Translations under genes and position numbers: made by a program
Notes under the pieces: generated by a model
The model's input: only the letters and a program-made list of their open reading frames with translations
Told to the model about the DNA's origin: nothing
Database searches by the model: none
Part shown: positions 1 through 64,000 of the stretch, piece by piece
Layout of the letters: each line of letters opens with the position of its first letter
Numbering within the stretch: the stretch's first letter is position 1
Source of the DNA: a virus
Virus record (IMG/VR): IMGVR_UViG_3300045988_159775
Strand: one strand, 5' to 3'
Length of the DNA stretch: 64,000 nucleotides

Positions 1-1579
1 CAGTCAAAGGTTTCAGTACCAATCCCATAGCCAATTCCTCAACTTTGGAAGTATTGTATGTCATTCCGTATCCTAAATACAATTGGAATTCATAGACAAT
101 AGTAGGAGATTCCCAAGCGGATGTTTCATTATTATAGGTTGAGTAAATTTTAACAGTAGTAAGCGGTGTTAAAGGTCTTGCATTTGATACCGTTACATCT
201 CCATCTGGACCAGCGCCATAATGCATATAAAGGTAATCCTTTATCATGTTAAAAATTTCCGGTTTTTCAAAATTGAATGGGAAGAATCTTGTATAATCGT
301 ATTCAATAATACTACCATATCCCCATTGAACCTGAGTATATCCGATTAAGTTAATTTCTAACATACCGTTCCATATGTTCATATCAACGGTTTTCGAATC
401 GGTATTAGGATAACCTAAGGCAGTAAGGGTAATTAAAGCATGAGGAGTTTCCAAACCGTTCATTATTCTCCGGTCGGCTTCTATCTTAGAAAATGCTGAA
501 TCGTAACCGTCTCCCGGTAAAATATTCTCATGAGTTTCTTCCGCAGGCGTCCAATCTGTAGGTAAACTCAAACGTACTCCTTTTAGAGAATTTTGTAACT
601 TTGCTATTGCTACTTCCACCGTATCATTATTATTTACCGGAACGGTGGATTTTATAGCAGCAAATTCCTTGGAAAGTTTAATCCCAGTAGCCGTTTTAAA
701 GCTATTAATCCAACGCTGCATTTTGGATAATACCGTGTATAATGTATCATTTGCCCTTGGATCAATAGGTGCTCCGGAAACGGCTAAAGCCGGAACCAAA
801 ACTTTCAATATAGCAGAGGATGACGTACCCTCAGCAATAGCCTTTATAACTATTTCGTATAACGTAGAATAATTATTAGCAATATTTTCTATGGATTGAT
901 CTTGAATCTCTTTATCCTTAAGATAAGTATCATACAAAACCAAGCCACCTTTCTTGTCTCCAATTCCAGAGAGGGCTGAAAGATAATTGAAATAAAGTCC
1001 TTTATTCCAAATCAATGAGTTTCCCGTCTCTTTGGATAGCAAAGAACTCAAATGAATCTTAAATAATCCCAAGTTAGGACTCGTATCAGGAAGCGGCGCT
1101 TTTCCAAATAAATAAGATTCCGTGAAGTTTATTTCGTCCGTTGGAACTTCGGTAAACGGAAAATCCAAACGAGTAGTTTCTGAATTGAAGACACCCGTTA
1201 CACCGTCCATTGTTAAGTTACTGGAAGAAATAAAATAGGAAGCGTTTGCGGCAAGATCATCTACTAACAAATTCCCGTTTACATCAACGTATTGAATTTT
1301 AGTAGTCGCTATGGAAATTGCTAAAGCGTCCGATTTATCTCTCAAAACATAGAACTTACCTAAAGATAACCCCACGGTATTAGCAATATTCTTCAACTCC
1401 GAATACGTTATGGACGAAAGAATACTTTGATTGATTATAACCCATTGTTTTAGATTGTAATCATAAACCTTATGAACTTGCTGACTCGGCGTAGAATCCC
1501 ACCAAATTAGCTTTATATTTTCGGGGGGATTGGTTCCAACGTATATCCCCGCAACCTGTCCTATGTTACTACTTGCCAT
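1..1579 (-). CDS. hypothetical virion-module protein, partial (C-terminus beyond left edge)
   Basis: ATG at 1579 (ATGGCAAGTAGTAAC = MASSNIGQVAGIYVGTNPPENIKLIWW...) lies 4 nt after the portal stop. About 67 codons translated by hand contain no stop, and no complete minus ORF is listed here, so the frame must run off the edge. Confidence 0.5.
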   Translation of the reverse strand, partial: MASSNIGQVAGIYVGTNPPENIKLIWWDSTPSQQVHKVYDYNLKQWVIINQSILSSITYSELKNIANTVGLSLGKFYVLRDKSDALAISIATTKIQYVDVNGNLLVDDLAANASYFISSSNLTMDGVTGVFNSETTRLDFPFTEVPTDEINFTESYLFGKAPLPDTSPNLGLFKIHLSSLLSKETGNSLIWNKGLYFNYLSALSGIGDKKGGLVLYDTYLKDKEIQDQSIENIANNYSTLYEIVIKAIAEGTSSSAILKVLVPALAVSGAPIDPRANDTLYTVLSKMQRWINSFKTATGIKLSKEFAAIKSTVPVNNNDTVEVAIAKLQNSLKGVRLSLPTDWTPAEETHENILPGDGYDSAFSKIEADRRIMNGLETPHALITLTALGYPNTDSKTVDMNIWNGMLEINLIGYTQVQWGYGSIIEYDYTRFFPFNFEKPEIFNMIKDYLYMHYGAGPDGDVTVSNARPLTPLTTVKIYSTYNNETSAWESPTIVYEFQLYLGYGMTYNTSKVEELAMGLVLKPLT

Positions 1580-1583
1580 AAAA

Positions 1584-3290
1584 TTAATTATTTAATTCTT
1601 TTTCCAAAAATGCATCGAAAGCCTTGACAAAGGAATTTTGAGCTTTTTCTGTATCTTCATCCTCCGTTTCTTCCTCGTCCCCCTCGGCATATAAATCAAA
1701 CGGGTTTTCCGGCTCTGCTTCCTCTTCTTCTCCGTCTGGAGTAGGTACTGCACCGCCACCCGATAAATCGCCGCCTTGAGCACCCATAACAGCCGCATTC
1801 TTTGACTGAACAAATACGGCATTCTCTATAATATCTCCACCCTCCAAAGGTTTCATTTCATACTTCTCGCGAATTTCATTGATAGTGGCGAACGCTTGAA
1901 CTTTCTTTATATCCAATTCAAGTTCTTGATCAATGGTCATGCCGTTGAGACCCATAAATACAAATTCATAATCCGGATGAATTTGTTCTACAATATATTT
2001 ATTTATCTTTCTTTGCAAGAATTTCAAAAGTGGATATAATCCTTTATCTTTTGAGTTTTGTAAACGTTTTTCTTGACTTCCCTCAAAAAGTCCGTTTCTT
2101 CCAGAAGAGCGCGAAATATCCCAACCAATTTCTATTGGATCTATATTAAAGATAGCACAAGCGATCTTTATCAAATATTCCATCCAAGAACTGTATTCCA
2201 TATCGCGGTTATTCTTCTGCAAATCTATCCACTCTACGTCTTGATTAACAACGGGAGTTTTCCAAGATTGCATTACGCCAGTTATCATAGATTGCCATTG
2301 TTGTTTAAATTGCTGAAGCGCAGTTTCGTTAACCGCCCCCTTTACGCGCAACATACCTTTAGGCGCAGAACCCTGACTGAAGAAACGGCGATTATATTCA
2401 TCGCCCCAAAGTAAAGATGTTACAACGTTGATTAGTTCTTCCAACTCAGAACAACCGTAACCGTTAGCAAAAATCGAAGTACTTGGATTACGAACGCCAA
2501 AACAAAGTTCCCATGGATAAAATTCACTAACTTTGACATTTTGATAAACCTGAACATAAGCCGGATAATATCCCTTTATTTTTGGTCCATAATCCGATTT
2601 ATCTTGCCCCCAAAGTCCCTTATCATTAGAAAAATATGGTATATCGTAATCTTTAGCGAAGAAAGAATTCGCCATACGGAAAGTAGCCGCGTCAGTAGCT
2701 ACAAAAGATTCAACCTTTCCTCTGCGGTTTCTCATGATCTCAAAGGTCATTTGATCGTAGGTCAAAGAGTCGTCAACAATCTTACGAATGAAAGTATCAA
2801 AGTCATCATGTTCCCATTCTCCTACATTACCGCCCTTTAGCAAAAAGTCTGTAATAGCAAAGGCAATGCGCTTGTCTTTGTTATCCATCTTTTGCTCTAC
2901 GCCATTCTTAGATTTTTTTCGTACTACGAATCCGGTTGAGTATTTATTCTCTTGAGGTTCTGCAAAATCTGCTACTTGGTTTTTACGAGTCTTAATGATA
3001 GAATTGATAATAGGGGTTTTAGACATCCTCTTAAGCGTAGTGTACGACAATGAGAATGACTTATCCTTATATCCAAGATTGGAGTTAAATTCAAGAGGAT
3101 CAATAAAAAAGGCTTTAGGTTGCATCGCTTGATTTTCCTTTTGCTGAATAGTATTCAAAGCCTTTTGAGCTCGCAATATATCATCGGGGGAATCTGAGCG
3201 GATAGCCTTTTCAATCGTCCTCATTTGCTTAACTCGTAATTTCGCATTCGCTAAATCAATAGCATCTAATTGCTTCCAAAGTTCAGCCAT
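1584..3290 (-). CDS. portal protein
   Basis: About 570 aa with portal-like blocks (YPWELCFGVRNPS, SELEELINVVTSLLWGDEYNRRFFSQGSAPKGML) and an acidic C-terminal tail. The track start at 3365 is TTG, so I prefer the ATG at 3290 (MAELWKQL). Confidence 0.75.
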   Translation of the reverse strand: MAELWKQLDAIDLANAKLRVKQMRTIEKAIRSDSPDDILRAQKALNTIQQKENQAMQPKAFFIDPLEFNSNLGYKDKSFSLSYTTLKRMSKTPIINSIIKTRKNQVADFAEPQENKYSTGFVVRKKSKNGVEQKMDNKDKRIAFAITDFLLKGGNVGEWEHDDFDTFIRKIVDDSLTYDQMTFEIMRNRRGKVESFVATDAATFRMANSFFAKDYDIPYFSNDKGLWGQDKSDYGPKIKGYYPAYVQVYQNVKVSEFYPWELCFGVRNPSTSIFANGYGCSELEELINVVTSLLWGDEYNRRFFSQGSAPKGMLRVKGAVNETALQQFKQQWQSMITGVMQSWKTPVVNQDVEWIDLQKNNRDMEYSSWMEYLIKIACAIFNIDPIEIGWDISRSSGRNGLFEGSQEKRLQNSKDKGLYPLLKFLQRKINKYIVEQIHPDYEFVFMGLNGMTIDQELELDIKKVQAFATINEIREKYEMKPLEGGDIIENAVFVQSKNAAVMGAQGGDLSGGGAVPTPDGEEEEAEPENPFDLYAEGDEEETEDEDTEKAQNSFVKAFDAFLEKELNN

Positions 3291-3340
3291 AGGTATTTTA
3301 CGATTATATATTTTTCTTTTGTTATCTATAATTGTTCTAT

Positions 3341-3386
3341 GTGTAAACAGAAGAAAGGGAAACAACCGTTAAGCCATTTCCCCTTC
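3341..3386 (-). terminator. possible hairpin terminator upstream of the portal gene
   Basis: Minus strand GAAGGGGAAA-N14-TTTCCCTTTC forms 10 bp with one G.U, followed by TTCTGTTT. The U-tract is weak, and the call only holds if the portal starts at 3290. Confidence 0.3.
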
Positions 3387-3471
3387 CGCCATCAATCAAA
3401 AAATTATGAAACAAACTTAGATAAAATTGTTTAACCCTTTAAACAAAATACAATACAAAATATCGCGTCTC

Positions 3472-4011
3472 TTATGCAGGGATAGTGATTGCTAATTCAA
3501 TAGCTTTGTCCGCGTCTGCTTCCCAACTTCCCGGATCACCTGAATTAATTTCTCCTTTAGGAAGTTTGATTTCATACGTCCATCCCTCCAAAATCTTCAA
3601 AGTCTTAACTTGATCATTATTCAAAGTAATAACGTCCTGAATCGGATTCTCTCCCTCTTTTGTAGCGTTCAGCGTAATTTCGCACTGAGTTGCTCCCGTA
3701 ATAGTAGGAGTAATAACGAGATTGAACGTTGTAGCTTCCAATACTACTATCTGTTCACCTCCGTAAATATAACCGTTATAAGTAGTGGAATAATCCTTGA
3801 ACCATTTTTCCATCTCTGCAACGGTCATAACGGTGCTTTGATTGAACGGCATGATAGTTTCAAATTCTGTACCGCGAACTCCCTCAAGATACATAATAGT
3901 GAAGCGATCATTACCGTCAATAATGTCCGTGCGAAGAGTGCATTTTTCTCCGCTTGTCTTATTAACAAATACAAAATCTTTCATATTTTCTTTCTTAAAT
4001 TGTAAAAACAT
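3472..4011 (-). CDS. hypothetical protein
   Basis: 179-aa ORF with an ATG start that abuts the upstream gene's stop. No motif recognised. Confidence 0.5.
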   Translation of the reverse strand: MFLQFKKENMKDFVFVNKTSGEKCTLRTDIIDGNDRFTIMYLEGVRGTEFETIMPFNQSTVMTVAEMEKWFKDYSTTYNGYIYGGEQIVVLEATTFNLVITPTITGATQCEITLNATKEGENPIQDVITLNNDQVKTLKILEGWTYEIKLPKGEINSGDPGSWEADADKAIELAITIPA

Positions 4012-4338
4012 TTACTCTTTATAACTGTCAAAGACTTCTTCAATCTTCGCTACCGCTGCGACATCGTATATTAAATAACGACTTGAAAGAGTTTCATGAA
4101 TTATTATCGGCTCATCAACAAATTCCTTTAATACCGTATTGTCGTCCAAACTTGAAATTTCGGGAACGTTCCGTATTTCGTCCCATAGCTTATTGAAAGC
4201 ATCCACTAATAACCCATCTTCCATGAGCGTATTCGACAAATAACGCATCCGGGGTACAGAAGTATCAATTTCAATAGCTGCTAATTGTAGGTCAATTTCT
4301 AACGGCTCTTTCATAGCCGTAACTTTCTTTGAATACAT
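4012..4338 (-). CDS. hypothetical protein
   Basis: I chose the internal ATG at 4338 (MYSKKVTAMKEPLE), which lies just downstream of the stop of the upstream gene at 4346. Confidence 0.45.
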   Translation of the reverse strand: MYSKKVTAMKEPLEIDLQLAAIEIDTSVPRMRYLSNTLMEDGLLVDAFNKLWDEIRNVPEISSLDDNTVLKEFVDEPIIIHETLSSRYLIYDVAAVAKIEEVFDSYKE

Positions 4339-4345
4339 ACGCCGT

Positions 4346-5494
4346 TTATAGTGTTTTAGTTTTAGGAACGAATTTTGAACGCTGTTTACCCTCACCGATA
4401 ATCATTTTCCAGTACTTCTGGAATTCGCATAACCACATTTCAATCTGATGCAAGGTTATCCCCTCGTACATCATTAAGTTGGAATCTTTTTTGTATTCGT
4501 TGTACTCATTCCGGTTATAAATGAAATACTTCTTATTTTTGTAATCCCAACCCAGATACGGAAACGGTTCACTCTTTTCTTTCTCTATATCCTCAAGCAT
4601 GGAATCTGCGCAATCTCTTAACCAATAGATAGCTTTCTTTTGCTCTCGAACGGTTCTAAGACTGGGGTAAATAAGCCGGATGCCTATAGAAGCACCGGGA
4701 CCAACATTCGTAAAGGCGTTTTGATCGAACTTCATAAATTTCTTCTTCGTATAACGCCCAATATACGTAAAGTCCTGATAAAACTCATGAGCAATGAAAT
4801 CAGCAACCGCTGGAAAGGTCTTCAAATACTCTATAATATCCTCCGGCTTCTTAGCTATGACAACCTTTGCTATAAGTTCGTTCATATGCTTATGAAGATG
4901 AGGTATTACTACACGAGTGTAACAATAATCTCTCGGTTGACCGGGAGTTGCTTGAGAATTTATAAGATACGCTGTTGTGTAAGGATTCTGACCGGAAGAT
5001 CGTATTCCAGCAATAAAACGCGAAAATTCATCTTCATCATATTCTTCCCAATCCGGTATTCCGTTACGCCATTGCTTTGCTGAAATGAGATCATCCTTTC
5101 CTTGAGCTTGTTTAAGTCCTGACTTGATAGGTGCTCCAAACATATCCATTTGGAGCGTCTTTCCTTTAGGTTCAAACTCAAAAGTTTCGGGATTGTTAAA
5201 GAAGCGGAAAACCATCATCTTCCAAATAAGGTTTTTAAGAGAAAGACTTTTATCAAGAAGAATGTTTTTGATTTGCCATTGGCTATTTCTATCCAATTCC
5301 CGATATACGTTGGTAAACTTCGATTCTTGAAATATCTTGTTATCTGTCCAAGGACGCTCTTTTTGGTCAATAAACCTCCGTTTCCAGATCATCTGACGTT
5401 CGTACATAGTCTCAAAGAATAACCTCAAATGAGGTTTATAAACCTCCAAGGATTCATCCGGAAGTTTGCTATACCAAGCTGAATTTTCAAACAT
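4346..5494 (-). CDS. aGPT-Pplase-like protein (alpha-glutamyl/putrescinyl thymine pyrophosphorylase family, putative DNA base hypermodification enzyme)
   Basis: The N-terminal block YERQMIWKRRFIDQKERPWTDNKIFQESKFTNVYRELDRNSQ matches the family signature as I remember it (W-x-R, PWT-D, F-x-N-V-Y-R-E-L-D-R). It has not been checked against an HMM. Confidence 0.55.
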   Translation of the reverse strand: MFENSAWYSKLPDESLEVYKPHLRLFFETMYERQMIWKRRFIDQKERPWTDNKIFQESKFTNVYRELDRNSQWQIKNILLDKSLSLKNLIWKMMVFRFFNNPETFEFEPKGKTLQMDMFGAPIKSGLKQAQGKDDLISAKQWRNGIPDWEEYDEDEFSRFIAGIRSSGQNPYTTAYLINSQATPGQPRDYCYTRVVIPHLHKHMNELIAKVVIAKKPEDIIEYLKTFPAVADFIAHEFYQDFTYIGRYTKKKFMKFDQNAFTNVGPGASIGIRLIYPSLRTVREQKKAIYWLRDCADSMLEDIEKEKSEPFPYLGWDYKNKKYFIYNRNEYNEYKKDSNLMMYEGITLHQIEMWLCEFQKYWKMIIGEGKQRSKFVPKTKTL

Positions 5495-5495
5495 A

Positions 5496-5828
5496 TTAAA
5501 GATTTTTTGAATTTACTCTCATTATGAATTCTCGTTTTGCTTCCAATACTCCGCGTTGCATTAATTTCAAGAGTTGAGTTTTGGGAAGTTTTCTGAAAGG
5601 ACGCTTTGGATTTGTTATAAGACGGATATTTCTAATATCAAAATTACACATATTTTCCGTATTCTTTTCCTTACCTACGAAATAAGCTATTACTAAAGGC
5701 AAATACTCATTACCATGCATCTTCGATATTTCAAAAAGTTTATTGCCCCAAACGCTTTCATCCTCGTCTTTAACAATATCCCCAACACGGAAATATTTCC
5801 AATAATTATTATTGCTACTTTCTTTCAT
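5496..5828 (-). CDS. hypothetical protein
   Basis: 110-aa ORF tightly packed against 4346..5494. Confidence 0.5.
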   Translation of the reverse strand: MKESSNNNYWKYFRVGDIVKDEDESVWGNKLFEISKMHGNEYLPLVIAYFVGKEKNTENMCNFDIRNIRLITNPKRPFRKLPKTQLLKLMQRGVLEAKREFIMRVNSKNL

Positions 5829-5861
5829 GATTAAATAAACGTTGATATTTATATTAACTAT

Positions 5862-5910
5862 GGAAAGAAAAATAAATCCCGTTTTAAATCTTCACAGATT
5901 AACGGGATTT
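5862..5910 (-). terminator. rho-independent terminator
   Basis: Minus strand AAATCCCGTT-N17-AACGGGATTT (10-bp stem) followed by ATTTTTCTTTCC, downstream of the 5973 stop. Confidence 0.6.
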
Positions 5911-5972
5911 TCGGGTTACATAAAATGGTTAAGTAAGCATAAAAAGAATCATACAAAATATATCTGGAATTC

Positions 5973-6599
5973 TTATAGTCTAAATGTTGCTAACTGCTTA
6001 GGAGCTAAAGCGTATTTCTTATTATCCTTGAGTTGAAGCAAAATTTCGCATGCTCTTAAGTCCACAAGAATATTAGAAATGGCTCTTACTTCTTCGTTAT
6101 ACTTTCTTCTTGCTTCGGCTTCCTTTACACTCTTAGCAAAGTTGTATTTCTTATCTACCTTTGCAGAATGTTCTGCGGAAAGAGAACCCATTACACTTGT
6201 TTGACTACGATCATTATATTCCATTTCGTTCCACTCGTAGATTTTGTATGGTACTTCAATTCTTAAATCATCCGTCCACCATGGATTTGTACTATGTCTG
6301 GGAGCATCTCCGCAATCTTCCAAAAGATTATCCGCAGCAGTTTTCTTTTCCTCTAATTGAGCATTCAATTCGGGAATAAGAATGTTTTGTACAGATTCTT
6401 TGATCTCTTTTCCGGTTTTCGTAATCTGAATATTACCGCCATATTGTATAGCGTTCATAACGTCTGACTTTTCAATATCGTCAACCGTAGTTTCTTCCGC
6501 CTTTTGAATTCTTTCCTCCGTTTCACCTCCACAGACGCTGTAAATACGCTGAGAACGGACGTTCATTGCCGCGCGAATGCTTTTCATTACATCATCCAT
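5973..6599 (-). CDS. hypothetical protein
   Basis: 208-aa ORF with an ATG start at 6599. Confidence 0.5.
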   Translation of the reverse strand: MDDVMKSIRAAMNVRSQRIYSVCGGETEERIQKAEETTVDDIEKSDVMNAIQYGGNIQITKTGKEIKESVQNILIPELNAQLEEKKTAADNLLEDCGDAPRHSTNPWWTDDLRIEVPYKIYEWNEMEYNDRSQTSVMGSLSAEHSAKVDKKYNFAKSVKEAEARRKYNEEVRAISNILVDLRACEILLQLKDNKKYALAPKQLATFRL

Positions 6600-6602
6600 T
6601 CT

Positions 6603-6791
6603 TTATTCCTCCTCTTCGGTCTTTATGTATTTAACGTACAAAATGTGAAGAATCCATCCCGCAATAACTCCGCCTACGGCTACCACTAAGTTAGAAAGAC
6701 TAACCCAAACTGGAGTGTAATGCATGTACAAGAGAATTCCGATAACTGCCAAAACCGCGACAGCAATCCAAATGATAGTTTTCCTTTTCAT
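6603..6791 (-). CDS. small membrane protein (two predicted TM helices)
   Basis: MKRKTIIWIAVAVLAVIGILLY...LVVAVGGVIAGWILHILYV has two hydrophobic spans and an acidic tail. The topology is holin-like, but no lysin is nearby. Confidence 0.5.
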   Translation of the reverse strand: MKRKTIIWIAVAVLAVIGILLYMHYTPVWVSLSNLVVAVGGVIAGWILHILYVKYIKTEEEE

Positions 6792-6800
6792 ATAAAGTCT

Positions 6801-7775
6801 CTATTTTATTAATGATCCATAAAAATCTTCCAATGTGTACAACTTATTATACTTGTACTTATCTTTGTTTTGTTTAACGTCCTCCAGCATATTCTCCAAC
6901 AAACTCTTTCCATTCTCCGTCAAGTAATTCATTTCGTTATATACCGAAAGGTTCAACCAAGTCATTTTAAGGTTAAAGATAACCTTTCCCAATACTTCCT
7001 CATACGCCATCCCCGTAAAATCCGAAAACCGCGAAGCAATCCAAGTAGCCATTGTTATAAAATCTACATCTTTGGGCTCTTTATACGGGGTTATACTTTT
7101 GATAAACTTTTCAAAACCCTTATCGCCTACTCCCGGCTTAACTTTAGGTATGTTATCTGAATTGTCTCCCATTAAGACTTTATACAAAAGAACTTCAAAT
7201 GGGCGTATTGCTTTTACTTGTACGTCTGAATCAAAGTATTCATTCCAAAATACCTCCCTTTCCGGAACGCAATGCAAAGAGATATTTTTGGAATTGTTAT
7301 TAAACAAAGAAACGTTAGGTGTCATTATTTGACCAATGTCAGAATCTCCCGTAACTATTACCAATTCCTCCTCTTTTATCCAACCAAAGTATAATGACCA
7401 AACGTAAAGTAGATCATCCCCCTCAGCGCCCATGACTCTACTGACTATAATTCCTTTTTTACGTAGAAGATTCTCAAACATATCCAAACACGTCAGAAAA
7501 TGCTTGTAATATGGATCTCTGACTCTCGTTAGTGCGTACTTATAATCATCATAGAAACTATATCGCCAAGACGTTGAATCTATAACGAACGCTACGCGCT
7601 CAACGTCCTTAAATCTCTTTACTGTAAAACAAAGGTCTATTATACATTTGCGCATAAGAACTTGTTGTTTCTCTTTGTCTTGAAGAACTTCTCCAATATC
7701 TTGACCTTTGTAGTAGGTAGAGAAGATATTGAAATTGCGGTGGTACAGATAATTACCGTCAAATAATATATTCAT
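6801..7775 (-). CDS. 5'-3' exonuclease / flap endonuclease (PIN-like, T4 RNase H / Pol I N-domain family)
   Basis: Motifs seen: LFDGNYLYHR, VAFVIDS, MGAEGDDLLY and IVTGDSDIGQI. Confidence 0.8.
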   Translation of the reverse strand: MNILFDGNYLYHRNFNIFSTYYKGQDIGEVLQDKEKQQVLMRKCIIDLCFTVKRFKDVERVAFVIDSTSWRYSFYDDYKYALTRVRDPYYKHFLTCLDMFENLLRKKGIIVSRVMGAEGDDLLYVWSLYFGWIKEEELVIVTGDSDIGQIMTPNVSLFNNNSKNISLHCVPEREVFWNEYFDSDVQVKAIRPFEVLLYKVLMGDNSDNIPKVKPGVGDKGFEKFIKSITPYKEPKDVDFITMATWIASRFSDFTGMAYEEVLGKVIFNLKMTWLNLSVYNEMNYLTENGKSLLENMLEDVKQNKDKYKYNKLYTLEDFYGSLIK

Positions 7776-7804
7776 TGATTACGCTTTTTGTTTTTAAGTT
7801 ACTC

Positions 7805-7846
7805 TTAAAATAACCGTGGGGGAATTCCCGAAGAACTCACCCCACG
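7805..7846 (-). terminator. rho-independent terminator
   Basis: Minus strand CGTGGGG-N18-CCCCACG, GC-rich with inner GAGTTC/GAATTC pairing, followed by GTTATTTTAAG. Confidence 0.55.
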
Positions 7847-7873
7847 TTGCCAAAACATAAAAATACAGAACTA

Positions 7874-8056
7874 TTAATCAAGAAATTTTACTTTGTTTAT
7901 TTGTGCTTTCTTATTTTCTTCTAATTGTTTATTTATTTCCGTCTTTCTTCCGTCCTCGTATCCTGAAAAGAATGAACTGTCTAATTTCGTTCTACGTTGC
8001 TTTGAATTACTCATATTGTATTTTTTGTCTGATATACTCTTGGATTGCTTCTTCAT
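7874..8056 (-). CDS. small basic hypothetical protein
   Basis: 60-aa Lys/Ser-rich ORF that overlaps the 3' end of 8007..8642. An alternative ATG lies at 8014. Confidence 0.3.
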   Translation of the reverse strand: MKKQSKSISDKKYNMSNSKQRRTKLDSSFFSGYEDGRKTEINKQLEENKKAQINKVKFLD

Positions 8057-8642
8057 TACGAATTGTCAAAGCGGTAACTTTATCAGAAAAGTCTTTATCA
8101 TTCTTCTCGGTTGATATTTTTTCTTCCTCAAACTTATCTTCCAAACCTCTAACACAGCCCATTAAATAGCGTCTTAAATAGGTATCCAAACCTATCGGTT
8201 CACAAGCGTATGCCTCCGTTTCCTTATGACGGTTAAATCTATTTTTGCCAAGAGCAACAAAGCGATCGCAAAGCATAAAATACATCCATTTTACAGTTTC
8301 CATGTTCTCCTTTTTACCAAAGAACATCATTTGCTTATTCTTATGATCTCCATAATGGGCTGCTTTACAAAAGTTATATTTACAAAGAACGTCCATCAAC
8401 GCAAATTCCCACTGACCTCCTATGAACTTTATTCGATAACAAGACATAATTTCCTCTTTTATTGCGTCATCTTCTTCGTCCCGTTCAATATCTCCCATGG
8501 AGAGGTTATATTCAGCAAGAAGTCTTTGTATAGCTGCCGCTGCTGCATTTGCTTCTCCCTCTGATTTGATCTTCTTCGCACCCTCGTATAACTTCATTAA
8601 TTTTTGAAGTTTCCCCTTTATTTTATCTAAGTTGTCTGACAT
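8007..8642 (-). CDS. DUF2786-like protein
   Basis: The N-terminus KIKGKLQKLMKLYEGAKKIKSEGEANAAAAAIQRLLAEYNLS resembles the DUF2786 helical motif. The track start at 8681 is GTG; I used the ATG at 8642. Confidence 0.45.
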   Translation of the reverse strand: MSDNLDKIKGKLQKLMKLYEGAKKIKSEGEANAAAAAIQRLLAEYNLSMGDIERDEEDDAIKEEIMSCYRIKFIGGQWEFALMDVLCKYNFCKAAHYGDHKNKQMMFFGKKENMETVKWMYFMLCDRFVALGKNRFNRHKETEAYACEPIGLDTYLRRYLMGCVRGLEDKFEEEKISTEKNDKDFSDKVTALTIRNEEAIQEYIRQKIQYE

Positions 8643-8655
8643 AACGCGTTCCTCC

Positions 8656-8814
8656 TTATAAAATTCTAATTTCTGCTCCACCTACTTTCTTATCACCGCA
8701 ATTCAAAGTCTCGTATTTCATCGTTGTAAGATTGAATACTATTTCCAAAGTTACGCTTCCATTCTCCGTTCTATCATAAACAGTACTGATATGACGATAC
8801 ATTTTGTTTTTCAT
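8656..8814 (-). CDS. small hypothetical ORF (52 aa, below the track cutoff)
   Basis: Hand translation from the ATG at 8814 gives MKNKMYRHISTVYDRTENGSVTLEIVFNLTTMKYETLNCGDKKVGGAEIRIL, ending with TAA at 8656-8658. Confidence 0.25.
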   Translation of the reverse strand: MKNKMYRHISTVYDRTENGSVTLEIVFNLTTMKYETLNCGDKKVGGAEIRIL

Positions 8815-8898
8815 TACGAATATAACGTTTTAGTTAGTATTGAATATGAACGCTGTTGCATAAGCCAATGTGTTTTCTGTTCTTACTGTTGTTTTCAT

Positions 8899-9060
8899 AA
8901 TTCTGTATTCTATTAGTTTTACAATTTGTTTTTCGATTATGAGTACAAAGGTAAGGGTTTTGAGAATATCTACAAAATTTTTCTTGGTAAATTTTTAGTT
9001 TTCCCAAAGAATTTAACTTTTGTTAAAAGAAAAGGACTACTTTCCCAAGCAATCCTTAAC
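8899..9060 (-). repeat. promoter/leader cassette copy A
   Basis: Nearly identical to 51129..51288 and 21245..21326, and related to 26566..26708 and 31791..31946. Confidence 0.9.
8946..8976 (-). promoter_or_regulatory. Bacteroidetes-type promoter (-33 TTTG, -7 TACCTTTG)
   Basis: Minus strand TTTG-TAGATATTCTCAAAACCCT-TACCTTTG, with exactly 19 nt between the two boxes. Confidence 0.7.
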
Positions 9061-9094
9061 TAATAGAACAAAATAACAAGACTAATACATCAAA

Positions 9095-9385
9095 TTATTT
9101 TATCAAATGGAACAATAAATTATCTTGTTCTAATAACTTTGCTAATTTTTCTTCAATAGCCGTACAATAAAAGAAAGCAATCTTTATTCCCAAAGAATTC
9201 GCAGCCTTATGCCATGCTTCAGAAAGAGCCTTAAACCTTTTATCACTCGTATATAGATCGTAGCAATTTAGGCAAATACAATAGCATTTCATATCACTAT
9301 CCTTATAACAGTAAGATATAATGCCGTCTTTCATCCCGTCTACCGTCCGAAGAATGCCTAAAAGGAAATTCTCAATCTTGTTCAT
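9095..9385 (-). CDS. hypothetical Cys-rich protein
   Basis: 96-aa ORF containing CYKDSDMKCYCICLNC. Confidence 0.45.
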   Translation of the reverse strand: MNKIENFLLGILRTVDGMKDGIISYCYKDSDMKCYCICLNCYDLYTSDKRFKALSEAWHKAANSLGIKIAFFYCTAIEEKLAKLLEQDNLLFHLIK

Positions 9386-9962
9386 CTTTTGTAAGCATTG
9401 CTAAACGTTCTGAAAGAAGATTCAAGTGAACCTTTTCATCCGCCAAGAGTTTTGAAGTTAACTGCATTGCTACTTTCATAGTGCGGGTAAATGTACCGTT
9501 GGCGGCTTCGGTAATCTTATTTTGAATAGACTCATAGACTTTGATAGTCTTTTCTTCCGATTCAATAGCAATCTTCAAGGCTTCCTCTACGCTACCGCCT
9601 ACGGCAACGGATGAGTTATTCCAACGTTGATCTATCTTGCCGCCTAACTTCCGTATGAAATCTGAAAGTTTATCGTAGTGCTTCATTTCAGTCATACCGA
9701 TACCCAACATAAGTTCGCCTACATCCTCAAACGTAGCTTCTTGGGTGACGTACATATTTATTGCCGTAAGTTCTGAAAAATCCGTTACGCCATTATGAAT
9801 ACCATAGAACCATTCCGCTGGTACTCCATCGTCCGGCTTTACGCCCGTATATTCCGGATATTCAACGTTTGGGTCAGAATAACGCATAGCATTTACCAAA
9901 CCATCTGTAAGATCGTCAAGTTGATTTTTACTCAACGGCTTCATTTTCGCAAAGTCTTTCAT
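9372..9962 (-). CDS. ferritin-like / rubrerythrin-family diiron-carboxylate protein
   Basis: Two E...ExxH pairs with four-helix-bundle spacing: QEATFE..TEMKH and ESEEK..DEKVH. Confidence 0.55.
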   Translation of the reverse strand: MKDFAKMKPLSKNQLDDLTDGLVNAMRYSDPNVEYPEYTGVKPDDGVPAEWFYGIHNGVTDFSELTAINMYVTQEATFEDVGELMLGIGMTEMKHYDKLSDFIRKLGGKIDQRWNNSSVAVGGSVEEALKIAIESEEKTIKVYESIQNKITEAANGTFTRTMKVAMQLTSKLLADEKVHLNLLSERLAMLTKDEQD

Positions 9963-9972
9963 ATCTTCTTCC

Positions 9973-11061
9973 TTACTTCATTCCCGTGTGACCAAAACCT
10001 CCGTCACCGCGTTCCGTCACATCGTCAAACTCATTTACTAATTCAAAATCCGCCTTAACAACGTTTTCAACAAATACAAATTGAGCAATTCTCTCTCCTT
10101 TCTCAAAGAATACCTTTTCACTACCATGATTTATCAAAATTACGTTACATTCCCCACGATAGTCAGCATCAATCGTACCCGGTGCGTTAAGGCAAGTAAT
10201 ACCTTTCTTCAAAGCCAAACCGCTACGAGGACGACACTGTACTTCAACGTTCTCCGGCAGTTGCATGTAAAGTCCTGTATGAATCATGCGCCGTTCTCCC
10301 GGTTCTAATGAAAAATCCTCAGCAGCCTTTATATCCGCTCCAGAACTCTGACTTGTAGCGTAAACGGGCAATTCTCCACCCTCCTTAACAATGATTTTAA
10401 TCTTAACCGTTTTACGGGATTCATGAAAGTTTTCAACGAAAATTTGATTAAACTGATCGACTGTAGGACGGTATAACAAATCAGTTAACTTTTCAATATC
10501 TCCTCCTAAATCTTTAGCGATATTCTCAGCAAAACTCCGGAATTCGGATTCTGATAAATTCCGTTCCCGAATCAATTTCGCCAACTCTTTTACGCCAATA
10601 GATTTTTTAACAAAATGTTGTTTGATGAGTTCTCCAGAATTTTCGTCAATCATGAAAACTGGTATATCGCGTTTGATAGCCATCCGCAATTCCGTCTCCA
10701 CTCCGCCTTTAATCTCTCCAAGAAATACTGAGATACCGTCATTTTGCTCGATATAATCAAACATATGCTCCCGATAAAAATCCAACTCGCCGCTTTTCTC
10801 CAATCCCGGATTCCAGCCGTTTTGTTCCATTTCGATATGATCGTAAAGATCGTGGAACGCTTCGTGAATAGAATTATCAAAATCATTTTCAATAACTTCT
10901 TCCTCCGACAAGAAACAATGATGTAACTCAATTGTCGTATCCTCTGAGAGATCGTCAATGTATTTTTTTAAGGCGGTTTCAAATTCTCCTACTAACTTCT
11001 TTACATCTTGATCTTTTGGGGTAAAATGTAAACTTACTACTAATTTTTTCTTCTTTTCCAT
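9973..11061 (-). CDS. dut: dUTPase with an N-terminal extension of about 215 aa
   Basis: The C-terminal domain carries SSGADIKA, RPRSGLALKKGI, GTIDADYRGE and GDGGFGHTG. The N-terminal part (DGISVFLGEIKGGVETELRMAIKRDIPVFMID) looks like a nucleoside 2-deoxyribosyltransferase/DUF4406-type Rossmann domain, at low confidence. Confidence 0.8.
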   Translation of the reverse strand: MEKKKKLVVSLHFTPKDQDVKKLVGEFETALKKYIDDLSEDTTIELHHCFLSEEEVIENDFDNSIHEAFHDLYDHIEMEQNGWNPGLEKSGELDFYREHMFDYIEQNDGISVFLGEIKGGVETELRMAIKRDIPVFMIDENSGELIKQHFVKKSIGVKELAKLIRERNLSESEFRSFAENIAKDLGGDIEKLTDLLYRPTVDQFNQIFVENFHESRKTVKIKIIVKEGGELPVYATSQSSGADIKAAEDFSLEPGERRMIHTGLYMQLPENVEVQCRPRSGLALKKGITCLNAPGTIDADYRGECNVILINHGSEKVFFEKGERIAQFVFVENVVKADFELVNEFDDVTERGDGGFGHTGMK

Positions 11062-11314
11062 TTTTACAATTGTTAATTAATGTTACACTTTATAACGGTC
11101 TATAAGGGTGCATAAATACGGAATAATTAAAGTGAAAAAGATGAAAGTTAAGGTTCAATGTGTCGCTGACGCTAATGGTAAAAATGGCAATGTTCAGTGG
11201 CAATTGAAGTCTCGTTCCTAAAACTCAACCGAAATAAATTCCATATTATGCACCCTTTAGTACTCACTATTCGATTTCTTAATCTTCCTAAAGAATAACC
11301 TTGAGAAATATAAC

Positions 11315-14047
11315 TTAAAGGAAAGCGTACTTAAATCCTGTAGTTATAAGATTAGAACCTAACATAGCAAGCCAAAAACTTGAACTGATGTCATCGTGGT
11401 TTCCGACCGAACACAACCCTTTATCTGTGAAAGCTACTGAACCTAAATCTTCAAAAATTAAATCTTTTACATTTTTTGAATAATCATCCCCGATAGGAAT
11501 ATGATATTTTCCCCGTTCGAATCTAATTGCCATCCCCGGCCATCCACTCTTGAGATCATACTTATCTATTCCCGTAGTGTGTCCTACAACGGGAAGTCCT
11601 TGGCGATCTGCTTCTTGGACAAATATCTGCTGAAAAGTATTCTGCTCCAATACCATAGAATCTGGTCTAAACTTTGCATTAATTCCTCTCAAAGTTTGCA
11701 TTTGCTCGTTAAACGTCAAGCCCTTTTCTCTAAAGAAATTCAACAGCCACATTTCTCCGGTCTCATCATCCACTCCCCAAGTCGTAAATACGGTATAGTC
11801 ACTTCCTACGTTTGCCGATATAGCAAAGTCGCAACCCACTACTACTTTATTAAACTTAATCGGAAAATCATCCCTATTTCTCACCAATACATAATTTTCC
11901 ATACGTACCAAGGAACGTTCCAAAACCTTTAACGGGAAAATAGACGCTTCATTCGTAATAGGTCTACAAAGGTTCTCCCGGCTGAAAATGATATTTCCTT
12001 GCGTAGCTCTCTTATCCAGAAGATCGAAGAAACTCCAACGGTGTGGCCAAAGTATTCGCCCGTCTGGGAAGATAGCCGGATATTCAATAACAAACCAACC
12101 TTTCTTAGTTTTCAAGTCTCCGTAAAGATCGCTTGCGTGGAACGGCGTTCCCACTACTACGATTTGACCACCGGGTACGAGCATGTTCATGATTACGGAA
12201 TGAAAATAGTCAATGCTCTTCTGCCTTTGTAATTGACTGTATATGACGTTATCTTTCAGTCCATCATCTACTACTATCCAGAACGGGTGAGCACCACGTA
12301 CAGAGCTTCCAAAACCCTTACACGTCAACCTCGCACCGTTCTTACATACTATATTCGTACTCGCCCACGCTCCAACGGCTCTCGTATCCGGAAAAAGACG
12401 CTCTCTCAATACGTCATTCCCCTCAATCGTACCCTTAAGTATTTCCATAAGGTCTACCGACTGCTGAAGTGAGAAAGAGAATAAATACCCACGGTTGGAA
12501 TTCGAACGCGTAGGACGAGCAGAAAAATGACTTCCACGGGGTTTAGAATATCCATATAATTTCCAAGCAGCGTATGCGTTGGAGAAATAGTAAGAATTAT
12601 GAGTTACCGTTCCATCTCCTAATAAAAATCTATGATCTCCGTCCGTAGTTATTGAAACGTACTCTCCACGCCCCACGTCAGTAATCTTTATAGAAGAAAC
12701 AACGCTTGGAGTTATTCCCTCAATCGTACCCCAATCTTTATTTGAAGTTTTTTCTTCCCAATTGTAAATCATCTTTTTTCTGGGAATCTTAACGGGTATT
12801 TGATCGATTTTTCCTGATATTGAAACTCCCCACCATTCATACATCCTCTTAAGTTGCTTATTGAACTTCTCCCCTCCGGAAAGATAAGTTCTAAACCCTA
12901 AACTATCAGCAAGTCTTTTTACGTCTTCAACTAAACGTTTATTGATGTTACCAAAGTGATATCCGTTGCTCCATAAATCTCCATCCGAATCTAAAAGCCC
13001 CGCAAGTAATTGTAGCCGGACGGCTTTAGAATTATGTAAATAAACATGCGGTATATGTTTATTGTAAAGAAGATTATACCCCTTTAAATACAAATTGAGT
13101 TTATTCTTAGTTTTGCAAGATATGACTTTTCTTCTTATATTAGACAAAAAACCTTTTCTGGAAGTTGTCATATCGAGTCTTTCCGCATATTCATCTAAAT
13201 ATTCTACAACTTCCAAATCTTCCGTAGTTATTTTTTGATTATTTGAATTTCCATCTCCTAACCAATAACCCAAAAAATAAGGTTCTATCAAAACTTTTCG
13301 TTCTGGCGCTTCCCAAGCAACCTTGAATGTTCTTATTCTCTCTTTTATGAAATTTTCAGAATAAGACAAAAGAGTTGACATATCAATATCTACAATATGC
13401 TTTTCATGATCTTCCAAGCAATTACCTCTTTTGTCTATTCTTATGCAAGTATTTATGTGACGACTGTTAACTGTATAGCTATCTCCCTTGCTTTGATCAA
13501 TTCTGTACATATGATCATCCCAACCTCTATGAACGGCAGTGACTTTACGTGGAGTAGAATCTACCCCCATTAGCAAATCTCCAACTTTAATGTCTTCGAC
13601 TTTTTTTATGCGTCCATCAAACATTAAAACGGGAGTACCAACTGCTTCGCACTTTCCGTGGTCGCGCGCCGCTTCTATACAAAGTTTCTTATGTCTATGT
13701 ACGAGATCTCCCCATTCTATGTGGTGCCAACTGAGTTGAAAATCCGGTAAAACTGAAGTAATGAAATACGTCAAATTATGAGTTCTTAAAGTCTCTTCAA
13801 TAGACTCCGATAGTCGCTCAGTATATTTAGGCGCAAAATCCACGTCAGTTTTGCCCGTATACATCACTTCAAACGTATCCCGAACTAAGTTATCAATAAC
13901 GAAATCTAAATCACCCTCCGATCCAAAAAGCAATTCATTTATTCCTCTTTCGTCCAAACCCTCTATTATTTCATCAACAACGTTTAAGCACTGCAATCTG
14001 TGCATTGGGGTTTGTAAAATTAATCCTCCGTTTTCTGAAATAGGCAT
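11315..14047 (-). CDS. terL: terminase large subunit interrupted by an intein
   Basis: The P-loop AARDHGK|C...THN|S is interrupted by the intein. Also present: Walker B FWIVVDDG and nuclease motifs VVVGCDFAIS and HDDISSSFWLA. The extein is 558 aa. Confidence 0.85.
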   Translation of the reverse strand: MPISENGGLILQTPMHRLQCLNVVDEIIEGLDERGINELLFGSEGDLDFVIDNLVRDTFEVMYTGKTDVDFAPKYTERLSESIEETLRTHNLTYFITSVLPDFQLSWHHIEWGDLVHRHKKLCIEAARDHGKCEAVGTPVLMFDGRIKKVEDIKVGDLLMGVDSTPRKVTAVHRGWDDHMYRIDQSKGDSYTVNSRHINTCIRIDKRGNCLEDHEKHIVDIDMSTLLSYSENFIKERIRTFKVAWEAPERKVLIEPYFLGYWLGDGNSNNQKITTEDLEVVEYLDEYAERLDMTTSRKGFLSNIRRKVISCKTKNKLNLYLKGYNLLYNKHIPHVYLHNSKAVRLQLLAGLLDSDGDLWSNGYHFGNINKRLVEDVKRLADSLGFRTYLSGGEKFNKQLKRMYEWWGVSISGKIDQIPVKIPRKKMIYNWEEKTSNKDWGTIEGITPSVVSSIKITDVGRGEYVSITTDGDHRFLLGDGTVTHNSYYFSNAYAAWKLYGYSKPRGSHFSARPTRSNSNRGYLFSFSLQQSVDLMEILKGTIEGNDVLRERLFPDTRAVGAWASTNIVCKNGARLTCKGFGSSVRGAHPFWIVVDDGLKDNVIYSQLQRQKSIDYFHSVIMNMLVPGGQIVVVGTPFHASDLYGDLKTKKGWFVIEYPAIFPDGRILWPHRWSFFDLLDKRATQGNIIFSRENLCRPITNEASIFPLKVLERSLVRMENYVLVRNRDDFPIKFNKVVVGCDFAISANVGSDYTVFTTWGVDDETGEMWLLNFFREKGLTFNEQMQTLRGINAKFRPDSMVLEQNTFQQIFVQEADRQGLPVVGHTTGIDKYDLKSGWPGMAIRFERGKYHIPIGDDYSKNVKDLIFEDLGSVAFTDKGLCSVGNHDDISSSFWLAMLGSNLITTGFKYAFL
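12596..13651 (-). mobile_element. intein with LAGLIDADG homing endonuclease domain (352 aa)
   Basis: It starts at Cys133 (CEAVGTPVLMFDG) and ends VTHN followed by Ser485. Two LAGLIDADG motifs are present (YFLGYWLGDGNS and LLAGLLDSDGDL). Boundaries were checked at the nucleotide level (acg gta act cat aat | tct). Confidence 0.8.
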
Positions 14048-14065
14048 AATGTCTTATCTCCTTTC

Positions 14066-14104
14066 TAAAAACACAAAAACCTTGCCCGTATAATTAGGCA
14101 AGGT
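14066..14104 (-). terminator. rho-independent terminator immediately upstream of terL
   Basis: Minus strand ACCTTGCC-N10-GGCAAGGT followed by TTTTTGTGTTTTT. Confidence 0.7.
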
Positions 14105-14132
14105 ATATTGATCTTTTTACTTTGTATGAAAC

Positions 14133-14933
14133 TTAATACTCAATTGTTTCGTCAATTCTACGCATGAGCATTTTGTACATTTCATCTTTTTCCTCCTTTT
14201 TCAATTCATCGTCCGTATCAATAGCGACTTTCATACGCTGAATATCTTGATTAAGGACTTTTAGCATGCCTGTTATTTCTTTCAAAATCGTATTTCTACG
14301 CAGGTCTTTACTAAAGGTGAATTTGAATTCGTGCGTCCCCTTAGTATATTGTATAAGTCCAAAGGTATGAAGAAGTGTCAAAAGTTCTTTTGCTTCCGCA
14401 TAATTAAGATTTGTAGAGCGCACTACATTAGAAAGGCGGCAATAGTAATTCTCAGAATCCTCTACTCGTCCGCCCTCGGTAATGATCGTGAAAAGTTTCT
14501 TACAAGATTCCTCAGCCTTAAGACGGTTAGAAGAATTGCTCAAGAAATCTCCTATTGTCTTTTTGGTATTATCTCCGTCTCTTTTGAGATCAAGATAATC
14601 TTTGATAACCTGATCTTCCAAAATAACTACTTCAAGACCATTATTCTTGGCAATCTCGATTGTTTTCTGAGAAGTAGACGGATGCAAACAAGCCATAATA
14701 AATACGCTTTGTTCTTCCGGTAAACATACCGTTCTATTGTCGCATTCTTCCTTTGATCGATCAGTTGACGCAGTAGGTTCTTTCACTTCTTCTTTGTTCT
14801 CCCCATCTTCAGTTTTCTTAGTACGTTTCGGACGAGGTTTTAACGTACCATTTGCAATGGCGGCTTCGCGTTCCTCTTTTGTGAGTCTCTTTCGCTTTGG
14901 CGCTTCTTCCGTTTTGTTTTCCAATTCTGACAT
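14133..14933 (-). CDS. hypothetical protein (small terminase subunit by position only)
   Basis: 266-aa ORF directly upstream of terL with a basic/acidic N-terminus. No motif was recognised, so the TerS idea rests on position alone. Confidence 0.5.
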   Translation of the reverse strand: MSELENKTEEAPKRKRLTKEEREAAIANGTLKPRPKRTKKTEDGENKEEVKEPTASTDRSKEECDNRTVCLPEEQSVFIMACLHPSTSQKTIEIAKNNGLEVVILEDQVIKDYLDLKRDGDNTKKTIGDFLSNSSNRLKAEESCKKLFTIITEGGRVEDSENYYCRLSNVVRSTNLNYAEAKELLTLLHTFGLIQYTKGTHEFKFTFSKDLRRNTILKEITGMLKVLNQDIQRMKVAIDTDDELKKEEKDEMYKMLMRRIDETIEY

Positions 14934-14968
14934 AATAATTACAATTTATTTGATATTCATACTTGTTT

Positions 14969-15736
14969 TTATCTCTTAATGTATTTCAAAGTGTGACGCG
15001 TTAAGTACTCAGCAACTTCCATAGGAGTCTCAAATAGGTCTTTAACTCCCAAATCAATCATTACACAATACTTCTCAGGAATAGTATTTTGATCTTCATC
15101 ACAATTCTTGTTACAAGAATTCCAATTTATCCATTCTTTTGAAATTATCTCCAAATTATACAAAATAGACTTCCTATCATCTGCATAATGTAAGGAGATT
15201 ATTTTGCCCTCAACAATTCCTCCGTCTTTCAACGCAAATCTCATATCGCCCAAATTAGGCATAATTACTTGACGCTTTACTTTAACAGCTGGAGAGAATT
15301 CGAGGTCTTGCTGCACATCTTTGCGCGAATATGTACGAGGTGGAGTCAAATCAGATTTTGAAGACGGCGGATATTTGTCAAATTCATTAGCTTCCGCCGT
15401 CAACGCTTTCTTTTTCAACAAATATGTATTTTGATATTTTGCGCATTCTGAGCTGTAATCTTTACGAATAGTATCTACCAAGAATTTTATGTCTGGAATG
15501 ACTTGAGATTTTATCATATATCTTTGATGACGATTGACTCCGTTTACTTCAATTAATCCTATTTTACTAAGTGCCTTAAGAACAAATGGAGAATAACCTT
15601 TTCTTACTCCTGCTTCCTCAAGAATCTTAGTTATTGGACGATCTACAACAGATATCCAAACATTCATTCTATCAAATCTCAAAATTTCTTCTAAAGCAAG
15701 TTCCAAACTTGTCTTGATCTCTTCTTCGCGTCTCAT
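14969..15736 (-). CDS. hypothetical protein
   Basis: 255-aa ORF with an ATG preceded by a tandem AAATTGTAAAA motif. Confidence 0.5.
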   Translation of the reverse strand: MRREEEIKTSLELALEEILRFDRMNVWISVVDRPITKILEEAGVRKGYSPFVLKALSKIGLIEVNGVNRHQRYMIKSQVIPDIKFLVDTIRKDYSSECAKYQNTYLLKKKALTAEANEFDKYPPSSKSDLTPPRTYSRKDVQQDLEFSPAVKVKRQVIMPNLGDMRFALKDGGIVEGKIISLHYADDRKSILYNLEIISKEWINWNSCNKNCDEDQNTIPEKYCVMIDLGVKDLFETPMEVAEYLTRHTLKYIKR

Positions 15737-15784
15737 AATTTTTACAATTTGTTTTACAATTTTCTTTATAAACTTTGGGGAATA

Positions 15785-16456
15785 TTATTTTGGAGACTTC
15801 CCAGCGCATTTAAACTCAAAGAATTCCTGACCTTTTGCGCGTTCTTTCTCTTCAGAGTCCGTCCCAACGCCCTTTTTAGATCGTAGACGTTTCATAATCC
15901 AACGCAAATAGTCCGCGTTCGCTTCTACGTCATTCATTGCTCCGTGAGCGTCCGTGATTTTTAGCTTTGTATAGCGCACCGCATCTGAAAGTCGTATCTT
16001 TTCATCTCCGTTTATTCCGAATGCTAATTTCGTCAAAGGCAATGTGTCTATGAAGTTGGGATGAATGTATTGCCATATATCTCCCGCATCGCAGAAATCA
16101 AAAGCGTAATTCAAGAAGTTATGATCAAACGGTATATTATGACCTACTGAGATAAGCCGTTGAGCTTCCTTATACTTTGCATTGCTTTGGTATTGTTTAT
16201 ATAGAGAAACGACCGTTTTTACAAATTCCTTTACCGGAACACCGCGCTTTATATCAGACATGGTTACCATAGTCTTTTTCAATGCCACCTCGTCTATCTT
16301 TAAATCCCCATAAGGCTTAACAAAGGTTTCATAACGGTCAAGTTCCTTAAGCGTCCGACCGTCTAAAATTATGCAAGCGTATTGAGTTATTGGGTTTTTA
16401 TCCGCATCCAATCCGCCCGTCTCGCAATCGTGTACTAAATAGTTAGAAGTTATCAT
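15785..16456 (-). CDS. DEDDh 3'-5' exonuclease (DnaQ/Pol III epsilon-like)
   Basis: Motifs HDCETGGLD, GHNIPFDHNFL and HGAMNDVEANA. The ATG at 16456 forms an ATGA overlap with the upstream stop. Confidence 0.75.
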   Translation of the reverse strand: MITSNYLVHDCETGGLDADKNPITQYACIILDGRTLKELDRYETFVKPYGDLKIDEVALKKTMVTMSDIKRGVPVKEFVKTVVSLYKQYQSNAKYKEAQRLISVGHNIPFDHNFLNYAFDFCDAGDIWQYIHPNFIDTLPLTKLAFGINGDEKIRLSDAVRYTKLKITDAHGAMNDVEANADYLRWIMKRLRSKKGVGTDSEEKERAKGQEFFEFKCAGKSPK

Positions 16457-16989
16457 ACAAAATCGAATAATGACCAACGTTCATCGTTTGCTTTCTCGAA
16501 GTTCTCCGCGTTATGTCTTTTAGCATAAACTCTGGGGAACGGTATTTTCCACCAACGGTCATGAGTCCAATAGAAATGATTCAATTCCGGTTCGGGAAGT
16601 TCCGGGAGAAGTTTAATCCAACCTTTCTTTTTGCGACCGCATATGAATTCAACGTCCAAAAATAAAGCAAGCATATCCTTAACGTCACTTATGAATCTAT
16701 CCTCGTCTCCTTTTTCAAGAATAATCCTTATCGTACATCCGCCAACATAGTTTAAATAGCTTATAATTTCCCAAACGTCAATATCATAAGTAGCAATGCC
16801 GTGTCCACTTACCCAGTCTTGACGTTTTTTAGACCACTTCAGCCGGATATCAAATAAGCGTACCCCTTTCTTGTATTGTTCTTCTATGTTTAAAGATTGA
16901 CAACGGGTAGTCCAATTCAATATTCTAAACCACCACTGAGGTTTAATGTAACTCAAAGAGTTATGAGAACCTATTCTTTTTGATATCAT
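16453..16989 (-). CDS. PLC-like phosphodiesterase domain protein (PI-PLC X-box-like)
   Basis: GSHNSLSY ... GVRLFDIRL ... SGHG resembles the GTHDS / R-x-x-D-x-R / HG catalytic pattern. At 178 aa it is short for the fold. Confidence 0.4.
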   Translation of the reverse strand: MISKRIGSHNSLSYIKPQWWFRILNWTTRCQSLNIEEQYKKGVRLFDIRLKWSKKRQDWVSGHGIATYDIDVWEIISYLNYVGGCTIRIILEKGDEDRFISDVKDMLALFLDVEFICGRKKKGWIKLLPELPEPELNHFYWTHDRWWKIPFPRVYAKRHNAENFEKANDERWSLFDFV

Positions 16990-17297
16990 TTCTTCTTTTT
17001 TGTTAAAGGGTTAAATATTTCCCAACCTGCTATGTGAGTTAAACTCCATTCTCCATTATCATCCTTTCGGATTATTTTTACAAACCTTTTTCTAAATTCT
17101 GTTGGTGAGGGAGAAGTAGCAAACTTGAAACGGTCATCGTACCTGCCGTTACGTTTTTGATCTGAAAAGGGCGCTACTTTCACCAATTCACCTTTCTTCC
17201 AAGGACGCGGTAGGTATTTATTGGTTGAGGACTTTTCCGGTAGTTCGTTAACTACAAGGAATTTTGGGAAACTCGATTCATTTAAAATTGCTTTCAT
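16986..17297 (-). CDS. hypothetical protein
   Basis: 103-aa ORF with an ATGA overlap to the downstream gene. Confidence 0.5.
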   Translation of the reverse strand: MKAILNESSFPKFLVVNELPEKSSTNKYLPRPWKKGELVKVAPFSDQKRNGRYDDRFKFATSPSPTEFRKRFVKIIRKDDNGEWSLTHIAGWEIFNPLTKKKK

Positions 17298-17328
17298 ACC
17301 ATAAGTTTTATATAGATTTATAAACTTT

Positions 17329-17374
17329 GGAAGAAAGAAAAAGAGAGGTAATAAGCAATGTTAAAACCTCTCTT
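17329..17374 (-). terminator. rho-independent terminator after the HU gene
   Basis: Minus strand AAGAGAGGT-N16-ACCTCTCTT followed by TTTCTTTCTTCC. Confidence 0.65.
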
Positions 17375-17429
17375 ATTCTTTGAAACGAAATGATTAATAA
17401 TATAAAATTTACTTTCTGTTTTGTAATTC

Positions 17430-17738
17430 TTACTTTTTAGCTTTCTTAGCAGCTGGTTTCTTAGTCTCGATTACTTTTCTCAGTTTGTAAGCCGCCTTGA
17501 AAATCATTGTATGAGTTTCTGGCACCTCAAGGGCTTCTCCGGTCATCGGATTACGTCCAGTATGAGCAGCACGCACTTGACGTTTGAATTTACCCAAGTC
17601 AAGCAATTGAAGTTCCTCTCCACGCTCAATAACGGCTTCCGCGATAATAGGCTGCATGGTTGTGATAACGACATTAACGTCCGTTTGAGATAATCCAGTT
17701 TTTTTAGCGATCTCTTTTACAAGTTCATCTTTTTTCAT
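17430..17738 (-). CDS. hup: HU/IHF-family histone-like DNA-binding protein
   Basis: MKKDELVKEIAKKTGLSQTDV...GKFKRQVRAAHTGRNPMTGEALEVPETHTMIFKA is a canonical HU arm and fold signature. Confidence 0.9.
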   Translation of the reverse strand: MKKDELVKEIAKKTGLSQTDVNVVITTMQPIIAEAVIERGEELQLLDLGKFKRQVRAAHTGRNPMTGEALEVPETHTMIFKAAYKLRKVIETKKPAAKKAKK

Positions 17739-17793
17739 TTTTACAAAAATTTTAGTTAAACATAATTTTAAACATACTTATATTTGAATTTTT

Positions 17794-18228
17794 CTATATC
17801 TCTATGATATTCATGCCATTTTCCTTAAGGACTTCCAGAAGATGCTTCATTTTCCTATCCCGCATTTCCTCGTTCCGATACCAAATGTACAAATCGGTTT
17901 TCTGGATAAACTGCCCCGGCGTCAAGCCTTTATTTATAACTATGCCGTATTCCCAGTGCGGTCTCGGACTCTCTACAAACCGCATTTCCGGCTCTATGGT
18001 ACTTAAATCCCAAGCCGTCATAGTTATTCCCTCTGATTTGAAATGTAGTATTGTCTTTGAAAGCCGGGTTTTCATATCCTCTTCCGGCTTCTGATCTTCA
18101 TCCTCGTAGTCCTCGTCATAAGAATCGTCATAGTTAGTGGTTCTTTTGACCTTGCTGACGTTTTCTCTACGAATCCTAACGGGTTTACTGGATTCCTCCT
18201 TGATTTGACTTAAACGAACCTTTACCAT
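17794..18228 (-). CDS. hypothetical protein
   Basis: 144-aa ORF with an acidic stretch (DDSYDEDYEDEDQ). Confidence 0.5.
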   Translation of the reverse strand: MVKVRLSQIKEESSKPVRIRRENVSKVKRTTNYDDSYDEDYEDEDQKPEEDMKTRLSKTILHFKSEGITMTAWDLSTIEPEMRFVESPRPHWEYGIVINKGLTPGQFIQKTDLYIWYRNEEMRDRKMKHLLEVLKENGMNIIEI

Positions 18229-18230
18229 GA

Positions 18231-18725
18231 CTATACGTTTTTTGTATTAGCGTAAATTATACAAGGAGAATTATTTCTTTCAGCGATAAACGTAGTTCCA
18301 TTGTAAATAATCCTGACTACTGTACCGATACAAAAATCACTGGTGTAATAATTTGGATGAATCATTGTTACTTCCAAAGTAGAATCCTTTGGAAAGAATG
18401 ATTTATACCTCCAACCCTCTTCATCAGTTTCTTTCCAATCCGGATGAACGGAAAGATATGCTATTTCTTCTACCTTGCATCCAAGTTCTTTTGCTACTAT
18501 ATCGTAGTAAATTTGTAAGCTTGGAAATTTACTGATAATGTCTGCAATTTCTTGAGAAGCAGTATTTAACTTTTGTTTGTTTTTGTAATACTCATATTTT
18601 ACTCTGTAATACTTAACACTTTTATTTGCTTCTTTGAGATTCTGACATAACTCTTGATTAATTTCTCTTTGGATTTTTAATTCTTTTCTCAAAATCCTTT
18701 TTGCTATCGCTTTTACAATTTTCAT
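18231..18725 (-). CDS. hypothetical protein
   Basis: The track start at 18806 is TTG. The first ATG is at 18725 (MKIVKAIAKR). Confidence 0.45.
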   Translation of the reverse strand: MKIVKAIAKRILRKELKIQREINQELCQNLKEANKSVKYYRVKYEYYKNKQKLNTASQEIADIISKFPSLQIYYDIVAKELGCKVEEIAYLSVHPDWKETDEEGWRYKSFFPKDSTLEVTMIHPNYYTSDFCIGTVVRIIYNGTTFIAERNNSPCIIYANTKNV

Positions 18726-18881
18726 ACCGTTATCGAAATTTTGATATTTAATAACTGAAGTAACCTTGAACACTCTTTCCCCCTTATAGATCAAAGAAAG
18801 TAGCAAAGAAAATCTATCAAATTCTTTTTCTTAGTTTCTCTATTCAAAGTATTATAGAGTTAATACTAAGAACTCTAAAAT

Positions 18882-18906
18882 AAGAAAAAACGTCCCCTAC
18901 GGGGAC
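18882..18906 (-). terminator. rho-independent terminator after the methyltransferase gene
   Basis: GTCCCC-GTA-GGGGAC followed by GTTTTTTCTTATTTT on the minus strand. Confidence 0.65.
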
Positions 18907-18940
18907 TCAAAAAAGAAACAAAAGTCTCTTTTTGGGCAAT

Positions 18941-20359
18941 TTACTTTTTGAGAATTTGACGGTAAATTTCCTTTGATATAGCTTTTATTACTGGGATAGC
19001 TACGCTGTTACCGAATTGCTTGTAAGATTCGGTATTTGAAACCGCTATTTTAAACTCCATATTGTCCTTATACCTATCTTTTGACTTCTTATTCATCCAG
19101 CCGTTTCCCTCTATGAAATATCCTTGTAACCGTCCGGCTTCTACTGGAGTTAACTTCCTTGGGTTCTTTCCTTTGTCGGCTTGATAAATTAGTATTTCGT
19201 TCGCATCTTTATAGTATCTTGCTAAGAGAGTTGAACAATATTCACTATCTCTATCCCAAAGTGAATATCCAAAGCCATTGCCTTTCTTTTCATTCCTTTT
19301 CTTTCTTCTTTGATAACCACGTAGAGCAACGTCACTAATAGAGTAATGATCAGTTGTTGATTCTGGCTCGAATATATCCGAAAGTTTTGTTTTGATTTTT
19401 TCTTCTTGTACCTTTTGAGGATCATAAATATGCGTTCCATTCGGTTTTAATCCGTAAGGGAAATTAAAATCTTTGATATGTATTGTTTTATTATACCAAG
19501 CTATTATAAACAAACGCTCACGATTTTGAGGAACACCAAAATTTTTAGCATTCAAAACTTCATATCTATAAGAATATCCCAATTCAGAAAGAGTCTCCAA
19601 TATAACTCTCAAAGTCTCTCCTTTCTCGTGATTCTTTAATCCTTTTACGTTTTCTAAGAAAAGAACCCTTGGCGCCTTGGCGTTTTGTACCTTTTCCTTA
19701 ACTATACTGGCTATATTGAAAAACAACGTACCCCTTGTATCCTCAAATCCCTTTCTTTTTCCAGCAATAGAAAAAGGTTGACAAGGGAATCCTGCACAAA
19801 GTATATCGAAGTCCGGTATTTCTGAAAGTTTCTGTTTTGTTATATCGGAATTGAATAACTTGTAATCATTCTCAAATAAGTTTGGAGAAATATCTTTGTA
19901 ATTATGTTCATAGGTTATTCGGGCGTTCTTATCAATTTCACTCGCAAATACGCATTTAGCTCCAAGAGAATGCAGAGACTGATGAAAACCTCCTATTCCC
20001 GCAAACAAATCTATGAAAGTTACACGTTCAGAATTGCGTGACTCGTAAGCATTGATCTTTTCATTAGAATAAATCCCTACCTTAGAACTATGAAAGTCAC
20101 TTCCATTGTGGTTTACGGCATTGCTACAGTAACGTTTCGTCAGTCTATCTCTCGCGTTTACTAACTTCTCCCGTTTACGTATCGCGTACTGAACTTGACC
20201 GGGTATAGTTCCGTCTACCCAAAGGGCGTCTTTCAGTATTCTTTCTCGTTCTTTGGGAGGCATATTCATTGCCCTTGATACGAGATTGAGAAAGCGTTCC
20301 TCTTTTGTTATAGCCCAAGATATTTTCTTTATAACTCTTTGTGCAGTTTCTACGTTCAT
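18941..20359 (-). CDS. dcm: DNA (cytosine-5)-methyltransferase with an N-terminal extension of about 110 aa
   Basis: Motifs I FIDLFAGIGGF, IV GFPCQPFS, VI ENVKGL, VIII QNRERLFII and X GNSVAIPV. Confidence 0.9.
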   Translation of the reverse strand: MNVETAQRVIKKISWAITKEERFLNLVSRAMNMPPKERERILKDALWVDGTIPGQVQYAIRKREKLVNARDRLTKRYCSNAVNHNGSDFHSSKVGIYSNEKINAYESRNSERVTFIDLFAGIGGFHQSLHSLGAKCVFASEIDKNARITYEHNYKDISPNLFENDYKLFNSDITKQKLSEIPDFDILCAGFPCQPFSIAGKRKGFEDTRGTLFFNIASIVKEKVQNAKAPRVLFLENVKGLKNHEKGETLRVILETLSELGYSYRYEVLNAKNFGVPQNRERLFIIAWYNKTIHIKDFNFPYGLKPNGTHIYDPQKVQEEKIKTKLSDIFEPESTTDHYSISDVALRGYQRRKKRNEKKGNGFGYSLWDRDSEYCSTLLARYYKDANEILIYQADKGKNPRKLTPVEAGRLQGYFIEGNGWMNKKSKDRYKDNMEFKIAVSNTESYKQFGNSVAIPVIKAISKEIYRQILKK

Positions 20360-20610
20360 GATTTTGCTTTTTGTTCTTCCTCAAACCAAATTCTTGCTTC
20401 TTTCCGGATTCTTGCCTCACGCTTCTCTTCCGTTTCTCCAAAAGCTAATATAAGTATGTACCCTATTATGGGGCTGAAGATCATACTCAATATAGTCCAA
20501 CCTAAAAAATTCCTACCTCTTTGATCTGCTAAGAATCCGATTGGCCAGCAGACGGCAAAGTATATTGTTAAGAAACAAAATACCGTTAAAATAGTTTCTG
20601 ATTGTGTCAT
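20356..20610 (-). CDS. small membrane protein
   Basis: Two hydrophobic spans followed by a charged tail (ETEEKREARIRKEARIWFEEEQKAKS). Confidence 0.5.
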   Translation of the reverse strand: MTQSETILTVFCFLTIYFAVCWPIGFLADQRGRNFLGWTILSMIFSPIIGYILILAFGETEEKREARIRKEARIWFEEEQKAKS

Positions 20611-20631
20611 AATTTTCTCTCCTTATTTTGA

Positions 20632-20802
20632 TTAGTAAAATACGTAATTACAAAAGTCTGTTATCCAACTCATAACGCGTATGAACGGATATAAAGCGGC
20701 AAAGAATATAAGAACTAAACAAAACGTTTTCCAAATCTCCCGGTAAGGATGGCGGAGAACCTTGTTCCCAAACCGTCCATTGATTATTTCTAAAATCTTC
20801 AT
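20632..20802 (-). CDS. small membrane ORF (56 aa, below the track cutoff)
   Basis: Hand translation gives MKILEIINGRFGNKVLRHPYREIWKTFCLVLIFFAALYPFIRVMSWITDFCNYVFY. It fills the gap between two neighbouring genes. Confidence 0.3.
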   Translation of the reverse strand: MKILEIINGRFGNKVLRHPYREIWKTFCLVLIFFAALYPFIRVMSWITDFCNYVFY

Positions 20803-20803
20803 A

Positions 20804-21244
20804 TTATTCTGCCTCTACTGATTCAAGAAAATATTCCGTTAACACATCTCCAAGTTCCTTAAAATCTTTAAGGACTCTGTATTTTTCTAAATCTTTCTCA
20901 CTCCCGTATCCCAGTTCTTCAAGACACGTTTCATCGAGATATTCTGGATTGGGAGAAAAGAATTTTTCAGCAGCCGTCTTTATACGGTCAACGTATTCTT
21001 GAGGGAATTCTCTGTCTAATAAATTTATATTTCTCCTATTCAAGAAATATTGAATATATTCCATGAGTATTTTTGCTACGTTTTCCCAAGACTTATCATA
21101 CTTCAAATTTATTGGCCAACCTAAAGCCTTGCGAAATTGATTTGTTAACAAATCTACTGTTTCTTGATTAATATCTCTATTTCTATTAATGCTTGTAATA
21201 CAAGTGATAATTTCTTGTTTTGTAAGATCTACTGTTGCTTTCAT
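20804..21244 (-). CDS. hypothetical protein (first gene behind cassette B)
   Basis: 146-aa ORF starting MKATVD, directly downstream of promoter cassette B. Confidence 0.55.
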   Translation of the reverse strand: MKATVDLTKQEIITCITSINRNRDINQETVDLLTNQFRKALGWPINLKYDKSWENVAKILMEYIQYFLNRRNINLLDREFPQEYVDRIKTAAEKFFSPNPEYLDETCLEELGYGSEKDLEKYRVLKDFKELGDVLTEYFLESVEAE

Positions 21245-21326
21245 AATTTTTCTGTATTCTATTAGTTTTACAATTTGTTTTTCGATTATGAGTACAAAGG
21301 TAAGGGTTTTGAGAATATCTACAAAA
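21245..21326 (-). repeat. promoter/leader cassette copy B (core only)
   Basis: Near-identical to the promoter-proximal half of copies A and C. It lacks the distal 57-bp module. Confidence 0.9.
21295..21325 (-). promoter_or_regulatory. Bacteroidetes-type promoter
   Basis: Minus strand TTTG-N19-TACCTTTG, identical to copy A. Confidence 0.7.
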
Positions 21327-21328
21327 TA

Positions 21329-21361
21329 AAAGTCATAAAATCTTTGGGAAATTATGACTTT
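21329..21361 (-). terminator. rho-independent terminator
   Basis: Minus strand AAAGTCATAA-N13-TTATGACTTT followed by TATTTTGT, 38 nt after the 21399 stop. Confidence 0.6.
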
Positions 21362-21398
21362 TAAACTTATTCCATATCTAATATGGGAATTATGCCAA

Positions 21399-22832
21399 TT
21401 AAATCGCTTCTATATCAGACTTCCATTCTGGAGTTTCAAGTAAATCCTTTAATTCCCGTCCGGTTATAACGGGATATGGATAAACTCTTTCTTGTTCTCC
21501 CTCTGAAACGGTACGATAGATCGGAGGATACCAGCGATCATATTCTTCAAGATGTACTACGGCTTCCGTCTGCGCTACGTTTGTAATACGAATTGACCAA
21601 TTATCATCCTTTGAATAAAGTTCGTCCATAGGAATGACAATATATTTTTGATAATCTGATAAATTATCGCTTGGCGTATATTCCGCAACGTCATCTGAGG
21701 TTAACGTCCTAACGGATTTTGAACCGGGGAATTGCTTTGCTATTTCCTCGTCCATCTCTTCTTGAGTCATTACTCCTTTATAAAGGACTACTTTGTAGAA
21801 TGCACAAGTAGTAGGCGCTGCACCGCTTTGTCCGCCCTCTTGATCGAAAAGATAAAAACCGTTCAAGTGTAAGAAATTGAACTTATAATCTTCCAATCCA
21901 CTATTTGTAATGCTATAAACTAATTCAGCATCTGGTAGTACTACTTTTGGATCAGCGGTTCTTGTGGAATACAAATAACTATAACCTCTTACTCCCCTTA
22001 CATAAATCGTATCTGGAAGAGGTGTAGCATATCTGAATAACCTCGCATACGTTTGTATATCTGCGCTCTCTCTAAAGAATGAACAAAGAAACGTAACAGA
22101 GACATTATTGTTATAAATAGGATGATAATCAGCCAATATTGTAAAATCTTCTCCAACTCCTATCGTATCGGCAAGGGAGATAGAAACGCGATCATCATAG
22201 CCGTCAAATACCAATGCTCCCTCGTAATTAGCAGGAAGTAACTTAATAGTTATTGGAACGTTTTCTTGTCCCTCTGCTAATTTAGCAAAAAATATGCCTA
22301 TGGACAAACTTGTCTCACTTTCTTCAAAAATATGTTCATCGCTATAAGGATAAGATTGTATTCCATTAGTCTCTGTCCTTGTAGTATAACGGTTGGCTGA
22401 TCCGTCTCTCCATGAATATGTCGTTAAAACAGTACCCTCAATGAGTCCGCTCACTTCAAAATTAAAACCAAGAACTTCTTTAGTTACTCTTTGAGTAGTA
22501 CCACTGGGATTAATAGCTAATATCCAAGTAGATTCCGTTGGATTATTTACAGTACGCGTTAAATTAGTATCAATAACTTCCAAAGAGGAAGTTGTATACG
22601 TCCATTCGCTTATGGAAGTCGAATACATCCCATATCCACTCGAACCAGCAAAAGCGAAATTTCTCAAATTAAGAATATGACCTTTCTCTCCAACCATTTG
22701 TTCTGGATTAGGGCTATCATTATTCTTAGTAGAAAAATCCCAAGCATCAAACAACTTATACGTTTTACCCCCGCCACCGGAAGCGCGGTATGCAGGGGTA
22801 ATATTTCCTAATTTTCCAAAACGTCCTAACAT
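21399..22832 (-). CDS. LamG/concanavalin-A-like lectin domain protein
   Basis: GALVFDGYDDRVSISLADTIGVGEDFTILADYHPI is a typical Laminin_G_3-type block. The rest is unknown. Confidence 0.5.
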   Translation of the reverse strand: MLGRFGKLGNITPAYRASGGGGKTYKLFDAWDFSTKNNDSPNPEQMVGEKGHILNLRNFAFAGSSGYGMYSTSISEWTYTTSSLEVIDTNLTRTVNNPTESTWILAINPSGTTQRVTKEVLGFNFEVSGLIEGTVLTTYSWRDGSANRYTTRTETNGIQSYPYSDEHIFEESETSLSIGIFFAKLAEGQENVPITIKLLPANYEGALVFDGYDDRVSISLADTIGVGEDFTILADYHPIYNNNVSVTFLCSFFRESADIQTYARLFRYATPLPDTIYVRGVRGYSYLYSTRTADPKVVLPDAELVYSITNSGLEDYKFNFLHLNGFYLFDQEGGQSGAAPTTCAFYKVVLYKGVMTQEEMDEEIAKQFPGSKSVRTLTSDDVAEYTPSDNLSDYQKYIVIPMDELYSKDDNWSIRITNVAQTEAVVHLEEYDRWYPPIYRTVSEGEQERVYPYPVITGRELKDLLETPEWKSDIEAI

Positions 22833-22839
22833 AGCGCGT

Positions 22840-23103
22840 TTAGTACATTACGTTAATTTGACCACTTACAAGCTCCAGTTGACGTTCTAAGAAGAAATAC
22901 TCAGTCTCTCCCTCCGATAGAAGTACGCCATCACCTGCGTCACCGTTTTGCTTGATTCTTGCTTCTCCTCCTACAGCCTTAATTCTTACGAATTGAGGAA
23001 TGGGGATGTCGGTTACTACTCCGGCTGCGGAAACGTCCAAACCTATGCCAATACGTGATACCTGAACGGTACGTGAATTACAATCTACATACAAATTTTT
23101 CAT
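22840..23103 (-). CDS. hypothetical protein
   Basis: 87-aa ORF. Confidence 0.45.
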   Translation of the reverse strand: MKNLYVDCNSRTVQVSRIGIGLDVSAAGVVTDIPIPQFVRIKAVGGEARIKQNGDAGDGVLLSEGETEYFFLERQLELVSGQINVMY

Positions 23104-23116
23104 AATCTTACAAAAT

Positions 23117-24286
23117 TTAAATTAGTTCATATTTCTTTCTTATCTTATCCACTTCTTCTACGCTCAAAGCGGCTGACCATTGTAAGTCCTTTAGAATCTC
23201 TTGGGAAAGCGCTTGAGCTTCCTTTTTAGCTTTGGGAGTTAAGTAAAATTTTTCGTTATCTTTCATCAAGAAAGCAACACGCGGAAGAACCGTGTCAGCC
23301 GCTTCTACCATCTTTTCACGGAATACCGGATTAAACCATGAGCCGGAATCCTTTCTTTGGAAGTCTTTCAGGTTTGAAACTCCAATGTCCCACTTTTCCT
23401 CGTTCTTGGATTCTAAATCCCAATCACAACTTGCTACCTTTCCCCAATGGTCTGAGTATCGGTATACGTCACCCGTAGTTCGATCAACGAGATATTGAGA
23501 AGAACTCTTTGGACTTTTATGGAAATCATACCGTTTGTCGGCTTTCATCTTCTTCCAACGCTCACTCACTTCGCGGTATCCGTCCTCACGTTTCATTATT
23601 CCCTTGAACGTAGTTTCTGTTTCCAAGAAGTAATCGTCAACCGTTACTTCCGGCATAATCTCTTTTGCTGTTCCGGTACGGGGTATCCGCTTACGGACTT
23701 CATCGAACATTCGCCGGGCTTCTTCAAAGGACTTTTGTACGTGCTCTACGTCATACTCTTTCTTTCCCGTCTTACTTTCTCTTTTCTGACGGGAATCTTC
23801 TTTGGCTGCGGCATCTATTTCCTTTATTTCATCCTCCAAATCACGTTGTTCTTCCCGTAGACGTTTCAAGAACTCATTACGTTCCGTCTCTCCCAACCAA
23901 GCTCTCTGAAAGAAAAAGTTATATTGTACCGTCCCTTTAGGGAATTTATTATCTAAGGATTTTTCAAACTCTCGTTGTACATTTTCCCAAGAATTCTTAA
24001 TGTCTTCTTGACGGGCGCGGATTTGTTTCTTTACTCCTGATCCGGCTACTTGCTTTTCTTTGCCGTTCGTTACCTTTACCCAGCGTCCAACATCTACTTT
24101 CTTGTACTCTACGCCGCCCCACGTTCGAATTTCTCCGATAGCGGCGGCTGCTTTCTCAAAGTCATCCGTTTCGAAAGACTTGAGTATGCGGTTGCGAATC
24201 TCTTCGCGGTGTTTTAATATATCATACATAACAAAATAGGAAGTTACGAATTCAAAATTTACGTAACTTCCTATAATTGATTTCAA
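23117..24286 (-). CDS. hypothetical protein
   Basis: 389-aa ORF that is charged and helical-looking. No motif recognised. Confidence 0.55.
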   Translation of the reverse strand: MKSIIGSYVNFEFVTSYFVMYDILKHREEIRNRILKSFETDDFEKAAAAIGEIRTWGGVEYKKVDVGRWVKVTNGKEKQVAGSGVKKQIRARQEDIKNSWENVQREFEKSLDNKFPKGTVQYNFFFQRAWLGETERNEFLKRLREEQRDLEDEIKEIDAAAKEDSRQKRESKTGKKEYDVEHVQKSFEEARRMFDEVRKRIPRTGTAKEIMPEVTVDDYFLETETTFKGIMKREDGYREVSERWKKMKADKRYDFHKSPKSSSQYLVDRTTGDVYRYSDHWGKVASCDWDLESKNEEKWDIGVSNLKDFQRKDSGSWFNPVFREKMVEAADTVLPRVAFLMKDNEKFYLTPKAKKEAQALSQEILKDLQWSAALSVEEVDKIRKKYELI

Positions 24287-24534
24287 TGGGGTAATTCCAA
24301 AGTACTCTTCACTCGTTTCTTGCGCGGTACGGTATCCGTTCGTACTGAAGTGAGACGGTATTCATACGTCCGGTATATTACGGAGGTATCCGTTTGCGCT
24401 ACTTCTCTTTTGTATTGCTTCGCTGGAGGAATGTTAGGTTTCTCCAAGGCTAAAAGCACTGCGGCTGCTATTACCGCCACTATGATATACAAAAGTAGAA
24501 AACTGTCTTGGCGATCTTTTTTACAATTCTTCAT
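24283..24534 (-). CDS. small membrane protein
   Basis: One TM span (FLLLYIIVAVIAAAVLLAL) and an ATGA overlap with the next gene. Confidence 0.45.
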   Translation of the reverse strand: MKNCKKDRQDSFLLLYIIVAVIAAAVLLALEKPNIPPAKQYKREVAQTDTSVIYRTYEYRLTSVRTDTVPRKKRVKSTLELPH

Positions 24535-24703
24535 ATTCTACTTCTTCTGCTCTTTCGCGTATTCCCTTCAGTCTCTCCTTTTCTTTCTTGGTTCTAAATT
24601 TCTTACCAAGAATCTTTATTTCTATTTCACCCTCTTTTCTCTCCCTATCGTCAAAGAGATCGTAAAAATCAAACACGAAATGCTCAAATTCTGTATTAAA
24701 CAT
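24521..24703 (-). CDS. hypothetical protein
   Basis: 60-aa highly charged ORF. Confidence 0.4.
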   Translation of the reverse strand: MFNTEFEHFVFDFYDLFDDRERKEGEIEIKILGKKFRTKKEKERLKGIRERAEEVEYEEL

Positions 24704-24705
24704 CG

Positions 24706-25083
24706 TTATATAGTGTATTTTGGTAATTTATCAAATTCTCTATTTATCATAATGGATATACTATCCAAATTGTCTTGAGCTACTTCCCGATCTACGTATA
24801 GTTTTGAGCATAATACGCTGTGAATCTTTTCTCCAGAATTTTCAAATCTGAGATAAAAGAAGTATCCCAAAATTTCGTCTATCGTACCGTCTATCAATTT
24901 CTCCAATTTGTCTTCTTCTCCTATTGCACGAAGAATCGAAAAGGCGGTATTCTTGTCCATATGAGAAGTAAAAGAAGTATCCCAAAAATTCGTAATCACA
25001 ATATTACGATCTATGGCGATAACTGGAGAGATATATTTTAAATCCCTCAAATCCCATATCCGGTCGTTTATTACTACGTACAT
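24706..25083 (-). CDS. hypothetical protein
   Basis: 125-aa ORF. Confidence 0.5.
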   Translation of the reverse strand: MYVVINDRIWDLRDLKYISPVIAIDRNIVITNFWDTSFTSHMDKNTAFSILRAIGEEDKLEKLIDGTIDEILGYFFYLRFENSGEKIHSVLCSKLYVDREVAQDNLDSISIMINREFDKLPKYTI

Positions 25084-25153
25084 ATTTTTGGCTCTTTTGA
25101 GAAATACATTTTGAGAATTTTCTCTGTTTGTTCCTTATTACAATCAATTACAC

Positions 25154-25453
25154 TCATACTTCTTTTACAATTTCTTTTATCTTGAGTAACTTTGTACGAT
25201 TAAAGGGAACGCGGTATTTTTGCCGTAGGAAGTCTTGGACGCTTAAATAATATTCTTCTTCCTCCAAACTATATATCTTTTCATTTAGGTCAGGAGAATA
25301 GGCATTATCACGCATATCCCAAACTGCTGGAATAAGAAAATGAAAAACTCCCGATATGAATTTGCCGTTTCTTCGTAGCCTTACTACAGCGGTCAAAATA
25401 TATATCGGGGTTTTCTCTATCTCTCTGAATTCGTACAAAAGGGCTACTTTCAT
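25154..25453 (-). CDS. hypothetical protein
   Basis: 99-aa ORF with an ATGA overlap to the upstream gene. Confidence 0.5.
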   Translation of the reverse strand: MKVALLYEFREIEKTPIYILTAVVRLRRNGKFISGVFHFLIPAVWDMRDNAYSPDLNEKIYSLEEEEYYLSVQDFLRQKYRVPFNRTKLLKIKEIVKEV

Positions 25454-26565
25454 TTTACAAGCCCCTCCGGCAAATAGTTTATTCCGTAACGGGCAAACAG
25501 CGCTTGTACGCTTTCTATATTACAACTTTTACGGCTTTCACCGTTCTCAAAGAATTTCATATCTGAGGTTAGTCGGTAGCCTTTCATGATCAGTTTGAAT
25601 GCTTCCTTTTGAGCGTCTGATATCTTCTTTGCTACGATAGAACGCTTGTTAGGAAGAGCAATCCATTCGTCAATTGTAAGCAGTTTCTGATTAGGTTCAT
25701 CGCTCGTCTTAGTTTCGGTATTCTTAACCGGAGATTTGACCGTAGAAGCCTTGGAAGCCGCCTTTTTAGCAGGCTTCCCTTTCTTCGTAGACTCTTCCCC
25801 GGCTTTAGCTTTCGCACCGGGACGTTGTTTAAGTTCTGGACGTGTACGCCAATCGAATTTACCGGGGGCGTATTCAGTCCATACCCATTTACCATTCTTA
25901 TGGAGATCGCCTACTTTCTTTGTTTCCTTAGCGGCAAACGTCTCTTTCTTGGCGGGTTTTTCTGTTTTCTTCTCTTGCTTAGTTTCTTTCTTTTCGGACT
26001 TCTCAACTTTTTGTTCTAAAGCCTTTATGCCCTCTTCAGTAATATACCCGTCAAAATAGTATCCATCTTCTTCGCTAAGAGTTTTAACCATGCCCTTCAA
26101 AGACAAACTACCGATAGTAGCAGCAACGCTCTTAGCGCTCTTCTTCATTTCCGCTGAAACGTTCTCTAAAATATATTCAATTCCGCTATCGCCAGTTTCT
26201 TTTGCGCTCTTATATAATGCCTCAAGAACAGCGCGTTCGTTATCAGTCAAGCGAACTTCCTTTGCTTTTTCCTTTTCCAATTTAGCGATACCCTGAGCGG
26301 CGCGAAGAGCAGTCATACGATCAAAGACAATACCCTTTATAGTTTCATTAGTTACTTCTTTATCGCAAAAGATTTTCTCAAGAACTTCTACGTTATCCCA
26401 ATTATCAAGGACTGACGTTGCGAGTGCGCGGTTCTCTTTTGCTTCCGGACGTTTCTTGCTGGAGATGCTTGAAAGTTTTACGTTCTTAAACTCGTTCAAT
26501 GTTACAATACTCTGGTTAACTACTTCATTAGCTACGTTTGCGATTGGATTTTCGATAGTTTTCAT
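25450..26565 (-). CDS. hypothetical protein with a Lys-rich central tract (first gene behind cassette D)
   Basis: 371-aa ORF starting MKTIENP. It contains KKETKQEKKTEKPAKKET and KAKAGEESTKKGKPAKKAASKAS tracts. Confidence 0.55.
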   Translation of the reverse strand: MKTIENPIANVANEVVNQSIVTLNEFKNVKLSSISSKKRPEAKENRALATSVLDNWDNVEVLEKIFCDKEVTNETIKGIVFDRMTALRAAQGIAKLEKEKAKEVRLTDNERAVLEALYKSAKETGDSGIEYILENVSAEMKKSAKSVAATIGSLSLKGMVKTLSEEDGYYFDGYITEEGIKALEQKVEKSEKKETKQEKKTEKPAKKETFAAKETKKVGDLHKNGKWVWTEYAPGKFDWRTRPELKQRPGAKAKAGEESTKKGKPAKKAASKASTVKSPVKNTETKTSDEPNQKLLTIDEWIALPNKRSIVAKKISDAQKEAFKLIMKGYRLTSDMKFFENGESRKSCNIESVQALFARYGINYLPEGLVK

Positions 26566-26708
26566 AATTCTGTATTTTTAAGTTGTTATATTTCCTAACT
26601 TTGTTATGTGTTCCTTTCTAAGAACAGTACAAAGATAAGGACAATTATTGAGTCTACAAAATTCTTAACAAGAAATTTTTGTTTTTACCAAAGAATTTAA
26701 CTTTTGTT
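26566..26708 (-). repeat. promoter/leader cassette copy D (divergent)
   Basis: It shares the leader (ATTATGAAAAC..CAGAATTATG context), the promoter boxes and AACAAAAGTTAAATTCTTTGGTAAAAAC with the other copies. Confidence 0.7.
26630..26660 (-). promoter_or_regulatory. Bacteroidetes-type promoter
   Basis: Minus strand TTTG-TAGACTCAATAATTGTCCT-TATCTTTG (N19). Confidence 0.65.
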
Positions 26709-26733
26709 TATAAATATTGGGCAAATCAACAAT

Positions 26734-26763
26734 AAAAAAGTCCGATCTTCACAGACCAGACTT
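26734..26763 (-). terminator. rho-independent terminator
   Basis: Minus strand AAGTCTGGTC-TGTGAA-GATCGGACTT forms 10 bp with two G.U pairs, followed by TTTTTATTG. Confidence 0.55.
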
Positions 26764-26905
26764 TACCCATGTCACAGTTTACCATTCGACTATTTGACTT
26801 ATCAATTAAAAAAGTAATCCGGGACGCTTCCCAGAAGTCGCAACACGTAAATAAACAACTTAGTTCTTCAAACTAAAAAGAAGTTATGGAGTATCTAATA
26901 ACTGG

Positions 26906-27442
26906 TTATAAAATTTCTTCAAGTACGTATCTAACGTAACGTTGTTCAACTTCCCTCATTGCCTCTTCATCACCGCGTTCAATCTTCGATAGATACTCAA
27001 AAGTTTTTCTCAAAGGTATTCTTGCTATTTTCATCATATCTTCATACTCACGCGGAATGCGCTTTGTATTGAGTATTTCCGCTTTGTAGTTTATTCCGGC
27101 TATATCGGTCCGAATGAATACCGGATTTTGTAAACAAAATGGGTTGCTGGTATAAAGTTCAATTGCTATTAAAGCCGTCCGCGTTCCTTTCGTCTCTTCG
27201 TCTATCTTTATTACATACCCGTTGCGGATAATTCTATCATCATTCATCCAAATTATTTCCCTTACCCGTGCTTCCAATTCTTCGTCTGATAGACTGCTTG
27301 CTCTACGACTTTTTGTAATACGGTTAAGACGGAAAGAATCTACGAACTTTTGACGCGTTACGCCAAAATGTAAAATACATAGAGTCATTGTAATGATAAA
27401 TACAACTGCTACAAGGGCAATAAAAATATCTTCAAAATTCAT
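26906..27442 (-). CDS. membrane-anchored hypothetical protein downstream of the ECF sigma
   Basis: An N-terminal TM span (IFIALVAVVFIITMTLCILHF) followed by about 150 aa of soluble domain. Confidence 0.5.
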   Translation of the reverse strand: MNFEDIFIALVAVVFIITMTLCILHFGVTRQKFVDSFRLNRITKSRRASSLSDEELEARVREIIWMNDDRIIRNGYVIKIDEETKGTRTALIAIELYTSNPFCLQNPVFIRTDIAGINYKAEILNTKRIPREYEDMMKIARIPLRKTFEYLSKIERGDEEAMREVEQRYVRYVLEEIL

Positions 27443-27451
27443 AATACTATT

Positions 27452-27715
27452 TTAATCGGTTAAAACTTTTGTTAATTTCTTTCTGGCGTGAAAGATACGA
27501 CTTTTCAGCGTACCCATTTCTATCCCCATAATATTTGCTATTTCATCATACCTATATCCGCAAATCAAATAGTTGATTGGTACGCGGTATATTTCCGGTA
27601 GAGCAGCAATAGCACTTCGAACGTCCAGCGATCGCGAATAATCATCCGTGTCTTCTGTTAAGAGGTCTAAACGCTCAAACATGCTTCTTTCTTCCTCATC
27701 CACGTTATCTCTCAA
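27452..27715 (-). CDS. ECF sigma factor, region 4 fragment
   Basis: LPEIYRVPINYLICGYRYDEIANIMGIEMGTLKSRIFHARKKLTKVL matches sigma-70 region 4.2. It has only a TTG start, which lies inside a T7 run. Confidence 0.8.
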   Translation of the reverse strand: MRDNVDEEERSMFERLDLLTEDTDDYSRSLDVRSAIAALPEIYRVPINYLICGYRYDEIANIMGIEMGTLKSRIFHARKKLTKVLTD

Positions 27716-27953
27716 AAAAACTTTTGTTGCTGTATCTCTTATGAAGATTTATAAAAGAGTTCTTCAAAATCGTATATCCCCAAGCCTTGAGATTCGTTCC
27801 GTCTTCAAATTTATCCTTGTTAGAAAGCATACGGAGTATAACGTCACTTGCGAGGTCACGTGCCATCTCTACGTCTCCGGATAGAAGAACCTTAGCGCGA
27901 AGTAATAACGGCTCATACAAGGCAGATATTCGATCATCCAACGTGTCTTTCAT
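27705..27953 (-). CDS. ECF sigma factor, region 2 fragment
   Basis: ARDLASDVILRMLSNKDKFEDGTNLKAWGYTILKNSFINLHKR matches sigma-70 region 2. The ORF ends 2 codons after the T7 run. Confidence 0.8.
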   Translation of the reverse strand: MKDTLDDRISALYEPLLLRAKVLLSGDVEMARDLASDVILRMLSNKDKFEDGTNLKAWGYTILKNSFINLHKRYSNKSFFER

Positions 27954-27978
27954 TCTGACTCTCTCTTAATCTCTTTAT

Positions 27979-28134
27979 TCAACATCTTTGTATTTCAATA
28001 TTTTGTTCTCTATCTTCTTTTGAAGAGTTTAAACAAGAGTATACAGAAAAGGCTATGAAAACGTAAACTGCTACAAAGATTAATACGGCAACGACTCCCT
28101 TAATAGCATATTCCGTCAAAATCTCATCTTTCAT
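27979..28134 (-). CDS. small membrane ORF (51 aa, below the track cutoff)
   Basis: Hand translation gives MKDEILTEYAIKGVVAVLIFVAVYVFIAFSVYSCLNSSKEDREQNIEIQRC. Confidence 0.3.
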   Translation of the reverse strand: MKDEILTEYAIKGVVAVLIFVAVYVFIAFSVYSCLNSSKEDREQNIEIQRC

Positions 28135-28384
28135 AAAAACGTTCGCTTATATATCCAATTCCTTTTCTTCTTGTAAGTTTTTCTCAGTTGGATGAAAAAT
28201 TCTTTGTACAAACTCCTCAATATCCTTATCCGGTTTTGATCGATCATTGCTTGCATAAAGAGCGTCTCTGAAATCCTCCTCTGTTACTCCTTTTTGCTTA
28301 AAATTTTCCCTTATTTCTGAATGTTTGGAAACTCTATAAAATCTTCTTGAAACATATTCCCTTTCTCCTTTCTTAAATTCCCTA

Positions 28385-28555
28385 TTATAAACCTTGTAGA
28401 TCGAATATTATTTGTAAAAACAAAGAAGTCGCCAAAGACCAAAATAGCCATTCTGATAAGAAATTCTCAGGACGTACTAACTTATCCCAATGCAAACCTC
28501 CTTTTACTTCTCCAAAGCAATAGACCGTTACCGCGCAAATAAATATTCCAATCAT
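28385..28555 (-). CDS. small membrane ORF (56 aa, below the track cutoff)
   Basis: Hand translation gives MIGIFICAVTVYCFGEVKGGLHWDKLVRPENFLSEWLFWSLATSLFLQIIFDLQGL. Confidence 0.3.
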   Translation of the reverse strand: MIGIFICAVTVYCFGEVKGGLHWDKLVRPENFLSEWLFWSLATSLFLQIIFDLQGL

Positions 28556-28560
28556 AGTCT

Positions 28561-28821
28561 TTAAGGTTTATCCCAACTTACTCTCTCCGGTGCATACCGG
28601 AACGCGTATTGTACTTGCTTAAAGGAATGACGTCTTTTTATGTCGTCCTTGAGCGACTGGAATGCTAACGGAGAAATACGTACCGTTGCCTCATTGACAA
28701 TCTTTATAGAACGCTTAGAGATATAATACCGCCAAAAGTATTCCTTTTCTTCTACCCAAAACGAAACGTACAAAAGAACGCTTGACGGATTTTCTTCCAA
28801 AACTTTTGCTACAATATTCAT
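28561..28821 (-). CDS. hypothetical protein
   Basis: 86-aa ORF preceded by an AGGAGG Shine-Dalgarno-like sequence. Confidence 0.5.
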   Translation of the reverse strand: MNIVAKVLEENPSSVLLYVSFWVEEKEYFWRYYISKRSIKIVNEATVRISPLAFQSLKDDIKRRHSFKQVQYAFRYAPERVSWDKP

Positions 28822-28830
28822 AACTACCTC

Positions 28831-30078
28831 CTATTTCTTTTTGTTAGTTTTCTTTTCTCCTGTATAGTAGTCCCGGTTACGTACCTTGCCTTGATTCTCT
28901 GAACGCTTGGAGAATATTATCTTATCCTTAGCGCGTCCAAAACCTCTCTTAACGGGCTGGAACGGTTCTTCGTCTACAGGTTCACGCAAGGCTTCTGCTT
29001 CCACGTCCATACGTCCTTGACGCTGCTCCAAATCCTCCTTTTGGCGGCGAATCTTATTCAAGAACATTTCCTTTGTTCTTTGAGCGGATGTCTTTTCCTC
29101 CTCCGTTACTTCCTCTGCCTTGATGTCTTGTACTTCTCGTCCGCTTTGTTTCTCAATAGCCGTAAAATCATAAGCCATCGTTGACGGGTATACCATCTCT
29201 GCTTGCGGATCATAATCACCTCCTATATCAACGAACTTTGCGTAGTAGGAATTATGCAGACCGGCAATCAATTTCTTTAGATCGAATCCCATACGGGCTG
29301 CAACGCGTCCCAAGATAATCTCTTTCAGATTTATTGTCTTGAGAATTTCCTTTTGTATATGATTCTGAATAGTAGCTTCTATATTTAAGTCCAAGACTCC
29401 GTTAATGTTCAAAACGTCTCCCTCTGCTTCCTTGCGGATTTGCTCCAGAGTACGTAGCATTGCATTATACGCGTCTATGGAATTCAGAACTATATACCGG
29501 GATTTCATTTTAGAATACATCCAACAGAGTTCGTCCAAACGAGGTCTCTTGTTATACAACCGTACGTCCGTTATCTTATTCCGGTATTCTTCCCGTCTCC
29601 GTTCAATTTCTATTATATGAGTCTTCAAAACTCTTTTGACATCATCCTCTGATACGCATATTCCGTTTTCCTCTCCAAGAATCTTCATAACCTCTGGTAC
29701 GGTAAACATACGTCCAAGAAGTTCCATTATGTCTTCCTCATAGGGGCTTAACTTATATCCTCTCTCCTTATCCGTCCTTTGATTCTTCCCAAGACATCCT
29801 GCTCGTCCATAAGCCTTGGCGCTTGCTGCAGACCTTTTGGCGTTCAGTGACATCCACTTCTTTTTCATCTCCATAAGATCTTCTTGTTCTTTGGTAGACA
29901 AGTGTTCTATGGCTTTGGCGAAAAGATGAGGCATAAGTCCAAGGCTTACTTCTTCCCCAGTAGAAACTATTTGGCGGGGATTGCGAAGTAGGGGATGAGA
30001 ATTATACGCATACCACTTTAGGTATTCTCTCGCATTTACAACATCCTCTGGTATAGGTATCTTTCTTCTTTCTTCCAT
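28831..30078 (-). CDS. hypothetical protein
   Basis: 415-aa ORF. A possible HTH lies around MFTVPEVMKILGEENGICVSEDDVKRVL, but no firm motif was recognised. Confidence 0.55.
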   Translation of the reverse strand: MEERRKIPIPEDVVNAREYLKWYAYNSHPLLRNPRQIVSTGEEVSLGLMPHLFAKAIEHLSTKEQEDLMEMKKKWMSLNAKRSAASAKAYGRAGCLGKNQRTDKERGYKLSPYEEDIMELLGRMFTVPEVMKILGEENGICVSEDDVKRVLKTHIIEIERRREEYRNKITDVRLYNKRPRLDELCWMYSKMKSRYIVLNSIDAYNAMLRTLEQIRKEAEGDVLNINGVLDLNIEATIQNHIQKEILKTINLKEIILGRVAARMGFDLKKLIAGLHNSYYAKFVDIGGDYDPQAEMVYPSTMAYDFTAIEKQSGREVQDIKAEEVTEEEKTSAQRTKEMFLNKIRRQKEDLEQRQGRMDVEAEALREPVDEEPFQPVKRGFGRAKDKIIFSKRSENQGKVRNRDYYTGEKKTNKKK

Positions 30079-30102
30079 ACAATTTTTTTTATTGTTACGA
30101 TT

Positions 30103-30408
30103 TTATTCGCTTCCCTCTATATCTGCGCTTCCCTTGGCGTATGGGGTTCTACGGCGTAGTCTCTTCGTATTCGGGGCGATACGGAGACGCGTGAGACGGA
30201 TAACGGTCACGGGCTGATCGGAAAGTATGGGCGTGTATTCTGATATTCCCTCTACGCGCCAATCATCCTTTTTTTGTATTGCGGTCATTATCTGCATACG
30301 CCTTAAATTACGGTATAGGAAGATACGGAAAGAGCGTTTTGAGTCTTTCCTTAGAACTGCGGTGCGATCATAGCCCTTGAGTAAATCCTTTAATTCTTTT
30401 TCACTCAT
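30103..30408 (-). CDS. hypothetical basic protein
   Basis: 101-aa ORF. Confidence 0.45.
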   Translation of the reverse strand: MSEKELKDLLKGYDRTAVLRKDSKRSFRIFLYRNLRRMQIMTAIQKKDDWRVEGISEYTPILSDQPVTVIRLTRLRIAPNTKRLRRRTPYAKGSADIEGSE

Positions 30409-30423
30409 ATTTCTCTATCTCTA

Positions 30424-30573
30424 CTATCTACGTCTTTTCTTCTTTTTCCAATTCTCTATTATCTCCAAGAGAAGCGTTGAGGGGGCAAAACGTTTTTCTT
30501 TCCTTTTGGCTTGATGACGGCGTAGGAGTTCTTGCGGAGTAGTGCACTGACGGCTTTGTTCCTTTTTTTTCAT
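30424..30573 (-). CDS. small basic ORF (49 aa, below the track cutoff)
   Basis: Hand translation gives MKKKEQSRQCTTPQELLRRHQAKRKEKRFAPSTLLLEIIENWKKKKRRR. Confidence 0.25.
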   Translation of the reverse strand: MKKKEQSRQCTTPQELLRRHQAKRKEKRFAPSTLLLEIIENWKKKKRRR

Positions 30574-30586
30574 ATCCCTCTATCTA

Positions 30587-31359
30587 TTATTTTTCAAAAA
30601 ATTCAATAAACTCTTCTTTAGTCACTACAATGTGATTAGCGTCTCCCGGTACATACTTATAGTCTACGAAGAGATCGCGCCATAGAACGTCAACAATGAC
30701 TTCCTCTGCGGTGATCTTGCCTTGTTCCCTTAATACGTTTTCCATAATCCCGTGAGAATGCAATTTTGGAGTTCTCAAAGAAATTAATTCCGTATCATCA
30801 TCTCCTTTCAAAATCGGAGTTTTAATAAGTTTTTCCCATTCCTCACGAAACTCTTTAAGTGTCATAGCAGCATTGCGGCTTTTCTTATCAATATTAGGGG
30901 ATTCTGTAACTATTGATCCAGCAAAGATTTTACCTAAACAATAATACCATCTCCCAATAATAGGGCTTTTACAATAATGATTATGACGCTCAAATATCAA
31001 ATTAGGAATTTCTCCAAATCCGCTTTCCTTTATCCAAGTAGATAACATATCATCATCCAAATAAGATACATCTCCAAATAAGATACATCTCCAAACATAA
31101 GGCTTGGGAGATGAAACGTATGATCGGGATTTTCCGCTGCCGTTAGACAAAGCAATACTATGTTTGATCTTAATACGGTTGGCGGCAATGGACTACCGCT
31201 GCTTGTTACCGTTGGTATACCATAGGCGCGTCCTGATATCTGTCCTACTGTGAAGTAATTCGCGCCAAAATTAGTAATTGCATAATTAGCCATCTCTGAA
31301 ATGTGTGTTCCTCTAACGTCTGTTGAGAAACAAAGGATGTCAATGTTACTTTTTTCCAT
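30587..31359 (-). pseudogene. gene split into two overlapping ORFs by a 17-bp tandem duplication
   Basis: ORFs 31030..31359 and 30587..31150 both read FGDVSYL across the repeat. Deleting one 17-bp unit gives a single 251-aa ORF (..PSLMFGDVSYLDDDMLSTWIKESGF..). Confidence 0.75.
31057..31095 (-). repeat. 17-bp tandem duplication (TTTGGAGATGTATCTTA, two full copies plus a partial third)
   Basis: On the plus strand, taagatacatctccaaa occurs at 31062-31078 and again at 31079-31095, preceded by tccaaa. Confidence 0.95.
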
Positions 31360-31368
31360 AATTCCTTT

Positions 31369-31545
31369 TTATAAGTTAATTTGATCTTGTATTGCTGAAT
31401 TGAGACTAAAACTGTCTTTGGGGTAAATTCCCTCACCCAGTCCTGTACGGAGGTCTACGTAATAGTTTTGGGAATCTTCTGATATTACCGCAGAGGGGAA
31501 CTGCGGTAATTCGATACTTAAGATTTTTCTTTCTTCTTGAAACAT
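31369..31545 (-). CDS. small hypothetical ORF (58 aa, below the track cutoff)
   Basis: AAAGGAGGAAAGAAT-ATG, then MFQEERKILSIELPQFPSAVISEDSQNYYVDLRTGLGEGIYPKDSFSLNSAIQDQINL. Confidence 0.35.
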   Translation of the reverse strand: MFQEERKILSIELPQFPSAVISEDSQNYYVDLRTGLGEGIYPKDSFSLNSAIQDQINL

Positions 31546-31560
31546 ATTCTTTCCTCCTTT

Positions 31561-31770
31561 TTAGAATTCTACAAAAATTATACGTTCTCCGTTTCCACCC
31601 TTACGACTAACCCAAAGGTGATTTTTACCGAATCCATATTCAAAGTGTTTAATTTCTGTAGCATGGAAAGATATAAAAGTTCTCAATTGATGTTCGGTAT
31701 CTGAATTTGTAATGATATTAAGTATTTCTACAAATTCCATTGCTTCTACTGATGTTGCGCCTACTAACAT
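31561..31770 (-). CDS. hypothetical protein (behind cassette E)
   Basis: 69-aa ORF. Its ATG overlaps the end of an 8-codon leader ORF (MKATVETC). Confidence 0.45.
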   Translation of the reverse strand: MLVGATSVEAMEFVEILNIITNSDTEHQLRTFISFHATEIKHFEYGFGKNHLWVSRKGGNGERIIFVEF

Positions 31771-31790
31771 GTTTCTACTGTTGCTTTCAT

Positions 31791-31946
31791 AATTTTCTGT
31801 ATTTTTAGTTTGTTATTTCTTAATTACACTACAAAGATAGTGACTTTGAGAATATCTACAAGACTTTTACCCAAATATTTTATGGAAAACCAAGGAATTT
31901 AACTTTTGTTAAAAGAAAAGGACTACTTTCCCAAGCAATCCTTAGC
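31791..31946 (-). repeat. promoter/leader cassette copy E
   Basis: It shares the distal 57-bp module (31890-31946), the promoter boxes and the leader with copies A and C. Confidence 0.85.
31832..31862 (-). promoter_or_regulatory. Bacteroidetes-type promoter
   Basis: Minus strand CTTG-TAGATATTCTCAAAGTCAC-TATCTTTG (N19). Confidence 0.6.
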
Positions 31947-31998
31947 ATAAAGTGATAATCTAACTTATAGAAAATTACAACAAACAATATAAACTATG

Positions 31999-32247
31999 CT
32001 ATATCTCTTTATATTCAAAACCTCTCCGGTCGCAAGTCTCTTTATTATATAGGTAATACTCCCAATGATTTATCATACAAATGAATCCTTGACAATTTGC
32101 AGTTGTAGGTATTTTCGATATTATATCCAAGCCCTTTATAAATGCGGTATCGCTTGCGATATGATCAACCGTTGATACTCCTACTAATTTACCGTGAGAT
32201 ATTACCATTACTTTATCGCCCACGGTCAGTTTTCTGTACTCCATCAT
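31999..32247 (-). CDS. hypothetical protein
   Basis: 82-aa ORF with an ATGA overlap. Confidence 0.45.
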   Translation of the reverse strand: MMEYRKLTVGDKVMVISHGKLVGVSTVDHIASDTAFIKGLDIISKIPTTANCQGFICMINHWEYYLYNKETCDRRGFEYKEI

Positions 32248-32765
32248 AACTTAAAGGTTTTCTTCCAAGACTCATATTCCTCTTTTTCTTTCTCCGATAA
32301 AGAGAACCTGCGTATGCCTTGCTCGTATAGAAGATCAACGTAGTTATTCTCAAAATCAGTCTTAGCAAAGGACGGTATTTCTACCTCCATCTCAAACATT
32401 ACGATCTTCCAAGACTTGTTTTTGATATATCCTGAAGATAATTTGATCATATGACGCATTTGAAAAACGTCCAACATACTCGTTCCTCTCAAAGCAAATT
32501 CCGGCACATACGTTATCGTAGGAGGATTATTTGCTGAACTGGGAGAAACTAACCTTTGTAGATATACTTTCTTTCCATTAGCATCCAGTGATTGCGCTAA
32601 ATAAAATCTACCTTTTTGTTTTTCCATCGCTCTTAGGTTTTTCTTTGCTTCTATTAACTTTGGGGACGGGGATAAACTTTCTTGGCGGTCTTGACAATTC
32701 TTCTCCTTTCTCAATATTGAGCTCATCGTCAAGAGCTTTTTTGTTAATATTTTCCATGATTGCAT
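32244..32765 (-). CDS. hypothetical protein
   Basis: 173-aa ORF. An alternative ATG at 32726 would avoid overlap with the helicase gene. Confidence 0.5.
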   Translation of the reverse strand: MQSWKILTKKLLTMSSILRKEKNCQDRQESLSPSPKLIEAKKNLRAMEKQKGRFYLAQSLDANGKKVYLQRLVSPSSANNPPTITYVPEFALRGTSMLDVFQMRHMIKLSSGYIKNKSWKIVMFEMEVEIPSFAKTDFENNYVDLLYEQGIRRFSLSEKEKEEYESWKKTFKL

Positions 32766-34237
32766 TCTATTTTAGTTTTAATTTCTTGATCAAATGTAAC
32801 TTTTGATACATACGTTAAATCCCTCTTGGCGCGCGTTATCGCTACGTAGAAAAGATTCTTTTCTTGCTTTATTTGCCATTCTTGGGTAGCAAACCTACTG
32901 GGGATGAGTTCGGGGCAAATGAAGAAGATTTTATCATTTTCCAAGCCTTTTGCCTTATGAATAGTAGAAAGTAGTATTCCGCGTACTTCGTCCGAAAAAA
33001 TGCTTTGTATTAACGTCCTCAAGCCTTTTATAGTCTCTACTTCCTCTGCCAAACATTCTATTACTTCTATCTTTTGAAGCAAGGTTTCCATCTTGGGGTG
33101 CTTATCCGGTTCTTTAATGCCTTTCTTGGAGAGTTTCTCAATCAAACGTTCTTGCTCTCTTTCTAAGTTCTTCAAAAGTCCGTCAACCGTACTTCCGCCT
33201 ACCTTATTTATCAAAGCAAGAATTCCCTCTCCAATCTCCTTTCCTCTGATCTTGCACTTGATCTTATTCTTTATCAACCAAATATATGCTTCAACCAAAG
33301 GTTTGAGATTACGGCAAAGAATCCAATCTCCATCCTTTATTTCCTTTAAACTTCCCCATTTCACTTCACCGTCCTCTGCCGTAGGGGAATAGGAAATTTG
33401 AGGAACAATTTTTTGGGCTTCCCAGACTACGTTTTTTGAACAACGGTACGATATAGACAACGGAAGCCGGATTGCCTTGCCGTTCAGATCGGCTAACTTT
33501 TCATAGGAGTTTTCATCAGCGCCGGCAAATCCATATATTGCTTGACGTGGATCGCCAACGGTAATCAACCGCCCTCTACGGTTTATGCATTTACGTATGA
33601 ATTCTTGCTGACAAATGGAAAAATCCTGAGCTTCATCGCAAAATACGTAATCATATTTTCTCATCCGTATAGAGGAATCATAGACGGGTTGATAAACCAT
33701 ATCCATGAAATCAAAACAAGAACGGTCGCGATTCATAGCCTCAAAGACTTCTACTGCCATCCTCTTCTCAACGTCCTCTATATTCAAATCGTATCTCTCA
33801 CCGATCCATTCTACCGACTCCGGCTCAGGAGGAAGTAGGTTACAACGCATAAGATCAATGATCTGAGGAATAGCATAGAGGAACCAGCCCCGTTTACGTT
33901 CGTCAATCTCATAGTGCGCAAGTGCTTTCTCCGTCTTTATTAAAGCCTTTGCGGGAGTCATTTTCACCTTACTACCGTACCTCATTAGTATAGCGCGCCA
34001 ACCGCAAGAATGAATCGTACTTATAAATACATCGCGTCTCGTATTCCTTTTCTTTAACTCATCAACAATAGAGTTATTAAACGCCAAAAATAAAGAACTT
34101 TCATCAACGGGAATAAATTTTAATAATTCTAATAATGTTGTTGTCTTGCCTGACCCGGCTACGGCTGAAATATTAAGGTCGCGCTGGGTAAGGTTAAAAG
34201 CCTTGTAAATTGCTATTTGATTTTTACTGGGTGTCAT
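32744..34237 (-). CDS. UvrD/Rep/PcrA-like SF1 DNA helicase
   Basis: Motifs AVAGSGKTTTL, FCDEAQDFS, VGDPRQAIYGFAGA, SYRCSKNV, STIHKAKGLE and YVAITRAKRDL. Confidence 0.85.
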   Translation of the reverse strand: MTPSKNQIAIYKAFNLTQRDLNISAVAGSGKTTTLLELLKFIPVDESSLFLAFNNSIVDELKKRNTRRDVFISTIHSCGWRAILMRYGSKVKMTPAKALIKTEKALAHYEIDERKRGWFLYAIPQIIDLMRCNLLPPEPESVEWIGERYDLNIEDVEKRMAVEVFEAMNRDRSCFDFMDMVYQPVYDSSIRMRKYDYVFCDEAQDFSICQQEFIRKCINRRGRLITVGDPRQAIYGFAGADENSYEKLADLNGKAIRLPLSISYRCSKNVVWEAQKIVPQISYSPTAEDGEVKWGSLKEIKDGDWILCRNLKPLVEAYIWLIKNKIKCKIRGKEIGEGILALINKVGGSTVDGLLKNLEREQERLIEKLSKKGIKEPDKHPKMETLLQKIEVIECLAEEVETIKGLRTLIQSIFSDEVRGILLSTIHKAKGLENDKIFFICPELIPSRFATQEWQIKQEKNLFYVAITRAKRDLTYVSKVTFDQEIKTKIECNHGKY

Positions 34238-34593
34238 AATCTTCTTTTTCTATCATCCCCAACCTGCATCCAAAGGAACCATTGAGCCGTTTTGTAAAAT
34301 TGACAACGCACAACGGGCGACTCATCTATCGTAGCGTTATACATAGCAATGAATGCCGTCCGGTTGGAATAGTTAGCCGATTGTTTTGTTAAGAAGTCTG
34401 TTATGTTAACCCCCTCTACGGTATTGAAATCTAAGGATTGCGCGGAATTAAAATAAGACTCCGTGAAATTGAATACCGAAAAGAATACACATGATCCATC
34501 CGGATTGATAATTTGTAAAATAGAACAACCCTCCAAAATAAGGGATTCTATTGCTTTTTGATAAACTAAAAAATCTGCTGCATTTCCGTTCAT
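34234..34593 (-). CDS. hypothetical protein
   Basis: 119-aa ORF with ATGA overlaps on both sides. Confidence 0.5.
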   Translation of the reverse strand: MNGNAADFLVYQKAIESLILEGCSILQIINPDGSCVFFSVFNFTESYFNSAQSLDFNTVEGVNITDFLTKQSANYSNRTAFIAMYNATIDESPVVRCQFYKTAQWFLWMQVGDDRKRRL

Positions 34594-35216
34594 AATTCTC
34601 CTTGTTCTTGTAAATTCATTAGTATTTCCTTTATACGTTTTAACGCTGTTCCATATTGCACGGAGGTTACATCAGGATTCTTCTTCAAAAAATCTGACGG
34701 TTTCATATCTTGTAAACGACTGATAGTAATCCTACGTTCCAATTCAGAAAACCCGTTTATATCCATTAATATTCCTATCGTATCCGGCTTTTCCCTTTGG
34801 CGAAGATCAGGATGGCACGTGTAGATCGCTTCCGTCATTTCTATTTTATCATTCACCAATGCTCTTTGATAATCCTTGAAAAATTTACGAGAAAGGGATT
34901 TGTTGAAATAAAAATAGAAGTTATGGTTTGGGAGAACTTTATATTTTTCAATGCATTTGTCGAATACCAAAAAACATTCTGATACTAATTCATCGCGCGG
35001 TGGAAAATCCTCTGGGGGTACGGGTGTATTATTTAAAAGGTTAAGATAATTTGTTATATTTTTTACCACAATATCTTTCATCATACGGAATACTAAATTT
35101 CTAAACGCCAAGCGTCTTCGTTCCGTATTACCGAATTTTATCATGACCAAGAATTTATTTACCTGCTTCGGGCGGTAATGGTATTCTTTTGCGAAAATTT
35201 CGTTCTCCAAAGACAT
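34590..35216 (-). CDS. divergent sigma-70-family-like protein (tentative)
   Basis: A region-2-like block (ELVSECFLVFDKCIEKYK..FYFYFNKSLSRKFFKDYQR) and a region-4-like block (LERRITISRLQDMKPSDFLKKNPDVTSVQYGTALKRIKEIL). Confidence 0.35.
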   Translation of the reverse strand: MSLENEIFAKEYHYRPKQVNKFLVMIKFGNTERRRLAFRNLVFRMMKDIVVKNITNYLNLLNNTPVPPEDFPPRDELVSECFLVFDKCIEKYKVLPNHNFYFYFNKSLSRKFFKDYQRALVNDKIEMTEAIYTCHPDLRQREKPDTIGILMDINGFSELERRITISRLQDMKPSDFLKKNPDVTSVQYGTALKRIKEILMNLQEQGEL

Positions 35217-35222
35217 AGTGAG

Positions 35223-35516
35223 CTATCCTTTTTTGTAGTCGTTAAAACTTTGAACTGCTTCGTTTATCTTATACTCCTTGTAAGGTTTGATATGCTTCTC
35301 AAAATGCTCATGAGAACGTTTCTTCAACATCTCCGTCTTTTGTTCCTTAGAAGCAGAAGTATAAGCCCCATAAATATTAGATTCATGACCAAGAATTTTT
35401 ACAGGTGCTCCGCAAAAGGGGCAAGTTAATTCCGGAAAACCCTCCGGTGCTTTAATCTTACTACTCCGGTTTTCGCAATTCTCATTAGAGCAAAAGCAAT
35501 TGTATATTAAATCCAT
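35223..35516 (-). CDS. zinc-ribbon protein
   Basis: CFCSNENC ... CPFCGAP supplies four Cys in a ribbon arrangement. Confidence 0.5.
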   Translation of the reverse strand: MDLIYNCFCSNENCENRSSKIKAPEGFPELTCPFCGAPVKILGHESNIYGAYTSASKEQKTEMLKKRSHEHFEKHIKPYKEYKINEAVQSFNDYKKG

Positions 35517-35522
35517 ATTCTT

Positions 35523-36035
35523 TTATATTTTTTCTGTTAAACGTGCATATTCCAAGATTAGCAACGCATCTGATATTGCTAACCAATCCTTTTTATATAC
35601 CAAACCAAACTCTGTCCCAACGCGCGGATAAATCTGTTGAGCCTTTTCTTTCAACTTCATCTTCCATTCCGTTGTAGTCTTTTTTCCCTTATTACCAACT
35701 TGCAAGCATTTCTGCCATTGCTGAGGCGTAACCGTAATAGTTTTTATATTACGCGATAAAAGCGCCATTTCTATGTGCCCGTAGCCACGCCCAAAATTAA
35801 ACATTGCCGAACCTCCTTGGCCCGGCATTCCGCCTACCTTTTCCAAATAACAACGAGCGTTGCACTGATAGACGGAAAGTAATTTTAAGACATCTTGGGG
35901 AGTCTCCGGCATTGGGGCAACCTCCAATAACTTATCCCGATCTATGGAATAAACGACTATTCCACCATTCTTTCCGGGATCAATTGCTATTATCTTTTTG
36001 TCTTTGAAGTATTTAATTCTTTCTTTATTTTCCAT
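35523..36035 (-). CDS. ruvC: RuvC-like Holliday junction resolvase
   Basis: IIAIDPGKNGG, YLEKVGGMPGQGGSAMFNFGRGYG and AISDALLILEYA. The ATG is at 36035 (MENKERI). Confidence 0.7.
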   Translation of the reverse strand: MENKERIKYFKDKKIIAIDPGKNGGIVVYSIDRDKLLEVAPMPETPQDVLKLLSVYQCNARCYLEKVGGMPGQGGSAMFNFGRGYGHIEMALLSRNIKTITVTPQQWQKCLQVGNKGKKTTTEWKMKLKEKAQQIYPRVGTEFGLVYKKDWLAISDALLILEYARLTEKI

Positions 36036-36065
36036 TACCAACAAAGTTTTCGGTATATTTATATA

Positions 36066-37940
36066 CTAACTTTGTAAAGAATCAACGTACCGCGCTATTT
36101 TATTCTCTTTTACAACATAGAGTTTATTCTTATTGTTAAAGCTATCAGAGACATTTTGGGTAATCATCAAAATCGTCACTCCTACTTTTTCCAAAACCTT
36201 TATTATATTTTCTTGCCCCTCAGAATCAATACCGTTAAAACACTCGTCAAGACAAATAAGATTCAAACCGCGACCGTTCGTAGATAGATTTATGAGATGC
36301 TGAATGCCTAATACTCCAGCAAGATTCACTCTACCTCGTTCCCCTCCGGATTTAGCGCGGAACGTTTCCGCATCGGTTCCATCCGTTTCTACAAACACAT
36401 CTATCTTCTCCCTAACTTCTCCGGACTTCAAAACCGTAAATCCGTTTATCAATACTGAAAGGTCTACGTCAAACTTTCTCAAAAATGAATTCGTTATGCC
36501 CTCTATGATCTTTATACTTTTATTAGCAAGATACGTTGAAAAGCCCGATTTCCCCATAGAAAAATTCCAAAAGCGTATCATATCTAAATCCTCCTTAATG
36601 CTCTTCATACGAGGTTCTATTGCTTCTAATTGTTCCTTTGCACGGGCGATCTTATCTTGTATAGCCTTGAGTTGAACGTTAGACTTCTTGCGTTCCTTTA
36701 TTTCTTCTTCTTGACGATCAAGTTTTTTGAGTCTTTCCGTACATTCCTTTATTTCTTCTTCTTGACGTTTTAATTTGCGTTTGTAAAGGGCTTTTTCTTC
36801 CTCAAGTCCGTCTAATATTTCTTGAGCGCGTTCTACTTCTCGAAGTTTCGCCATTGCCTTTTCTAAAGCCTGTTTTTTTATCTTAATGGACTTTTGTCCA
36901 GCAAGAACGTTTTCCTCACTTTCCGCCAAAAGCATTTTAGTTTCCCGTACCGTTAATCCCAATTCAGACTGATTAAGGAACTTATGTTTACATTTTGGAC
37001 ATGTAATGGCTTCTGATAACTCCAATTTCAATTTCCTTTCAATCGTGCGATCTTCTAACAAGGTGTCCTCTAAACCCTCAATTTCCCTCTTTAAACGTTT
37101 TACTTTATCTTTGACGGTTTGAAAGTCCGTTGGGACGGATATTGCTTGTATTTGAACTTCCTTTTCTTTTATCAAAGAAGCGTACTTTTTTACCAAAACT
37201 GCTTTTTCTCCGGCTTCGCTCTTAATCTCCGCGCGGCGATCTTGAATTGCTCTTAAGTCATCCTCAAAAGTATTCATTTTTTCCAGTTCTTCTGCTTGCT
37301 CTGATAATAACTCTATTCTTACAGTAATCTCGTCCGCTTCGTCTGCTAAAGGCTTGTATTCTGCTTCTTTTTCCTTTAGACGTTCCGCAAGAGTTTCTAA
37401 GACGGGATTTATCATATCAGCAGACGTTATCCGGTTCATGATCTCCTTTTTATCCCCATCGGACGCTGTAAAAAACATATAACGGTTATCTTGGGAGATT
37501 ATGAAATAACGCAATAAATCCTCACGCGTTATACCGATTTGCTCAAAAATATACTTATTAGCTTCCAAAACAGAAGTTAACTGAGTATTCAAAATGTCAT
37601 TCTCATATATTTCTATCTTAACGGGTTTATTGCCGCGAAAGAATCTACGTACAATTCTCAAGGACTTCTTTAGAACGTAATTTTCCAAAAGGAAATCTAC
37701 CATACAATCATCCTCATCACGGTTGATGAAATTATCTTTCTTGACATCCCTCAAAGATTCATTTGTAAGAGCTATCGCAATACCCTCCAAAAGCGTAGTT
37801 TTACCAGCGCCATTATTACCAAAATTACGGTCAGTATTATTCTTACCAAAAATAACCGTACAAACGTTGTTCTTAAACCGATATTCCGAATCTTTATGGG
37901 CAAAAAGATTACGGATTTTTATATAGATAGGATTCCACAT
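36066..37940 (-). CDS. sbcC: SbcC/Rad50-like ATPase (T4 gp46-like)
   Basis: Walker A GNNGAGKTTLLEG, a long coiled coil with a CPKCKHKF hook, signature SGGERGRVNLA and Walker B LICLDECFNGID. Confidence 0.8.
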   Translation of the reverse strand: MWNPIYIKIRNLFAHKDSEYRFKNNVCTVIFGKNNTDRNFGNNGAGKTTLLEGIAIALTNESLRDVKKDNFINRDEDDCMVDFLLENYVLKKSLRIVRRFFRGNKPVKIEIYENDILNTQLTSVLEANKYIFEQIGITREDLLRYFIISQDNRYMFFTASDGDKKEIMNRITSADMINPVLETLAERLKEKEAEYKPLADEADEITVRIELLSEQAEELEKMNTFEDDLRAIQDRRAEIKSEAGEKAVLVKKYASLIKEKEVQIQAISVPTDFQTVKDKVKRLKREIEGLEDTLLEDRTIERKLKLELSEAITCPKCKHKFLNQSELGLTVRETKMLLAESEENVLAGQKSIKIKKQALEKAMAKLREVERAQEILDGLEEEKALYKRKLKRQEEEIKECTERLKKLDRQEEEIKERKKSNVQLKAIQDKIARAKEQLEAIEPRMKSIKEDLDMIRFWNFSMGKSGFSTYLANKSIKIIEGITNSFLRKFDVDLSVLINGFTVLKSGEVREKIDVFVETDGTDAETFRAKSGGERGRVNLAGVLGIQHLINLSTNGRGLNLICLDECFNGIDSEGQENIIKVLEKVGVTILMITQNVSDSFNNKNKLYVVKENKIARYVDSLQS

Positions 37941-37942
37941 TT

Positions 37943-39013
37943 TTAGCTTATTTCTTTGATTAATTCCAAACCATATTTAAACTTATTGCCCTTTATACCA
38001 TTTTCTGAACAAAACTTTATAAAGTCTTGACGTATAGTACGAGAACTATGATTCAAAACTTCGGGATTTTCGCATGCCTCCATTGCTTCAACTTGCTCCT
38101 CCGCTTCATACTGACAATCTATACCGTATTTATTTTGAATTTCGGTCATGTTCACTTTATGAGCATCAGACTTCTTACCTTTGAAAACGAACCTTATATG
38201 ATCCGTTTTGTTATCTTTATACGCTTCCAAAAGTCCTAAAAGAGCGTCCGTATCATCGACATCCAGCGTCTCCTTTATGTAACGGGGAAATTTACTACGT
38301 ACAAATTTTGTACTTCCATCGTCAAATATGACCGTAAATCCTTTATCATCAAAACTTTCACCAAAATTATTCTGATATGCTGATCCGGTATAAATCACGT
38401 TATCAGCTAATTTACTGGCGTTATGATAATGACCTATCAAAACCTTAGTCCAATCCTCAAAAAGTTTTGGTTTAATTTCTGAACTTACGCGACTTCCGTC
38501 ATTATTAACAACTCCATCAAAACCGGAATGAGTTATAAGTATCAAGGGCGTATCCTCGTCTATATCACCATCATTGAAATTTTCTTCGATCTGCTCCGTA
38601 ACTTTTTCAAATTCTGATAGCCAGCGATCATCGCCAAAGTAGGGAATAAAAGCAACAACAACACCACTAAAGAACTTACGACTCCCAACCCTATAAAGAT
38701 TAAAGTAATCACTTTCATAAACTTCCAAATAACTTTTTTCACTATTTCCATCCGTCTTATCGTGGTTTCCGGGAATGACGTGCATTTCTATTCCGGCTTG
38801 TTTAACTCGTTCAATTATTTCCTTAAAATCTATCAAGCATATCAAAGGTTGTCCGCTACGATTAGTGAATATATCTCCTCCGCAAAATATACGGTTTGTC
38901 TTATATTTTCGACAAACTTCTATCAACTGATAGAAAATATTCTTTACCAAATCTCCATTATCTTTATTGAGATGAGGGTCATTTATCAAAACTCCAATTG
39001 CTTCTTTTCCCAT
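37943..39013 (-). CDS. sbcD: SbcD/Mre11-like nuclease (T4 gp47-like)
   Basis: Calcineurin-like phosphoesterase motifs: INDPHL, GGDIF, PGNHD, ITHSG and GHYHN. Confidence 0.85.
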   Translation of the reverse strand: MGKEAIGVLINDPHLNKDNGDLVKNIFYQLIEVCRKYKTNRIFCGGDIFTNRSGQPLICLIDFKEIIERVKQAGIEMHVIPGNHDKTDGNSEKSYLEVYESDYFNLYRVGSRKFFSGVVVAFIPYFGDDRWLSEFEKVTEQIEENFNDGDIDEDTPLILITHSGFDGVVNNDGSRVSSEIKPKLFEDWTKVLIGHYHNASKLADNVIYTGSAYQNNFGESFDDKGFTVIFDDGSTKFVRSKFPRYIKETLDVDDTDALLGLLEAYKDNKTDHIRFVFKGKKSDAHKVNMTEIQNKYGIDCQYEAEEQVEAMEACENPEVLNHSSRTIRQDFIKFCSENGIKGNKFKYGLELIKEIS

Positions 39014-39030
39014 ACTTTATATAACTTTGA

Positions 39031-40161
39031 TCAATCATCATCCTCTTCATCTTCGATACCTTGCAACAAAGACTTTTTAAGATCGGCTAAATCTTTTTTC
39101 ATAGAAGCGCGGATACGGGAATGAAGAACATTTAACAGAGGATTATGTTCTTGATATAATTTATAATATTCACGCGGTGAACTCCAAGATAATTTACCTT
39201 TCATAAATGATATTTTCTTGGCGCCGTCTTTTACTAATATCCCATTCTCCAAAGCATATTCAATATCTTCATCTGATAGTATAATTCCATACCCCAAAAG
39301 AATAGCTATGTCAGTTTTCTTTCGACTTCCAAAATCATTTTTAACAACCTTTACTTCTGTTATTTGAAGAACTTCTACGTCATCAATTTTTTTATGTTCT
39401 TTCAATTTCATGGAAAGACGAATAGTGGGAAGTAATTCTACCCATTCACCCCCAGTAGATTTACGCGTTGAGATTCCCATCGTACTTTGTTCATACTGGT
39501 GATTAAGCATAACAAAGTGGATAATATTCGTATACATTTCCGACATTATAAATTTAGCAAATTTCTTTGCTTCCTTAGCAAATGCCATCATCTTCTCGTT
39601 CTTCAATTCAATATCCTCTACGTCCGTACCTCTTTGAAGTTCTTTATCAAGTTTCTTTATATTTTCCTCCATGGTATCCAATTCGGACTTCGATAAGGTC
39701 GCGCCTAATGAATCCCAAAGGAAAAAGAACTTCGGAGTAATTTTTTCAGCCTTTAGAATTTCACGAGTATCATTGATAAGTTTTTTAGTTTGAAGAAACA
39801 TTGCTTCTACATACCGGATTTTTATGATTATAATTTGGTCAATAGGTAATCCTAATTGTAATGCATAATCTTTATTATCGCGGTTTTCGCTGGAAAGTAT
39901 TACCGCTACTCCATCATCCGGATTTTCTTTCAAAAAATATTTCATTGCCATAAGCCCCAAAGTAGTTTTTCCACTCCGGCTCTTTCCTGCTATTTCTATA
40001 ATTCCAGTAGGCAATCCAAAGGTACGTAGATTGTAATCCAAAGTGGGGCTACCTGTATGCGCCCAACTCTTTACTTCCATAAATCCGTCCTTATCGGAAA
40101 ACTTTATTACATCCTCGCTGTTAAACCTCTTTACTATTTTATCGACAAAATTATTCTTCAT
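39031..40161 (-). CDS. RecA/UvsX-family recombinase
   Basis: TGSPTLDYNL..GLPTGIIEIAGKSRSGKTTLGL (Walker A) and FFLWDSLGA (Walker B). Confidence 0.8.
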   Translation of the reverse strand: MKNNFVDKIVKRFNSEDVIKFSDKDGFMEVKSWAHTGSPTLDYNLRTFGLPTGIIEIAGKSRSGKTTLGLMAMKYFLKENPDDGVAVILSSENRDNKDYALQLGLPIDQIIIIKIRYVEAMFLQTKKLINDTREILKAEKITPKFFFLWDSLGATLSKSELDTMEENIKKLDKELQRGTDVEDIELKNEKMMAFAKEAKKFAKFIMSEMYTNIIHFVMLNHQYEQSTMGISTRKSTGGEWVELLPTIRLSMKLKEHKKIDDVEVLQITEVKVVKNDFGSRKKTDIAILLGYGIILSDEDIEYALENGILVKDGAKKISFMKGKLSWSSPREYYKLYQEHNPLLNVLHSRIRASMKKDLADLKKSLLQGIEDEEDDD

Positions 40162-40174
40162 GTTACGTGGAGAT

Positions 40175-40221
40175 TAAAAAAAGAGACAATAGCAGACTTT
40201 TCAGTATATACTATTGTCTCT
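40175..40221 (-). terminator. rho-independent terminator
   Basis: Minus strand AGAGACAATAG-N18-CTATTGTCTCT (11-bp stem) followed by TTTTTTTAATC. Confidence 0.75.
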
Positions 40222-40260
40222 CAAAATGCAAAATTAAAAAACGTAATATTTGTATTAAAA

Positions 40261-41574
40261 CTATTTGCCTAAGCGTTTACGGAGATCAGCCATTGACATT
40301 TTTGCGCGCGGTTTTTCCTCCTCTTCATCATCTTCTTCCTCGTCACTATCTTCATCTCCATCCTCTTTCAAGGCTTCGCGAATAGCTTCGCGCAAATCAT
40401 CATCGGACATTGATTTTTTGACTGAAACGTCTAAATCATTATCTCGTATATATTTCTTCAATTCGTTACGATCTAAGTCATCCAAACCATCATCCTCGTC
40501 ACTATCCGCTTCTGATTCTTCCTCCTCGTCTTCGTCATCCTCTGGTTCAGGCTCAGGTTTTTTCTTTCCGGATTTAGAAGTTTTCTTTGGAGCAGGTTTT
40601 TCTTCCTCCTCTTCATCGTCCTCATCTTCTTCCGGTTCTACGACTTTTTTGGAAGTCTTTTTTGAAGAAACTTTCTTTTTAGGTTCGTCCTCATCATCCT
40701 CGTCTGAAGAATCAGCGTCATATTGCTCTTTTATTTCTTCTACGATCTCCAACCAACCCTCGTCTTCAAACATTTCCAAATCATTTTCCTCATCGAAAGT
40801 TTGCAATCCCTCTAAAGCACGTTCAAAATCTCTCATTTCGTAACGAGGAGTAAGTTCTGAAAGGGGCTTCAAGTTCATGAAATATTCTATCTCTTCATCT
40901 GTCAAAGGACGGGCGGAAACTTTTTTAGGGAAAGATACTTCATAATAGTTTTCACCTTTCTTTTTGTTTGGTTTTGAGAGTTTCTTTACCAATACAGGTA
41001 GTCCCTCATCCGGATCAGTAAACGGATCAACTTCAATTGGATCATCATCCTCTTCTGAGAAAGAAAGTTTATTCAAAGCGTCACGAACCATTTTCTTGAA
41101 TTCCCAAACTTTTGCTTTCAATTCTTCGTCTGGATTGATCTCATCAGCATAGGCTAACCAAGTGAACTGAGCTCCGAATCCGTCTTGTCCAGTGAAGCAA
41201 GATAAGCGGTCAGAATCCTTTGACCATTTCTTCTTAGCGTACTTCATGAATTCATCGCATATATCTTTTTTCGTTCCTCCGTGAACCACTGAGTCATTAA
41301 CCGTACCGCGATAAGTATTGCCGTCTTGTCCTGTAAAAGTCAACCAATAACACTTACGCTTAACGTAAAAATTATCTTCGCCGGGATGAGCAGGGAAAAT
41401 ACGAATCTTAGTTGTTTTTCCATCTTCCAAACGCAAATACTCGTTAGAATTTTGAACACCGATCATTTCGTTGTCTTCATCTACTGTTTTTTTAAGACTC
41501 TTAATGGGAGTTGGCTTAAGTTTTGATCTAAGATCAGATGCTCCCTCACTTTTTGAAGTTTTTTTAGTTGCCAT
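40261..41574 (-). CDS. gp32-like single-stranded DNA-binding protein with a long acidic, repeat-containing C-terminal half
   Basis: KTTKIRIFPAHPGEDNFYVKRKCYW resembles the gp32 IRFLP block. It sits next to the recombinase. The C-terminus carries an EED-rich tail plus a HeH-like motif (LKKYIRDNDLDVSVKKSMSDDDLREAI). Confidence 0.5.
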   Translation of the reverse strand: MATKKTSKSEGASDLRSKLKPTPIKSLKKTVDEDNEMIGVQNSNEYLRLEDGKTTKIRIFPAHPGEDNFYVKRKCYWLTFTGQDGNTYRGTVNDSVVHGGTKKDICDEFMKYAKKKWSKDSDRLSCFTGQDGFGAQFTWLAYADEINPDEELKAKVWEFKKMVRDALNKLSFSEEDDDPIEVDPFTDPDEGLPVLVKKLSKPNKKKGENYYEVSFPKKVSARPLTDEEIEYFMNLKPLSELTPRYEMRDFERALEGLQTFDEENDLEMFEDEGWLEIVEEIKEQYDADSSDEDDEDEPKKKVSSKKTSKKVVEPEEDEDDEEEEEKPAPKKTSKSGKKKPEPEPEDDEDEEEESEADSDEDDGLDDLDRNELKKYIRDNDLDVSVKKSMSDDDLREAIREALKEDGDEDSDEEEDDEEEEKPRAKMSMADLRKRLGK

Positions 41575-41586
41575 AAATAATATAAA

Positions 41587-42105
41587 TTAATCAATTAGTT
41601 TTTTAGTTCTCTTCACTAAAATCCCGTTAACGCGTCCCTCAATAACAGAGTCCGCTATATCGCTGGGTTGAACCGATAAGGAAAGTTTGTTGAGTTTTTC
41701 ACTCTTATCTTTTGCTGACCAAAATATAGAGTTCACATAATCTCTTATCTTTTGTTTATCTATCAAAGCCCGTCTTAAAGCTTGATAAGATTTTTGCATA
41801 GTGACATAGGAATTAACCGCGTCAATGCTCGGATTCTTTCCGGACTGTTCACTAAGTATAACTCTGGCAGACTCCTTTAGTTTAGCTTCCGTAACTTCCA
41901 AATTTAATTTCGCCAAAGCAACTTGACTTTCCGACTCCGCCAACATTTGTCCGAAGCGATTTACAATCACCGGGAAAGTTACCATTTCTCCAATAAGATT
42001 GGAATAATCAATCTTCAAAATAGCGTCTATATCGACATTTTCGTCAAATTCGTCAAAAATCAAAACATAAGTTTGACCGCCAATTGTTATTACTTTTTTC
42101 TGCAT
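41587..42105 (-). CDS. hypothetical protein (UvsY-like recombination mediator by position and helical pattern only)
   Basis: 172-aa ORF between the SSB and nucleotide-metabolism genes. No firm motif recognised. Confidence 0.45.
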   Translation of the reverse strand: MQKKVITIGGQTYVLIFDEFDENVDIDAILKIDYSNLIGEMVTFPVIVNRFGQMLAESESQVALAKLNLEVTEAKLKESARVILSEQSGKNPSIDAVNSYVTMQKSYQALRRALIDKQKIRDYVNSIFWSAKDKSEKLNKLSLSVQPSDIADSVIEGRVNGILVKRTKKLID

Positions 42106-42118
42106 ACTTTCCTAAGAT

Positions 42119-42460
42119 TTATTCTTCATCATCGTTTGAAACAGACTTTCTGTAAACCTTTGGCTCATTTTCTTCCTTTTGAGCGTCTAAGATATGAATG
42201 CCTATTACGGCATATCCTATTATGTCATGTAAAGTATCGCGAATGCTTTCAAAGTTAGGTTCTTTGCCCTGCATACTGTTTTCTACCATATTCCGGTATC
42301 TACGTACCTTATCCCAAAGATGAACCATATTGCCGTTCAATCCTAAATCAAAAGAAGCGCCTTTATAGTCAGCGTTCTTTTTTACCAGCAAATCGCTCAT
42401 GCCATTGAAAATGCCATTGATACTCTCTTTGGTCATCTCTTTTCCTTGTTCCTTATTCAT
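42119..42460 (-). CDS. DUF1599-like (MazG-superfamily, nucleotide-modification-associated) protein
   Basis: KKNADYKGASF ... WDKVRRYRNM ... ESIRDTLHDIIGYAVIGIHIL fits the K-x-x-DYG / DK-x-x-R / D-x-x-NY pattern as I remember it. Confidence 0.5.
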   Translation of the reverse strand: MNKEQGKEMTKESINGIFNGMSDLLVKKNADYKGASFDLGLNGNMVHLWDKVRRYRNMVENSMQGKEPNFESIRDTLHDIIGYAVIGIHILDAQKEENEPKVYRKSVSNDDEE

Positions 42461-42471
42461 TTTTAAAAGTT

Positions 42472-43098
42472 TTAAATGTTTTCTAATTCACTGAAATCCA
42501 TATTCGTATTAGGAAAATGAAGTTTCAAATCTTTTATCAAAATCTCTTTTGCTTTTAGAATGTTTTCTTTCGCCCTAAATAACAATTCTTCAAAATCGCT
42601 ATTGCCTAATTTCATTTCACGTTTAATGAACATAATTAAAGCTAACCAATCACAAACTTTTACGAAATTATTTTCAATAGACGTTGAACTAATTATGTTG
42701 TTTATCATCATTTCTGAAGCGAAAGTCATTTGATCAACGACTCCTTTGACTTCCTCCTTTAATTCTTCACTAACTTTATAACGAACAAAACTATTTAGAG
42801 CGCGCCTAATATCGTATCCGTTATACTCATTGTATTTTATTTCATGTGAAAGGTCTCTCAAGATAAACGACTCATCCCAATCGTGTAGTAAGGCGCGCGT
42901 AATTACTTCTAACTTAAATTCATTTACATTCGCATCCTCTGATTGTCCAAATATATCTTCCAATAGGACGCGTGCAAAGATTGCTACTTTGTAGGAATGT
43001 TGACTTACGCTTTCTTGTTTAAATACGTCTTTCTCCTGCCACTGTATGATGTTATCAAGACGCTGGAGATACTTACCATTAAAAATTTTGCTTAACAT
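42472..43098 (-). CDS. HD-domain 5'-deoxynucleotidase (YfbR-like)
   Basis: LQRLDNIIQWQEKDVFKQESVSQHSYKVAIFARVL and ALLHDWDESFILRDLSHEIKY parallel E. coli YfbR (LSRLKLINRW...ENVSEHSLQVAMVAHAL and MYHDASEVLTGDLPTPVKY). Confidence 0.7.
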   Translation of the reverse strand: MLSKIFNGKYLQRLDNIIQWQEKDVFKQESVSQHSYKVAIFARVLLEDIFGQSEDANVNEFKLEVITRALLHDWDESFILRDLSHEIKYNEYNGYDIRRALNSFVRYKVSEELKEEVKGVVDQMTFASEMMINNIISSTSIENNFVKVCDWLALIMFIKREMKLGNSDFEELLFRAKENILKAKEILIKDLKLHFPNTNMDFSELENI

Positions 43099-43110
43099 AA
43101 CCTTTTTTAT

Positions 43111-45159
43111 TTACGATACTATATAAATCTTCGTCCTATCATCAGAATAAAGAGCCCTTTGATTTTTGAACTTATCTTTCTTCACTCTCCCTGAAATAGC
43201 AACGACTCTATTTTCGTAATTCTCTATATTTTCCGGTAATCTCTCTACAGCATCTGGCCAAAGTGTTACGGGAATAATCGTATTATTGCAATCTATATTC
43301 AAGCTAACCATAGTGCCGTTTTTAATTTTCCGTTCCACGTAATATATTAACTTGCCTGCTATGGTTACTTCGCTGCCCTCCTTGACGTTTCCGAATTCGA
43401 AGTCATTAACGAATAACTTAGCAACCCTACGATTGGGGATAGCGTCACGAATCATGGTTTCATAATCTACTTCTCCGAATCCGGTTAAACGTCTTTGTTC
43501 AAATACCCAAAATGAGTTTGTTTCTGACTCTGGAGTTTGATATTGAGGAGGCATCTGAGCTTTCTTCCTATCCAAATACCAAGCTAATAGTTTTTTACGC
43601 TCACGTGTATTTTTCAAATCCTCTACTACATCAAAAGCACCGCTTATAATCAAGTTCTGAATTACAGTCTTATTAACTTTGGACGGAACGCGTTCCACAA
43701 ACTCTTCCAATGAGAAAAACCTCCCATGCGCTTCCCTTTCCCCTATTATTAGAGGAACAACTTTATCACCAATATTTTTGATCTTTGTTAGGCTAAAGAA
43801 TATTCTTTGTTCTTTTGGATCGCAAGTAAATCTCGTTTCAGAGAAATTTATATCCGGGGGACGTACTTCTATCTCAACGCCTGTTTTCTTCAATTCGGCA
43901 AGGCGATAAGGTATTTCAGATTCTTTGGCAAATTGTAACGAAGCAGTCCAAAATTCCAAGGGATAATTAACTTTCATGTATTGACTCCAATAAGACATGA
44001 TAGAATACGCTGCCGCGTGACTCTTATTAAAACCGTAACCACTAAAAGCCAATAACTTATCCCAAACATTTTTAGCATATTCCTCTGGGTTAGGAATGTC
44101 ATGCTCTTTTAACAACTTTATGTAGCCCTCCTTGAATTTTTCTCCAAACGAGCCCAAAGTTTTTACGTCTTTTTTCTTTATCGTAGTTCTAAGTATATCC
44201 GATTCTACCTCAGTCAATCCGGCTACCACTACGGCTTTCATAATTTGTTCTTGATAAACATAAAGTCCGAACGTTTCACGCGTTATTTCCTCCATGCCAA
44301 AATCAAACTTAGGTTTCTTTTTCCCGTTTTTAATTTCAGAAAAATCGTCATGAGCTCTCAATTCCATTGGCCCCGGACGAAAGAGAGCAGTCATTGCTAT
44401 GAGTTGAGCTAACGTATCCGGCTTAACTTGACGACAATAGTTCATAAGTCCTTGCGTACCGAACTGAAATACGTCTTCATTCCATCCTCTACGGAAGAAT
44501 TTGAACGTTTCTTCATCATCTAAGGGTATTTCATTCCAGTTGATTTTCTTGCCCGTATTACGCTGAATTAACGTCTCCATATCTTTGAACTTATCCAATT
44601 GATTAAGTCCCAAAATATCCTCCTTTAGAAAGCCTGATTTATCAATGTATTTTCCCTCCCATTCAGAAACAAGTACGCCATCGATCATCTTTATAGGCAT
44701 CCACTCCCATATATCCGTTTCCCGATCTTTGCCGTCTACGGTATGTTTAGGTACAATAACAACGGCTGATGGATGGACGGAAGCCGAACGACACTGCAAC
44801 AAACTATACTTCGTTAAATGAACTATATCGGGATTATCTTGAACGAACTTGAATAAGGCTTTAGATCGACTCGCATATTCAATTAAATCTCCCCAAGTGT
44901 ATTCTGTTTGATCATCTATGTCTTTTGTTATCTTATTCATAGTATCAAAAGGAATGCCCTTAACTTTCCCAAAGTCCTTTAAACAAGACTTCAGTTTCAT
45001 TCGCCCATACGTTCCGATCGAACAAGTGTAATCATAGCCGTACTTTTGTTTTATGTAATCCTTTACCGCATCCCGATATTCTGTTGGAAAATCGACATCT
45101 ATGTCCGGCATCATGTCGCTACGAAAAATTTTTACTTTTTTTATAGAAATTGCCTTCAT
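43111..45159 (-). CDS. dnaE: DNA polymerase III alpha (DnaE), C-terminal fragment (palm/fingers/OB)
   Basis: After a 15-aa leader it begins MMPDIDVDFPTEYRD. It also carries FRPGPM, GFNKSHAAAYS and a C-terminal OB fold (VTIAGKLIYYVERKIKNGTMVSL). Confidence 0.85.
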   Translation of the reverse strand: MKAISIKKVKIFRSDMMPDIDVDFPTEYRDAVKDYIKQKYGYDYTCSIGTYGRMKLKSCLKDFGKVKGIPFDTMNKITKDIDDQTEYTWGDLIEYASRSKALFKFVQDNPDIVHLTKYSLLQCRSASVHPSAVVIVPKHTVDGKDRETDIWEWMPIKMIDGVLVSEWEGKYIDKSGFLKEDILGLNQLDKFKDMETLIQRNTGKKINWNEIPLDDEETFKFFRRGWNEDVFQFGTQGLMNYCRQVKPDTLAQLIAMTALFRPGPMELRAHDDFSEIKNGKKKPKFDFGMEEITRETFGLYVYQEQIMKAVVVAGLTEVESDILRTTIKKKDVKTLGSFGEKFKEGYIKLLKEHDIPNPEEYAKNVWDKLLAFSGYGFNKSHAAAYSIMSYWSQYMKVNYPLEFWTASLQFAKESEIPYRLAELKKTGVEIEVRPPDINFSETRFTCDPKEQRIFFSLTKIKNIGDKVVPLIIGEREAHGRFFSLEEFVERVPSKVNKTVIQNLIISGAFDVVEDLKNTRERKKLLAWYLDRKKAQMPPQYQTPESETNSFWVFEQRRLTGFGEVDYETMIRDAIPNRRVAKLFVNDFEFGNVKEGSEVTIAGKLIYYVERKIKNGTMVSLNIDCNNTIIPVTLWPDAVERLPENIENYENRVVAISGRVKKDKFKNQRALYSDDRTKIYIVS

Positions 45160-45950
45160 CTTATTCTCGGTTTCATACCATAAACATAACCATCTGGGAG
45201 TGGAGAATTTTTATCAATAACCTTATTCAAAACTCCGTTATTTATTCTAACTTTGCCGGTCATAGGATTAATACAGCCATTAAGATATTGTTTCTTTTTC
45301 TTCTCTGACATTTGTCTCCTTTGTTCTTCATTCCACTTATTACCGTAATTAGGATTTAAAACCCCAATGTATCTACCTTTCATAATATCAGATTGTTTCT
45401 TTTTTTGTTCCTCGTTCCATTTATTACCGTAATTAGGATTTAAAACCCCAACATATCTACCAGAAAGTGTTTTTGATATTCTTTGTTTATAATCCGTATT
45501 ATGCAATTTTAAAAATCTCTTTCTTTCTCTTTCTTTCCTTTTATCAGGGTTTTTAATATTCCATAAAATTGCAGATTCGCTACACTTTTTGCGAACAATT
45601 GGATCTTTCATAGGACTACCCGAACCAAATTGATTAGCAGTTCCCCAGAGTACATTGCAACCTCCTAACCCATAAGAATAATGAGATTTTTCTTTCTTAA
45701 TGAAACATTCTTCTAATTTATCAAGAACTCTTTGCGAACAAAAATTTTCATACAAAATTTCCTTTTTAATCAACTTTTTCCAACAGGTTGGATAATCCTT
45801 TCTCAGTCGTTTCAGAAAATCATCCCAAATTCTTCCGCTTCCCCAATAATTATCTAATGAACCCCAATGCTGTCCTACATAATATGGGTTTCGTCCGTTA
45901 AATTTATGCCCTGATAATATAGTGAATTTGTAAATTATTCCCTTTTTCAT
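45156..45950 (-). mobile_element. GIY-YIG homing endonuclease with two NUMOD3-like repeats
   Basis: GIIYKFT..NPYYVGQ (the GIY-YIG motifs). GVLNPNYGNKWNEEQ occurs twice. ATGA overlaps join it to both dnaE fragments. Confidence 0.85.
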
Positions 45951-47626
45951 AACATTGACTTTAATTTATCTACGTCAATATCTATATTTGAAAAATCTAA
46001 ATCTACGTCAATATCTATTTCTTCCCCATTTGTTAAAGGTATTTTTATTTTCTTTTCGACTGGAATAATAATAACTTCTCCATTCTCCATTTCAATTACA
46101 AAATTCTCTGGGGCTTTAACACGCGTCTCGTTCAAAAATCTCTCGAACATAAGATCGTACTTCAATGGATCTACGTCTGTAATATGAAGACAATATGCTA
46201 CTAAACTACCACAAACTGAACCTCTACCCGTTCCGACCATTATGTCATTACTCTTACACCAATTTATAATATCCCAAAGGATCATAAAGTAGTCTACCAA
46301 GTCATTAGGAACAATTACTTTACATTCCGTTTCCAAGCGTTTCATATAAACGTCAAACTCCTTTTCGGGTAGATCGCCTAAACGCTCAGATACACCCTTT
46401 TCCAAAACTTTAAAGAAAAACTCAGTAGCATCCTTAACTTCAAATTTCGGTAGTTTACGCTCTCCGGACGGAATTTTGAATTCAATTTCTTGAGAAAGAC
46501 TAACGGCGTTTTCTATACCCTCTGTTATTACTTCAAACAAAGGCTCCACTTCATCTAACCAATCTATGTAGGCATTGAATGTATCTCGACAACTTTTGAA
46601 ATATTGGTCTTTAGCTTCTGGTATTGCTTCGCCTAAAACAGCATTGAGAGTTTTCTTCAATTCACTCATTTCCCGATCTAAATAATACGAATCATTTATC
46701 AAGATCGGACGAACGTATTTTTGATATTTAAGTATGTAAGTATCGAGGTTGGAAAGGTGTTTTTTGAATAAAGTCTCCGATACGTATTCAACCGTATCAA
46801 TTTGATAAAAGACTTTTGAAAATTTCTTCTTGTATGTCTTAATTAGTTTCCTAACTGTTTCCGGTTCATCTTTCAAATAATTGACTTCTGATTCCTTTGG
46901 AATAACGAGTGCTAAACCAGAGCCGTATTTATACAATTCATAATCGGGAATAAACCCACGATAAGTTACATTGACGGCTTTATTGATTTGTAAGAGATTC
47001 AACCATCCCTCAAAATTCAATACGTATAGTTTAAGTTCAAAGGTTTCTTGGTTGGTCTTTTCAGCATCATATTCTTTTGCTACTACGACCGTTTCGCCAA
47101 TAATAGATTTAATCCCTTTTTTATCGCAAAAAGTCTGAAAGGAGAGCGTGCCTGCTAAAGTATTCTTATCACAAATACCTAATGACTTAATGCCCATAAA
47201 CGCGGCTTTCCTCACCCAAGTTTCGCACCCTCCGCTTCCATTCAATATTTCATACTCTGAGTGAACTCCCAGATGAACGTAATCGGTTATAAATTCCTCG
47301 CTCGTTTTACCAAGATATTTGAAATCATTGAATTGAGGCTTAAAGATTACTTCATTATAACGGTTCTTGTCTTTTATGATAGCCGAATAATAAAATTTCT
47401 TGCCGAACTCAAACAGAATGTATTTAACCTTTTCCTCGTCCAAAAGATCGAATTCTTCATCTGAAAGAAGAAATGAGAAATCCTCATCAATTATCTTTCC
47501 GTCAAAGGGATGTAAGTATAAAAAGTCCCCAACTTCCTCGATAGAAATAATATCAGAACCCTCCAAAGAAGATTCTGATACTACTAAATTATTTTCCTTT
47601 ACCCAAAGGCTCAATTCTTCTGTCAT
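45947..47626 (-). CDS. dnaE: DNA polymerase III alpha (DnaE), N-terminal fragment (PHP domain and start of palm)
   Basis: PHP motif YVHLGVHSEYEILNG, then GTGRGSVCGSLVAYCLHITDVDPLKYDLMFERFLNETR, then a 57-aa non-canonical tail. Confidence 0.85.
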   Translation of the reverse strand: MTEELSLWVKENNLVVSESSLEGSDIISIEEVGDFLYLHPFDGKIIDEDFSFLLSDEEFDLLDEEKVKYILFEFGKKFYYSAIIKDKNRYNEVIFKPQFNDFKYLGKTSEEFITDYVHLGVHSEYEILNGSGGCETWVRKAAFMGIKSLGICDKNTLAGTLSFQTFCDKKGIKSIIGETVVVAKEYDAEKTNQETFELKLYVLNFEGWLNLLQINKAVNVTYRGFIPDYELYKYGSGLALVIPKESEVNYLKDEPETVRKLIKTYKKKFSKVFYQIDTVEYVSETLFKKHLSNLDTYILKYQKYVRPILINDSYYLDREMSELKKTLNAVLGEAIPEAKDQYFKSCRDTFNAYIDWLDEVEPLFEVITEGIENAVSLSQEIEFKIPSGERKLPKFEVKDATEFFFKVLEKGVSERLGDLPEKEFDVYMKRLETECKVIVPNDLVDYFMILWDIINWCKSNDIMVGTGRGSVCGSLVAYCLHITDVDPLKYDLMFERFLNETRVKAPENFVIEMENGEVIIIPVEKKIKIPLTNGEEIDIDVDLDFSNIDIDVDKLKSML

Positions 47627-48831
47627 AACTTTCCAAGATAATCATGTTTCATTGGAATAGTTAACCTTGATGCAAAGAAATTCTTAGCTAATATTGCCAT
47701 ATCCCAATCGTGCGCACCCTCCGCTTCCATGAGCTCTATTTCAGATATAGCCGTTTTCCTAATAGCATCCTTTTCTTCTACCGACTTGCAAACCTTGTTT
47801 TTTTGCTTGTATTTAACGTAAATACTTAATAGCCGATATACGTTATGGAAGAAGTGAGAAAACTCTTGTAATTGCTTTATTTCATCTTTGTTTACTTCTC
47901 CACCTCGTTGATCTTCCAAAAGGTTACGGATAATTAAATCAAAGTAATAGTTTATTTCTATGAACTTATTTGTCGGAACGTCATGAGAAAAATTGAAGTC
48001 CATAGGTTTTTCCTCCGCTGGAGTAGATTCGTAAAGAGAGTGGCCACCGCCTTGTTTTTCAAATTCTTCGTCCATTTCATCCGCCGTACCATTCCAATTG
48101 TAAATATGAAGACTTTGAGAATTATGAGTTTGAGTCCCCAACTCTATTCCCAAACAAGAAGCTATAACTTCAGATAAGAAACTGAATTGGAATACGTTCG
48201 TTGGAAGTCCCCAATGCAAGTCGTTACTCCGATTAGCTATTGTAGTTATTAGTTTTCCGTTTCTAATTTTGAACATAACTAAATCATTGCACGGTATATC
48301 ACGCGATTTACTCCCTAAATCTAAAACAGGATTCCAAATCGACATAACGACTTGACGACTATTAGGATTACCATATAAAATCCTAATAGCTTCCAAAACT
48401 TGATCAAAACCTCTTTGAACTGAAACGTTTGAAGAAAATGGATCATCGGAACGAGAACCCCAATGACGTAAACGAAAACCGTATGGCGCATGAAATACAA
48501 TTCCATCATCGCTAAAGTCTTTCATACGAGAATTAAAGATATTCAAGAATTCAACGTCACTTCTTCCGCTTACTATCCAAATCGCTTCGGCAAGAAGAAA
48601 GAATACATTAATATCTCTACCATAACCTCCTGTGCAACGCTTGTAAGGATTCGTTATAATAGTTTTGACATCCAGTAGTTCTTTTACTTCCCCGTTCCGG
48701 CTTTCTTCTAAATCCTTATTGTTAAGAATGTAATTGTTAATAACCGGGTAAATAATCCCAAAATTCTCCGCTTTTGCTACACCATAATCTGGTATGAAAC
48801 AATTAGTTTTAGGTAAAATATTATCTTTCAT
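47623..48831 (-). CDS. thymidylate synthase-family enzyme, probably a deoxyuridylate hydroxymethylase or an atypical TS
   Basis: NPNSRQVVMSIWNP, DIPCN (catalytic Cys), ANRSNDLHWGLPTNVFQF and SLHIY. At 402 aa it is longer than ThyA. Confidence 0.75.
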   Translation of the reverse strand: MKDNILPKTNCFIPDYGVAKAENFGIIYPVINNYILNNKDLEESRNGEVKELLDVKTIITNPYKRCTGGYGRDINVFFLLAEAIWIVSGRSDVEFLNIFNSRMKDFSDDGIVFHAPYGFRLRHWGSRSDDPFSSNVSVQRGFDQVLEAIRILYGNPNSRQVVMSIWNPVLDLGSKSRDIPCNDLVMFKIRNGKLITTIANRSNDLHWGLPTNVFQFSFLSEVIASCLGIELGTQTHNSQSLHIYNWNGTADEMDEEFEKQGGGHSLYESTPAEEKPMDFNFSHDVPTNKFIEINYYFDLIIRNLLEDQRGGEVNKDEIKQLQEFSHFFHNVYRLLSIYVKYKQKNKVCKSVEEKDAIRKTAISEIELMEAEGAHDWDMAILAKNFFASRLTIPMKHDYLGKL

Positions 48832-48941
48832 TTTCTAATTTATTTTCTTTACTTTATAACTTTGAGAGAGAATAAAAAAGAGTCACCGTTTCTCAACGAC
48901 AACTCTTCATTCGGTAAAATATGAATAAGAATGTATGATTT

Positions 48942-49031
48942 CAAAAAGGGAGATAGCGGCAAGGTTTCGATTGGGGGATGTTTTGCAGCACGTTATGAGT
49001 TATGAATTTGAAATCTTGCCGCTTTTCTCTC
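48942..49031 (-). terminator. possible long-loop hairpin terminator
   Basis: Minus strand GAGAGAAAAGCGGCAAG-N51-CTTGCCGCTATCTCCC followed by TTTTTGA. It starts right after the 49032 stop. The loop is unusually long. Confidence 0.35.
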
Positions 49032-50276
49032 TTATTTCTTAACTGTTTTCTTTATGACCTTGCTTTTCTTAACAGGCTTTGGCGCTTCTTCCTCTTCTTC
49101 ATCGTCCTCATCTTCTTCCGGCTCTACGACTTTCTTGGCAACGGGCTTTTTGGCGGTTTTCTCTTTCTTCAAGTTATCCTCCATTTTCTTGCGGTTGTCA
49201 CCCAATTTTTTGTCTACCGTCTTAACCATACGTTCCATATCCGGAAGTAATGTTTCAATGATCTCGATCAATTCTGAGCTTTCTACGCTCTTCAACATTG
49301 GAGCACCTGACCAACATTTTTCGAATTCAATTTCGGCTTTTTCCAAAATCTCGTCCTTACCGTTGAACAACAAAAGATAAACGTTGCACGTCATAACGGC
49401 TTTTTTACCCTCGCCTTTTACAAAGCAATTTTCAACCCCAATAATGCTACGATTAGAATTTTTGCCTTTGTACTTGATAGTAAGACCAGCGGCAATCCAT
49501 GCGTACAAATATTCACTTTCTGGGAAGTACTTCTTCAGAAAATCGAACGCTGCGCGATCTTCTTCATTGTTCTTAGGATTTAAACGCGTTCCTTTTTTGG
49601 TAGCTGCTTTTTCTGCTGGTTTAGCAGCAGTTTTCTTTGCTTCCTTAACTTCTTTCTTCGCTACTTCCTTTTTTGCTGTAGCTGCTTTGGAAGCCTTTTT
49701 AGGTGCGGGTTTTTCTTCTTCCTCTTCATCATCTTCCTCCTCCGGCTCAAGGAGAGCATTGATAGCATCGCGAATATCATCGTCAGACCAAGATTTTTTA
49801 ACTGATATCTCCAAACCTTTTTCCTTGATGTATGCTTTCAATTCCTCACGACTCATATCTTCCAAAGAAACGTTTTCATCTTCATCCTCCGGTTCTTCCT
49901 CTTCTTCATCGTCCTCATCTTCTTCCGGCTCTACGACTTTCTTGGTCGCTTTCTTTACCTTTGGCGCTTCTTTCTTAGCAGGCTTTTCGGCTTTCTTCTT
50001 TGACGCTTTATCTTCTTCCTCTACTTCCTCCGCCAGTTCGTCTGCTTCGGCTTCCTCATCAATATCATCGTTTTCATCTTCGTCATCTGACGTTGTGTCA
50101 TTAACAAAAGTTTCAGCAATTTCCACGATAGTAATCAGTTCCTCATCATCCATCTGTTCAATTCCGTTCTCTTCAAGGATTTCCAGAAGTTTCGGTTTAA
50201 CCGCTTCTTCAGTTGAACCTGAAATTCCTAAAGCCTTAACACGCTTTGCTAAAGCGCCAGTCAATTTTGTTGCCAT
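49032..50276 (-). CDS. acidic/lysine-rich repeat protein with a HeH (Rho_N/SAP-like) motif
   Basis: I prefer the ATG at 50276 (MATKLTGALAKRV), preceded by AAATTGTAAAAACA. It has three KKVVEPEEDEDDEEEEE repeats and LKAYIKEKGLEISVKKSWSDDDIRDAI. Confidence 0.6.
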   Translation of the reverse strand: MATKLTGALAKRVKALGISGSTEEAVKPKLLEILEENGIEQMDDEELITIVEIAETFVNDTTSDDEDENDDIDEEAEADELAEEVEEEDKASKKKAEKPAKKEAPKVKKATKKVVEPEEDEDDEEEEEPEDEDENVSLEDMSREELKAYIKEKGLEISVKKSWSDDDIRDAINALLEPEEEDDEEEEEKPAPKKASKAATAKKEVAKKEVKEAKKTAAKPAEKAATKKGTRLNPKNNEEDRAAFDFLKKYFPESEYLYAWIAAGLTIKYKGKNSNRSIIGVENCFVKGEGKKAVMTCNVYLLLFNGKDEILEKAEIEFEKCWSGAPMLKSVESSELIEIIETLLPDMERMVKTVDKKLGDNRKKMEDNLKKEKTAKKPVAKKVVEPEEDEDDEEEEEAPKPVKKSKVIKKTVKK

Positions 50277-50304
50277 TGTTTTTACAATTTTAGTTAATAA
50301 TTTT

Positions 50305-50949
50305 TTATTCGTTCTCTGAATTGTTATATCTTGAGAATACTCTCCTTTTTTGCTGAAGTTCGTTACCATATTTTCTGATAAGGAATTCTTTTTGCATTTC
50401 TATTATATCTGTAACGCCAAAAGGTTCATCCCCACTTGCTATAATTTCACGTTTCTTTTTCTTTTCCTCAGCATTGTTAAAATAAACTTTGGTAAGAAAT
50501 GCTATACTATGACCTCGCAAATAAAGAGAAAATACTGAACGTTCCTTGCCGGTTAATCCCTCCAATAGATCAATATCATTAACAATGAATTTATTTTGCT
50601 CATTTGATATTTTACAATCTTCCTCTATACCGAAATCGTAATCTATTTCATCAATGCGAATTTTATTATTTTCACGCGTTATGAGTTTCATAAAATCACG
50701 CATTTTATTGCTACACGCTGCTTCCAAATAATATCTTATCGGAACGGGTTTTGCATATCCCTCTTTCCTGTACTTCGCCCATCTTCTGCCGTAGCTTTTA
50801 ATGGAAAGGAAGATTTTTATACGGAATTCTTGTACCAAATCCTCGTACTCGAACGAGAGTTGTTCGAATGAATAGATACGAGAAGCATATTTTTTTGCTA
50901 AATACTCGTATCTATTGTAAATTTTCTCAGATACTTTCATAGTATACAA
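50305..50949 (-). CDS. divergent sigma-70-family-like protein (tentative)
   Basis: A region-2-like block (EDLVQEFRIKIFLSIKSYG..YYLEAACSNKMRDFMK) and a region-4-like block (LTGKERSVFSLYLRGHSIAFLTKVY). Confidence 0.35.
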   Translation of the reverse strand: MYTMKVSEKIYNRYEYLAKKYASRIYSFEQLSFEYEDLVQEFRIKIFLSIKSYGRRWAKYRKEGYAKPVPIRYYLEAACSNKMRDFMKLITRENNKIRIDEIDYDFGIEEDCKISNEQNKFIVNDIDLLEGLTGKERSVFSLYLRGHSIAFLTKVYFNNAEEKKKKREIIASGDEPFGVTDIIEMQKEFLIRKYGNELQQKRRVFSRYNNSENE

Positions 50950-51128
50950 ATATCCGCTTTCTTAATATTTAACTCAGCACGGCGGCGAAGAACTTCTTTC
51001 AAATCTTTGTGTGCAAAAAGAATAGCGCCGTCAGACTTTCTCACCAGTTGATAGTAGAAGTTTTCTTCACCATTTGGTCGATCATAGATATAATCTATAT
51101 AATACGGAGTAGGGATGTTTGTTGCCAT
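50937..51128 (-). CDS. hypothetical protein (first gene behind cassette C)
   Basis: 63-aa ORF directly downstream of promoter cassette C. Confidence 0.5.
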   Translation of the reverse strand: MATNIPTPYYIDYIYDRPNGEENFYYQLVRKSDGAILFAHKDLKEVLRRRAELNIKKADICIL

Positions 51129-51288
51129 GATCTTTTCAAATTAGTTTTACAATTTGTTTTTCGATTATGAGTACAAAGGTAAGGGTTTTGTAGATACCGA
51201 CAAAATTTTTCTTGGTAAATTTTCGTTTTTACCAAAGAATTTAACTTTTGTTAAAAGAAAAGGACTACTTTCCCAAGCAATCCTTAAC
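51129..51288 (-). repeat. promoter/leader cassette copy C
   Basis: Near-identical to copy A, including the distal 57-bp module (51232-51288). Confidence 0.9.
51174..51204 (-). promoter_or_regulatory. Bacteroidetes-type promoter
   Basis: Minus strand TTTG-TCGGTATCTACAAAACCCT-TACCTTTG (N19). Confidence 0.7.
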
Positions 51289-51491
51289 ATAAAACTAATC
51301 ATCCTAAATTCTAAAGTAGCAGAATATGATATATTTACATCTTTACAGAAGATGTAAGCGAACAGATATATGATTCCGATACTTTAGGAAAAGAGCGTCT
51401 TGTTTAAAATAGAGCATTTGTTCTGGTAAAACAAATCTTGGTTCTCTTATTGTCTAACAAAATTAACTCCTCTTAAAATATAAACTTTGTA

Positions 51492-51528
51492 TAAAAAATA
51501 CCCCAGATATTTGTAGTATCCGGGGTAT
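51492..51528 (-). terminator. rho-independent terminator inside the long noncoding region
   Basis: Minus strand ATACCCCGGATA-CTACAAA-TATCTGGGGTAT forms 12 bp with one mismatch, followed by TTTTTTAT. Confidence 0.65.
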
Positions 51529-51825
51529 GAAAAATGATACAAATACATTAAAGTAAGTTACTGAATACCTTAAAGTTTAACACTATAAATTTGTAATCAT
51601 TCAAAAGAATATATATTAACTCAAGTCCTTTCCCTTAATAAAAGGAACATTTTCAAAAACATTCCTTTTCGATTCTTTTTGCTATACATCTCTATGCAAT
51701 AGCAAGTCAGGTGTTTACATCTCTGTCTATACTTTAAAAAACGTGAAAATTCATAAAATATGAGGGAATTATATACTTTATAACCTATAATTCATAATTG
51801 AGTAACCTTGGGAATTTTCTTGAGG

Positions 51826-52011
51826 TTATTTTATGCACTCTTCATGAGCGTAATAAATAGAATGAATTATATTCTCAGCTACTTCCTTTGAATAACCATT
51901 ATTGCGTTTGCTATATTCGCATAAAACGTCTGCACTATCAAATGGCTTATTTAGTTCTCGTGCTATATTATGCAATTCTGAGAGAACTTGTTTAACTTCT
52001 TCTGATTTCAT
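51826..52011 (-). CDS. hypothetical protein
   Basis: 61-aa ORF. Confidence 0.4.
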   Translation of the reverse strand: MKSEEVKQVLSELHNIARELNKPFDSADVLCEYSKRNNGYSKEVAENIIHSIYYAHEECIK

Positions 52012-52036
52012 AACATCTTATTTTTCAATCTTTCTT

Positions 52037-52471
52037 TTAAAGTATTCTTATCGTATCCTCCGGTTTTACTTCTTCATACCTTTGTAATTTCAAAGAATAC
52101 AAAGTTAAATTTCCGTCCTCTTTCACTTGGTCCAAAGTCCAAATTTCTCCCATATATGAAAATTCGCTACCTACGGAATAGTAATTTTGTTTATCAAACA
52201 TATTTAGCTCAAAAATAGGATGACCGTCATCGCTGAAAAGTTCCGCTTTAATACTTTTCATAGTACGCTTATCGCTGAAAATACTCTTCAAACGGTTTCT
52301 TTTAGCAATTTTAACAATCTTCTCCTTTTTATAGCCCATTAATTTTTCATAGTACGCTTTATCCTTTGGGCTGTAATATATCTTGCGCCTGAACTCTGCC
52401 AATAAGTATTCTTTCTGCAATTGCAGAAAATACTCAGCAACGGACAAGTTTCTTGTTTTTACAGTTTCCAT
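52037..52471 (-). CDS. hypothetical protein
   Basis: 144-aa ORF adjacent to the primase gene. Confidence 0.5.
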   Translation of the reverse strand: METVKTRNLSVAEYFLQLQKEYLLAEFRRKIYYSPKDKAYYEKLMGYKKEKIVKIAKRNRLKSIFSDKRTMKSIKAELFSDDGHPIFELNMFDKQNYYSVGSEFSYMGEIWTLDQVKEDGNLTLYSLKLQRYEEVKPEDTIRIL

Positions 52472-52473
52472 CT

Positions 52474-53439
52474 CTATTTTAGTTTTCCGATTATATCTAC
52501 ATTAAATTCTCTTGGTTTTCGAAGAACGCTGAAAACTTCGTAGGCTTCGCTTTTAGAGCATTCATCAATATCTTTTTTAGTTGTAAATGTAATAGTTGTA
52601 TTGAAATACTCTTCCAACTCCAAACCGTACTTCTTTATCTCTTTCAAAGCGTCATAATCATACAAAAGTATAACGCTTTCAATTCCCTTTATTATCAATT
52701 TTTGTCTTTGCTCCGGGCTTATCTTTTTACCGAACGTACAAACGCATTTCACAAAAGGTTCTTCCCAAAGTTTCAAAAACTTATCAACAGCGATCTTATC
52801 AAATATTCCCTCAACGAGAATAACCGTGCGCGTGGAGTCCTTTTCAATTTCGTCATATCCAAACAATAACTGACCGAAATTCGTATCCGGGGAATTATTA
52901 TAACGTAGTCGATCTGCGGGAACTTTCTTTGCTCCGTATCGCCCTAAAAACCCCCGAATTTTTCCTCCATCGTAAATTGGTACTATTACGTAATTTTGAA
53001 ATTTACGTACTAAATCCGTTGCACCTATTTTGTAACGCACGCAATCCTCCGGTGTTATACGGCGGTTAAGAAGATACGGAGTACTATTGCGGCTGACTTT
53101 CCAACCCAATGGTAGTTTCTTTTCCGGCAATTCCTCTAAACGCACTTCATCTTCTTCTGAACGCTCTTCCAGAATTTCCTTTATGCTTACTATCTTTTCC
53201 CTTTCTTCAATCGTAGCACCACCCAAAAGATAAGTTCTATTGAGACGTTTAAGAAGTTTGTATATACCACCAGATTCTCCACAACGTTTACAATCCCATT
53301 GCTGAGTCTCCTTGGAGATATAAAAGTGAGCTTCTTTATTACAAAAGGGACACGTACAAATGTATTGTCCCCTCCGATTAAGTTTTGGGTTGATTAATAG
53401 CTCGCGTAAATCCGAATCGTCAATCTTCATCTTTCTCAT
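52474..53439 (-). CDS. dnaG: DNA primase (zinc finger plus TOPRIM, DnaG-like)
   Basis: CTCPFCNKEAHF..CKRCGESG zinc finger, TOPRIM VILVEGIFDKIAV, and LLYDYD. Confidence 0.8.
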   Translation of the reverse strand: MRKMKIDDSDLRELLINPKLNRRGQYICTCPFCNKEAHFYISKETQQWDCKRCGESGGIYKLLKRLNRTYLLGGATIEEREKIVSIKEILEERSEEDEVRLEELPEKKLPLGWKVSRNSTPYLLNRRITPEDCVRYKIGATDLVRKFQNYVIVPIYDGGKIRGFLGRYGAKKVPADRLRYNNSPDTNFGQLLFGYDEIEKDSTRTVILVEGIFDKIAVDKFLKLWEEPFVKCVCTFGKKISPEQRQKLIIKGIESVILLYDYDALKEIKKYGLELEEYFNTTITFTTKKDIDECSKSEAYEVFSVLRKPREFNVDIIGKLK

Positions 53440-54787
53440 CCCAATCCATATTTAGCGTCCGCACACGATCGTAAAAACGAGAATAAGCAAAATTATTTGC
53501 TATGTGAATTGGATCACCTCTCTTGTAATCACGAAGTTTATCTGTGTGTAATCTCATAATTTCGTCTTTCATTTCATCACGCGTCTGATTAATGGTTATA
53601 AAGACGTCAAAAGGACGAATCTTGCCCTTATCCTCACTTAATTGAGCACGCGTTATTACGAACTCTGGGTCATTTCTCTTTTCCTCGTCTATGCTACTAC
53701 TTTGCGTTGCCGTATGTACCACGGCATTGAATTCCATAGCAAGAGTTTTCATACCCTTAGCCAATTTAGCCTGTCGGAAACGTTCCTCACTGGGACTGTA
53801 ACGGATTCCATCGCCTACCTCAACCAATTCTAAATAGTCGATCACTATCACGTCTACCTTACCATATATTTTCTCAATCTCCTTTAGTTCCCTACGAATA
53901 TCATTCAAAGACTTACCACCCCATTCTTCCTCAGAGATTACGATAATATCAGATTTATGGAGTTTCTTCACAATACGTTTCGTAACCTCCATTTTCTTAT
54001 CCGGAATATTACCAAGTTTGACGTCTTGGTAAAGTGTACCTGTCCAAGCGGCATCGTAACGGTTTAAGCATTGCTCCTTTGTACCCTCTAACTGAAAATG
54101 AGCCGTCCGGTGCCCTTGACGCGCGGCGGCTATTCCCATAGCCGTTAAACATTGACTCTTTCCCGCACCGGAATCACCCAACCAAAGAACGCATTCACCC
54201 GTTTCTGGTCCACCGAATTCTCCCCCCAAACGGTAATCAAGTTCATCAATGCCCGTGGGGATTTTAAAACGTTTTTGGTAATCCTCGCTCTTGCGCCGGG
54301 CTTGACGTGCAGCGAAGTCTCCAAAGACAGTCTCAAAATGAGGTTCCATAATAGAGAATTTAGCAAATTCCTCCGCATATTTTACAAACGTATCATACGC
54401 CTTATCCTTTTCCCCTCTATTGTATATATCGGCTATCTTATCATTAACCTCCAAGAACTTCATCTTTTTTATGAAATTCTCAAAAGTATTCATAAGACTC
54501 GTTTCAAATCCCTCGTCATCCTCAAATTCTACTTCGTTGATCTCTGCGATTAAGTCTAAGACTTTTCCAGACTCAGAGAACTGCTGTTGCATTTGACCTA
54601 TCGTGGGTATTCTTCCGCGTTTATCAAATTCCTTAGTAGCCCATTGCCATAGTTGTTTTTCGGCTTCCGTCTGAAGAAAAGAGAACTTAAGATATTGACG
54701 TACGGTATCGAAGATCGTGCGTTTGTGAAAAGATGCCGCAAAAAGTTCTTTTATATAGTTACTCGTTAAATTATTGTTTCTTGCCAT
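53420..54787 (-). CDS. dnaB: replicative DNA helicase (DnaB-like)
   Basis: Walker A LGDSGAGKSQCL, Walker B VDVIVIDYLELV, and a RecA-fold C-terminal domain. Confidence 0.8.
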   Translation of the reverse strand: MARNNNLTSNYIKELFAASFHKRTIFDTVRQYLKFSFLQTEAEKQLWQWATKEFDKRGRIPTIGQMQQQFSESGKVLDLIAEINEVEFEDDEGFETSLMNTFENFIKKMKFLEVNDKIADIYNRGEKDKAYDTFVKYAEEFAKFSIMEPHFETVFGDFAARQARRKSEDYQKRFKIPTGIDELDYRLGGEFGGPETGECVLWLGDSGAGKSQCLTAMGIAAARQGHRTAHFQLEGTKEQCLNRYDAAWTGTLYQDVKLGNIPDKKMEVTKRIVKKLHKSDIIVISEEEWGGKSLNDIRRELKEIEKIYGKVDVIVIDYLELVEVGDGIRYSPSEERFRQAKLAKGMKTLAMEFNAVVHTATQSSSIDEEKRNDPEFVITRAQLSEDKGKIRPFDVFITINQTRDEMKDEIMRLHTDKLRDYKRGDPIHIANNFAYSRFYDRVRTLNMDWDEKDED

Positions 54788-55373
54788 ATCCGCGTTTTAC
54801 GTACACTTTCGGGTAAACTTCCGAAAGCATCGTTTTACATTCATTTTTAAAATCACATCGCGTACAAAGAGAACTACGGTGATGATAAAGAGTAGTATTT
54901 GCTACGCACCAAGATAGTCCACGTTTCGTATTGAAATACTCCTTTTTAGCGTTCTCTTCAACGGGACGTAGTACGTTAATTAACTCTGAAATACGGGACG
55001 AAATACGAACCTGTGGACGAAGAATCCCCAACTTTTTTACATGACCGCGTACAATACGTGCGTTGAACTCCGGATCAAACTTTCTCCAACGTTCAATAGC
55101 CTTTTTACCAAACATCCATTGGAATCTAACGGAACGTGAATAATCACGGTCACTTCCCGTATTAAACCAAGACTGAAATTGATAATTCAAAAACGTCCGG
55201 ATGAATTCCTCTCCAACCGAACGTCCGTCAAACTGAGTAAGGAAATACTCAAAGGCTTCCGTATCCGCATCATTGCACTTATATCCCACCACCCTCCGTT
55301 TAGTTATTGAAGACAGCATATCAATGAACATGTCTACCGCCATGCGGTAAAGCCGGGATTCTCTTCTATTCAT
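54771..55373 (-). CDS. hypothetical protein
   Basis: 200-aa ORF between two helicase genes, with a C-terminal Cys cluster (CTRCDFKNEC). Confidence 0.5.
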   Translation of the reverse strand: MNRRESRLYRMAVDMFIDMLSSITKRRVVGYKCNDADTEAFEYFLTQFDGRSVGEEFIRTFLNYQFQSWFNTGSDRDYSRSVRFQWMFGKKAIERWRKFDPEFNARIVRGHVKKLGILRPQVRISSRISELINVLRPVEENAKKEYFNTKRGLSWCVANTTLYHHRSSLCTRCDFKNECKTMLSEVYPKVYVKRGYGKKQ

Positions 55374-56872
55374 AGTCTAAACCATTTACGTATCCAACGT
55401 TCCAAAGTTTCGTAGCAATCGTCAACCTCCGTATCTAAGATTCCTACGTTACGTTCACCGATTGCGTCTACGTAGGTTTGTAACCTTGACGCTGAATGAT
55501 CAGTAAAATAAGCATCAAACTCATCAAAGAAATCCAATATGAGGCTTCTATCCTTTATATCCGTTGTTCCTAACACACGACCTTTCCGCTGAATCGTGTT
55601 AGCATCCTCCAACCCGCCATCTATGTTTATCATAACTTCTACGGACGGTAGCGTGACTCCCTTTTTGAATATTCCCGAAGCGGACAACATGCCGCCCGTA
55701 GCATTAAGAAATTCCGTCTTTGCTCGCTCTCTATCCTCATTGGACGTTTCTCCGCTGATAAAAGGTATTCCCGTCAACCTTTCCACGCGTTTCCCGTGCT
55801 CTATGCTTTGGAAAAGCAGTAGAGTCTTTAGGTTCAATCTCTGAAGAATCTCTATCACTCTACGCAATACCCCGTTACGGTACGCAGAATTAAAAATCAA
55901 CTCCTTGCGGTACAATTCGTAATCATCTTGAGCAACGCTATACTCTATATCATTGTGATTTACGACCAACATAAACACGCGGTAATCTGACAAAACTCCT
56001 CGCTCTTTCAACGTCTTTTCACTAATTTCATAAACAACATCGCCAGACCATTCGCGGAGTTTAAGATTTTGAACCAGCGCACCGCTACGATAAGGCGTTG
56101 CTGAAAGACAAAGTTGATATTCCAATTTCTTACACTTCCGGTAAATCTTCAATTTAGAATCAGAAGCATTCTCATGTATCTCATCAACCGCCAAGAACTT
56201 CAACTCTTTCAAATACCTTTCCAACGTCCGTTTCTTCTTCGCGTCCTTACAACGGTTCGAAAGCGTACTTTGTATTGTTTGAATCATGCCTACCGTCACG
56301 CGTTCCGTCACGTCTATCTTCCCCTCCCTTATCTCACCAATGCGCAATTCCCCGTAACGCGGTTCGTAGAACGTCCGGAAGTCGTTTATTGCCTGAGAGA
56401 AAAGTGTGCGGTTATCCGTAACAAACAAAAAGTTTCCCTCATCCGTAGCAAGGAAAATCCTCATAATCTCAGCCGCAATGAACGTCTTACCGCCGCGCGT
56501 TGGAACAACTATGATACCGAACCTACGTTCAAAGAACCTCCTAACGGCATGACTTTGATGAATGTACTTTCCCGTCATACGGTCATCTATCTCAATGCCC
56601 TCCGGCAAGGCGTATGCGTAATCCTCTACTTCATACTCAACGCCGTTTTCTTTTAGATACGTCTCCAAAATCTTCAACATACCGATCTGAAACTTACGAC
56701 TCTTTTTATCAAATTTCCTTATGCGGTGAGAATACGCAAATGGATCTGGATTGAGAAAAGTCAAAGCCCGTGCAACGTGACGAATGCCGCCCTTATTTGA
56801 ACCAGCAAAGGAATACGTCATGTTATCAACGCGAACTATCGAAACCTTAGATTTATTTCCAATGCTCGTCAT
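55370..56872 (-). CDS. SF2 DEAD/DEAH-box helicase (UvsW / type III restriction res-subunit-like)
   Basis: Motif I PTRGGKTFIAA, II LAVDEIHE, III LSATP and VI QRKGRVLG. Confidence 0.8.
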   Translation of the reverse strand: MTSIGNKSKVSIVRVDNMTYSFAGSNKGGIRHVARALTFLNPDPFAYSHRIRKFDKKSRKFQIGMLKILETYLKENGVEYEVEDYAYALPEGIEIDDRMTGKYIHQSHAVRRFFERRFGIIVVPTRGGKTFIAAEIMRIFLATDEGNFLFVTDNRTLFSQAINDFRTFYEPRYGELRIGEIREGKIDVTERVTVGMIQTIQSTLSNRCKDAKKKRTLERYLKELKFLAVDEIHENASDSKLKIYRKCKKLEYQLCLSATPYRSGALVQNLKLREWSGDVVYEISEKTLKERGVLSDYRVFMLVVNHNDIEYSVAQDDYELYRKELIFNSAYRNGVLRRVIEILQRLNLKTLLLFQSIEHGKRVERLTGIPFISGETSNEDRERAKTEFLNATGGMLSASGIFKKGVTLPSVEVMINIDGGLEDANTIQRKGRVLGTTDIKDRSLILDFFDEFDAYFTDHSASRLQTYVDAIGERNVGILDTEVDDCYETLERWIRKWFRL

Positions 56873-57194
56873 ACATCTTTCGCAATTGAGAATTCGTCAT
56901 TTCTTCTGGTATGTGCTTCTTAACAAGATACGCGCCCCTCCGTTTCCCATAAAGTTCCAAAAAACCCGTTCCGGTCAAAAGATTGCGTATTTGATCCACT
57001 GAATTACTCGAAATAACCGTATGATACTTCACTGGGTCTAATATGTCATAGCCGTTTGCTATAAAAAATCCTTGTTCTTTCAAGCGATCAAAGAAATCTT
57101 GGCGGTATAACAAATTTCCAACGGGCATTCCGTTTACGCACTCTTTGATCACTTTCCAAATTGATCTTTCCTTTGGTTTTTGCTTCTTTTCCAT
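56853..57194 (-). CDS. hypothetical protein
   Basis: 113-aa ORF, the first gene after the 57195-57570 noncoding region. Confidence 0.5.
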   Translation of the reverse strand: MEKKQKPKERSIWKVIKECVNGMPVGNLLYRQDFFDRLKEQGFFIANGYDILDPVKYHTVISSNSVDQIRNLLTGTGFLELYGKRRGAYLVKKHIPEEMTNSQLRKMYDEHWK

Positions 57195-57499
57195 TTTTTC
57201 TTAATTTCTTTGGGGTGAGGAAGTAAAACTAAAGTTTACCCCTATAATCCCCTCATTTGTTAGTAATGATTAAAATAACTTTGGGTATGAGTACTCAGTT
57301 GTCAAAAGTTTACCCTATATTCATCCAAGACAGAGCTGAGATTTTTTACGTTGGTGAGGTACTGGTGAATACGTTCGCTCTACCGTATGAGTAGTAGTTA
57401 ACTTTGAAAGATTCGATCTTAATAAGAATGATTTACATGACCGTTATCGCGTTTTAAGTAACCGTGAAAGAAAATCTACGTTTAAGGTTTGAAAGTGCT

Positions 57500-57545
57500 A
57501 ATACAAAAGAAAGAGAGATAAAATCAAATGATCTATCCCTCTTTC
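57500..57545 (-). terminator. rho-independent terminator after the tail fibre cluster
   Basis: Minus strand GAAAGAGGGATA-N13-TATCTCTCTTTC forms 12 bp with one G.U, followed by TTTTGTATT. Confidence 0.6.
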
Positions 57546-57570
57546 AAGTCAACATATATAAAAACCAACC

Positions 57571-59991
57571 CTATGTTAATGCTGTACCGTCTAAATTAGT
57601 CCATAACGTACCATCCCAACAAATATACTTTTTCAAAGTAGTATCATAGTATTGGAATCCAGAGTCATCAGCCGACAAATTAACAGGTCTTAAAGAAATC
57701 GTTCCCTTGTTATTAAAAGCACTTTGACCATTAGAATTTATCCATTTTGATCCATTCCAAAAAATTGGTATTTGTAAAGAAGCATCAAAGAACTTATACC
57801 CAAGGGGAATTTTAGTGTACTTATATTCCGGTCTTTCTAAAGACGTTCCGCTGGTATTTATTTCGGAAGAAAGTTCATAAGGCAAAACAATAGCGTCTGT
57901 TAACCAATCTTCTATTGTAGAAATAGCATTTTCAGATAATGTAAAATTACTTCCTGAAATAGCGGTAATATTCGCCTTTCCGTTATTAATATACTCTGAA
58001 TTAACAACATCTCCTATACTCCAATTCCAAACGCTGCCGGAACAAACAACCGCATTGCTTCCCTCCGTAAAGGTTGCACCTGTATTGTAGTGAAGTTTTC
58101 CACCCTTGAGAACTTTATATATAGTGTTATTAGTTTCCAAAAATATAAAGTCTCCATCAGATAAAACTGCATTTGCGGTAGTTTCTTTGGGAACTAAATA
58201 AGGATAATTAGATACCGTAGCAAAAGCATTCGTTCGGAGAATTGCTGGACCTTTTGAATACCCATATTTATAAGTAGTACTAAATGAATTGCTTATATTT
58301 TGATATGAATAATTAACTCCGCTTACGCTAATATCTACAATGTCAACGGGGAAATTTTCATCCACATCGCTATAATTAACATTGAAAATATTATTGTTTA
58401 TATTTACGTCCTGACAATTTTGAATCTTTGTAATATATTTACAACCTACGTTACTGGCGGTAGAGGAATTTATTATATTGTTGCTTATGTTAACACTTCG
58501 TGTTCTTCCTCCGCTTTGAGTAGAACAAATAATTACCGCATAATCTATACTGCCTGCTGCACCGCCTATTTGATTATTGCTGAAATTTAAACTGAATATA
58601 TTAGTTATATACTCAGAACCTGTACTGCCGCTGATTATACCAAAAGTAAAGATTGCTGGTGGTACGTTATCAAAATAGTTAGTTATGGCAGAATAATCAG
58701 CACATTCAAAGTAATTGTTTATCACTGAAAGTCCACTTATTCCACTAAGCGCAATAGCTCCTTTTGTATTCCCCTCTAATTCATTCCCTATTATAACACC
58801 TCCGAATCCACCCCCGGTAATAGTAGTAGGTTCAGATTCAATGGCTGCTCCAGCTAATTGTTGAAAAACGCAATTTGATATATTTTGTAAAGTAGGCTGA
58901 TATGTTTCTTGAGAATAGTGTAAACCTCCGCCCTTAGTAGAATTAACTCCAACGCATCTCTCAAAAACATTTAGAAAAATATTGTTATTCACCACGCTAT
59001 GTAAGTGATAAATACCTTTCTCAAATTTAGCAAATCCACCATATACCTTTACATCTGAACAAGTGCTTCGAATTATTTCGTATAAGAGTATAGCGCTATC
59101 AAGTTGGGAATTATTAGTTATATATACGGCAAAATTAGATAAGAAATCATATTGAGAAATAATATTGCTATTTCTATTGATAGACAAAACGGCTGAAGAA
59201 GTATCAACCATGTTTGCTATAAATCCGGTATCCGTACCGCTTCCCTCAATAGTTACTCCGCTTGTATAATGTGCTGTAACGTTTATATCTATTTCTTTGG
59301 TTATGTAATACAGACCACTCAATAAAATAGAATGAACATTAGTACTTATCAGCGCGGCTTTTACGCTATCAAAAGCACTATTTGAATTGACAAGAGTCTC
59401 TGTGGTGCTTATTGATCCAGTGGGGTTGTTCAAAACGTCTTTCTTGTAAGACTTTGCTCCAAACCATTCCGGCTTAAGATGACTCACGTTCCAAGTTCCT
59501 GCTAACTCAAGAGTAGTGCTATCAAAGATTTTTCTTGATCCGGCTTTAATTACGGTATTGTTGCCAAATATCTTTCCGTTCTTTATACTTCCTCCTTGAA
59601 AATCAAGCGTACATCCCTCTAACATTAGCAAAGCACCACGCTTTAAATCCAAATCTTGAGTTATCTTGAAGATAGTATTAGTTTTGTCGAAGTAATCTTG
59701 TTGCGGCGCGTTGATATCTGGACCAAACCAATCAGAAGTATCGGTTGCGCCTGTAGAATCTGTTACAACGGCTTTAACTAACCACATATCGCTCAATAAC
59801 ATATTTTTCGTAACAGTTACAAGCGTTCCGTCCGTACCATTTAAGGAATACCAAGGCAAGTATTCGCCATCCAGACTAAACGTGTACGGCTCAGTTCCTC
59901 CCGTAGCCGATAAACTGGCTATGACCGTCCCTGCTGGAACGCTCTTATCAAAGAGGATATTGTATTTATTTACAGAAATTTGTAATGCCAT
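57571..59991 (-). CDS. tail fibre/spike protein with a pectate-lyase-like right-handed beta-helix
   Basis: LKPEWFGAKSYKKD resembles the Pectate_lyase_3 N-cap. The middle is N/S/G/I-rich beta-helix-like repeats. The C-terminus has FFDASLQIPIFWNGSKWINSNG and YYDTTLKKYICWDGTLWTNLDG motifs. Confidence 0.65.
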   Translation of the reverse strand: MALQISVNKYNILFDKSVPAGTVIASLSATGGTEPYTFSLDGEYLPWYSLNGTDGTLVTVTKNMLLSDMWLVKAVVTDSTGATDTSDWFGPDINAPQQDYFDKTNTIFKITQDLDLKRGALLMLEGCTLDFQGGSIKNGKIFGNNTVIKAGSRKIFDSTTLELAGTWNVSHLKPEWFGAKSYKKDVLNNPTGSISTTETLVNSNSAFDSVKAALISTNVHSILLSGLYYITKEIDINVTAHYTSGVTIEGSGTDTGFIANMVDTSSAVLSINRNSNIISQYDFLSNFAVYITNNSQLDSAILLYEIIRSTCSDVKVYGGFAKFEKGIYHLHSVVNNNIFLNVFERCVGVNSTKGGGLHYSQETYQPTLQNISNCVFQQLAGAAIESEPTTITGGGFGGVIIGNELEGNTKGAIALSGISGLSVINNYFECADYSAITNYFDNVPPAIFTFGIISGSTGSEYITNIFSLNFSNNQIGGAAGSIDYAVIICSTQSGGRTRSVNISNNIINSSTASNVGCKYITKIQNCQDVNINNNIFNVNYSDVDENFPVDIVDISVSGVNYSYQNISNSFSTTYKYGYSKGPAILRTNAFATVSNYPYLVPKETTANAVLSDGDFIFLETNNTIYKVLKGGKLHYNTGATFTEGSNAVVCSGSVWNWSIGDVVNSEYINNGKANITAISGSNFTLSENAISTIEDWLTDAIVLPYELSSEINTSGTSLERPEYKYTKIPLGYKFFDASLQIPIFWNGSKWINSNGQSAFNNKGTISLRPVNLSADDSGFQYYDTTLKKYICWDGTLWTNLDGTALT

Positions 59992-60006
59992 AATTCCTTT
60001 TGTTCT

Positions 60007-62178
60007 TTATATTATTGCTACTTTATCAACTAACGTACCGTCCGTGTTTCTCCAATTCGTCCCATCGTAGTGAACTTCGTTATTTCTCCAAAGCGCCTTT
60101 AGTCCCGGAACGGCATACGTAATGTGTGCTAAATTATCCGTATCATTCAAGATAAGATTATTGATAATGCTACGAATATTATTTATTGGAGCATCAAGAC
60201 GGTAATTTATTGCATACAACAAGGTATTGTTATCATAAACATTTCCTATTGTAGCATTGGTAACTCCCGTTAAACGGCAAAGACAAAATTGATTTTCTCC
60301 TGTAGAATAACGTGTATTATCCCGTACTACTACGTTTTCACAGTTGTCTAAAAGTATAACGTCATCCGATATGTTATTACCAAAGTAATTATCGTAAATT
60401 TGAATATTATCTCCTCTATGTAATTCAATACTTTGAATTAAGGAAGTATTCAAACGACAATTCTTAATGACAGCGTTCGTTATGTTTTCCCCTACTTGAT
60501 TTGGTCCGGTTATGATTCTACGTTTGAAATCGCAATTGTCTATCAAGAAGTTATTCAAGTTTCCATTAAACAGCATCTTCATAAGAACGGAATTGCGGAA
60601 AGAAAGCCCGTCTATGTCTCCATTCAAAACAATATAAGGATTATTGCCGTATATAAAGGAATCTTCTATATCATAACGGAAATTATCAATGTCTACGTTC
60701 TTACATTTTCCTATGTAGAGGAAAGGATAATTCACCGTTGTATCGTGATTAACTACGTTAATGTTCCGTAATTGCAGTTTTTCGCTTTGGTAAGCAATGA
60801 TCTGATTCTTCGTAGGGGCTACGTAGCAATCTATCAAAAGACCGTCTACAATGACGTTAGACGTATTAAAAGCAATATGCAAATCCGTAGAGTAATCTAC
60901 ATCCGTATTCACAGGATTTGAATTCTTTATAATCCGGTTGTTCTTTATAGCTATGTTTGCCGTTGAAGTAGAAAGAGAACCAACGAGAATTCCCTTGACG
61001 TTATCTATAAAGAGATTGTTTTCAACCAAGACGTCATAGATTGTTTGATTTTCGTCATGTTCTATGTCAACGCCAGCAGATGGCGCTGTACCTTGAATGT
61101 TTTCCAACGTACAATTCCGGATTATTACACCTCGGCTTGCTCCTACGCTAATACCTTGACGGCGGTTATTGCTTGAATAAATTCCGTCAATAATAATATT
61201 CTCCGAATCTGAACCGATAATTATTCCATCTCCAGTACAGTCGCGTGTAGTTATTCCGGCTACGTGAACATTTTTACAATCGCGAATATAGAGTCCGTAC
61301 CCCCATTCGTGAGTAGAATCTGATGGATTATACGTATGTCCCGATCTATCGCCTACTATTGAACCGCTTCCGGTAATAGTTACGTTAGATTTGCTGTAAA
61401 GCCCCATAATGGCATAACGCTCTAAGGAGTTTGGAGTGAGCGTTATTGTGCCGTTCAATATTATGAGCGAGTTAGAGGTAGGCTGAATTAAAGAATCCGT
61501 TACAGCACTTGTAAATTGTGTTGTACTATGATCTGAGTTTATAACTACTACGCAAGGGTGAGAATCCTGAGTTAACGCGAATAATGATCTTAAAAGACGA
61601 GCGTTTGAGTTTACATAATCTACAAGATTTTCATCTGTAACGTAATCTACTATCCAAGTACCATTAATGAACGTATTCTTGAATAAATAGTCTGAAGAAT
61701 CAATAACGGTATTTTTACCGATTAATGAACCTCCGGAAATACTACCTCCATTGAATCTAAGTACGCAACCCTCCGGAACGGTAATGGTATCAAGAATCGT
61801 AAAGTCATAACGAATTTCATAGATAGTATTAGTGTCCATCATTTCCGTTTGCTTCAAAACATTGTTTATTCCAGAAGCTATTCCGCGAAGAATCTTGTAA
61901 CCCTTATCAACGTATTTTGCTGAATTTACAGGTCTATCCGCTATATACAAAGACGTAGATATACCTGTGTCGTCTTTTGTGATATCTTCCGAATCAACAA
62001 TATTACTTCCCCCACCGCCTGCGCCGCGATAAGGCAGATCATTCCAAGCCGTTTTTCCGTCTCCTAATTTATAGAGAAGAGAATCAAGCTCATAACCCGG
62101 TTCTCCGGATGCAAGCACAGGGTTGTATTGCTCCCACCGGGCTTTAGTATCCCTCCTTAATTGTATCTTATCAGCCAT
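60007..62178 (-). CDS. tail spike/depolymerase: Mtd/hyaluronidase-type N-terminal domain plus beta-helix
   Basis: ADKIQLRRDTKARWEQYNPVLASGEPGYELDSLLYKLGDGKTAWNDLPY is the common phage fibre N-domain. PbH1-like repeats follow (RDCTGDGIIIGS, NNRRQGISVG, NIQGTAPSAGVDIEH). Confidence 0.7.
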   Translation of the reverse strand: MADKIQLRRDTKARWEQYNPVLASGEPGYELDSLLYKLGDGKTAWNDLPYRGAGGGGSNIVDSEDITKDDTGISTSLYIADRPVNSAKYVDKGYKILRGIASGINNVLKQTEMMDTNTIYEIRYDFTILDTITVPEGCVLRFNGGSISGGSLIGKNTVIDSSDYLFKNTFINGTWIVDYVTDENLVDYVNSNARLLRSLFALTQDSHPCVVVINSDHSTTQFTSAVTDSLIQPTSNSLIILNGTITLTPNSLERYAIMGLYSKSNVTITGSGSIVGDRSGHTYNPSDSTHEWGYGLYIRDCKNVHVAGITTRDCTGDGIIIGSDSENIIIDGIYSSNNRRQGISVGASRGVIIRNCTLENIQGTAPSAGVDIEHDENQTIYDVLVENNLFIDNVKGILVGSLSTSTANIAIKNNRIIKNSNPVNTDVDYSTDLHIAFNTSNVIVDGLLIDCYVAPTKNQIIAYQSEKLQLRNINVVNHDTTVNYPFLYIGKCKNVDIDNFRYDIEDSFIYGNNPYIVLNGDIDGLSFRNSVLMKMLFNGNLNNFLIDNCDFKRRIITGPNQVGENITNAVIKNCRLNTSLIQSIELHRGDNIQIYDNYFGNNISDDVILLDNCENVVVRDNTRYSTGENQFCLCRLTGVTNATIGNVYDNNTLLYAINYRLDAPINNIRSIINNLILNDTDNLAHITYAVPGLKALWRNNEVHYDGTNWRNTDGTLVDKVAII

Positions 62179-62185
62179 ATTCTAA

Positions 62186-64000
62186 TTATTGACAAAATTC
62201 TTTAATAAAATTTCTATATACCACATCGCCTATCTGGAGATACCCCGAAGATGCTGGATGAACTCCATTTGTACCAATCCTTTCCTTAAAAGCGGTATTT
62301 CTCGTATTTACATATTCTTCATTGGAAGGCATATTGTATTCACTATCAAATTGAGAAGATACGTTAACGAATTCAACCCAATCTTTATAATCCGATTGAT
62401 TAGCAAAATCCTGATATACTTCATTCATATTGAATACTGTATTGATTGTTCCAAAGGTATCAGTAATGCCATTACCAATAGAACCGTAATTAGCTGCTAT
62501 CCCTCCGTTTAATGATGGAATTTGTATTCCTAAAATTTTCATTTTAGCGTTGGGGAAATCTCTATGAAGAGCGTCAGCAAATCTTTTAACTTGAGTTAAA
62601 AATGACGTCCAATCATCTTTCCAAGAAACTAAACCGTTCCAAGTTAATAACGTATATACTACATCAATTCTTCCATTGCAATATTCATTTGCATAAGGAA
62701 CAAAATCCATTTGATTAGTTTCTGTATTCCAAAGTGGATTTGCAACATCTTCTTCGAAAGAAGAATATGAAATAGTGGCGTCTCCGTTTCCACTTTTCCT
62801 TGTAAGAACTCCGGATGTTTGGGGAACGTTTGAAGAAGATGAAGTACTACATAGTATGTTTCCTACACCCTCAGTTACGTTAACTTCTATGATCTTATAT
62901 TCAAAGCCGTTATTAGTATATACGGCATCCATATTCAATTGAGTTACGCCCGAAACTTGGAAACGGAATGCTGGACGTTTAGCAGAAGTATAATCAGACC
63001 AGTTCCAACCTCCCTCACCGAAATATCCCGTAGTGTCGTTTTTTTTCTTTCCTACAAAATTTATATTGGTTAATCCCTTACCTGCCGGACTACCGCCCGT
63101 TTCAGTTAATCTTCTATGAGCTTCTCTACACCAAAACCCTCCTGATGTTAAACTATCTCCGAAACAAGCTACATTAAGTTCAGACTCAGGAGATTTTACA
63201 ACGTCCACTATTTTCAAAATAGTTTTAGAAGTAGATAAAACGTTTTTGTTATTATCTCTGACCGTCATTGTCCAATCATAATCTCCTACATCATCAGAAG
63301 TAGGCAAAATTTGAAAATAACGCGGATATTGACCGCCTTTGTTACAAGTGACGAATAAATCATAAATGTAAGGATTTACAGCGCAAACAATTCCTCTGAG
63401 GAATAACTGCAGTGTATCTCCTACTACTGCCGTTAATTCATCCGGTAGTGACACCTTTATAGAATTTTCAGAAATTGGCGTTAATCTTTGTTCAATATTT
63501 TCTATCTGTTTATCGGATAGAAAAGCCTCATTTTCATATATGCCATACCAAATATTGTTAGAGTAATACTTCGTTCCATCTCCTGAAACGTTATACATAG
63601 TAGCTTGATTTATATCGCCATTAGAAGCATATGTAAACGTTGGATACGTAGTACCATCAGCAGGCATATAAATATACGGTTCGCCCTCATAGCCATAACG
63701 AACGCAAAGTGCATCGCAAAGCCATTCAATATAAAGAAATTGTTCTTCAGTATTACTTATAGTTAATCCTAAAGGAATAATCACTTGTTGTATTTTACCC
63801 GGCGCAATATTCAATCCGGTTTTAACTGTATCCGCAAGAACAGAGCCGTTTCTATCTTTTACTCTTATTCTTACCCTGACCTTTGTAATAGGAGAAGCTG
63901 CACTAACTTGAGCTCGGATTCTTAAACCAACACAGTTAAAATTTTGAATTGGTCCTAAACCTTGCCCCCAACCTGAAAAATTTCCGGTATTGTTAAACCA
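62186..64000 (-). CDS. SGNH/GDSL-family esterase domain tail protein, partial (N-terminus beyond right edge)
   Basis: Block I VACFGDSLTSGG and block V TNGVHPASSGY. The track start at 63814 is TTG, and my hand translation shows the frame open from nt 64000 (WFNNTGNFSGWGQGLGPIQNF...), so the gene continues past the window. Confidence 0.7.
   Translation of the reverse strand, partial: WFNNTGNFSGWGQGLGPIQNFNCVGLRIRAQVSAASPITKVRVRIRVKDRNGSVLADTVKTGLNIAPGKIQQVIIPLGLTISNTEEQFLYIEWLCDALCVRYGYEGEPYIYMPADGTTYPTFTYASNGDINQATMYNVSGDGTKYYSNNIWYGIYENEAFLSDKQIENIEQRLTPISENSIKVSLPDELTAVVGDTLQLFLRGIVCAVNPYIYDLFVTCNKGGQYPRYFQILPTSDDVGDYDWTMTVRDNNKNVLSTSKTILKIVDVVKSPESELNVACFGDSLTSGGFWCREAHRRLTETGGSPAGKGLTNINFVGKKKNDTTGYFGEGGWNWSDYTSAKRPAFRFQVSGVTQLNMDAVYTNNGFEYKIIEVNVTEGVGNILCSTSSSSNVPQTSGVLTRKSGNGDATISYSSFEEDVANPLWNTETNQMDFVPYANEYCNGRIDVVYTLLTWNGLVSWKDDWTSFLTQVKRFADALHRDFPNAKMKILGIQIPSLNGGIAANYGSIGNGITDTFGTINTVFNMNEVYQDFANQSDYKDWVEFVNVSSQFDSEYNMPSNEEYVNTRNTAFKERIGTNGVHPASSGYLQIGDVVYRNFIKEFCQ

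Follow-up and report, generated by a model that had tools for sequence, protein, structure and literature searches.

To our knowledge, every characterised pathway of thymine hypermodification requires both a kinase and an amino-acid transferase, a clade-1 aGPT-Pplase is found in all thymidine-hypermodifying phages studied, and activity is not established for any clade-1 protein. The clade-1 aGPT-Pplases were reportedly predicted by Iyer and Aravind in 2013. The decoration of 5-hmdU demonstrated by Lee and Weigele concerns clade 2 (PF18724, AADT), not clade 1 (PMC8989533), and in clade 2, Cys247 (PUGT) is the proven nucleophile (PMC11472151, PMC8989533), and a Glu close to it is essential. Lysate mixes contained the clade-1 proteins ViI gp160 and M6 gp55, the necessity of which was never demonstrated (PMC8989533). 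Phage SP10 makes alpha-glutamyl-T without a clade-2 gene, the only glycosylase-like module being gp186C (PF18723); by Pfam, gp186 consists of a PF18748 kinase and this C-terminal PF18723 domain. The pathway genes of ViI are scattered across its genome, and in ZC01 the kinase gene precedes PF18723.

The phage studied here is a ~100-kb myovirus of the SPO1 lineage from human-gut Bacteroidales, with a closed genome that was reconstructed beyond the window, that is, the whole 64-kb stretch of DNA that was analysed. The target gene (positions 4346-5494, minus strand) starts with ATG and encodes a standalone protein of 382 aa, the translation of which contains the motif YERQMIWKRRFIDQKERPWTDNKIFQESKFTNVYRELDRNSQ. 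The sole match of this protein in Pfam is PF18723 (E 1e-46, 160 bits against a cutoff of 25), the family currently named 'HMUDK_hel', and a home-built HMM of the same family recognises it at 7.5e-110. The equivalence of PF18723 with clade 1 of Iyer and Aravind is based on controls, because ViI gp160 has PF18723 as its only match (4e-83), the PWKp5 ortholog of ViI gp160 carries the annotation 'aGPT-Pplase1 domain-containing protein', and a structural neighbour of the target in BFVD bears the name 'Pplase1 ... clade 1'. The clade-2 model, PF18724, does not match the target at E<=1 (positive control ZC01_009, 4e-27), NCBIfam has no model for it, and a PDB sequence search returns nothing. The assignment to the aGPT-Pplases in the first-pass annotation is thus borne out by a significant profile match, whereas the identification with the enzymes that Lee and Weigele showed to decorate 5-hmdU holds for the family name only, the enzyme in question belonging to clade 2 and the target to clade 1. 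The identity of the target to ViI gp160, M6 gp55, PhiW-14 gp72 and ZC01_013 is ~24-25%, and a megablast search with the locus yields no match in GenBank phages, so that there is no close cultured relative. Scans of the window for tRNAs and Rfam families return nothing, and around the target, sites resembling sigma-70 promoters, a consensus ill-suited to Bacteroidota promoters, occur at chance frequency in the promoter and terminator scan.

In the family alignment, the target residues R33, R65, D68, F233, G267, C356 and K360 are invariant; among 130 diverse members, C356 is invariant and E357, R33, R65, D68 and K360 are invariant or nearly so, as are W49, N62 and Y361, which are also present in the target. 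Both the N-terminal block R..W..FTNVYRELDR and the C-terminal L-C-E..K-Y motif are found in the target. The kinase-linked ZC01_013 keeps the equivalents of C356, E357, R33, R65, D68 and K360, the same pattern is kept in 75 of the 76 cellular and MAG homologs (most of the cellular ones with Gln in the position of E352), and members with and without a linked kinase retain identical conserved residues, including the Cys-Glu pair (C356-E357). The majority of the family consists of standalone proteins 290-360 aa long.

The AF2 model of the target (pLDDT 95) is all-alpha, with an HhH DNA-glycosylase-like fold. The top structural neighbour in a Foldseek search is SP10 gp186 (3e-14), proteins of phiRSL1 and PhiW-14 and 'Pplase1 clade 1' are also retrieved, and clade-2 proteins with the AADT domain rank after these clade-1 neighbours (prob 0.98). 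Among the PDB structures, PUGT (8Z2N/8Z2M) comes first (E 0.7, TM 0.33-0.41), followed by QNG1/DUF2419 (E 0.8), AlkA and OGG1, all HhH glycosylases, and none of these matches is significant. Local hhalign places C356 on C247 of clade 2 and E352 on E243, albeit in a weak alignment (E 0.025, Prob 2%), and by inspection, the motif IEMWLCEF of the target is similar to VETILCKW of clade 2. The global hhalign comparison of the two clades and that of the family with a single clade-2 sequence are uninformative, and the clade-2 metal-site residues D24/D25, E222 and T223 (Pplase2 numbering) could not be placed on the target, the N-termini being unaligned in hhalign.

Genes that would supply 5-hmdU are present in this genome. 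The ThyA-family gene at 47623-48831 (minus strand, 402 aa; PF00303, 2e-24) was considered to have hydroxymethylase-like motifs, and this stands: judging from its sequence, the product is a dUMP hydroxymethylase (predicted 5-hmdUMP synthase), with the diagnostic residues D143 (RDIPC), D169 (RSND) and N177 (LPTN) read by the criteria of PMC13326640. The best matches in cultured phages, at 39-47% identity, are SPO1 gp29, the SP8 enzyme, the SP10 'dUMP hydroxymethylase' and the ZC01 'deoxyuridylate hydroxymethyltransferase', those of SPO1 and SP10 being the closest, and the C-terminal extension resembles the SP10 and YungSlug enzymes. Because of these residues and nearest relatives, the phage DNA is likely to contain 5-hmdU. 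The dUTPase (9973-11061, minus strand) and the YfbR-like HD-domain 5'-deoxynucleotidase (42472-43098, minus strand; PF12917, 7.9e-15) named in the same annotation are confirmed as well. The dUTPase match (PF00692, 3e-28) is confined to residues ~230-360, and the 220-aa N-terminal extension, without a Pfam or PDB match, is missing in the dUTPases of the relatives, which are 148-234 aa long; the enzyme is likely to clear dUTP and possibly dTTP too, and the nucleotidase is a candidate dTMP-depleting enzyme. The proposed DUF1599 ('nucleotide modification associated domain 1') gene at 42119-42460 (minus strand) does match PF07659, but below the cutoff (E 2.4e-4, 21.8 bits compared with 25). Neither a dCMP deaminase nor a dNMP kinase was found in the genome.

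The genes expected to act on 5-hmdU present a different picture. The first-pass annotation correctly stated that the window has no P-loop 5-hmdU kinase and neither a PLP nor a radical-SAM enzyme, and suggested that either these genes lie outside it or the phage uses a chemistry other than that of the systems described. The former suggestion fails for two of these, the kinase and PLP enzyme being missing in the entire ~100-kb genome. A BtrN-like radical-SAM protein with a SPASM domain is encoded outside the window, about 5 kb past its position 1 and ~10 kb downstream of the target (L010:18385-19341). The closest solved relative of this protein is BtrN, a dehydrogenase; orthology with SP10 gp185 was rejected, there being no detectable similarity. 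Pfam scans of the whole genome, with working positive controls for the kinase, detected no PF18748 or AAA_33-type small kinase and no match to the clade-2 transferase PF18724, and PLP, FAD and GNAT enzymes are equally missing in the ~100 kb. In the described kinase-dependent pathway (Lee 2018/2021), tailoring is by a PLP decarboxylase, an SPL-like rSAM isomerase, an FAD lyase or an acetyltransferase. A Walker-A scan of the ORFs of at least 50 aa across the genome recovered only helicases, SbcC, RecA-like, DnaB and two structural proteins, a tblastn search of the genome with the SP10 kinase domain (gp186N) was negative, and an HMM of 45 AADT sequences found nothing in it even at E<=10. Because both the kinase and the transferase are missing although the characterised pathways need them, the phage probably relies on an as yet undescribed chemistry to modify its DNA. 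The evidence accordingly favours the second of the two suggestions, and of the overall reading, hypermodified thymidine, the hmU component is likely to be right, in contrast to the described pathway.

Throughout the phage clade, the target gene belongs to the late packaging module, between the large terminase (TerL) and the portal, and this position is kept down to ~47% identity; the hydroxymethylase is 43 kb away in the phage, and the pathway-like genes are indeed, as noted in the first pass, scattered over the window rather than clustered. A 110-aa gene (5496-5828, minus strand) that ends 1 nt before the target start codon has no family match but keeps its synteny with the target in relatives as distant as ~55% identity, and encodes a possible partner. 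On the other side, a conserved 108-aa gene (4012-4338, minus strand) starts 8 nt after the target stop, and in relatives the space between the two is an insertion hotspot for glycosyltransferase, methyltransferase or rSAM cargo. Gene orders found in relatives are target-rSAM-TAGT (L136), target-TAGT-FkbM methyltransferase (L099), TAGT-target (L145) and target-methyltransferase (L147, L148). The genome scans were run with the smaller alignment A4, A1 being too diverse as a query, and the A4 scan of IMG/VR returned mainly members of the same phage clade. The target and the hydroxymethylase occur together on 16 long contigs of the clade; on the other 16 of the 32 long target-bearing contigs, the pattern-limited search detected no hydroxymethylase, and the PolIIIalpha-anchored scan did not reach the sub-clades concerned. 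No kinase or AADT was found within 8-10 kb of the target in 79 clade relatives. A split-off kinase upstream of the standalone homolog of YungSlug was considered and rejected, the 176-aa ORF there having neither a P-loop nor similarity to gp186N.

Beyond the phages, PF18723 is widespread in CPR and DPANN organisms with reduced genomes. On 8 taxonomically unrelated MAG contigs, the PF18723 gene adjoins or overlaps a ThyA-like gene, in most cases one with the dUMP-hydroxymethylase signature, and none of these contigs has a kinase or AADT nearby. Such kinase-less pairs of hydroxymethylase and PF18723 are found repeatedly on MAG contigs of unrelated bacteria and archaea, some along with TAGT glycosyltransferases, as in the operon TAGT-PF18723-hydroxymethylase of L225. 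Likewise, no kinase or AADT is present within 8-10 kb of the 76 cellular homologs. At 67 of these 76 loci, however, there is no hydroxymethylase within 8 kb either, and therefore the basal role of the family may not be hmU-specific. Tmk-like genes adjoin the PF18723 and ThyA-like genes in L159 and L179, and a Tmk gene is located within 8 kb at 17 cellular loci, although much of this linkage is alphaproteobacterial tmk-holB synteny.

The explanation that best accommodates these observations, in which about an even degree of confidence appears appropriate, is that the standalone clade-1 aGPT-Pplase modifies 5-hmdU in DNA late in infection, without a kinase or a clade-2 transferase. The dUMP hydroxymethylase of the phage very probably produces 5-hmdUMP, and with the dUTPase depleting dUTP and the HD nucleotidase depleting dTMP, the replicated DNA would carry 5-hmdU in place of dT. 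The PF18723 protein would act on this DNA just before packaging, flipping out 5-hmdU, whereupon Cys356, aided by Glu357, would attack C6 of the pyrimidine and, in the manner of clade 2, labilise the 5-CH2-OH group via an exocyclic methylene, with the subsequent addition of a nucleophile. As partner or tailoring enzyme, the BtrN/anSME-like radical-SAM dehydrogenase is the likeliest candidate, and in relatives, TAGT glycosyltransferases together with FkbM or class-I methyltransferases, encoded at the target locus, would act in addition. From the gene content, further modification beyond hmU is plausible, although the final base may also be plain hmU; a kinase-free step is without direct precedent in the PF18723 family. 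A more far-reaching version, tentative and on the doubtful side, makes PF18723 an autonomous, kinase-independent 5-hydroxymethylpyrimidine DNA-modifying enzyme, in which Cys356/Glu357 substitutes or activates the 5-CH2OH directly and the hydroxymethylase alone is required upstream. Under this version, the BtrN/anSME-like dehydrogenase could oxidise hmU to 5-formyl-U in place of phosphorylation, the product in relatives would be glycosylated and O-methylated by the TAGT and FkbM enzymes, and in the sub-clade with a dCMP-hydroxymethylase-type partner, the modification would extend to cytosine.

Other explanations account for parts of the evidence. The protein might be a non-catalytic helical accessory that helps the kinase by binding DNA or recognising hmU, and that in this phage is a leftover or else a targeting or reader protein for another enzyme. 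Such a module is implied by the Pfam name and by the names of UniProt/BFVD relatives ('5-hmdU DNA kinase helical domain-containing protein'), by the fusion to the kinase in SP10 gp186 and the location beside the kinase in M6-like phages (the ZC01 order), and by the dispensability of M6 gp55 and ViI gp160 for phosphorylation and transfer in vitro. A helper of this kind is nevertheless unlikely, considering that the kinase is missing from the genome and from the 8-10 kb around 155 other members, that an invariant Cys-Glu with Arg, Asp and Lys over >2000 clusters typifies an active site rather than a scaffold, that most members are standalone, and that SP10 has no alternative candidate for the glutamyl transferase. 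Improbable to a similar extent is a role at the mononucleotide level, whereby the target, together with the hydroxymethylase and sometimes a thymidylate-kinase-like enzyme, converts or hydrolyses a pyrimidine dNMP (5-hmdUMP or dTMP) before replication, in the manner of the HhH-fold QNG1. The operon-like overlaps of PF18723 with ThyA-like genes, the Tmk neighbours and the prevalence of the family in reduced CPR and DPANN genomes, where salvage enzymes abound, fit this possibility, as does the second rank of QNG1 among the PDB folds, but the latter match is not significant, and much of the Tmk linkage reduces to the synteny mentioned above. Moreover, the kinase to which the domain is fused in SP10 has DNA as its substrate (PMC8989533), duplex DNA is the substrate of PUGT and YuA Pplase2, the closest structural relatives of known function, and the target is embedded in the late packaging module.

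That a canonical pathway is hidden in the genome, with a kinase and a transferase that are too divergent, non-P-loop or supplied by the host, and with a base of the ordinary amino-acid- or polyamine-thymine series, appears quite improbable. About half of the ORFs in the genome have no family match, the available models are imperfect, as PF18748 matches the M6-type kinase only weakly (E 0.0026), and the ViI genes are scattered too; however, the M6-type kinase is still flagged by the generic P-loop models AAA_33 and Zeta_toxin, the Walker-A and AADT searches described above came up empty, and the same absence is seen around the 79 clade relatives and 76 cellular homologs. Least of all is it to be expected that the protein has nothing to do with base modification and is a small-terminase-like packaging DNA-binding protein or a relative of repair glycosylases that shares their fold. 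Its conserved position between TerL and portal, a weak match to PHROG 800 'terminase small subunit' and the RefSeq label 'terminase small subunit' of SP10 gp186 point in this direction, but that label stems from misannotation of gp186, which experimentally is a 5-hmdU DNA kinase, so that the identity as a terminase small subunit was rejected; the usual TerS position, directly upstream of TerL, is occupied by a separate conserved 266-aa gene (14133-14933), and other lineages place PF18723 in nucleotide-metabolism clusters, not in packaging modules.

Should the target indeed be active, hypermodified thymine would be reached from 5-hmdU by a second route, a prevalent ~100-kb lineage of gut Bacteroidales phages would have non-canonical DNA, with a bearing on phage evasion of restriction and other defences as well as on biases in sequencing and virome quantification, and clade 1 would be a source of new DNA-modifying enzymes as tools. 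The autonomous version, if true, would add a new class to the known thymine hypermodifications, one present in an abundant clade of human-gut Bacteroidales phages as well as in diverse mobile elements of bacteria and archaea. Because this locus and the recurrent kinase-less modules separate PF18723 from the kinase and AADT, they constitute a clean system for the function of the family, which becomes testable with two or three co-expressible genes and clear Cys/Glu mutants.

In comparison with the known systems, the target resembles ViI gp160, M6 gp55, PhiW-14 gp72 and ZC01_013 in being a standalone protein (~300-400 aa in these phages) that matches PF18723 over its full length and has identical invariant residues, and all these phages, like the one studied here, encode a dUMP hydroxymethylase. 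They differ in that the genomes of ViI, M6, PhiW-14 and ZC01 all contain a clade-2 transferase gene as well as one or two genes for 5-hmdU DNA kinases, whereas the target genome has neither; the target, moreover, is in the packaging module and not beside a kinase or hydroxymethylase gene. The clade-2 proteins (M6 gp51, ViI gp247, PaMx11 gp46/PUGT 8Z2M/8Z2N, YuA and 15599 Pplase2) have a distantly related HhH-containing fold; the Cys on the C-terminal helix, in E-x-x-L-C, aligns with Cys247, with marginal similarity, but the sets of invariant residues differ, and the substrate of clade 2, 5-PmdU, is not made by any recognisable enzyme of the target genome. SP10 is similar to the target phage in lacking a clade-2 gene, in encoding a radical-SAM protein (gp185, beside gp186) and in belonging, by its portal, to an SPO1-type lineage, but in SP10 gp186, PF18723 is fused to a P-loop kinase, whereas the target protein has no kinase domain. 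In SPO1 and SP8, where 5-hmdU replaces dT completely, the hydroxymethylases (SPO1 gp29 and the SP8 enzyme) are 39-43% identical to that of the target phage, which further resembles the SPO1 type in having a dUTPase, a deoxynucleotidase and a portal of a related lineage; in contrast to SPO1 and SP8, which lack a PF18723 gene (tblastn), the target phage has one.

The gene at 4346..5494 (minus strand, as are all large ORFs of the window, where GC is ~37%) begins with ATG and encodes a 382-aa protein containing the block YERQMIWKRRF-x6-RPWTDNKIFQESKFTNVYRELDRNSQ, from which the first-pass annotation recognized an alpha-glutamyl/putrescinyl thymine pyrophosphorylase (aGPT-Pplase). The sole Pfam match of this protein is PF18723 ('HMUDK_hel, 5-hmdU DNA kinase, helical domain'; E 1e-46, 160 bits, cutoff 25), its principal PHROGs match, phrog_2396 (1e-40), is a family of unknown function, and no NCBIfam model matches it. 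The Pfam name seemed at odds with the aGPT-Pplase assignment but several controls reconcile the two: ViI gp160 (in Lee et al. 2018, the second of the 'DNA-glycosylase-fold' paralogs) matches PF18723 alone over its full length (4e-83), Klebsiella phage PWKp5 has an ortholog of it under the annotation 'aGPT-Pplase1 domain-containing protein', a BFVD structural neighbour of the target bears the name 'Pplase1 alpha-glutamyl/putrescinyl thymine pyrophosphorylase clade 1', SP10 gp186, an experimentally verified 5-hmdU DNA kinase, combines in Pfam a PF18748 kinase domain (residues 35-193) with PF18723 (residues 313-598), and the ZC01 (PaMx11-like) cluster consists, in order, of PF18724 ('ADDT, amino acid:DNA transferase', formerly clade 2), an FAD oxidoreductase, a GNAT protein, a P-loop kinase, a standalone PF18723 protein and a dUMP hydroxymethylase. 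The superfamily recognition thus holds, with a significant match to the clade-1 profile. The link to the family that Lee and Weigele showed to decorate 5-hmdU fails: the proven enzymes, M6 gp51, ViI gp247, PaMx11 gp46/PUGT and PhiW-14 gp109, belong to clade 2 (PMC8989533, PMC11472151, PMC13458397), and the target is, by its profile match, a member of clade 1 and not of clade 2.

The ThyA homolog at 47623-48831, noted earlier for hydroxymethylase-like motifs, most closely resembles dUMP hydroxymethylases from hmU phages (SPO1 gp29, SP8, SP10, CP-51 and the M6-like ZC01; 39-47% identity). In this family, L143 is replaced by D/E in hydroxymethylases, D169 by N in 5-hydroxy-dCMP synthases, and Asn or Asp at position 177 (N177) corresponds to dUMP or dCMP, respectively (PMC13326640), so that the window protein, with D143, D169 and N177, is a predicted dUMP hydroxymethylase. 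Together with the dUTPase domain (9973-11061) and the YfbR-like HD nucleotidase, both found as noted earlier (the DUF1599 match exists but is sub-threshold), this enzyme makes replacement of dT by 5-hmdU in the phage DNA likely. The dUTPase (minus strand) also carries a 220-aa N-terminal extension (residues 1-220) without a Pfam or PDB match, which by eye resembles nucleoside 2-deoxyribosyltransferase/DNPH1-like folds; the dUTPases of relatives are plain proteins of 148-234 aa lacking it. A Dcm-type C5-cytosine DNA methyltransferase (18941-20359, minus strand; PF00145, 9e-87) is encoded as well and a TET/JBP dioxygenase was not detected in this genome, which suggests site-specific cytosine methylation besides any thymine replacement.

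The exact target protein is found on eight metagenome contigs, and exact copies of proteins from both window ends occur on ena:ERZ28577415 COST17-1...scaffold_177 (101,774 bp). Walking along this scaffold and IMGVR_UViG_3300045988_134063 (100,071 bp; target copy 95% identical, proteins used for the walk 99-100%) closed the circle back onto the window and added ~37 kb of structural and lysis genes, including those for an SU10-like capsid protein, M23 peptidase, baseplate J, GH108 lysin and two BACON-domain proteins. The Pfam scan of this whole genome, with kinase and transferase models shown to work by the ZC01 and SP10 controls, detected neither PF18748 nor any other small P-loop kinase, and PF18724 and enzymes of the PLP, FAD or GNAT type were likewise not found. 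Walker-A motifs are confined to UvrD, SbcC, a RecA-like protein, DnaB and two structural proteins (one of 477 aa, encoded by 21399-22832, the other, with a looser GK[G] match, the 1033-aa tail fibre), tblastn of the SP10 kinase domain against the genome was negative, and an HMM built from 45 clade-2 sequences found nothing in the whole genome even at E<=10. For the kinase and the PLP enzyme, these searches refute the earlier suggestion of a location outside the window; one Radical_SAM+SPASM gene does lie there. The clade-2 transferase, which the first-pass annotation did not list, is absent too, and the canonical hypermodification pathway is, as judged from sequence, absent from this genome. 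Of the proposed thymidine hypermodification, then, the family and, probably, the hmU survive, and the biochemistry that was cited belongs to another clade.

The portal is 36-42% identical to those of SPO1-type phages (Herelleviridae), Chryseobacterium phage MA9V-3 and B. thetaiotaomicron phages DAC/SJC, a 97-kb relative was assigned to a Bacteroidales MAG by binning, and the sample names suggest human-gut cohorts. There is no close cultured relative among GenBank phages, and tblastn found no PF18723 homolog in the Bacteroidota phages of GenBank. The TerL gene (11315-14047, minus strand) carries an intein with a Hint domain and a LAGLIDADG homing endonuclease (~residues 134-392 of 910; intein-less relatives have TerL of ~556-618 aa). 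The DnaE-type DNA polymerase III alpha (43111-47626, minus strand) is split into an N part with PHP and the start of the NTPase domain (45947-47626) and a C part with the rest of that domain, fingers and HhH (43111-45159), with a NUMOD3 homing-endonuclease gene (45156-45950) in between and 4-nt overlaps among all three, all on the minus strand. A sigma-70-like factor (27452-27953, minus strand) is seemingly split into overlapping ORFs with region 2 (27705-27953) and region 4 (27452-27715); a sequencing error, a frameshift or a sigma factor that is truly in two parts could each account for this. The paralogous products of 40261-41574 and 49032-50369 (both minus strand) have very acidic and lysine-rich low-complexity tracts, share motifs such as VVEPEEDEDDEEEEE and ELK.YI...L..SVKKS.SDDD.R.AI and match no family. 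The gene-poor ~1.1 kb at 50949-52037, where the GC of the window is lowest (0.32), lies between the replication genes and an acidic protein gene, contains no tRNA, Rfam family or significant repeats, and may serve as an origin or in regulation. The tail-fibre module (57571-64000, minus strand, and L012:1-7589 beyond the window) encodes an 806-aa protein, a 723-aa Mtd_N and beta-helix protein and a 1033-aa Mtd_N protein, of which ORF 62186-63814 is the C-terminal part and which extends past the window end; past this protein come two BACON-domain genes on the opposite strand, with no others in the genome so oriented.

A sensitive search yielded 2,278 representative clusters, chiefly standalone proteins of 290-360 aa. 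Among 130 diverse members, R33, R65, D68, F233, G267, C356 and K360 are invariant, and W49, N62, R97, D241, E352, E357 and Y361 are conserved in at least 90%. The AF2 model of the target (pLDDT 95, pTM 0.93) best matches PUGT (8Z2N/8Z2M) in the PDB, followed by the HhH enzymes QNG1, AlkA and OGG1, none significantly, and in BFVD it matches SP10 gp186 (3e-14), PhiW-14 and others, followed by clade-2 'amino acid:DNA transferase' proteins (probability 0.98). A weak profile-profile alignment with 45 clade-2 sequences (E 0.025), colinear over 163 columns, pairs E352/C356 with E243/C247, where C247 is the proven nucleophile, and FPAVADFIAHEF with FGPWIGFKVADM. Finally, SP10 makes alpha-glutamyl-T without any clade-2 gene (Table 3, PMC5889632), so that no candidate transferase other than its PF18723 domain is left there. 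Taken together, the conserved residues, the fold matches, the alignment and the SP10 logic favour an enzyme with Cys-dependent catalysis in the manner of clade 2.

In 79 phage-clade loci (38-99% identity to the target), the gene lies between TerL and portal down to ~47% identity and is flanked by conserved genes for 110-aa and 108-aa proteins down to ~55%. Modification cargo can be inserted between the target and the 108-aa gene: rSAM and TAGT (L136), TAGT and an FkbM methyltransferase (L099-L101) or the FkbM methyltransferase alone (L147); TAGT can also precede the target (L145), and a Dam-type methyltransferase can follow the 108-aa gene (L135). Hydroxymethylase and target co-occur on 16 long contigs of the clade, in a pattern-limited search that was uninformative for the other 16 long target-bearing contigs. 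The rSAM protein (318 aa, Radical_SAM and SPASM; L010:18385-19341, equivalent to L009:17363-18319, ~5 kb outside the window past position 1) shows no similarity to SP10 gp185; among solved structures, the radical-SAM dehydrogenase BtrN is nearest to it (1.5e-11). BtrN and anSMEs oxidize C-OH to C=O. Among relatives of the phage, the rSAM gene is found after TerL, straight after the target or after the structural genes; it adjoins the target once and TAGT in two arrangements (L136 and L137, the latter with the order TerL, rSAM, TAGT, dUTPase). A divergent IMG/VR group of ~50 kb (L148-L152, e.g. L148:9884-15178) encodes in one cluster, in this order, PF18723 (38% identity to the target), a class-I SAM methyltransferase, a dUTPase-like and a ThyA-like protein, the last with the dCMP-hydroxymethylase signature D143/D169/D177, so that some clade-1 proteins may work on 5-hydroxymethylcytosine.

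The 76 distant PF18723 homologs in GTDB genomes (gut Alphaproteobacteria, Ktedonobacteria, Thermomicrobia, haloarchaea, DPANN, CPR and Nitrososphaerales) retain the conserved set in 75 cases, apart from E352, which is mostly Gln. A ThyA-like gene is located nearby in 9 of the 76, within ~1.1 kb in eight of these and within 6 nt or overlapping in four; seven of the nine have the dUMP-hydroxymethylase signature, and those of L179 and L185, with F/Y at position 143, are thymidylate-synthase-like. The eight MAG contigs with adjoining or overlapping genes (L159, L164, L179, L185, L188, L224, L225 and L229; in L225, the operon is TAGT, PF18723, hydroxymethylase) are assigned to Proteobacteria, Ktedonobacterales, Acidimicrobiaceae, Clostridia, Methylobacter, Nitrososphaerales and DPANN archaea, and some may be mis-binned phages or prophages.

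The best-supported reading, to which we give an even chance, is that the target would act post-replicatively on 5-hmdU in DNA, with Cys356 and Glu357 serving Michael addition at C6 and substitution at the 5-hydroxymethyl carbon, in a pathway that runs without the kinase and the clade-2 transferase and with the BtrN-like rSAM protein as the probable partner. Such kinase-free substitution has a chemical precedent in C5-cytosine methyltransferases, which reportedly (Liutkeviciute et al. 2011) couple thiol or selenol to 5hmC via a Cys-C6 adduct. A non-catalytic kinase helper or reader is improbable; the dispensability of the clade-1 M6 gp55 and ViI gp160, present in lysate mixes, for phosphorylation or amino-acid transfer (PMC8989533) speaks for it, and against it stands the conserved residue set, which is unchanged when the kinase-linked ViI gp160, SP10 gp186C and ZC01_013 are included.

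That the protein acts on mononucleotides, together with the hydroxymethylase and Tmk, is about equally unlikely. It is less likely still that the canonical pathway is hidden in the genome, and no kinase or AADT was found within 10 kb of the target in the 79 phage loci, nor an AADT or HMUDK-like kinase within 8 kb of any of the 76 GTDB homologs. A packaging or unrelated role, for which a weak match to phrog_800 ('terminase small subunit') and the TerL-portal location speak, is the most improbable. Unlike the described systems, the module seen here joins hydroxymethylase and PF18723 without kinase or AADT, and with rSAM, glycosyltransferase or methyltransferase additions; it is found in an abundant clade of gut Bacteroidales phages and turns up again in mobile or cellular settings unrelated to them.

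Follow-up and report, generated by a model that had tools for sequence, protein, structure and literature searches.

The 64,000-nucleotide stretch of DNA analysed here (the window) belongs to an uncultured phage of about 100 kb and carries on its minus strand an open reading frame (ORF) of 402 codons, starting with ATG and ending with TGA, which is predicted to encode a dUMP hydroxymethylase (Table 1). Its stop codon overlaps the start of the next gene in the sequence ATGA. This gene, lying directly downstream, encodes a DnaE-type polymerase; it is split in this strain by a homing endonuclease ORF (45156-45950) but is intact in relatives. When 20 kb of the window was compared by megablast with 50,697 phage records, nothing matched, so the phage seems to have no close cultured relative. 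The portal protein and the right-end protein had no exact-sequence match, probably owing to differing start calls. The leaders are A-rich and contain few Shine-Dalgarno sequences, which suggests, as a guess, a host among the Bacteroidota. A C5-cytosine DNA methyltransferase is encoded by the phage as well, a radical SAM/SPASM enzyme is encoded just outside the window, and no tRNA genes were found inside it.

Two further genes may bear on the nucleotide pools. The dUTPase fusion, whose N-terminal 217 amino acids had no sequence match in the PDB, is predicted to supply dUMP and to guard against dUTP. The HD-domain protein is a candidate dTMP- or dTTP-depleting enzyme, a role drawn from the pathway of phages with hmU (PMC8989533); no tblastn homologue was found among the phage records, and it had no detectable similarity to the HD protein adjoining the related enzyme of Rhodoferax phage P26218. 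Among window ORFs of at least 170 aa there was no DHFR, ThyX or second ThyA, and the window showed no recognisable dCMP deaminase or dNMP kinase.

Table 1. Positions of the genes and sequence elements considered, numbered from the first letter of the window.
Feature	Coordinates	Strand	Evidence
Predicted dUMP hydroxymethylase, ThyA fold, SPO1 gp29 family, 402 aa	47623..48831	(-)	ORF, Pfam, PHROG, tblastn, AlphaFold
Codons Asp178-Ile-Pro-Cys181-Asn182	48286..48300	(-)	Sequence and alignments
Codons Asn200-Arg-Ser-Asn203-Asp204 through Gly-Leu-Pro-Thr211-Asn212	48196..48234	(-)	Alignments and discriminators of PMC5175136
C-terminal extension, about residues 250-402, mainly long alpha-helices	47626..48084	(-)	AlphaFold secondary structure and alignment
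DNA polymerase III alpha (DnaE-type)	43111..47626	(-)	Pfam PHP, DNA_pol3_alpha, finger and HHH_6 domains
HD-domain protein, YfbR 5'-deoxynucleotidase-like	42472..43098	(-)	Pfam YfbR-like E 4e-16; PHROG 7076
dUTPase domain (residues ~230-360) with N-terminal extension of ~200 aa	9973..11061	(-)	Pfam dUTPase E 3e-28; PHROG 135 E 1e-53
PF18723 ('HMUDK_hel') protein, 382 aa	4346..5494	(-)	Pfam E 1e-46; tblastn to SP10 gp186C E 4e-23

Membership of the SPO1 gp29 family

The original prediction had described a ThyA-like core in the 402-aa protein, and every motif that it quoted was found: SRQVVMSIWNP at residues 158-168, DIPCN at 178-182, RSND within NRSND at 200-204, GLPTN at 208-212 and HIY at 242-244. 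The ORF matches the Pfam family Thymidylat_synt (PF00303, E 2e-24) and thymidylate synthases (TS) in the PDB (E 3e-20), matches which put its homology to the ThyA superfamily far beyond chance. Within that superfamily the protein matches PHROG 5131 with 246 bits (E 1e-72) and PHROG 160 with 113 bits. PHROG 5131 contains SPO1 gp29 and its homologues from SP10, ZC01 and P26218; E. coli ThyA and T4 gp42 reach 96 and 44 bits on it, and both score best on PHROG 160. The 246 bits nonetheless lie well under the 430-548 bits that the established members score on PHROG 5131.

The best tblastn matches among the 50,697 phage records were SPO1 gp29 (39% identity, E 2e-45), the SP10 'dUMP hydroxymethylase', the SP8 homologue and the 'deoxyuridylate hydroxymethyltransferase' of ZC01. 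PMC8989533, in its citation of Wilhelm & Ruger 1992, presents SPO1 gp29 as a biochemically defined enzyme. A neighbour-joining tree built from 133 sequences, with E. coli ThyA and T4 gp42 as the two outgroups, puts the 402-aa protein within the clade of all four gp29-type references, which a long branch parts from both outgroups. The gp29-type family, which comprises more than 570 sequence clusters, was already known, and the present protein adds one more member to it. Phage enzymes of this kind make 5-hydroxymethyl-dUMP, by which thymine in viral DNA is replaced or given further decoration.

In SPO1, as in this phage, the gene lies in the replication module near a DNA polymerase gene, and gp29 and its homologues in SP10, SP8 and CP-51 share with the 402-aa protein PHROG 5131, the motifs D-x-P-C-N and N-R-S-N-D, and the specificity Asn. 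The resemblance has its limits: identity to gp29 is just 32-39%, the 402-aa protein has an extra loop at about residues 125-140 and a longer N-terminus, and SPO1 is a Herelleviridae myovirus with a PolA polymerase, whereas the present phage is uncultured, of about 100 kb, and has a DnaE-type one. The original prediction had also pointed to about 100 extra residues, including a C-terminal extension. The protein is indeed longer than E. coli ThyA (402 and 264 aa), and the surplus consists of about 20 N-terminal residues, the loop and the helical C-terminal extension. Extra length is common to gp29 (383 aa) and the enzymes of SP10 (382), ZC01 (348) and P26218 (349), and the C-terminal extension is a feature of the family and no novelty of this protein.

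Active site and predicted structure

The core residues of the superfamily are all kept (Glu82, Tyr117, Arg159, Cys181, Arg201, Ser202, Asp204, Asn212, His242 and Tyr244), and Cys181 is, by alignment, the catalytic nucleophile. By comparison with E. coli ThyA, the reference sequence of which was checked against PDB 1AOB, the TS-specific set for cofactor binding and hydride transfer is replaced or absent throughout: Leu143 by Asp, His147 by Asn182, Gln165 by Asn, Trp83 by Phe and Phe176 by Thr, while Trp80 and the C-terminal lid are missing. Asp178, at the position of Leu143, aligns with Asp145 of T4 dCMP hydroxymethylase (dCH), for which rotation of the pterin and recruitment of water have been proposed (PMC6400193), and the same Asp occurs in the CMP 5-hydroxymethylase MilA. 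Asn203 stands in place of TS Cys168, as it does in gp42 and MilA.

Where thymidylate synthases read L-x-P-C-H and Q-R-S-C/G-D, the 402-aa protein reads D-x-P-C-N and N-R-S-N-D (D178, P180, C181, N182, N200, N203, D204), and on these alignments the two motifs, together with Asn212, make up the signature of the SPO1 gp29 family. Asp178, Cys181 and Asn182 were present in all 126 aligned representative clusters, Asn203 in 124 and Pro180 in 120; among close homologues, D-x-P-C-N and RSND...N were kept in 120 of 120. The original prediction had regarded both RSND and Cys-Asn as resembling T4 gp42. For RSND this was borne out by our alignment (A1), in which gp42 reads MRSND and E. coli ThyA QRSCD. 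At the other block gp42 reads Met-Cys-Thr, and Cys-Asn is instead a hallmark of the gp29 family (126/126 clusters). What had looked like a peculiar mixture of residues is the conserved, standard signature of a large known family.

Published discriminators for uracil and 2'-deoxyribose are Asn at position 177, Arg at 126' and Ser at 167 of E. coli TS (Zhao et al. 2016, PMC5175136), to which N212, R159 and S202 correspond here. Arg159 and Ser202 are of the deoxy type (Lys and Ala in MilA), and Asn212, which aligns in A1 with E. coli Asn177 and T4 Asp179, is of the uracil type, the cytosine enzymes having Asp. The Asp expected of a dCMP hydroxymethylase at the Asp179 position is thus replaced by Asn212. 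The substrate is accordingly predicted from these residues to be a 2'-deoxy uracil nucleotide, and the earlier reading of this Asn as a sign of dUMP specificity agrees with the discriminators.

The AlphaFold model of the 402-aa protein is confident (pLDDT 95.3), and its top PDB matches are structures of MilA, from Streptomyces rimofaciens (5JNH, 5B6D, 5JP9; E 1e-17, TMt 0.76-0.82, 325-365 columns). This pyrimidine hydroxymethylase outranks the thymidylate synthases (E 1e-14, TMq 0.45-0.51, about 280 columns), and the family profile likewise scores 159 bits on MilA and at most 106 bits on any TS. The match to MilA takes in part of the C-terminal helical extension, for which helices are predicted at residues 286-308, 315-324, 326-346, 351-373 and 377-387, and which aligns with those of gp29, SP10, ZC01 and P26218 (A1). 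In the model, this extension takes the place of ThyA's short folate-closing C-terminus, the carboxylate lid. A BFVD fold search added little.

Both MilA and the 402-aa protein have an Asp located three residues ahead of the catalytic Cys, as well as the Asn-Asp pair and some of the extra C-terminal helices, but MilA has Cys-Thr, Arg-Ala-Asn-Asp, Asp186 (cytosine) and Lys133' with Ala176 (ribose), where the 402-aa protein has Cys-Asn, Arg-Ser-Asn-Asp, Asn212 and Arg159 with Ser202. T4 gp42 shares the RSND block, Asp145 (the equivalent of Asp178) and the hydroxymethylase chemistry predicted here; it differs in its 21% identity, its membership of PHROG 160, Asp179 (cytosine specificity), its Cys-Thr, and its length of 246 aa without a C-terminal extension. 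With E. coli ThyA (22% identity) the protein shares the fold, the nucleophile, the phosphate-binding arginines and Asn177 (here Asn212), so that the two enzymes would have the same substrate, dUMP; the predicted products differ, being 5-hmdUMP and tetrahydrofolate (THF) here and dTMP and DHF in E. coli. None of the PDB matches carried the name of a dUMP hydroxymethylase, and the residues that would force hydration over hydride transfer are therefore extrapolated from T4 dCH and MilA. The gp29 family appears to be without a solved structure, and the confident AlphaFold model shows MilA to be its nearest template.

The PF18723 protein and thymidine hypermodification

Genes for thymidine hypermodification are associated with dUMP hydroxymethylases (PMC5889632, PMC8989533), and this phage, which has the hydroxymethylase homologue of such systems, also encodes a PF18723 protein (4346-5494) between its terminase and portal genes, 43 kb from the hydroxymethylase. 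Its counterpart in SP10 is the C-terminal domain of gp186 (kinase PF18748 at 35-193, PF18723 at 313-598), which is not the kinase; the two are homologous, and there was no match to gp186N. The domain gp186C is listed as aG/PT-PPlase1 (Lee 2018 Table 3). Its top-ranked fold match, to the 5-PmdU glycinyltransferase PaMx11 gp46, is weak and not significant (E 0.5, TM 0.3-0.4). The protein is predicted to have bases derived from 5-hmdU as its targets in DNA. The ThyA-like protein, used as a query, brought up six long relatives, all of which carry PF18723; of 24 viral contigs that are more distant, 15 have a PF18723 gene immediately upstream of the gp29-like gene. SPO1 stops at 5-hmdU; the present phage, like SP10, has the PF18723 gene in addition.

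The enzymes of Pseudomonas phages of the M6/Ab18/PaMx11 type (ZC01_014) and of P26218 belong to the same family, bear the same signature and are associated with a PF18723-like gene, and their role, the supply of 5-hmdU for post-replicative thymidine hypermodification, is the one proposed here. In both ZC01, where the gene order is kinase, PF18723-like gene, hydroxymethylase, and P26218, the hydroxymethylase adjoins a recognisable 5-hmdU DNA kinase (ZC01_012, P26218_15), whereas none was detected in the window. The Pfam name 'HMUDK_hel' might suggest that the 4346-5494 protein is itself this kinase, but it matches only the PF18723 part of gp186 and has no Walker A motif, and a C-terminal deletion of gp186 retains kinase activity (Lee 2021). 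No window ORF of at least 170 aa had a Pfam match to PF18748, a search which divergent kinases could escape; tblastn with SP10 gp186N gave no hit, either to the window or to 150 related loci (2.67 Mb); and in a 99% identical relative (L088) some 8 kb past the portal gene and the left end of the window likewise lacked the kinase domain. A Walker A scan turned up no such kinase, nor did PDB and BLASTP checks of an ORF with the sequence ASGGGGKT (21399-22832).

The known thymidine hypermodification systems (Lee et al. 2018 and 2021) combine a dUMP hydroxymethylase, a 5-HMUDK kinase and an aGPT-Pplase, and in them the PF18748 kinase domain normally activates 5-hmdU in DNA. Without it in the regions searched, the downstream hypermodification pathway is incomplete as understood. 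A gp29-type dUMP hydroxymethylase and a stand-alone PF18723 protein may operate without a PF18748 kinase in this abundant uncultured group of phages of about 100 kb, and in several unrelated lineages in which the two genes are adjacent, although we consider this proposition doubtful. If it were true, 5-hmdU in DNA would be activated or derivatised independently of the kinase, or else by an unrecognised one, and the result could be an undescribed thymidine hypermodification, possibly aided by the radical SAM/SPASM enzyme.

Proposed reaction and wider meaning

We propose, with a probability of roughly 0.8, that the product of 47623-48831 is a deoxyuridylate hydroxymethyltransferase, or dUMP hydroxymethylase, belonging to the SPO1 gp29 family. 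The original prediction of an enzyme making 5-hm-dUMP is supported by the closest characterised homologue, the PHROG match, the tree, the signature, the discriminators, the structural match and the hypermodification gene that this genome also carries. As in thymidylate synthase, Cys181 would make a nucleophilic attack on C6 of dUMP, and the C5 carbanion would accept a methylene group from 5,10-methylene-THF. Next, water would hydrate the exocyclic methylene intermediate, which in thymidylate synthase is reduced by hydride from THF, and we infer 5-hydroxymethyl-dUMP and THF as the products. With no DHF formed, DHFR would not be needed. The 5-hm-dUMP would be phosphorylated by cellular or other kinases to 5-hmdUTP, which would replace dTTP and be incorporated by the DnaE-type polymerase encoded immediately downstream, with the dUTPase and the HD nucleotidase biasing the nucleotide pools. 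Some or all of the 5-hmdU in the DNA would probably be processed further by the aGPT-Pplase-like PF18723 protein.

The name given in public annotation implies instead a divergent bona fide thymidylate synthase, making dTMP and DHF for phage DNA synthesis. 'Thymidylate synthase' is the name of the family in both IMG and PHROG, the Pfam match is to Thymidylat_synt, and the core catalytic residues of the superfamily are all present. Yet the protein scores more than twice as high on the gp29 PHROG as on that of ThyA (246 and 113 bits), the folate and hydride-transfer residues of TS are replaced, a helical domain occupies the place of the carboxylate lid, no DHFR was found among window ORFs of at least 170 aa, and the same genome carries a gene specific to thymidine-hypermodification systems; we consider this reading very unlikely. 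It is also unlikely, if less so, that the enzyme is a hydroxymethylase or related C5-transferase with another substrate or product, be it dCMP, UMP or CMP (as in MilA), or a product in which a nucleophile other than water traps the methylene intermediate. The nearest solved structures are indeed those of a CMP hydroxymethylase, and the specificity residue is Asp in P0215 and P0217, two related representative clusters, which means that specificity can switch inside the clade; the C5-cytosine DNA methyltransferase, moreover, implies that cytosine is modified too. Against this, Asn212, Arg159 and Ser202 fit the uracil and deoxyribose discriminators and not MilA, BcmA or gp42, D-x-P-C-N and RSND...N are kept in all 120 close homologues, and only 5-hmdU-based systems are known to contain the associated PF18723 family.

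The ThyA-like protein could also be catalytically inactive or regulatory, for example a scaffold in a nucleotide-synthesising complex. Contacts with other proteins could be made through the long helical domain at its C-terminus, and T4 gp42 belongs to the dNTP synthetase complex, according to PMC5175136 in its citation of Song et al. 1999. The conservation of all the catalytic residues over 126 divergent clusters and the intact active-site core of a confident model make such a role extremely unlikely.

If the assignment to the dUMP hydroxymethylases is true, a widespread, never-cultured phage lineage, with proteins found on contigs of about 100 kb (IMGVR_UViG_3300045988_134063, for instance) from many assemblies, one of them with a Human Microbiome Project-type accession, probably has 5-hydroxymethyluracil or a derivative of it in place of thymine. 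Such DNA would resist many restriction enzymes and could skew library preparation, PCR and nanopore base-calling in metagenomics. The label 'thymidylate synthase' given by public pipelines masks the hydroxymethylase assignment, and the re-annotation of more than 570 clusters may profit from a simple rule: an Asp that precedes the catalytic Cys by three residues, together with Cys-Asn, RSND and the specificity Asn.

Membership of the SPO1 gp29 family

The window comes from a phage. Almost all of its genes are on the minus strand; their products include a portal protein, a large terminase with an intein, DnaB, primase, a DnaE-type polymerase, SbcCD, a RecA-like protein, UvrD and a tail fibre. 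Comparison with phage records found no close cultured phage at the DNA level. The gene studied here, the sole ORF matching its coordinates, is translationally coupled to the polymerase gene, its TGA overlapping the next ATG (ATGA); in SPO1 and SP10, too, a few genes separate the hydroxymethylase gene from that of the polymerase.

Judged from its sequence, the encoded protein is homologous to the thymidylate synthase superfamily beyond chance, matching Pfam Thymidylat_synt over residues 79-245 (E 2e-24) and solved thymidylate synthases with E down to 3e-20. Searched by tblastn against 50,697 phage records, its top matches were known or annotated dUMP hydroxymethylases, led by SPO1 gp29 (39% identity over residues 27-274, E 2e-45) and followed by SP10, SP8, CP-51 and JL, and then by Pseudomonas phage ZC01, annotated 'deoxyuridylate hydroxymethyltransferase', and Rhodoferax phage P26218. 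It scored 246 bits (E 1e-72) on PHROG 5131, to which a reference scan assigned gp29 and the SP10, ZC01 and P26218 proteins (430-548 bits), and 113 bits on PHROG 160, the assignment of T4 gp42 and E. coli ThyA (reference sequence identical to PDB 1AOB). HMMER, run exhaustively against 1.84 billion representative proteins, returned 573 clusters at E <= 1e-30, and 126 of the best full-length cluster representatives were aligned with the references. Phylogenetic placement, which the original prediction had proposed as a check, put the protein with the gp29-type references: the neighbour-joining tree, which with E. coli ThyA and T4 gp42 as its only two outgroups gives a placement rather than a full phylogeny, nests it in the clade holding all four of them, set apart from both outgroups by a long branch. 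By every sequence and structure comparison applied, the protein therefore belongs to the SPO1 gp29 family, as a new, rather divergent member from an uncultured phage lineage, 32-39% identical to its cultured counterparts.

Features of the window discussed in the text
Feature	Coordinates	Strand	Remarks
PF18723 'HMUDK_hel' protein	4346-5494	-	382 aa; Pfam E 1e-46
Ferritin-like/rubrerythrin-like protein	9372-9962	-	196 aa; adjoins dUTPase gene
dUTPase	9973-11061	-	dUTPase domain at residues about 230-360; about 200-aa N-terminal extension
Large terminase subunit	11315-14047	-	910 aa; intein with Hint and LAGLIDADG homing-endonuclease domains
C5-cytosine DNA methyltransferase	18941-20359	-	Pfam E 8e-88; about 110-aa N-terminal extension
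DnaE-type DNA polymerase	43111-47626	-	split into two ORFs
GIY-YIG/NUMOD3 homing endonuclease	45156-45950		splits polymerase gene, with 4-nt overlaps at both junctions
Predicted dUMP hydroxymethylase	47623-48831	-	ATG to TGA; 402 aa
Repeat-containing protein	49032-50369	-	445 aa; directly upstream of hydroxymethylase gene; long acidic (EPEEDEDDEEEEE) and lysine-rich repeats
Weak sigma-factor-like protein	50305-50949	-	upstream of acidic protein; PHROG 1740, E 4e-4

Active site and predicted structure

The ThyA-type motifs and catalytic core quoted in the original prediction are all present (SRQVVMSIWNP 158-168, DIPCN 178-182, NRSND 200-204, GLPTN 208-212 and HIY 242-244). In an alignment with E. 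coli ThyA, T4 gp42 and the gp29-type references, and in a larger set of 133 sequences, the protein keeps the superfamily residues Glu82, Trp85, Tyr117, Arg159 and Cys181, as well as the superfamily-common Arg201, Ser202, Asp204, His242 and Tyr244, and departs from thymidylate synthase exactly at gp29-family positions. Thus Leu143, His147, Gln165, Cys168, Trp83 and Phe176 of the E. coli enzyme become Asp178, Asn182, Asn200, Asn203, Phe106 and Thr211, respectively, and Trp80 is without counterpart. Since these thymidylate synthase-specific residues are replaced, the protein is not a canonical ThyA; nor, lacking the specificity Asp, is it a dCMP hydroxymethylase of the gp42 type. Of the two blocks thought to resemble gp42, RSND does so (MRSND in gp42), whereas Cys-Asn does not, gp42 reading Met-Cys-Thr and MilA Ala-Cys-Thr. 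Nor is the pattern an unusual mixture, as had been supposed; it is a family signature rather than a chimera, with Asp178, Cys181 and Asn182 each in 126/126 clusters, Asn203 and Asn212 each in 124/126, and D-x-P-C-N and RSND...N kept in all 120 close homologues. Two gp29-like clusters (P0215 and P0217) keep D-I-P-C-N and NRSND and, at the pyrimidine-specificity position, carry Asp in place of Asn, which makes them candidate cytosine-specific enzymes within the dUMP hydroxymethylase clade.

Asp178 occupies the position of Asp145 in T4 dCMP hydroxymethylase, the equivalent of Leu143 in thymidylate synthase, and MilA also has Asp there. A ternary-complex study proposed that Asp145, combined with the missing Trp83 and C-terminal lid, turns the pterin out of hydride-transfer geometry and lets water in (PMC6400193). 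The MilA study assigned Lys133' and Ala176 to ribonucleotide users and Arg and Ser to deoxynucleotide users, and Asp186 to cytosine users and Asn to uracil users, naming the SPO1 enzyme among the latter (PMC5175136). Our protein has Arg159, Ser202 and Asn212 at these positions, so that dUMP is its predicted substrate, and the uracil specificity originally read from the Asn agrees with these discriminators.

The AlphaFold2 model that had been suggested, built from a 146-sequence alignment, is confident (pLDDT 95.3, pTM 0.94), its sole disordered stretch being an inserted loop at 135-139. Against the PDB, Foldseek ranked seven MilA chains on top (E 1e-17, TMt 0.76-0.82, 325-365 aligned columns), ahead of thymidylate synthases (E 1e-14, about 280 columns, TMq 0.45-0.51), and the gp29-family profile likewise scored 159 bits on MilA and no more than 106 bits on any thymidylate synthase; neither model nor profile had a PDB match named as a dUMP hydroxymethylase. 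The five long helices predicted at residues about 286-387, together with the MilA and gp29-type alignments, indicate that the extra length is a structured helical domain, shared partly by MilA and fully by gp29-type proteins. The additional residues and C-terminal extension noted earlier are thus real, but not peculiar to this protein. PHROG assignment, tree clade, signature, discriminators and structural match to MilA all support the dUMP hydroxymethylase reading, to which we give a probability of about 0.8.

A PF18723 gene in company with the predicted hydroxymethylase gene

SP10 gp186 carries PF18748, the 5-hmdU DNA kinase domain (35-193), and PF18723 (313-598); its N-terminal part has been described as the kinase and its C-terminal part as 'aG/PT-PPlase1' (Lee et al. 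2018), and kinase activity survives C-terminal deletion (Lee et al. 2021). The PF18723 protein of the window was considered as a 5-hmdU DNA kinase and rejected: it matches only the C-terminal part of gp186 (E 4e-23; no match to the N-terminal part), and has neither a kinase domain nor a Walker A motif. The Pfam name, 'HMUDK_hel: 5-hmdU DNA kinase, helical domain', misleads for such stand-alone proteins, which also occur in ViI-like phages (for example, phiMAM1 MAM_083). For an AlphaFold model of the window protein (pLDDT 88.5), the three best PDB matches were all to the PaMx11 gp46 5-PmdU glycinyltransferase, with HhH glycosylase-like folds next; this likeness is only suggestive, because the scores are non-significant (E 0.5, TM 0.3-0.4).

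PF18723 nonetheless marks 5-hmdU-based DNA hypermodification, and hypermodification genes are known to co-associate with dUMP hydroxymethylase (PMC5889632, PMC8989533). The association of PF18723 with the gp29 family recurs: 6/6 long relatives retrieved by the ThyA-like query have it, 15 of 24 more distant viral contigs have it directly upstream of their gp29-like gene (architecture checked in contig L172), and the ZC01 gene order is kinase-like, PF18723-like, hydroxymethylase. The direct upstream arrangement was seen in unrelated, PolA-carrying viral contigs, mostly of 20-60 kb (L165-L178 and L186). In one example (L172:4681-6969), the neighbours are a 2OG-Fe(II) oxygenase, UvrD, a pyrimidine-dimer-glycosylase-like protein and a SAM methyltransferase, with no PF18748 kinase within 6 kb. 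The kinase likewise went undetected in the window and in about 8 kb past the portal gene of the relative L088 (99% identical), and a tblastn search of 150 related loci (2.67 Mb in total) gave none.

Nucleotide pools and DNA modification in the lineage

Among window ORFs of at least 170 aa, none was identified as a DHFR, ThyX or second ThyA. The window does encode an HD, YfbR-like 5'-deoxynucleotidase and a dUTPase, whose N-terminal extension had no Pfam, PHROG or PDB sequence match. Phages with hmU manipulate nucleotide pools through dTMPase, dTTPase and dUMP supply (PMC8989533), with which the dUTPase and nucleotidase would fit. The phage probably also methylates cytosines. About 6.5 kb past the window's left end, the relative L088 encodes, among head-module genes, a 318-aa radical SAM and SPASM protein (L088:18242-19198), near a 553-aa protein with a papain-fold glutamine-deamidase domain and another GIY-YIG endonuclease. 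Radical SAM enzymes act in some thymidine hypermodification pathways (M6 gp53; SP10 gp185 listed in Lee 2018), and the L088 protein is possibly part of a DNA modification pathway.

Close to the hydroxymethylase gene, four relatives (L159-L162, 73-98% identical) have a continuous polymerase gene and no endonuclease, and another (L164) has a different endonuclease (41% identity) at the same site. The 200-nt gap before the hydroxymethylase gene holds a terminator-like hairpin, then a T-run; the repeat-containing protein beyond it had no family match in Pfam or PHROG.

The assignment itself would be unsurprising to a specialist in phage DNA modification. Public annotation labels the protein in this lineage 'thymidylate synthase', including an identical metagenomic protein on a 101,774-bp contig. 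Two points are modestly interesting: that the lineage is apparently abundant, with relatives on many contigs about 95-105 kb long, and the recurrent pairing of hydroxymethylase and PF18723 without a recognisable kinase. The predicted first step, 5-hmdUMP synthesis, has good support; as its final base, the virion DNA could carry 5-hmdU itself, an already known hypermodified thymidine or a novel one.
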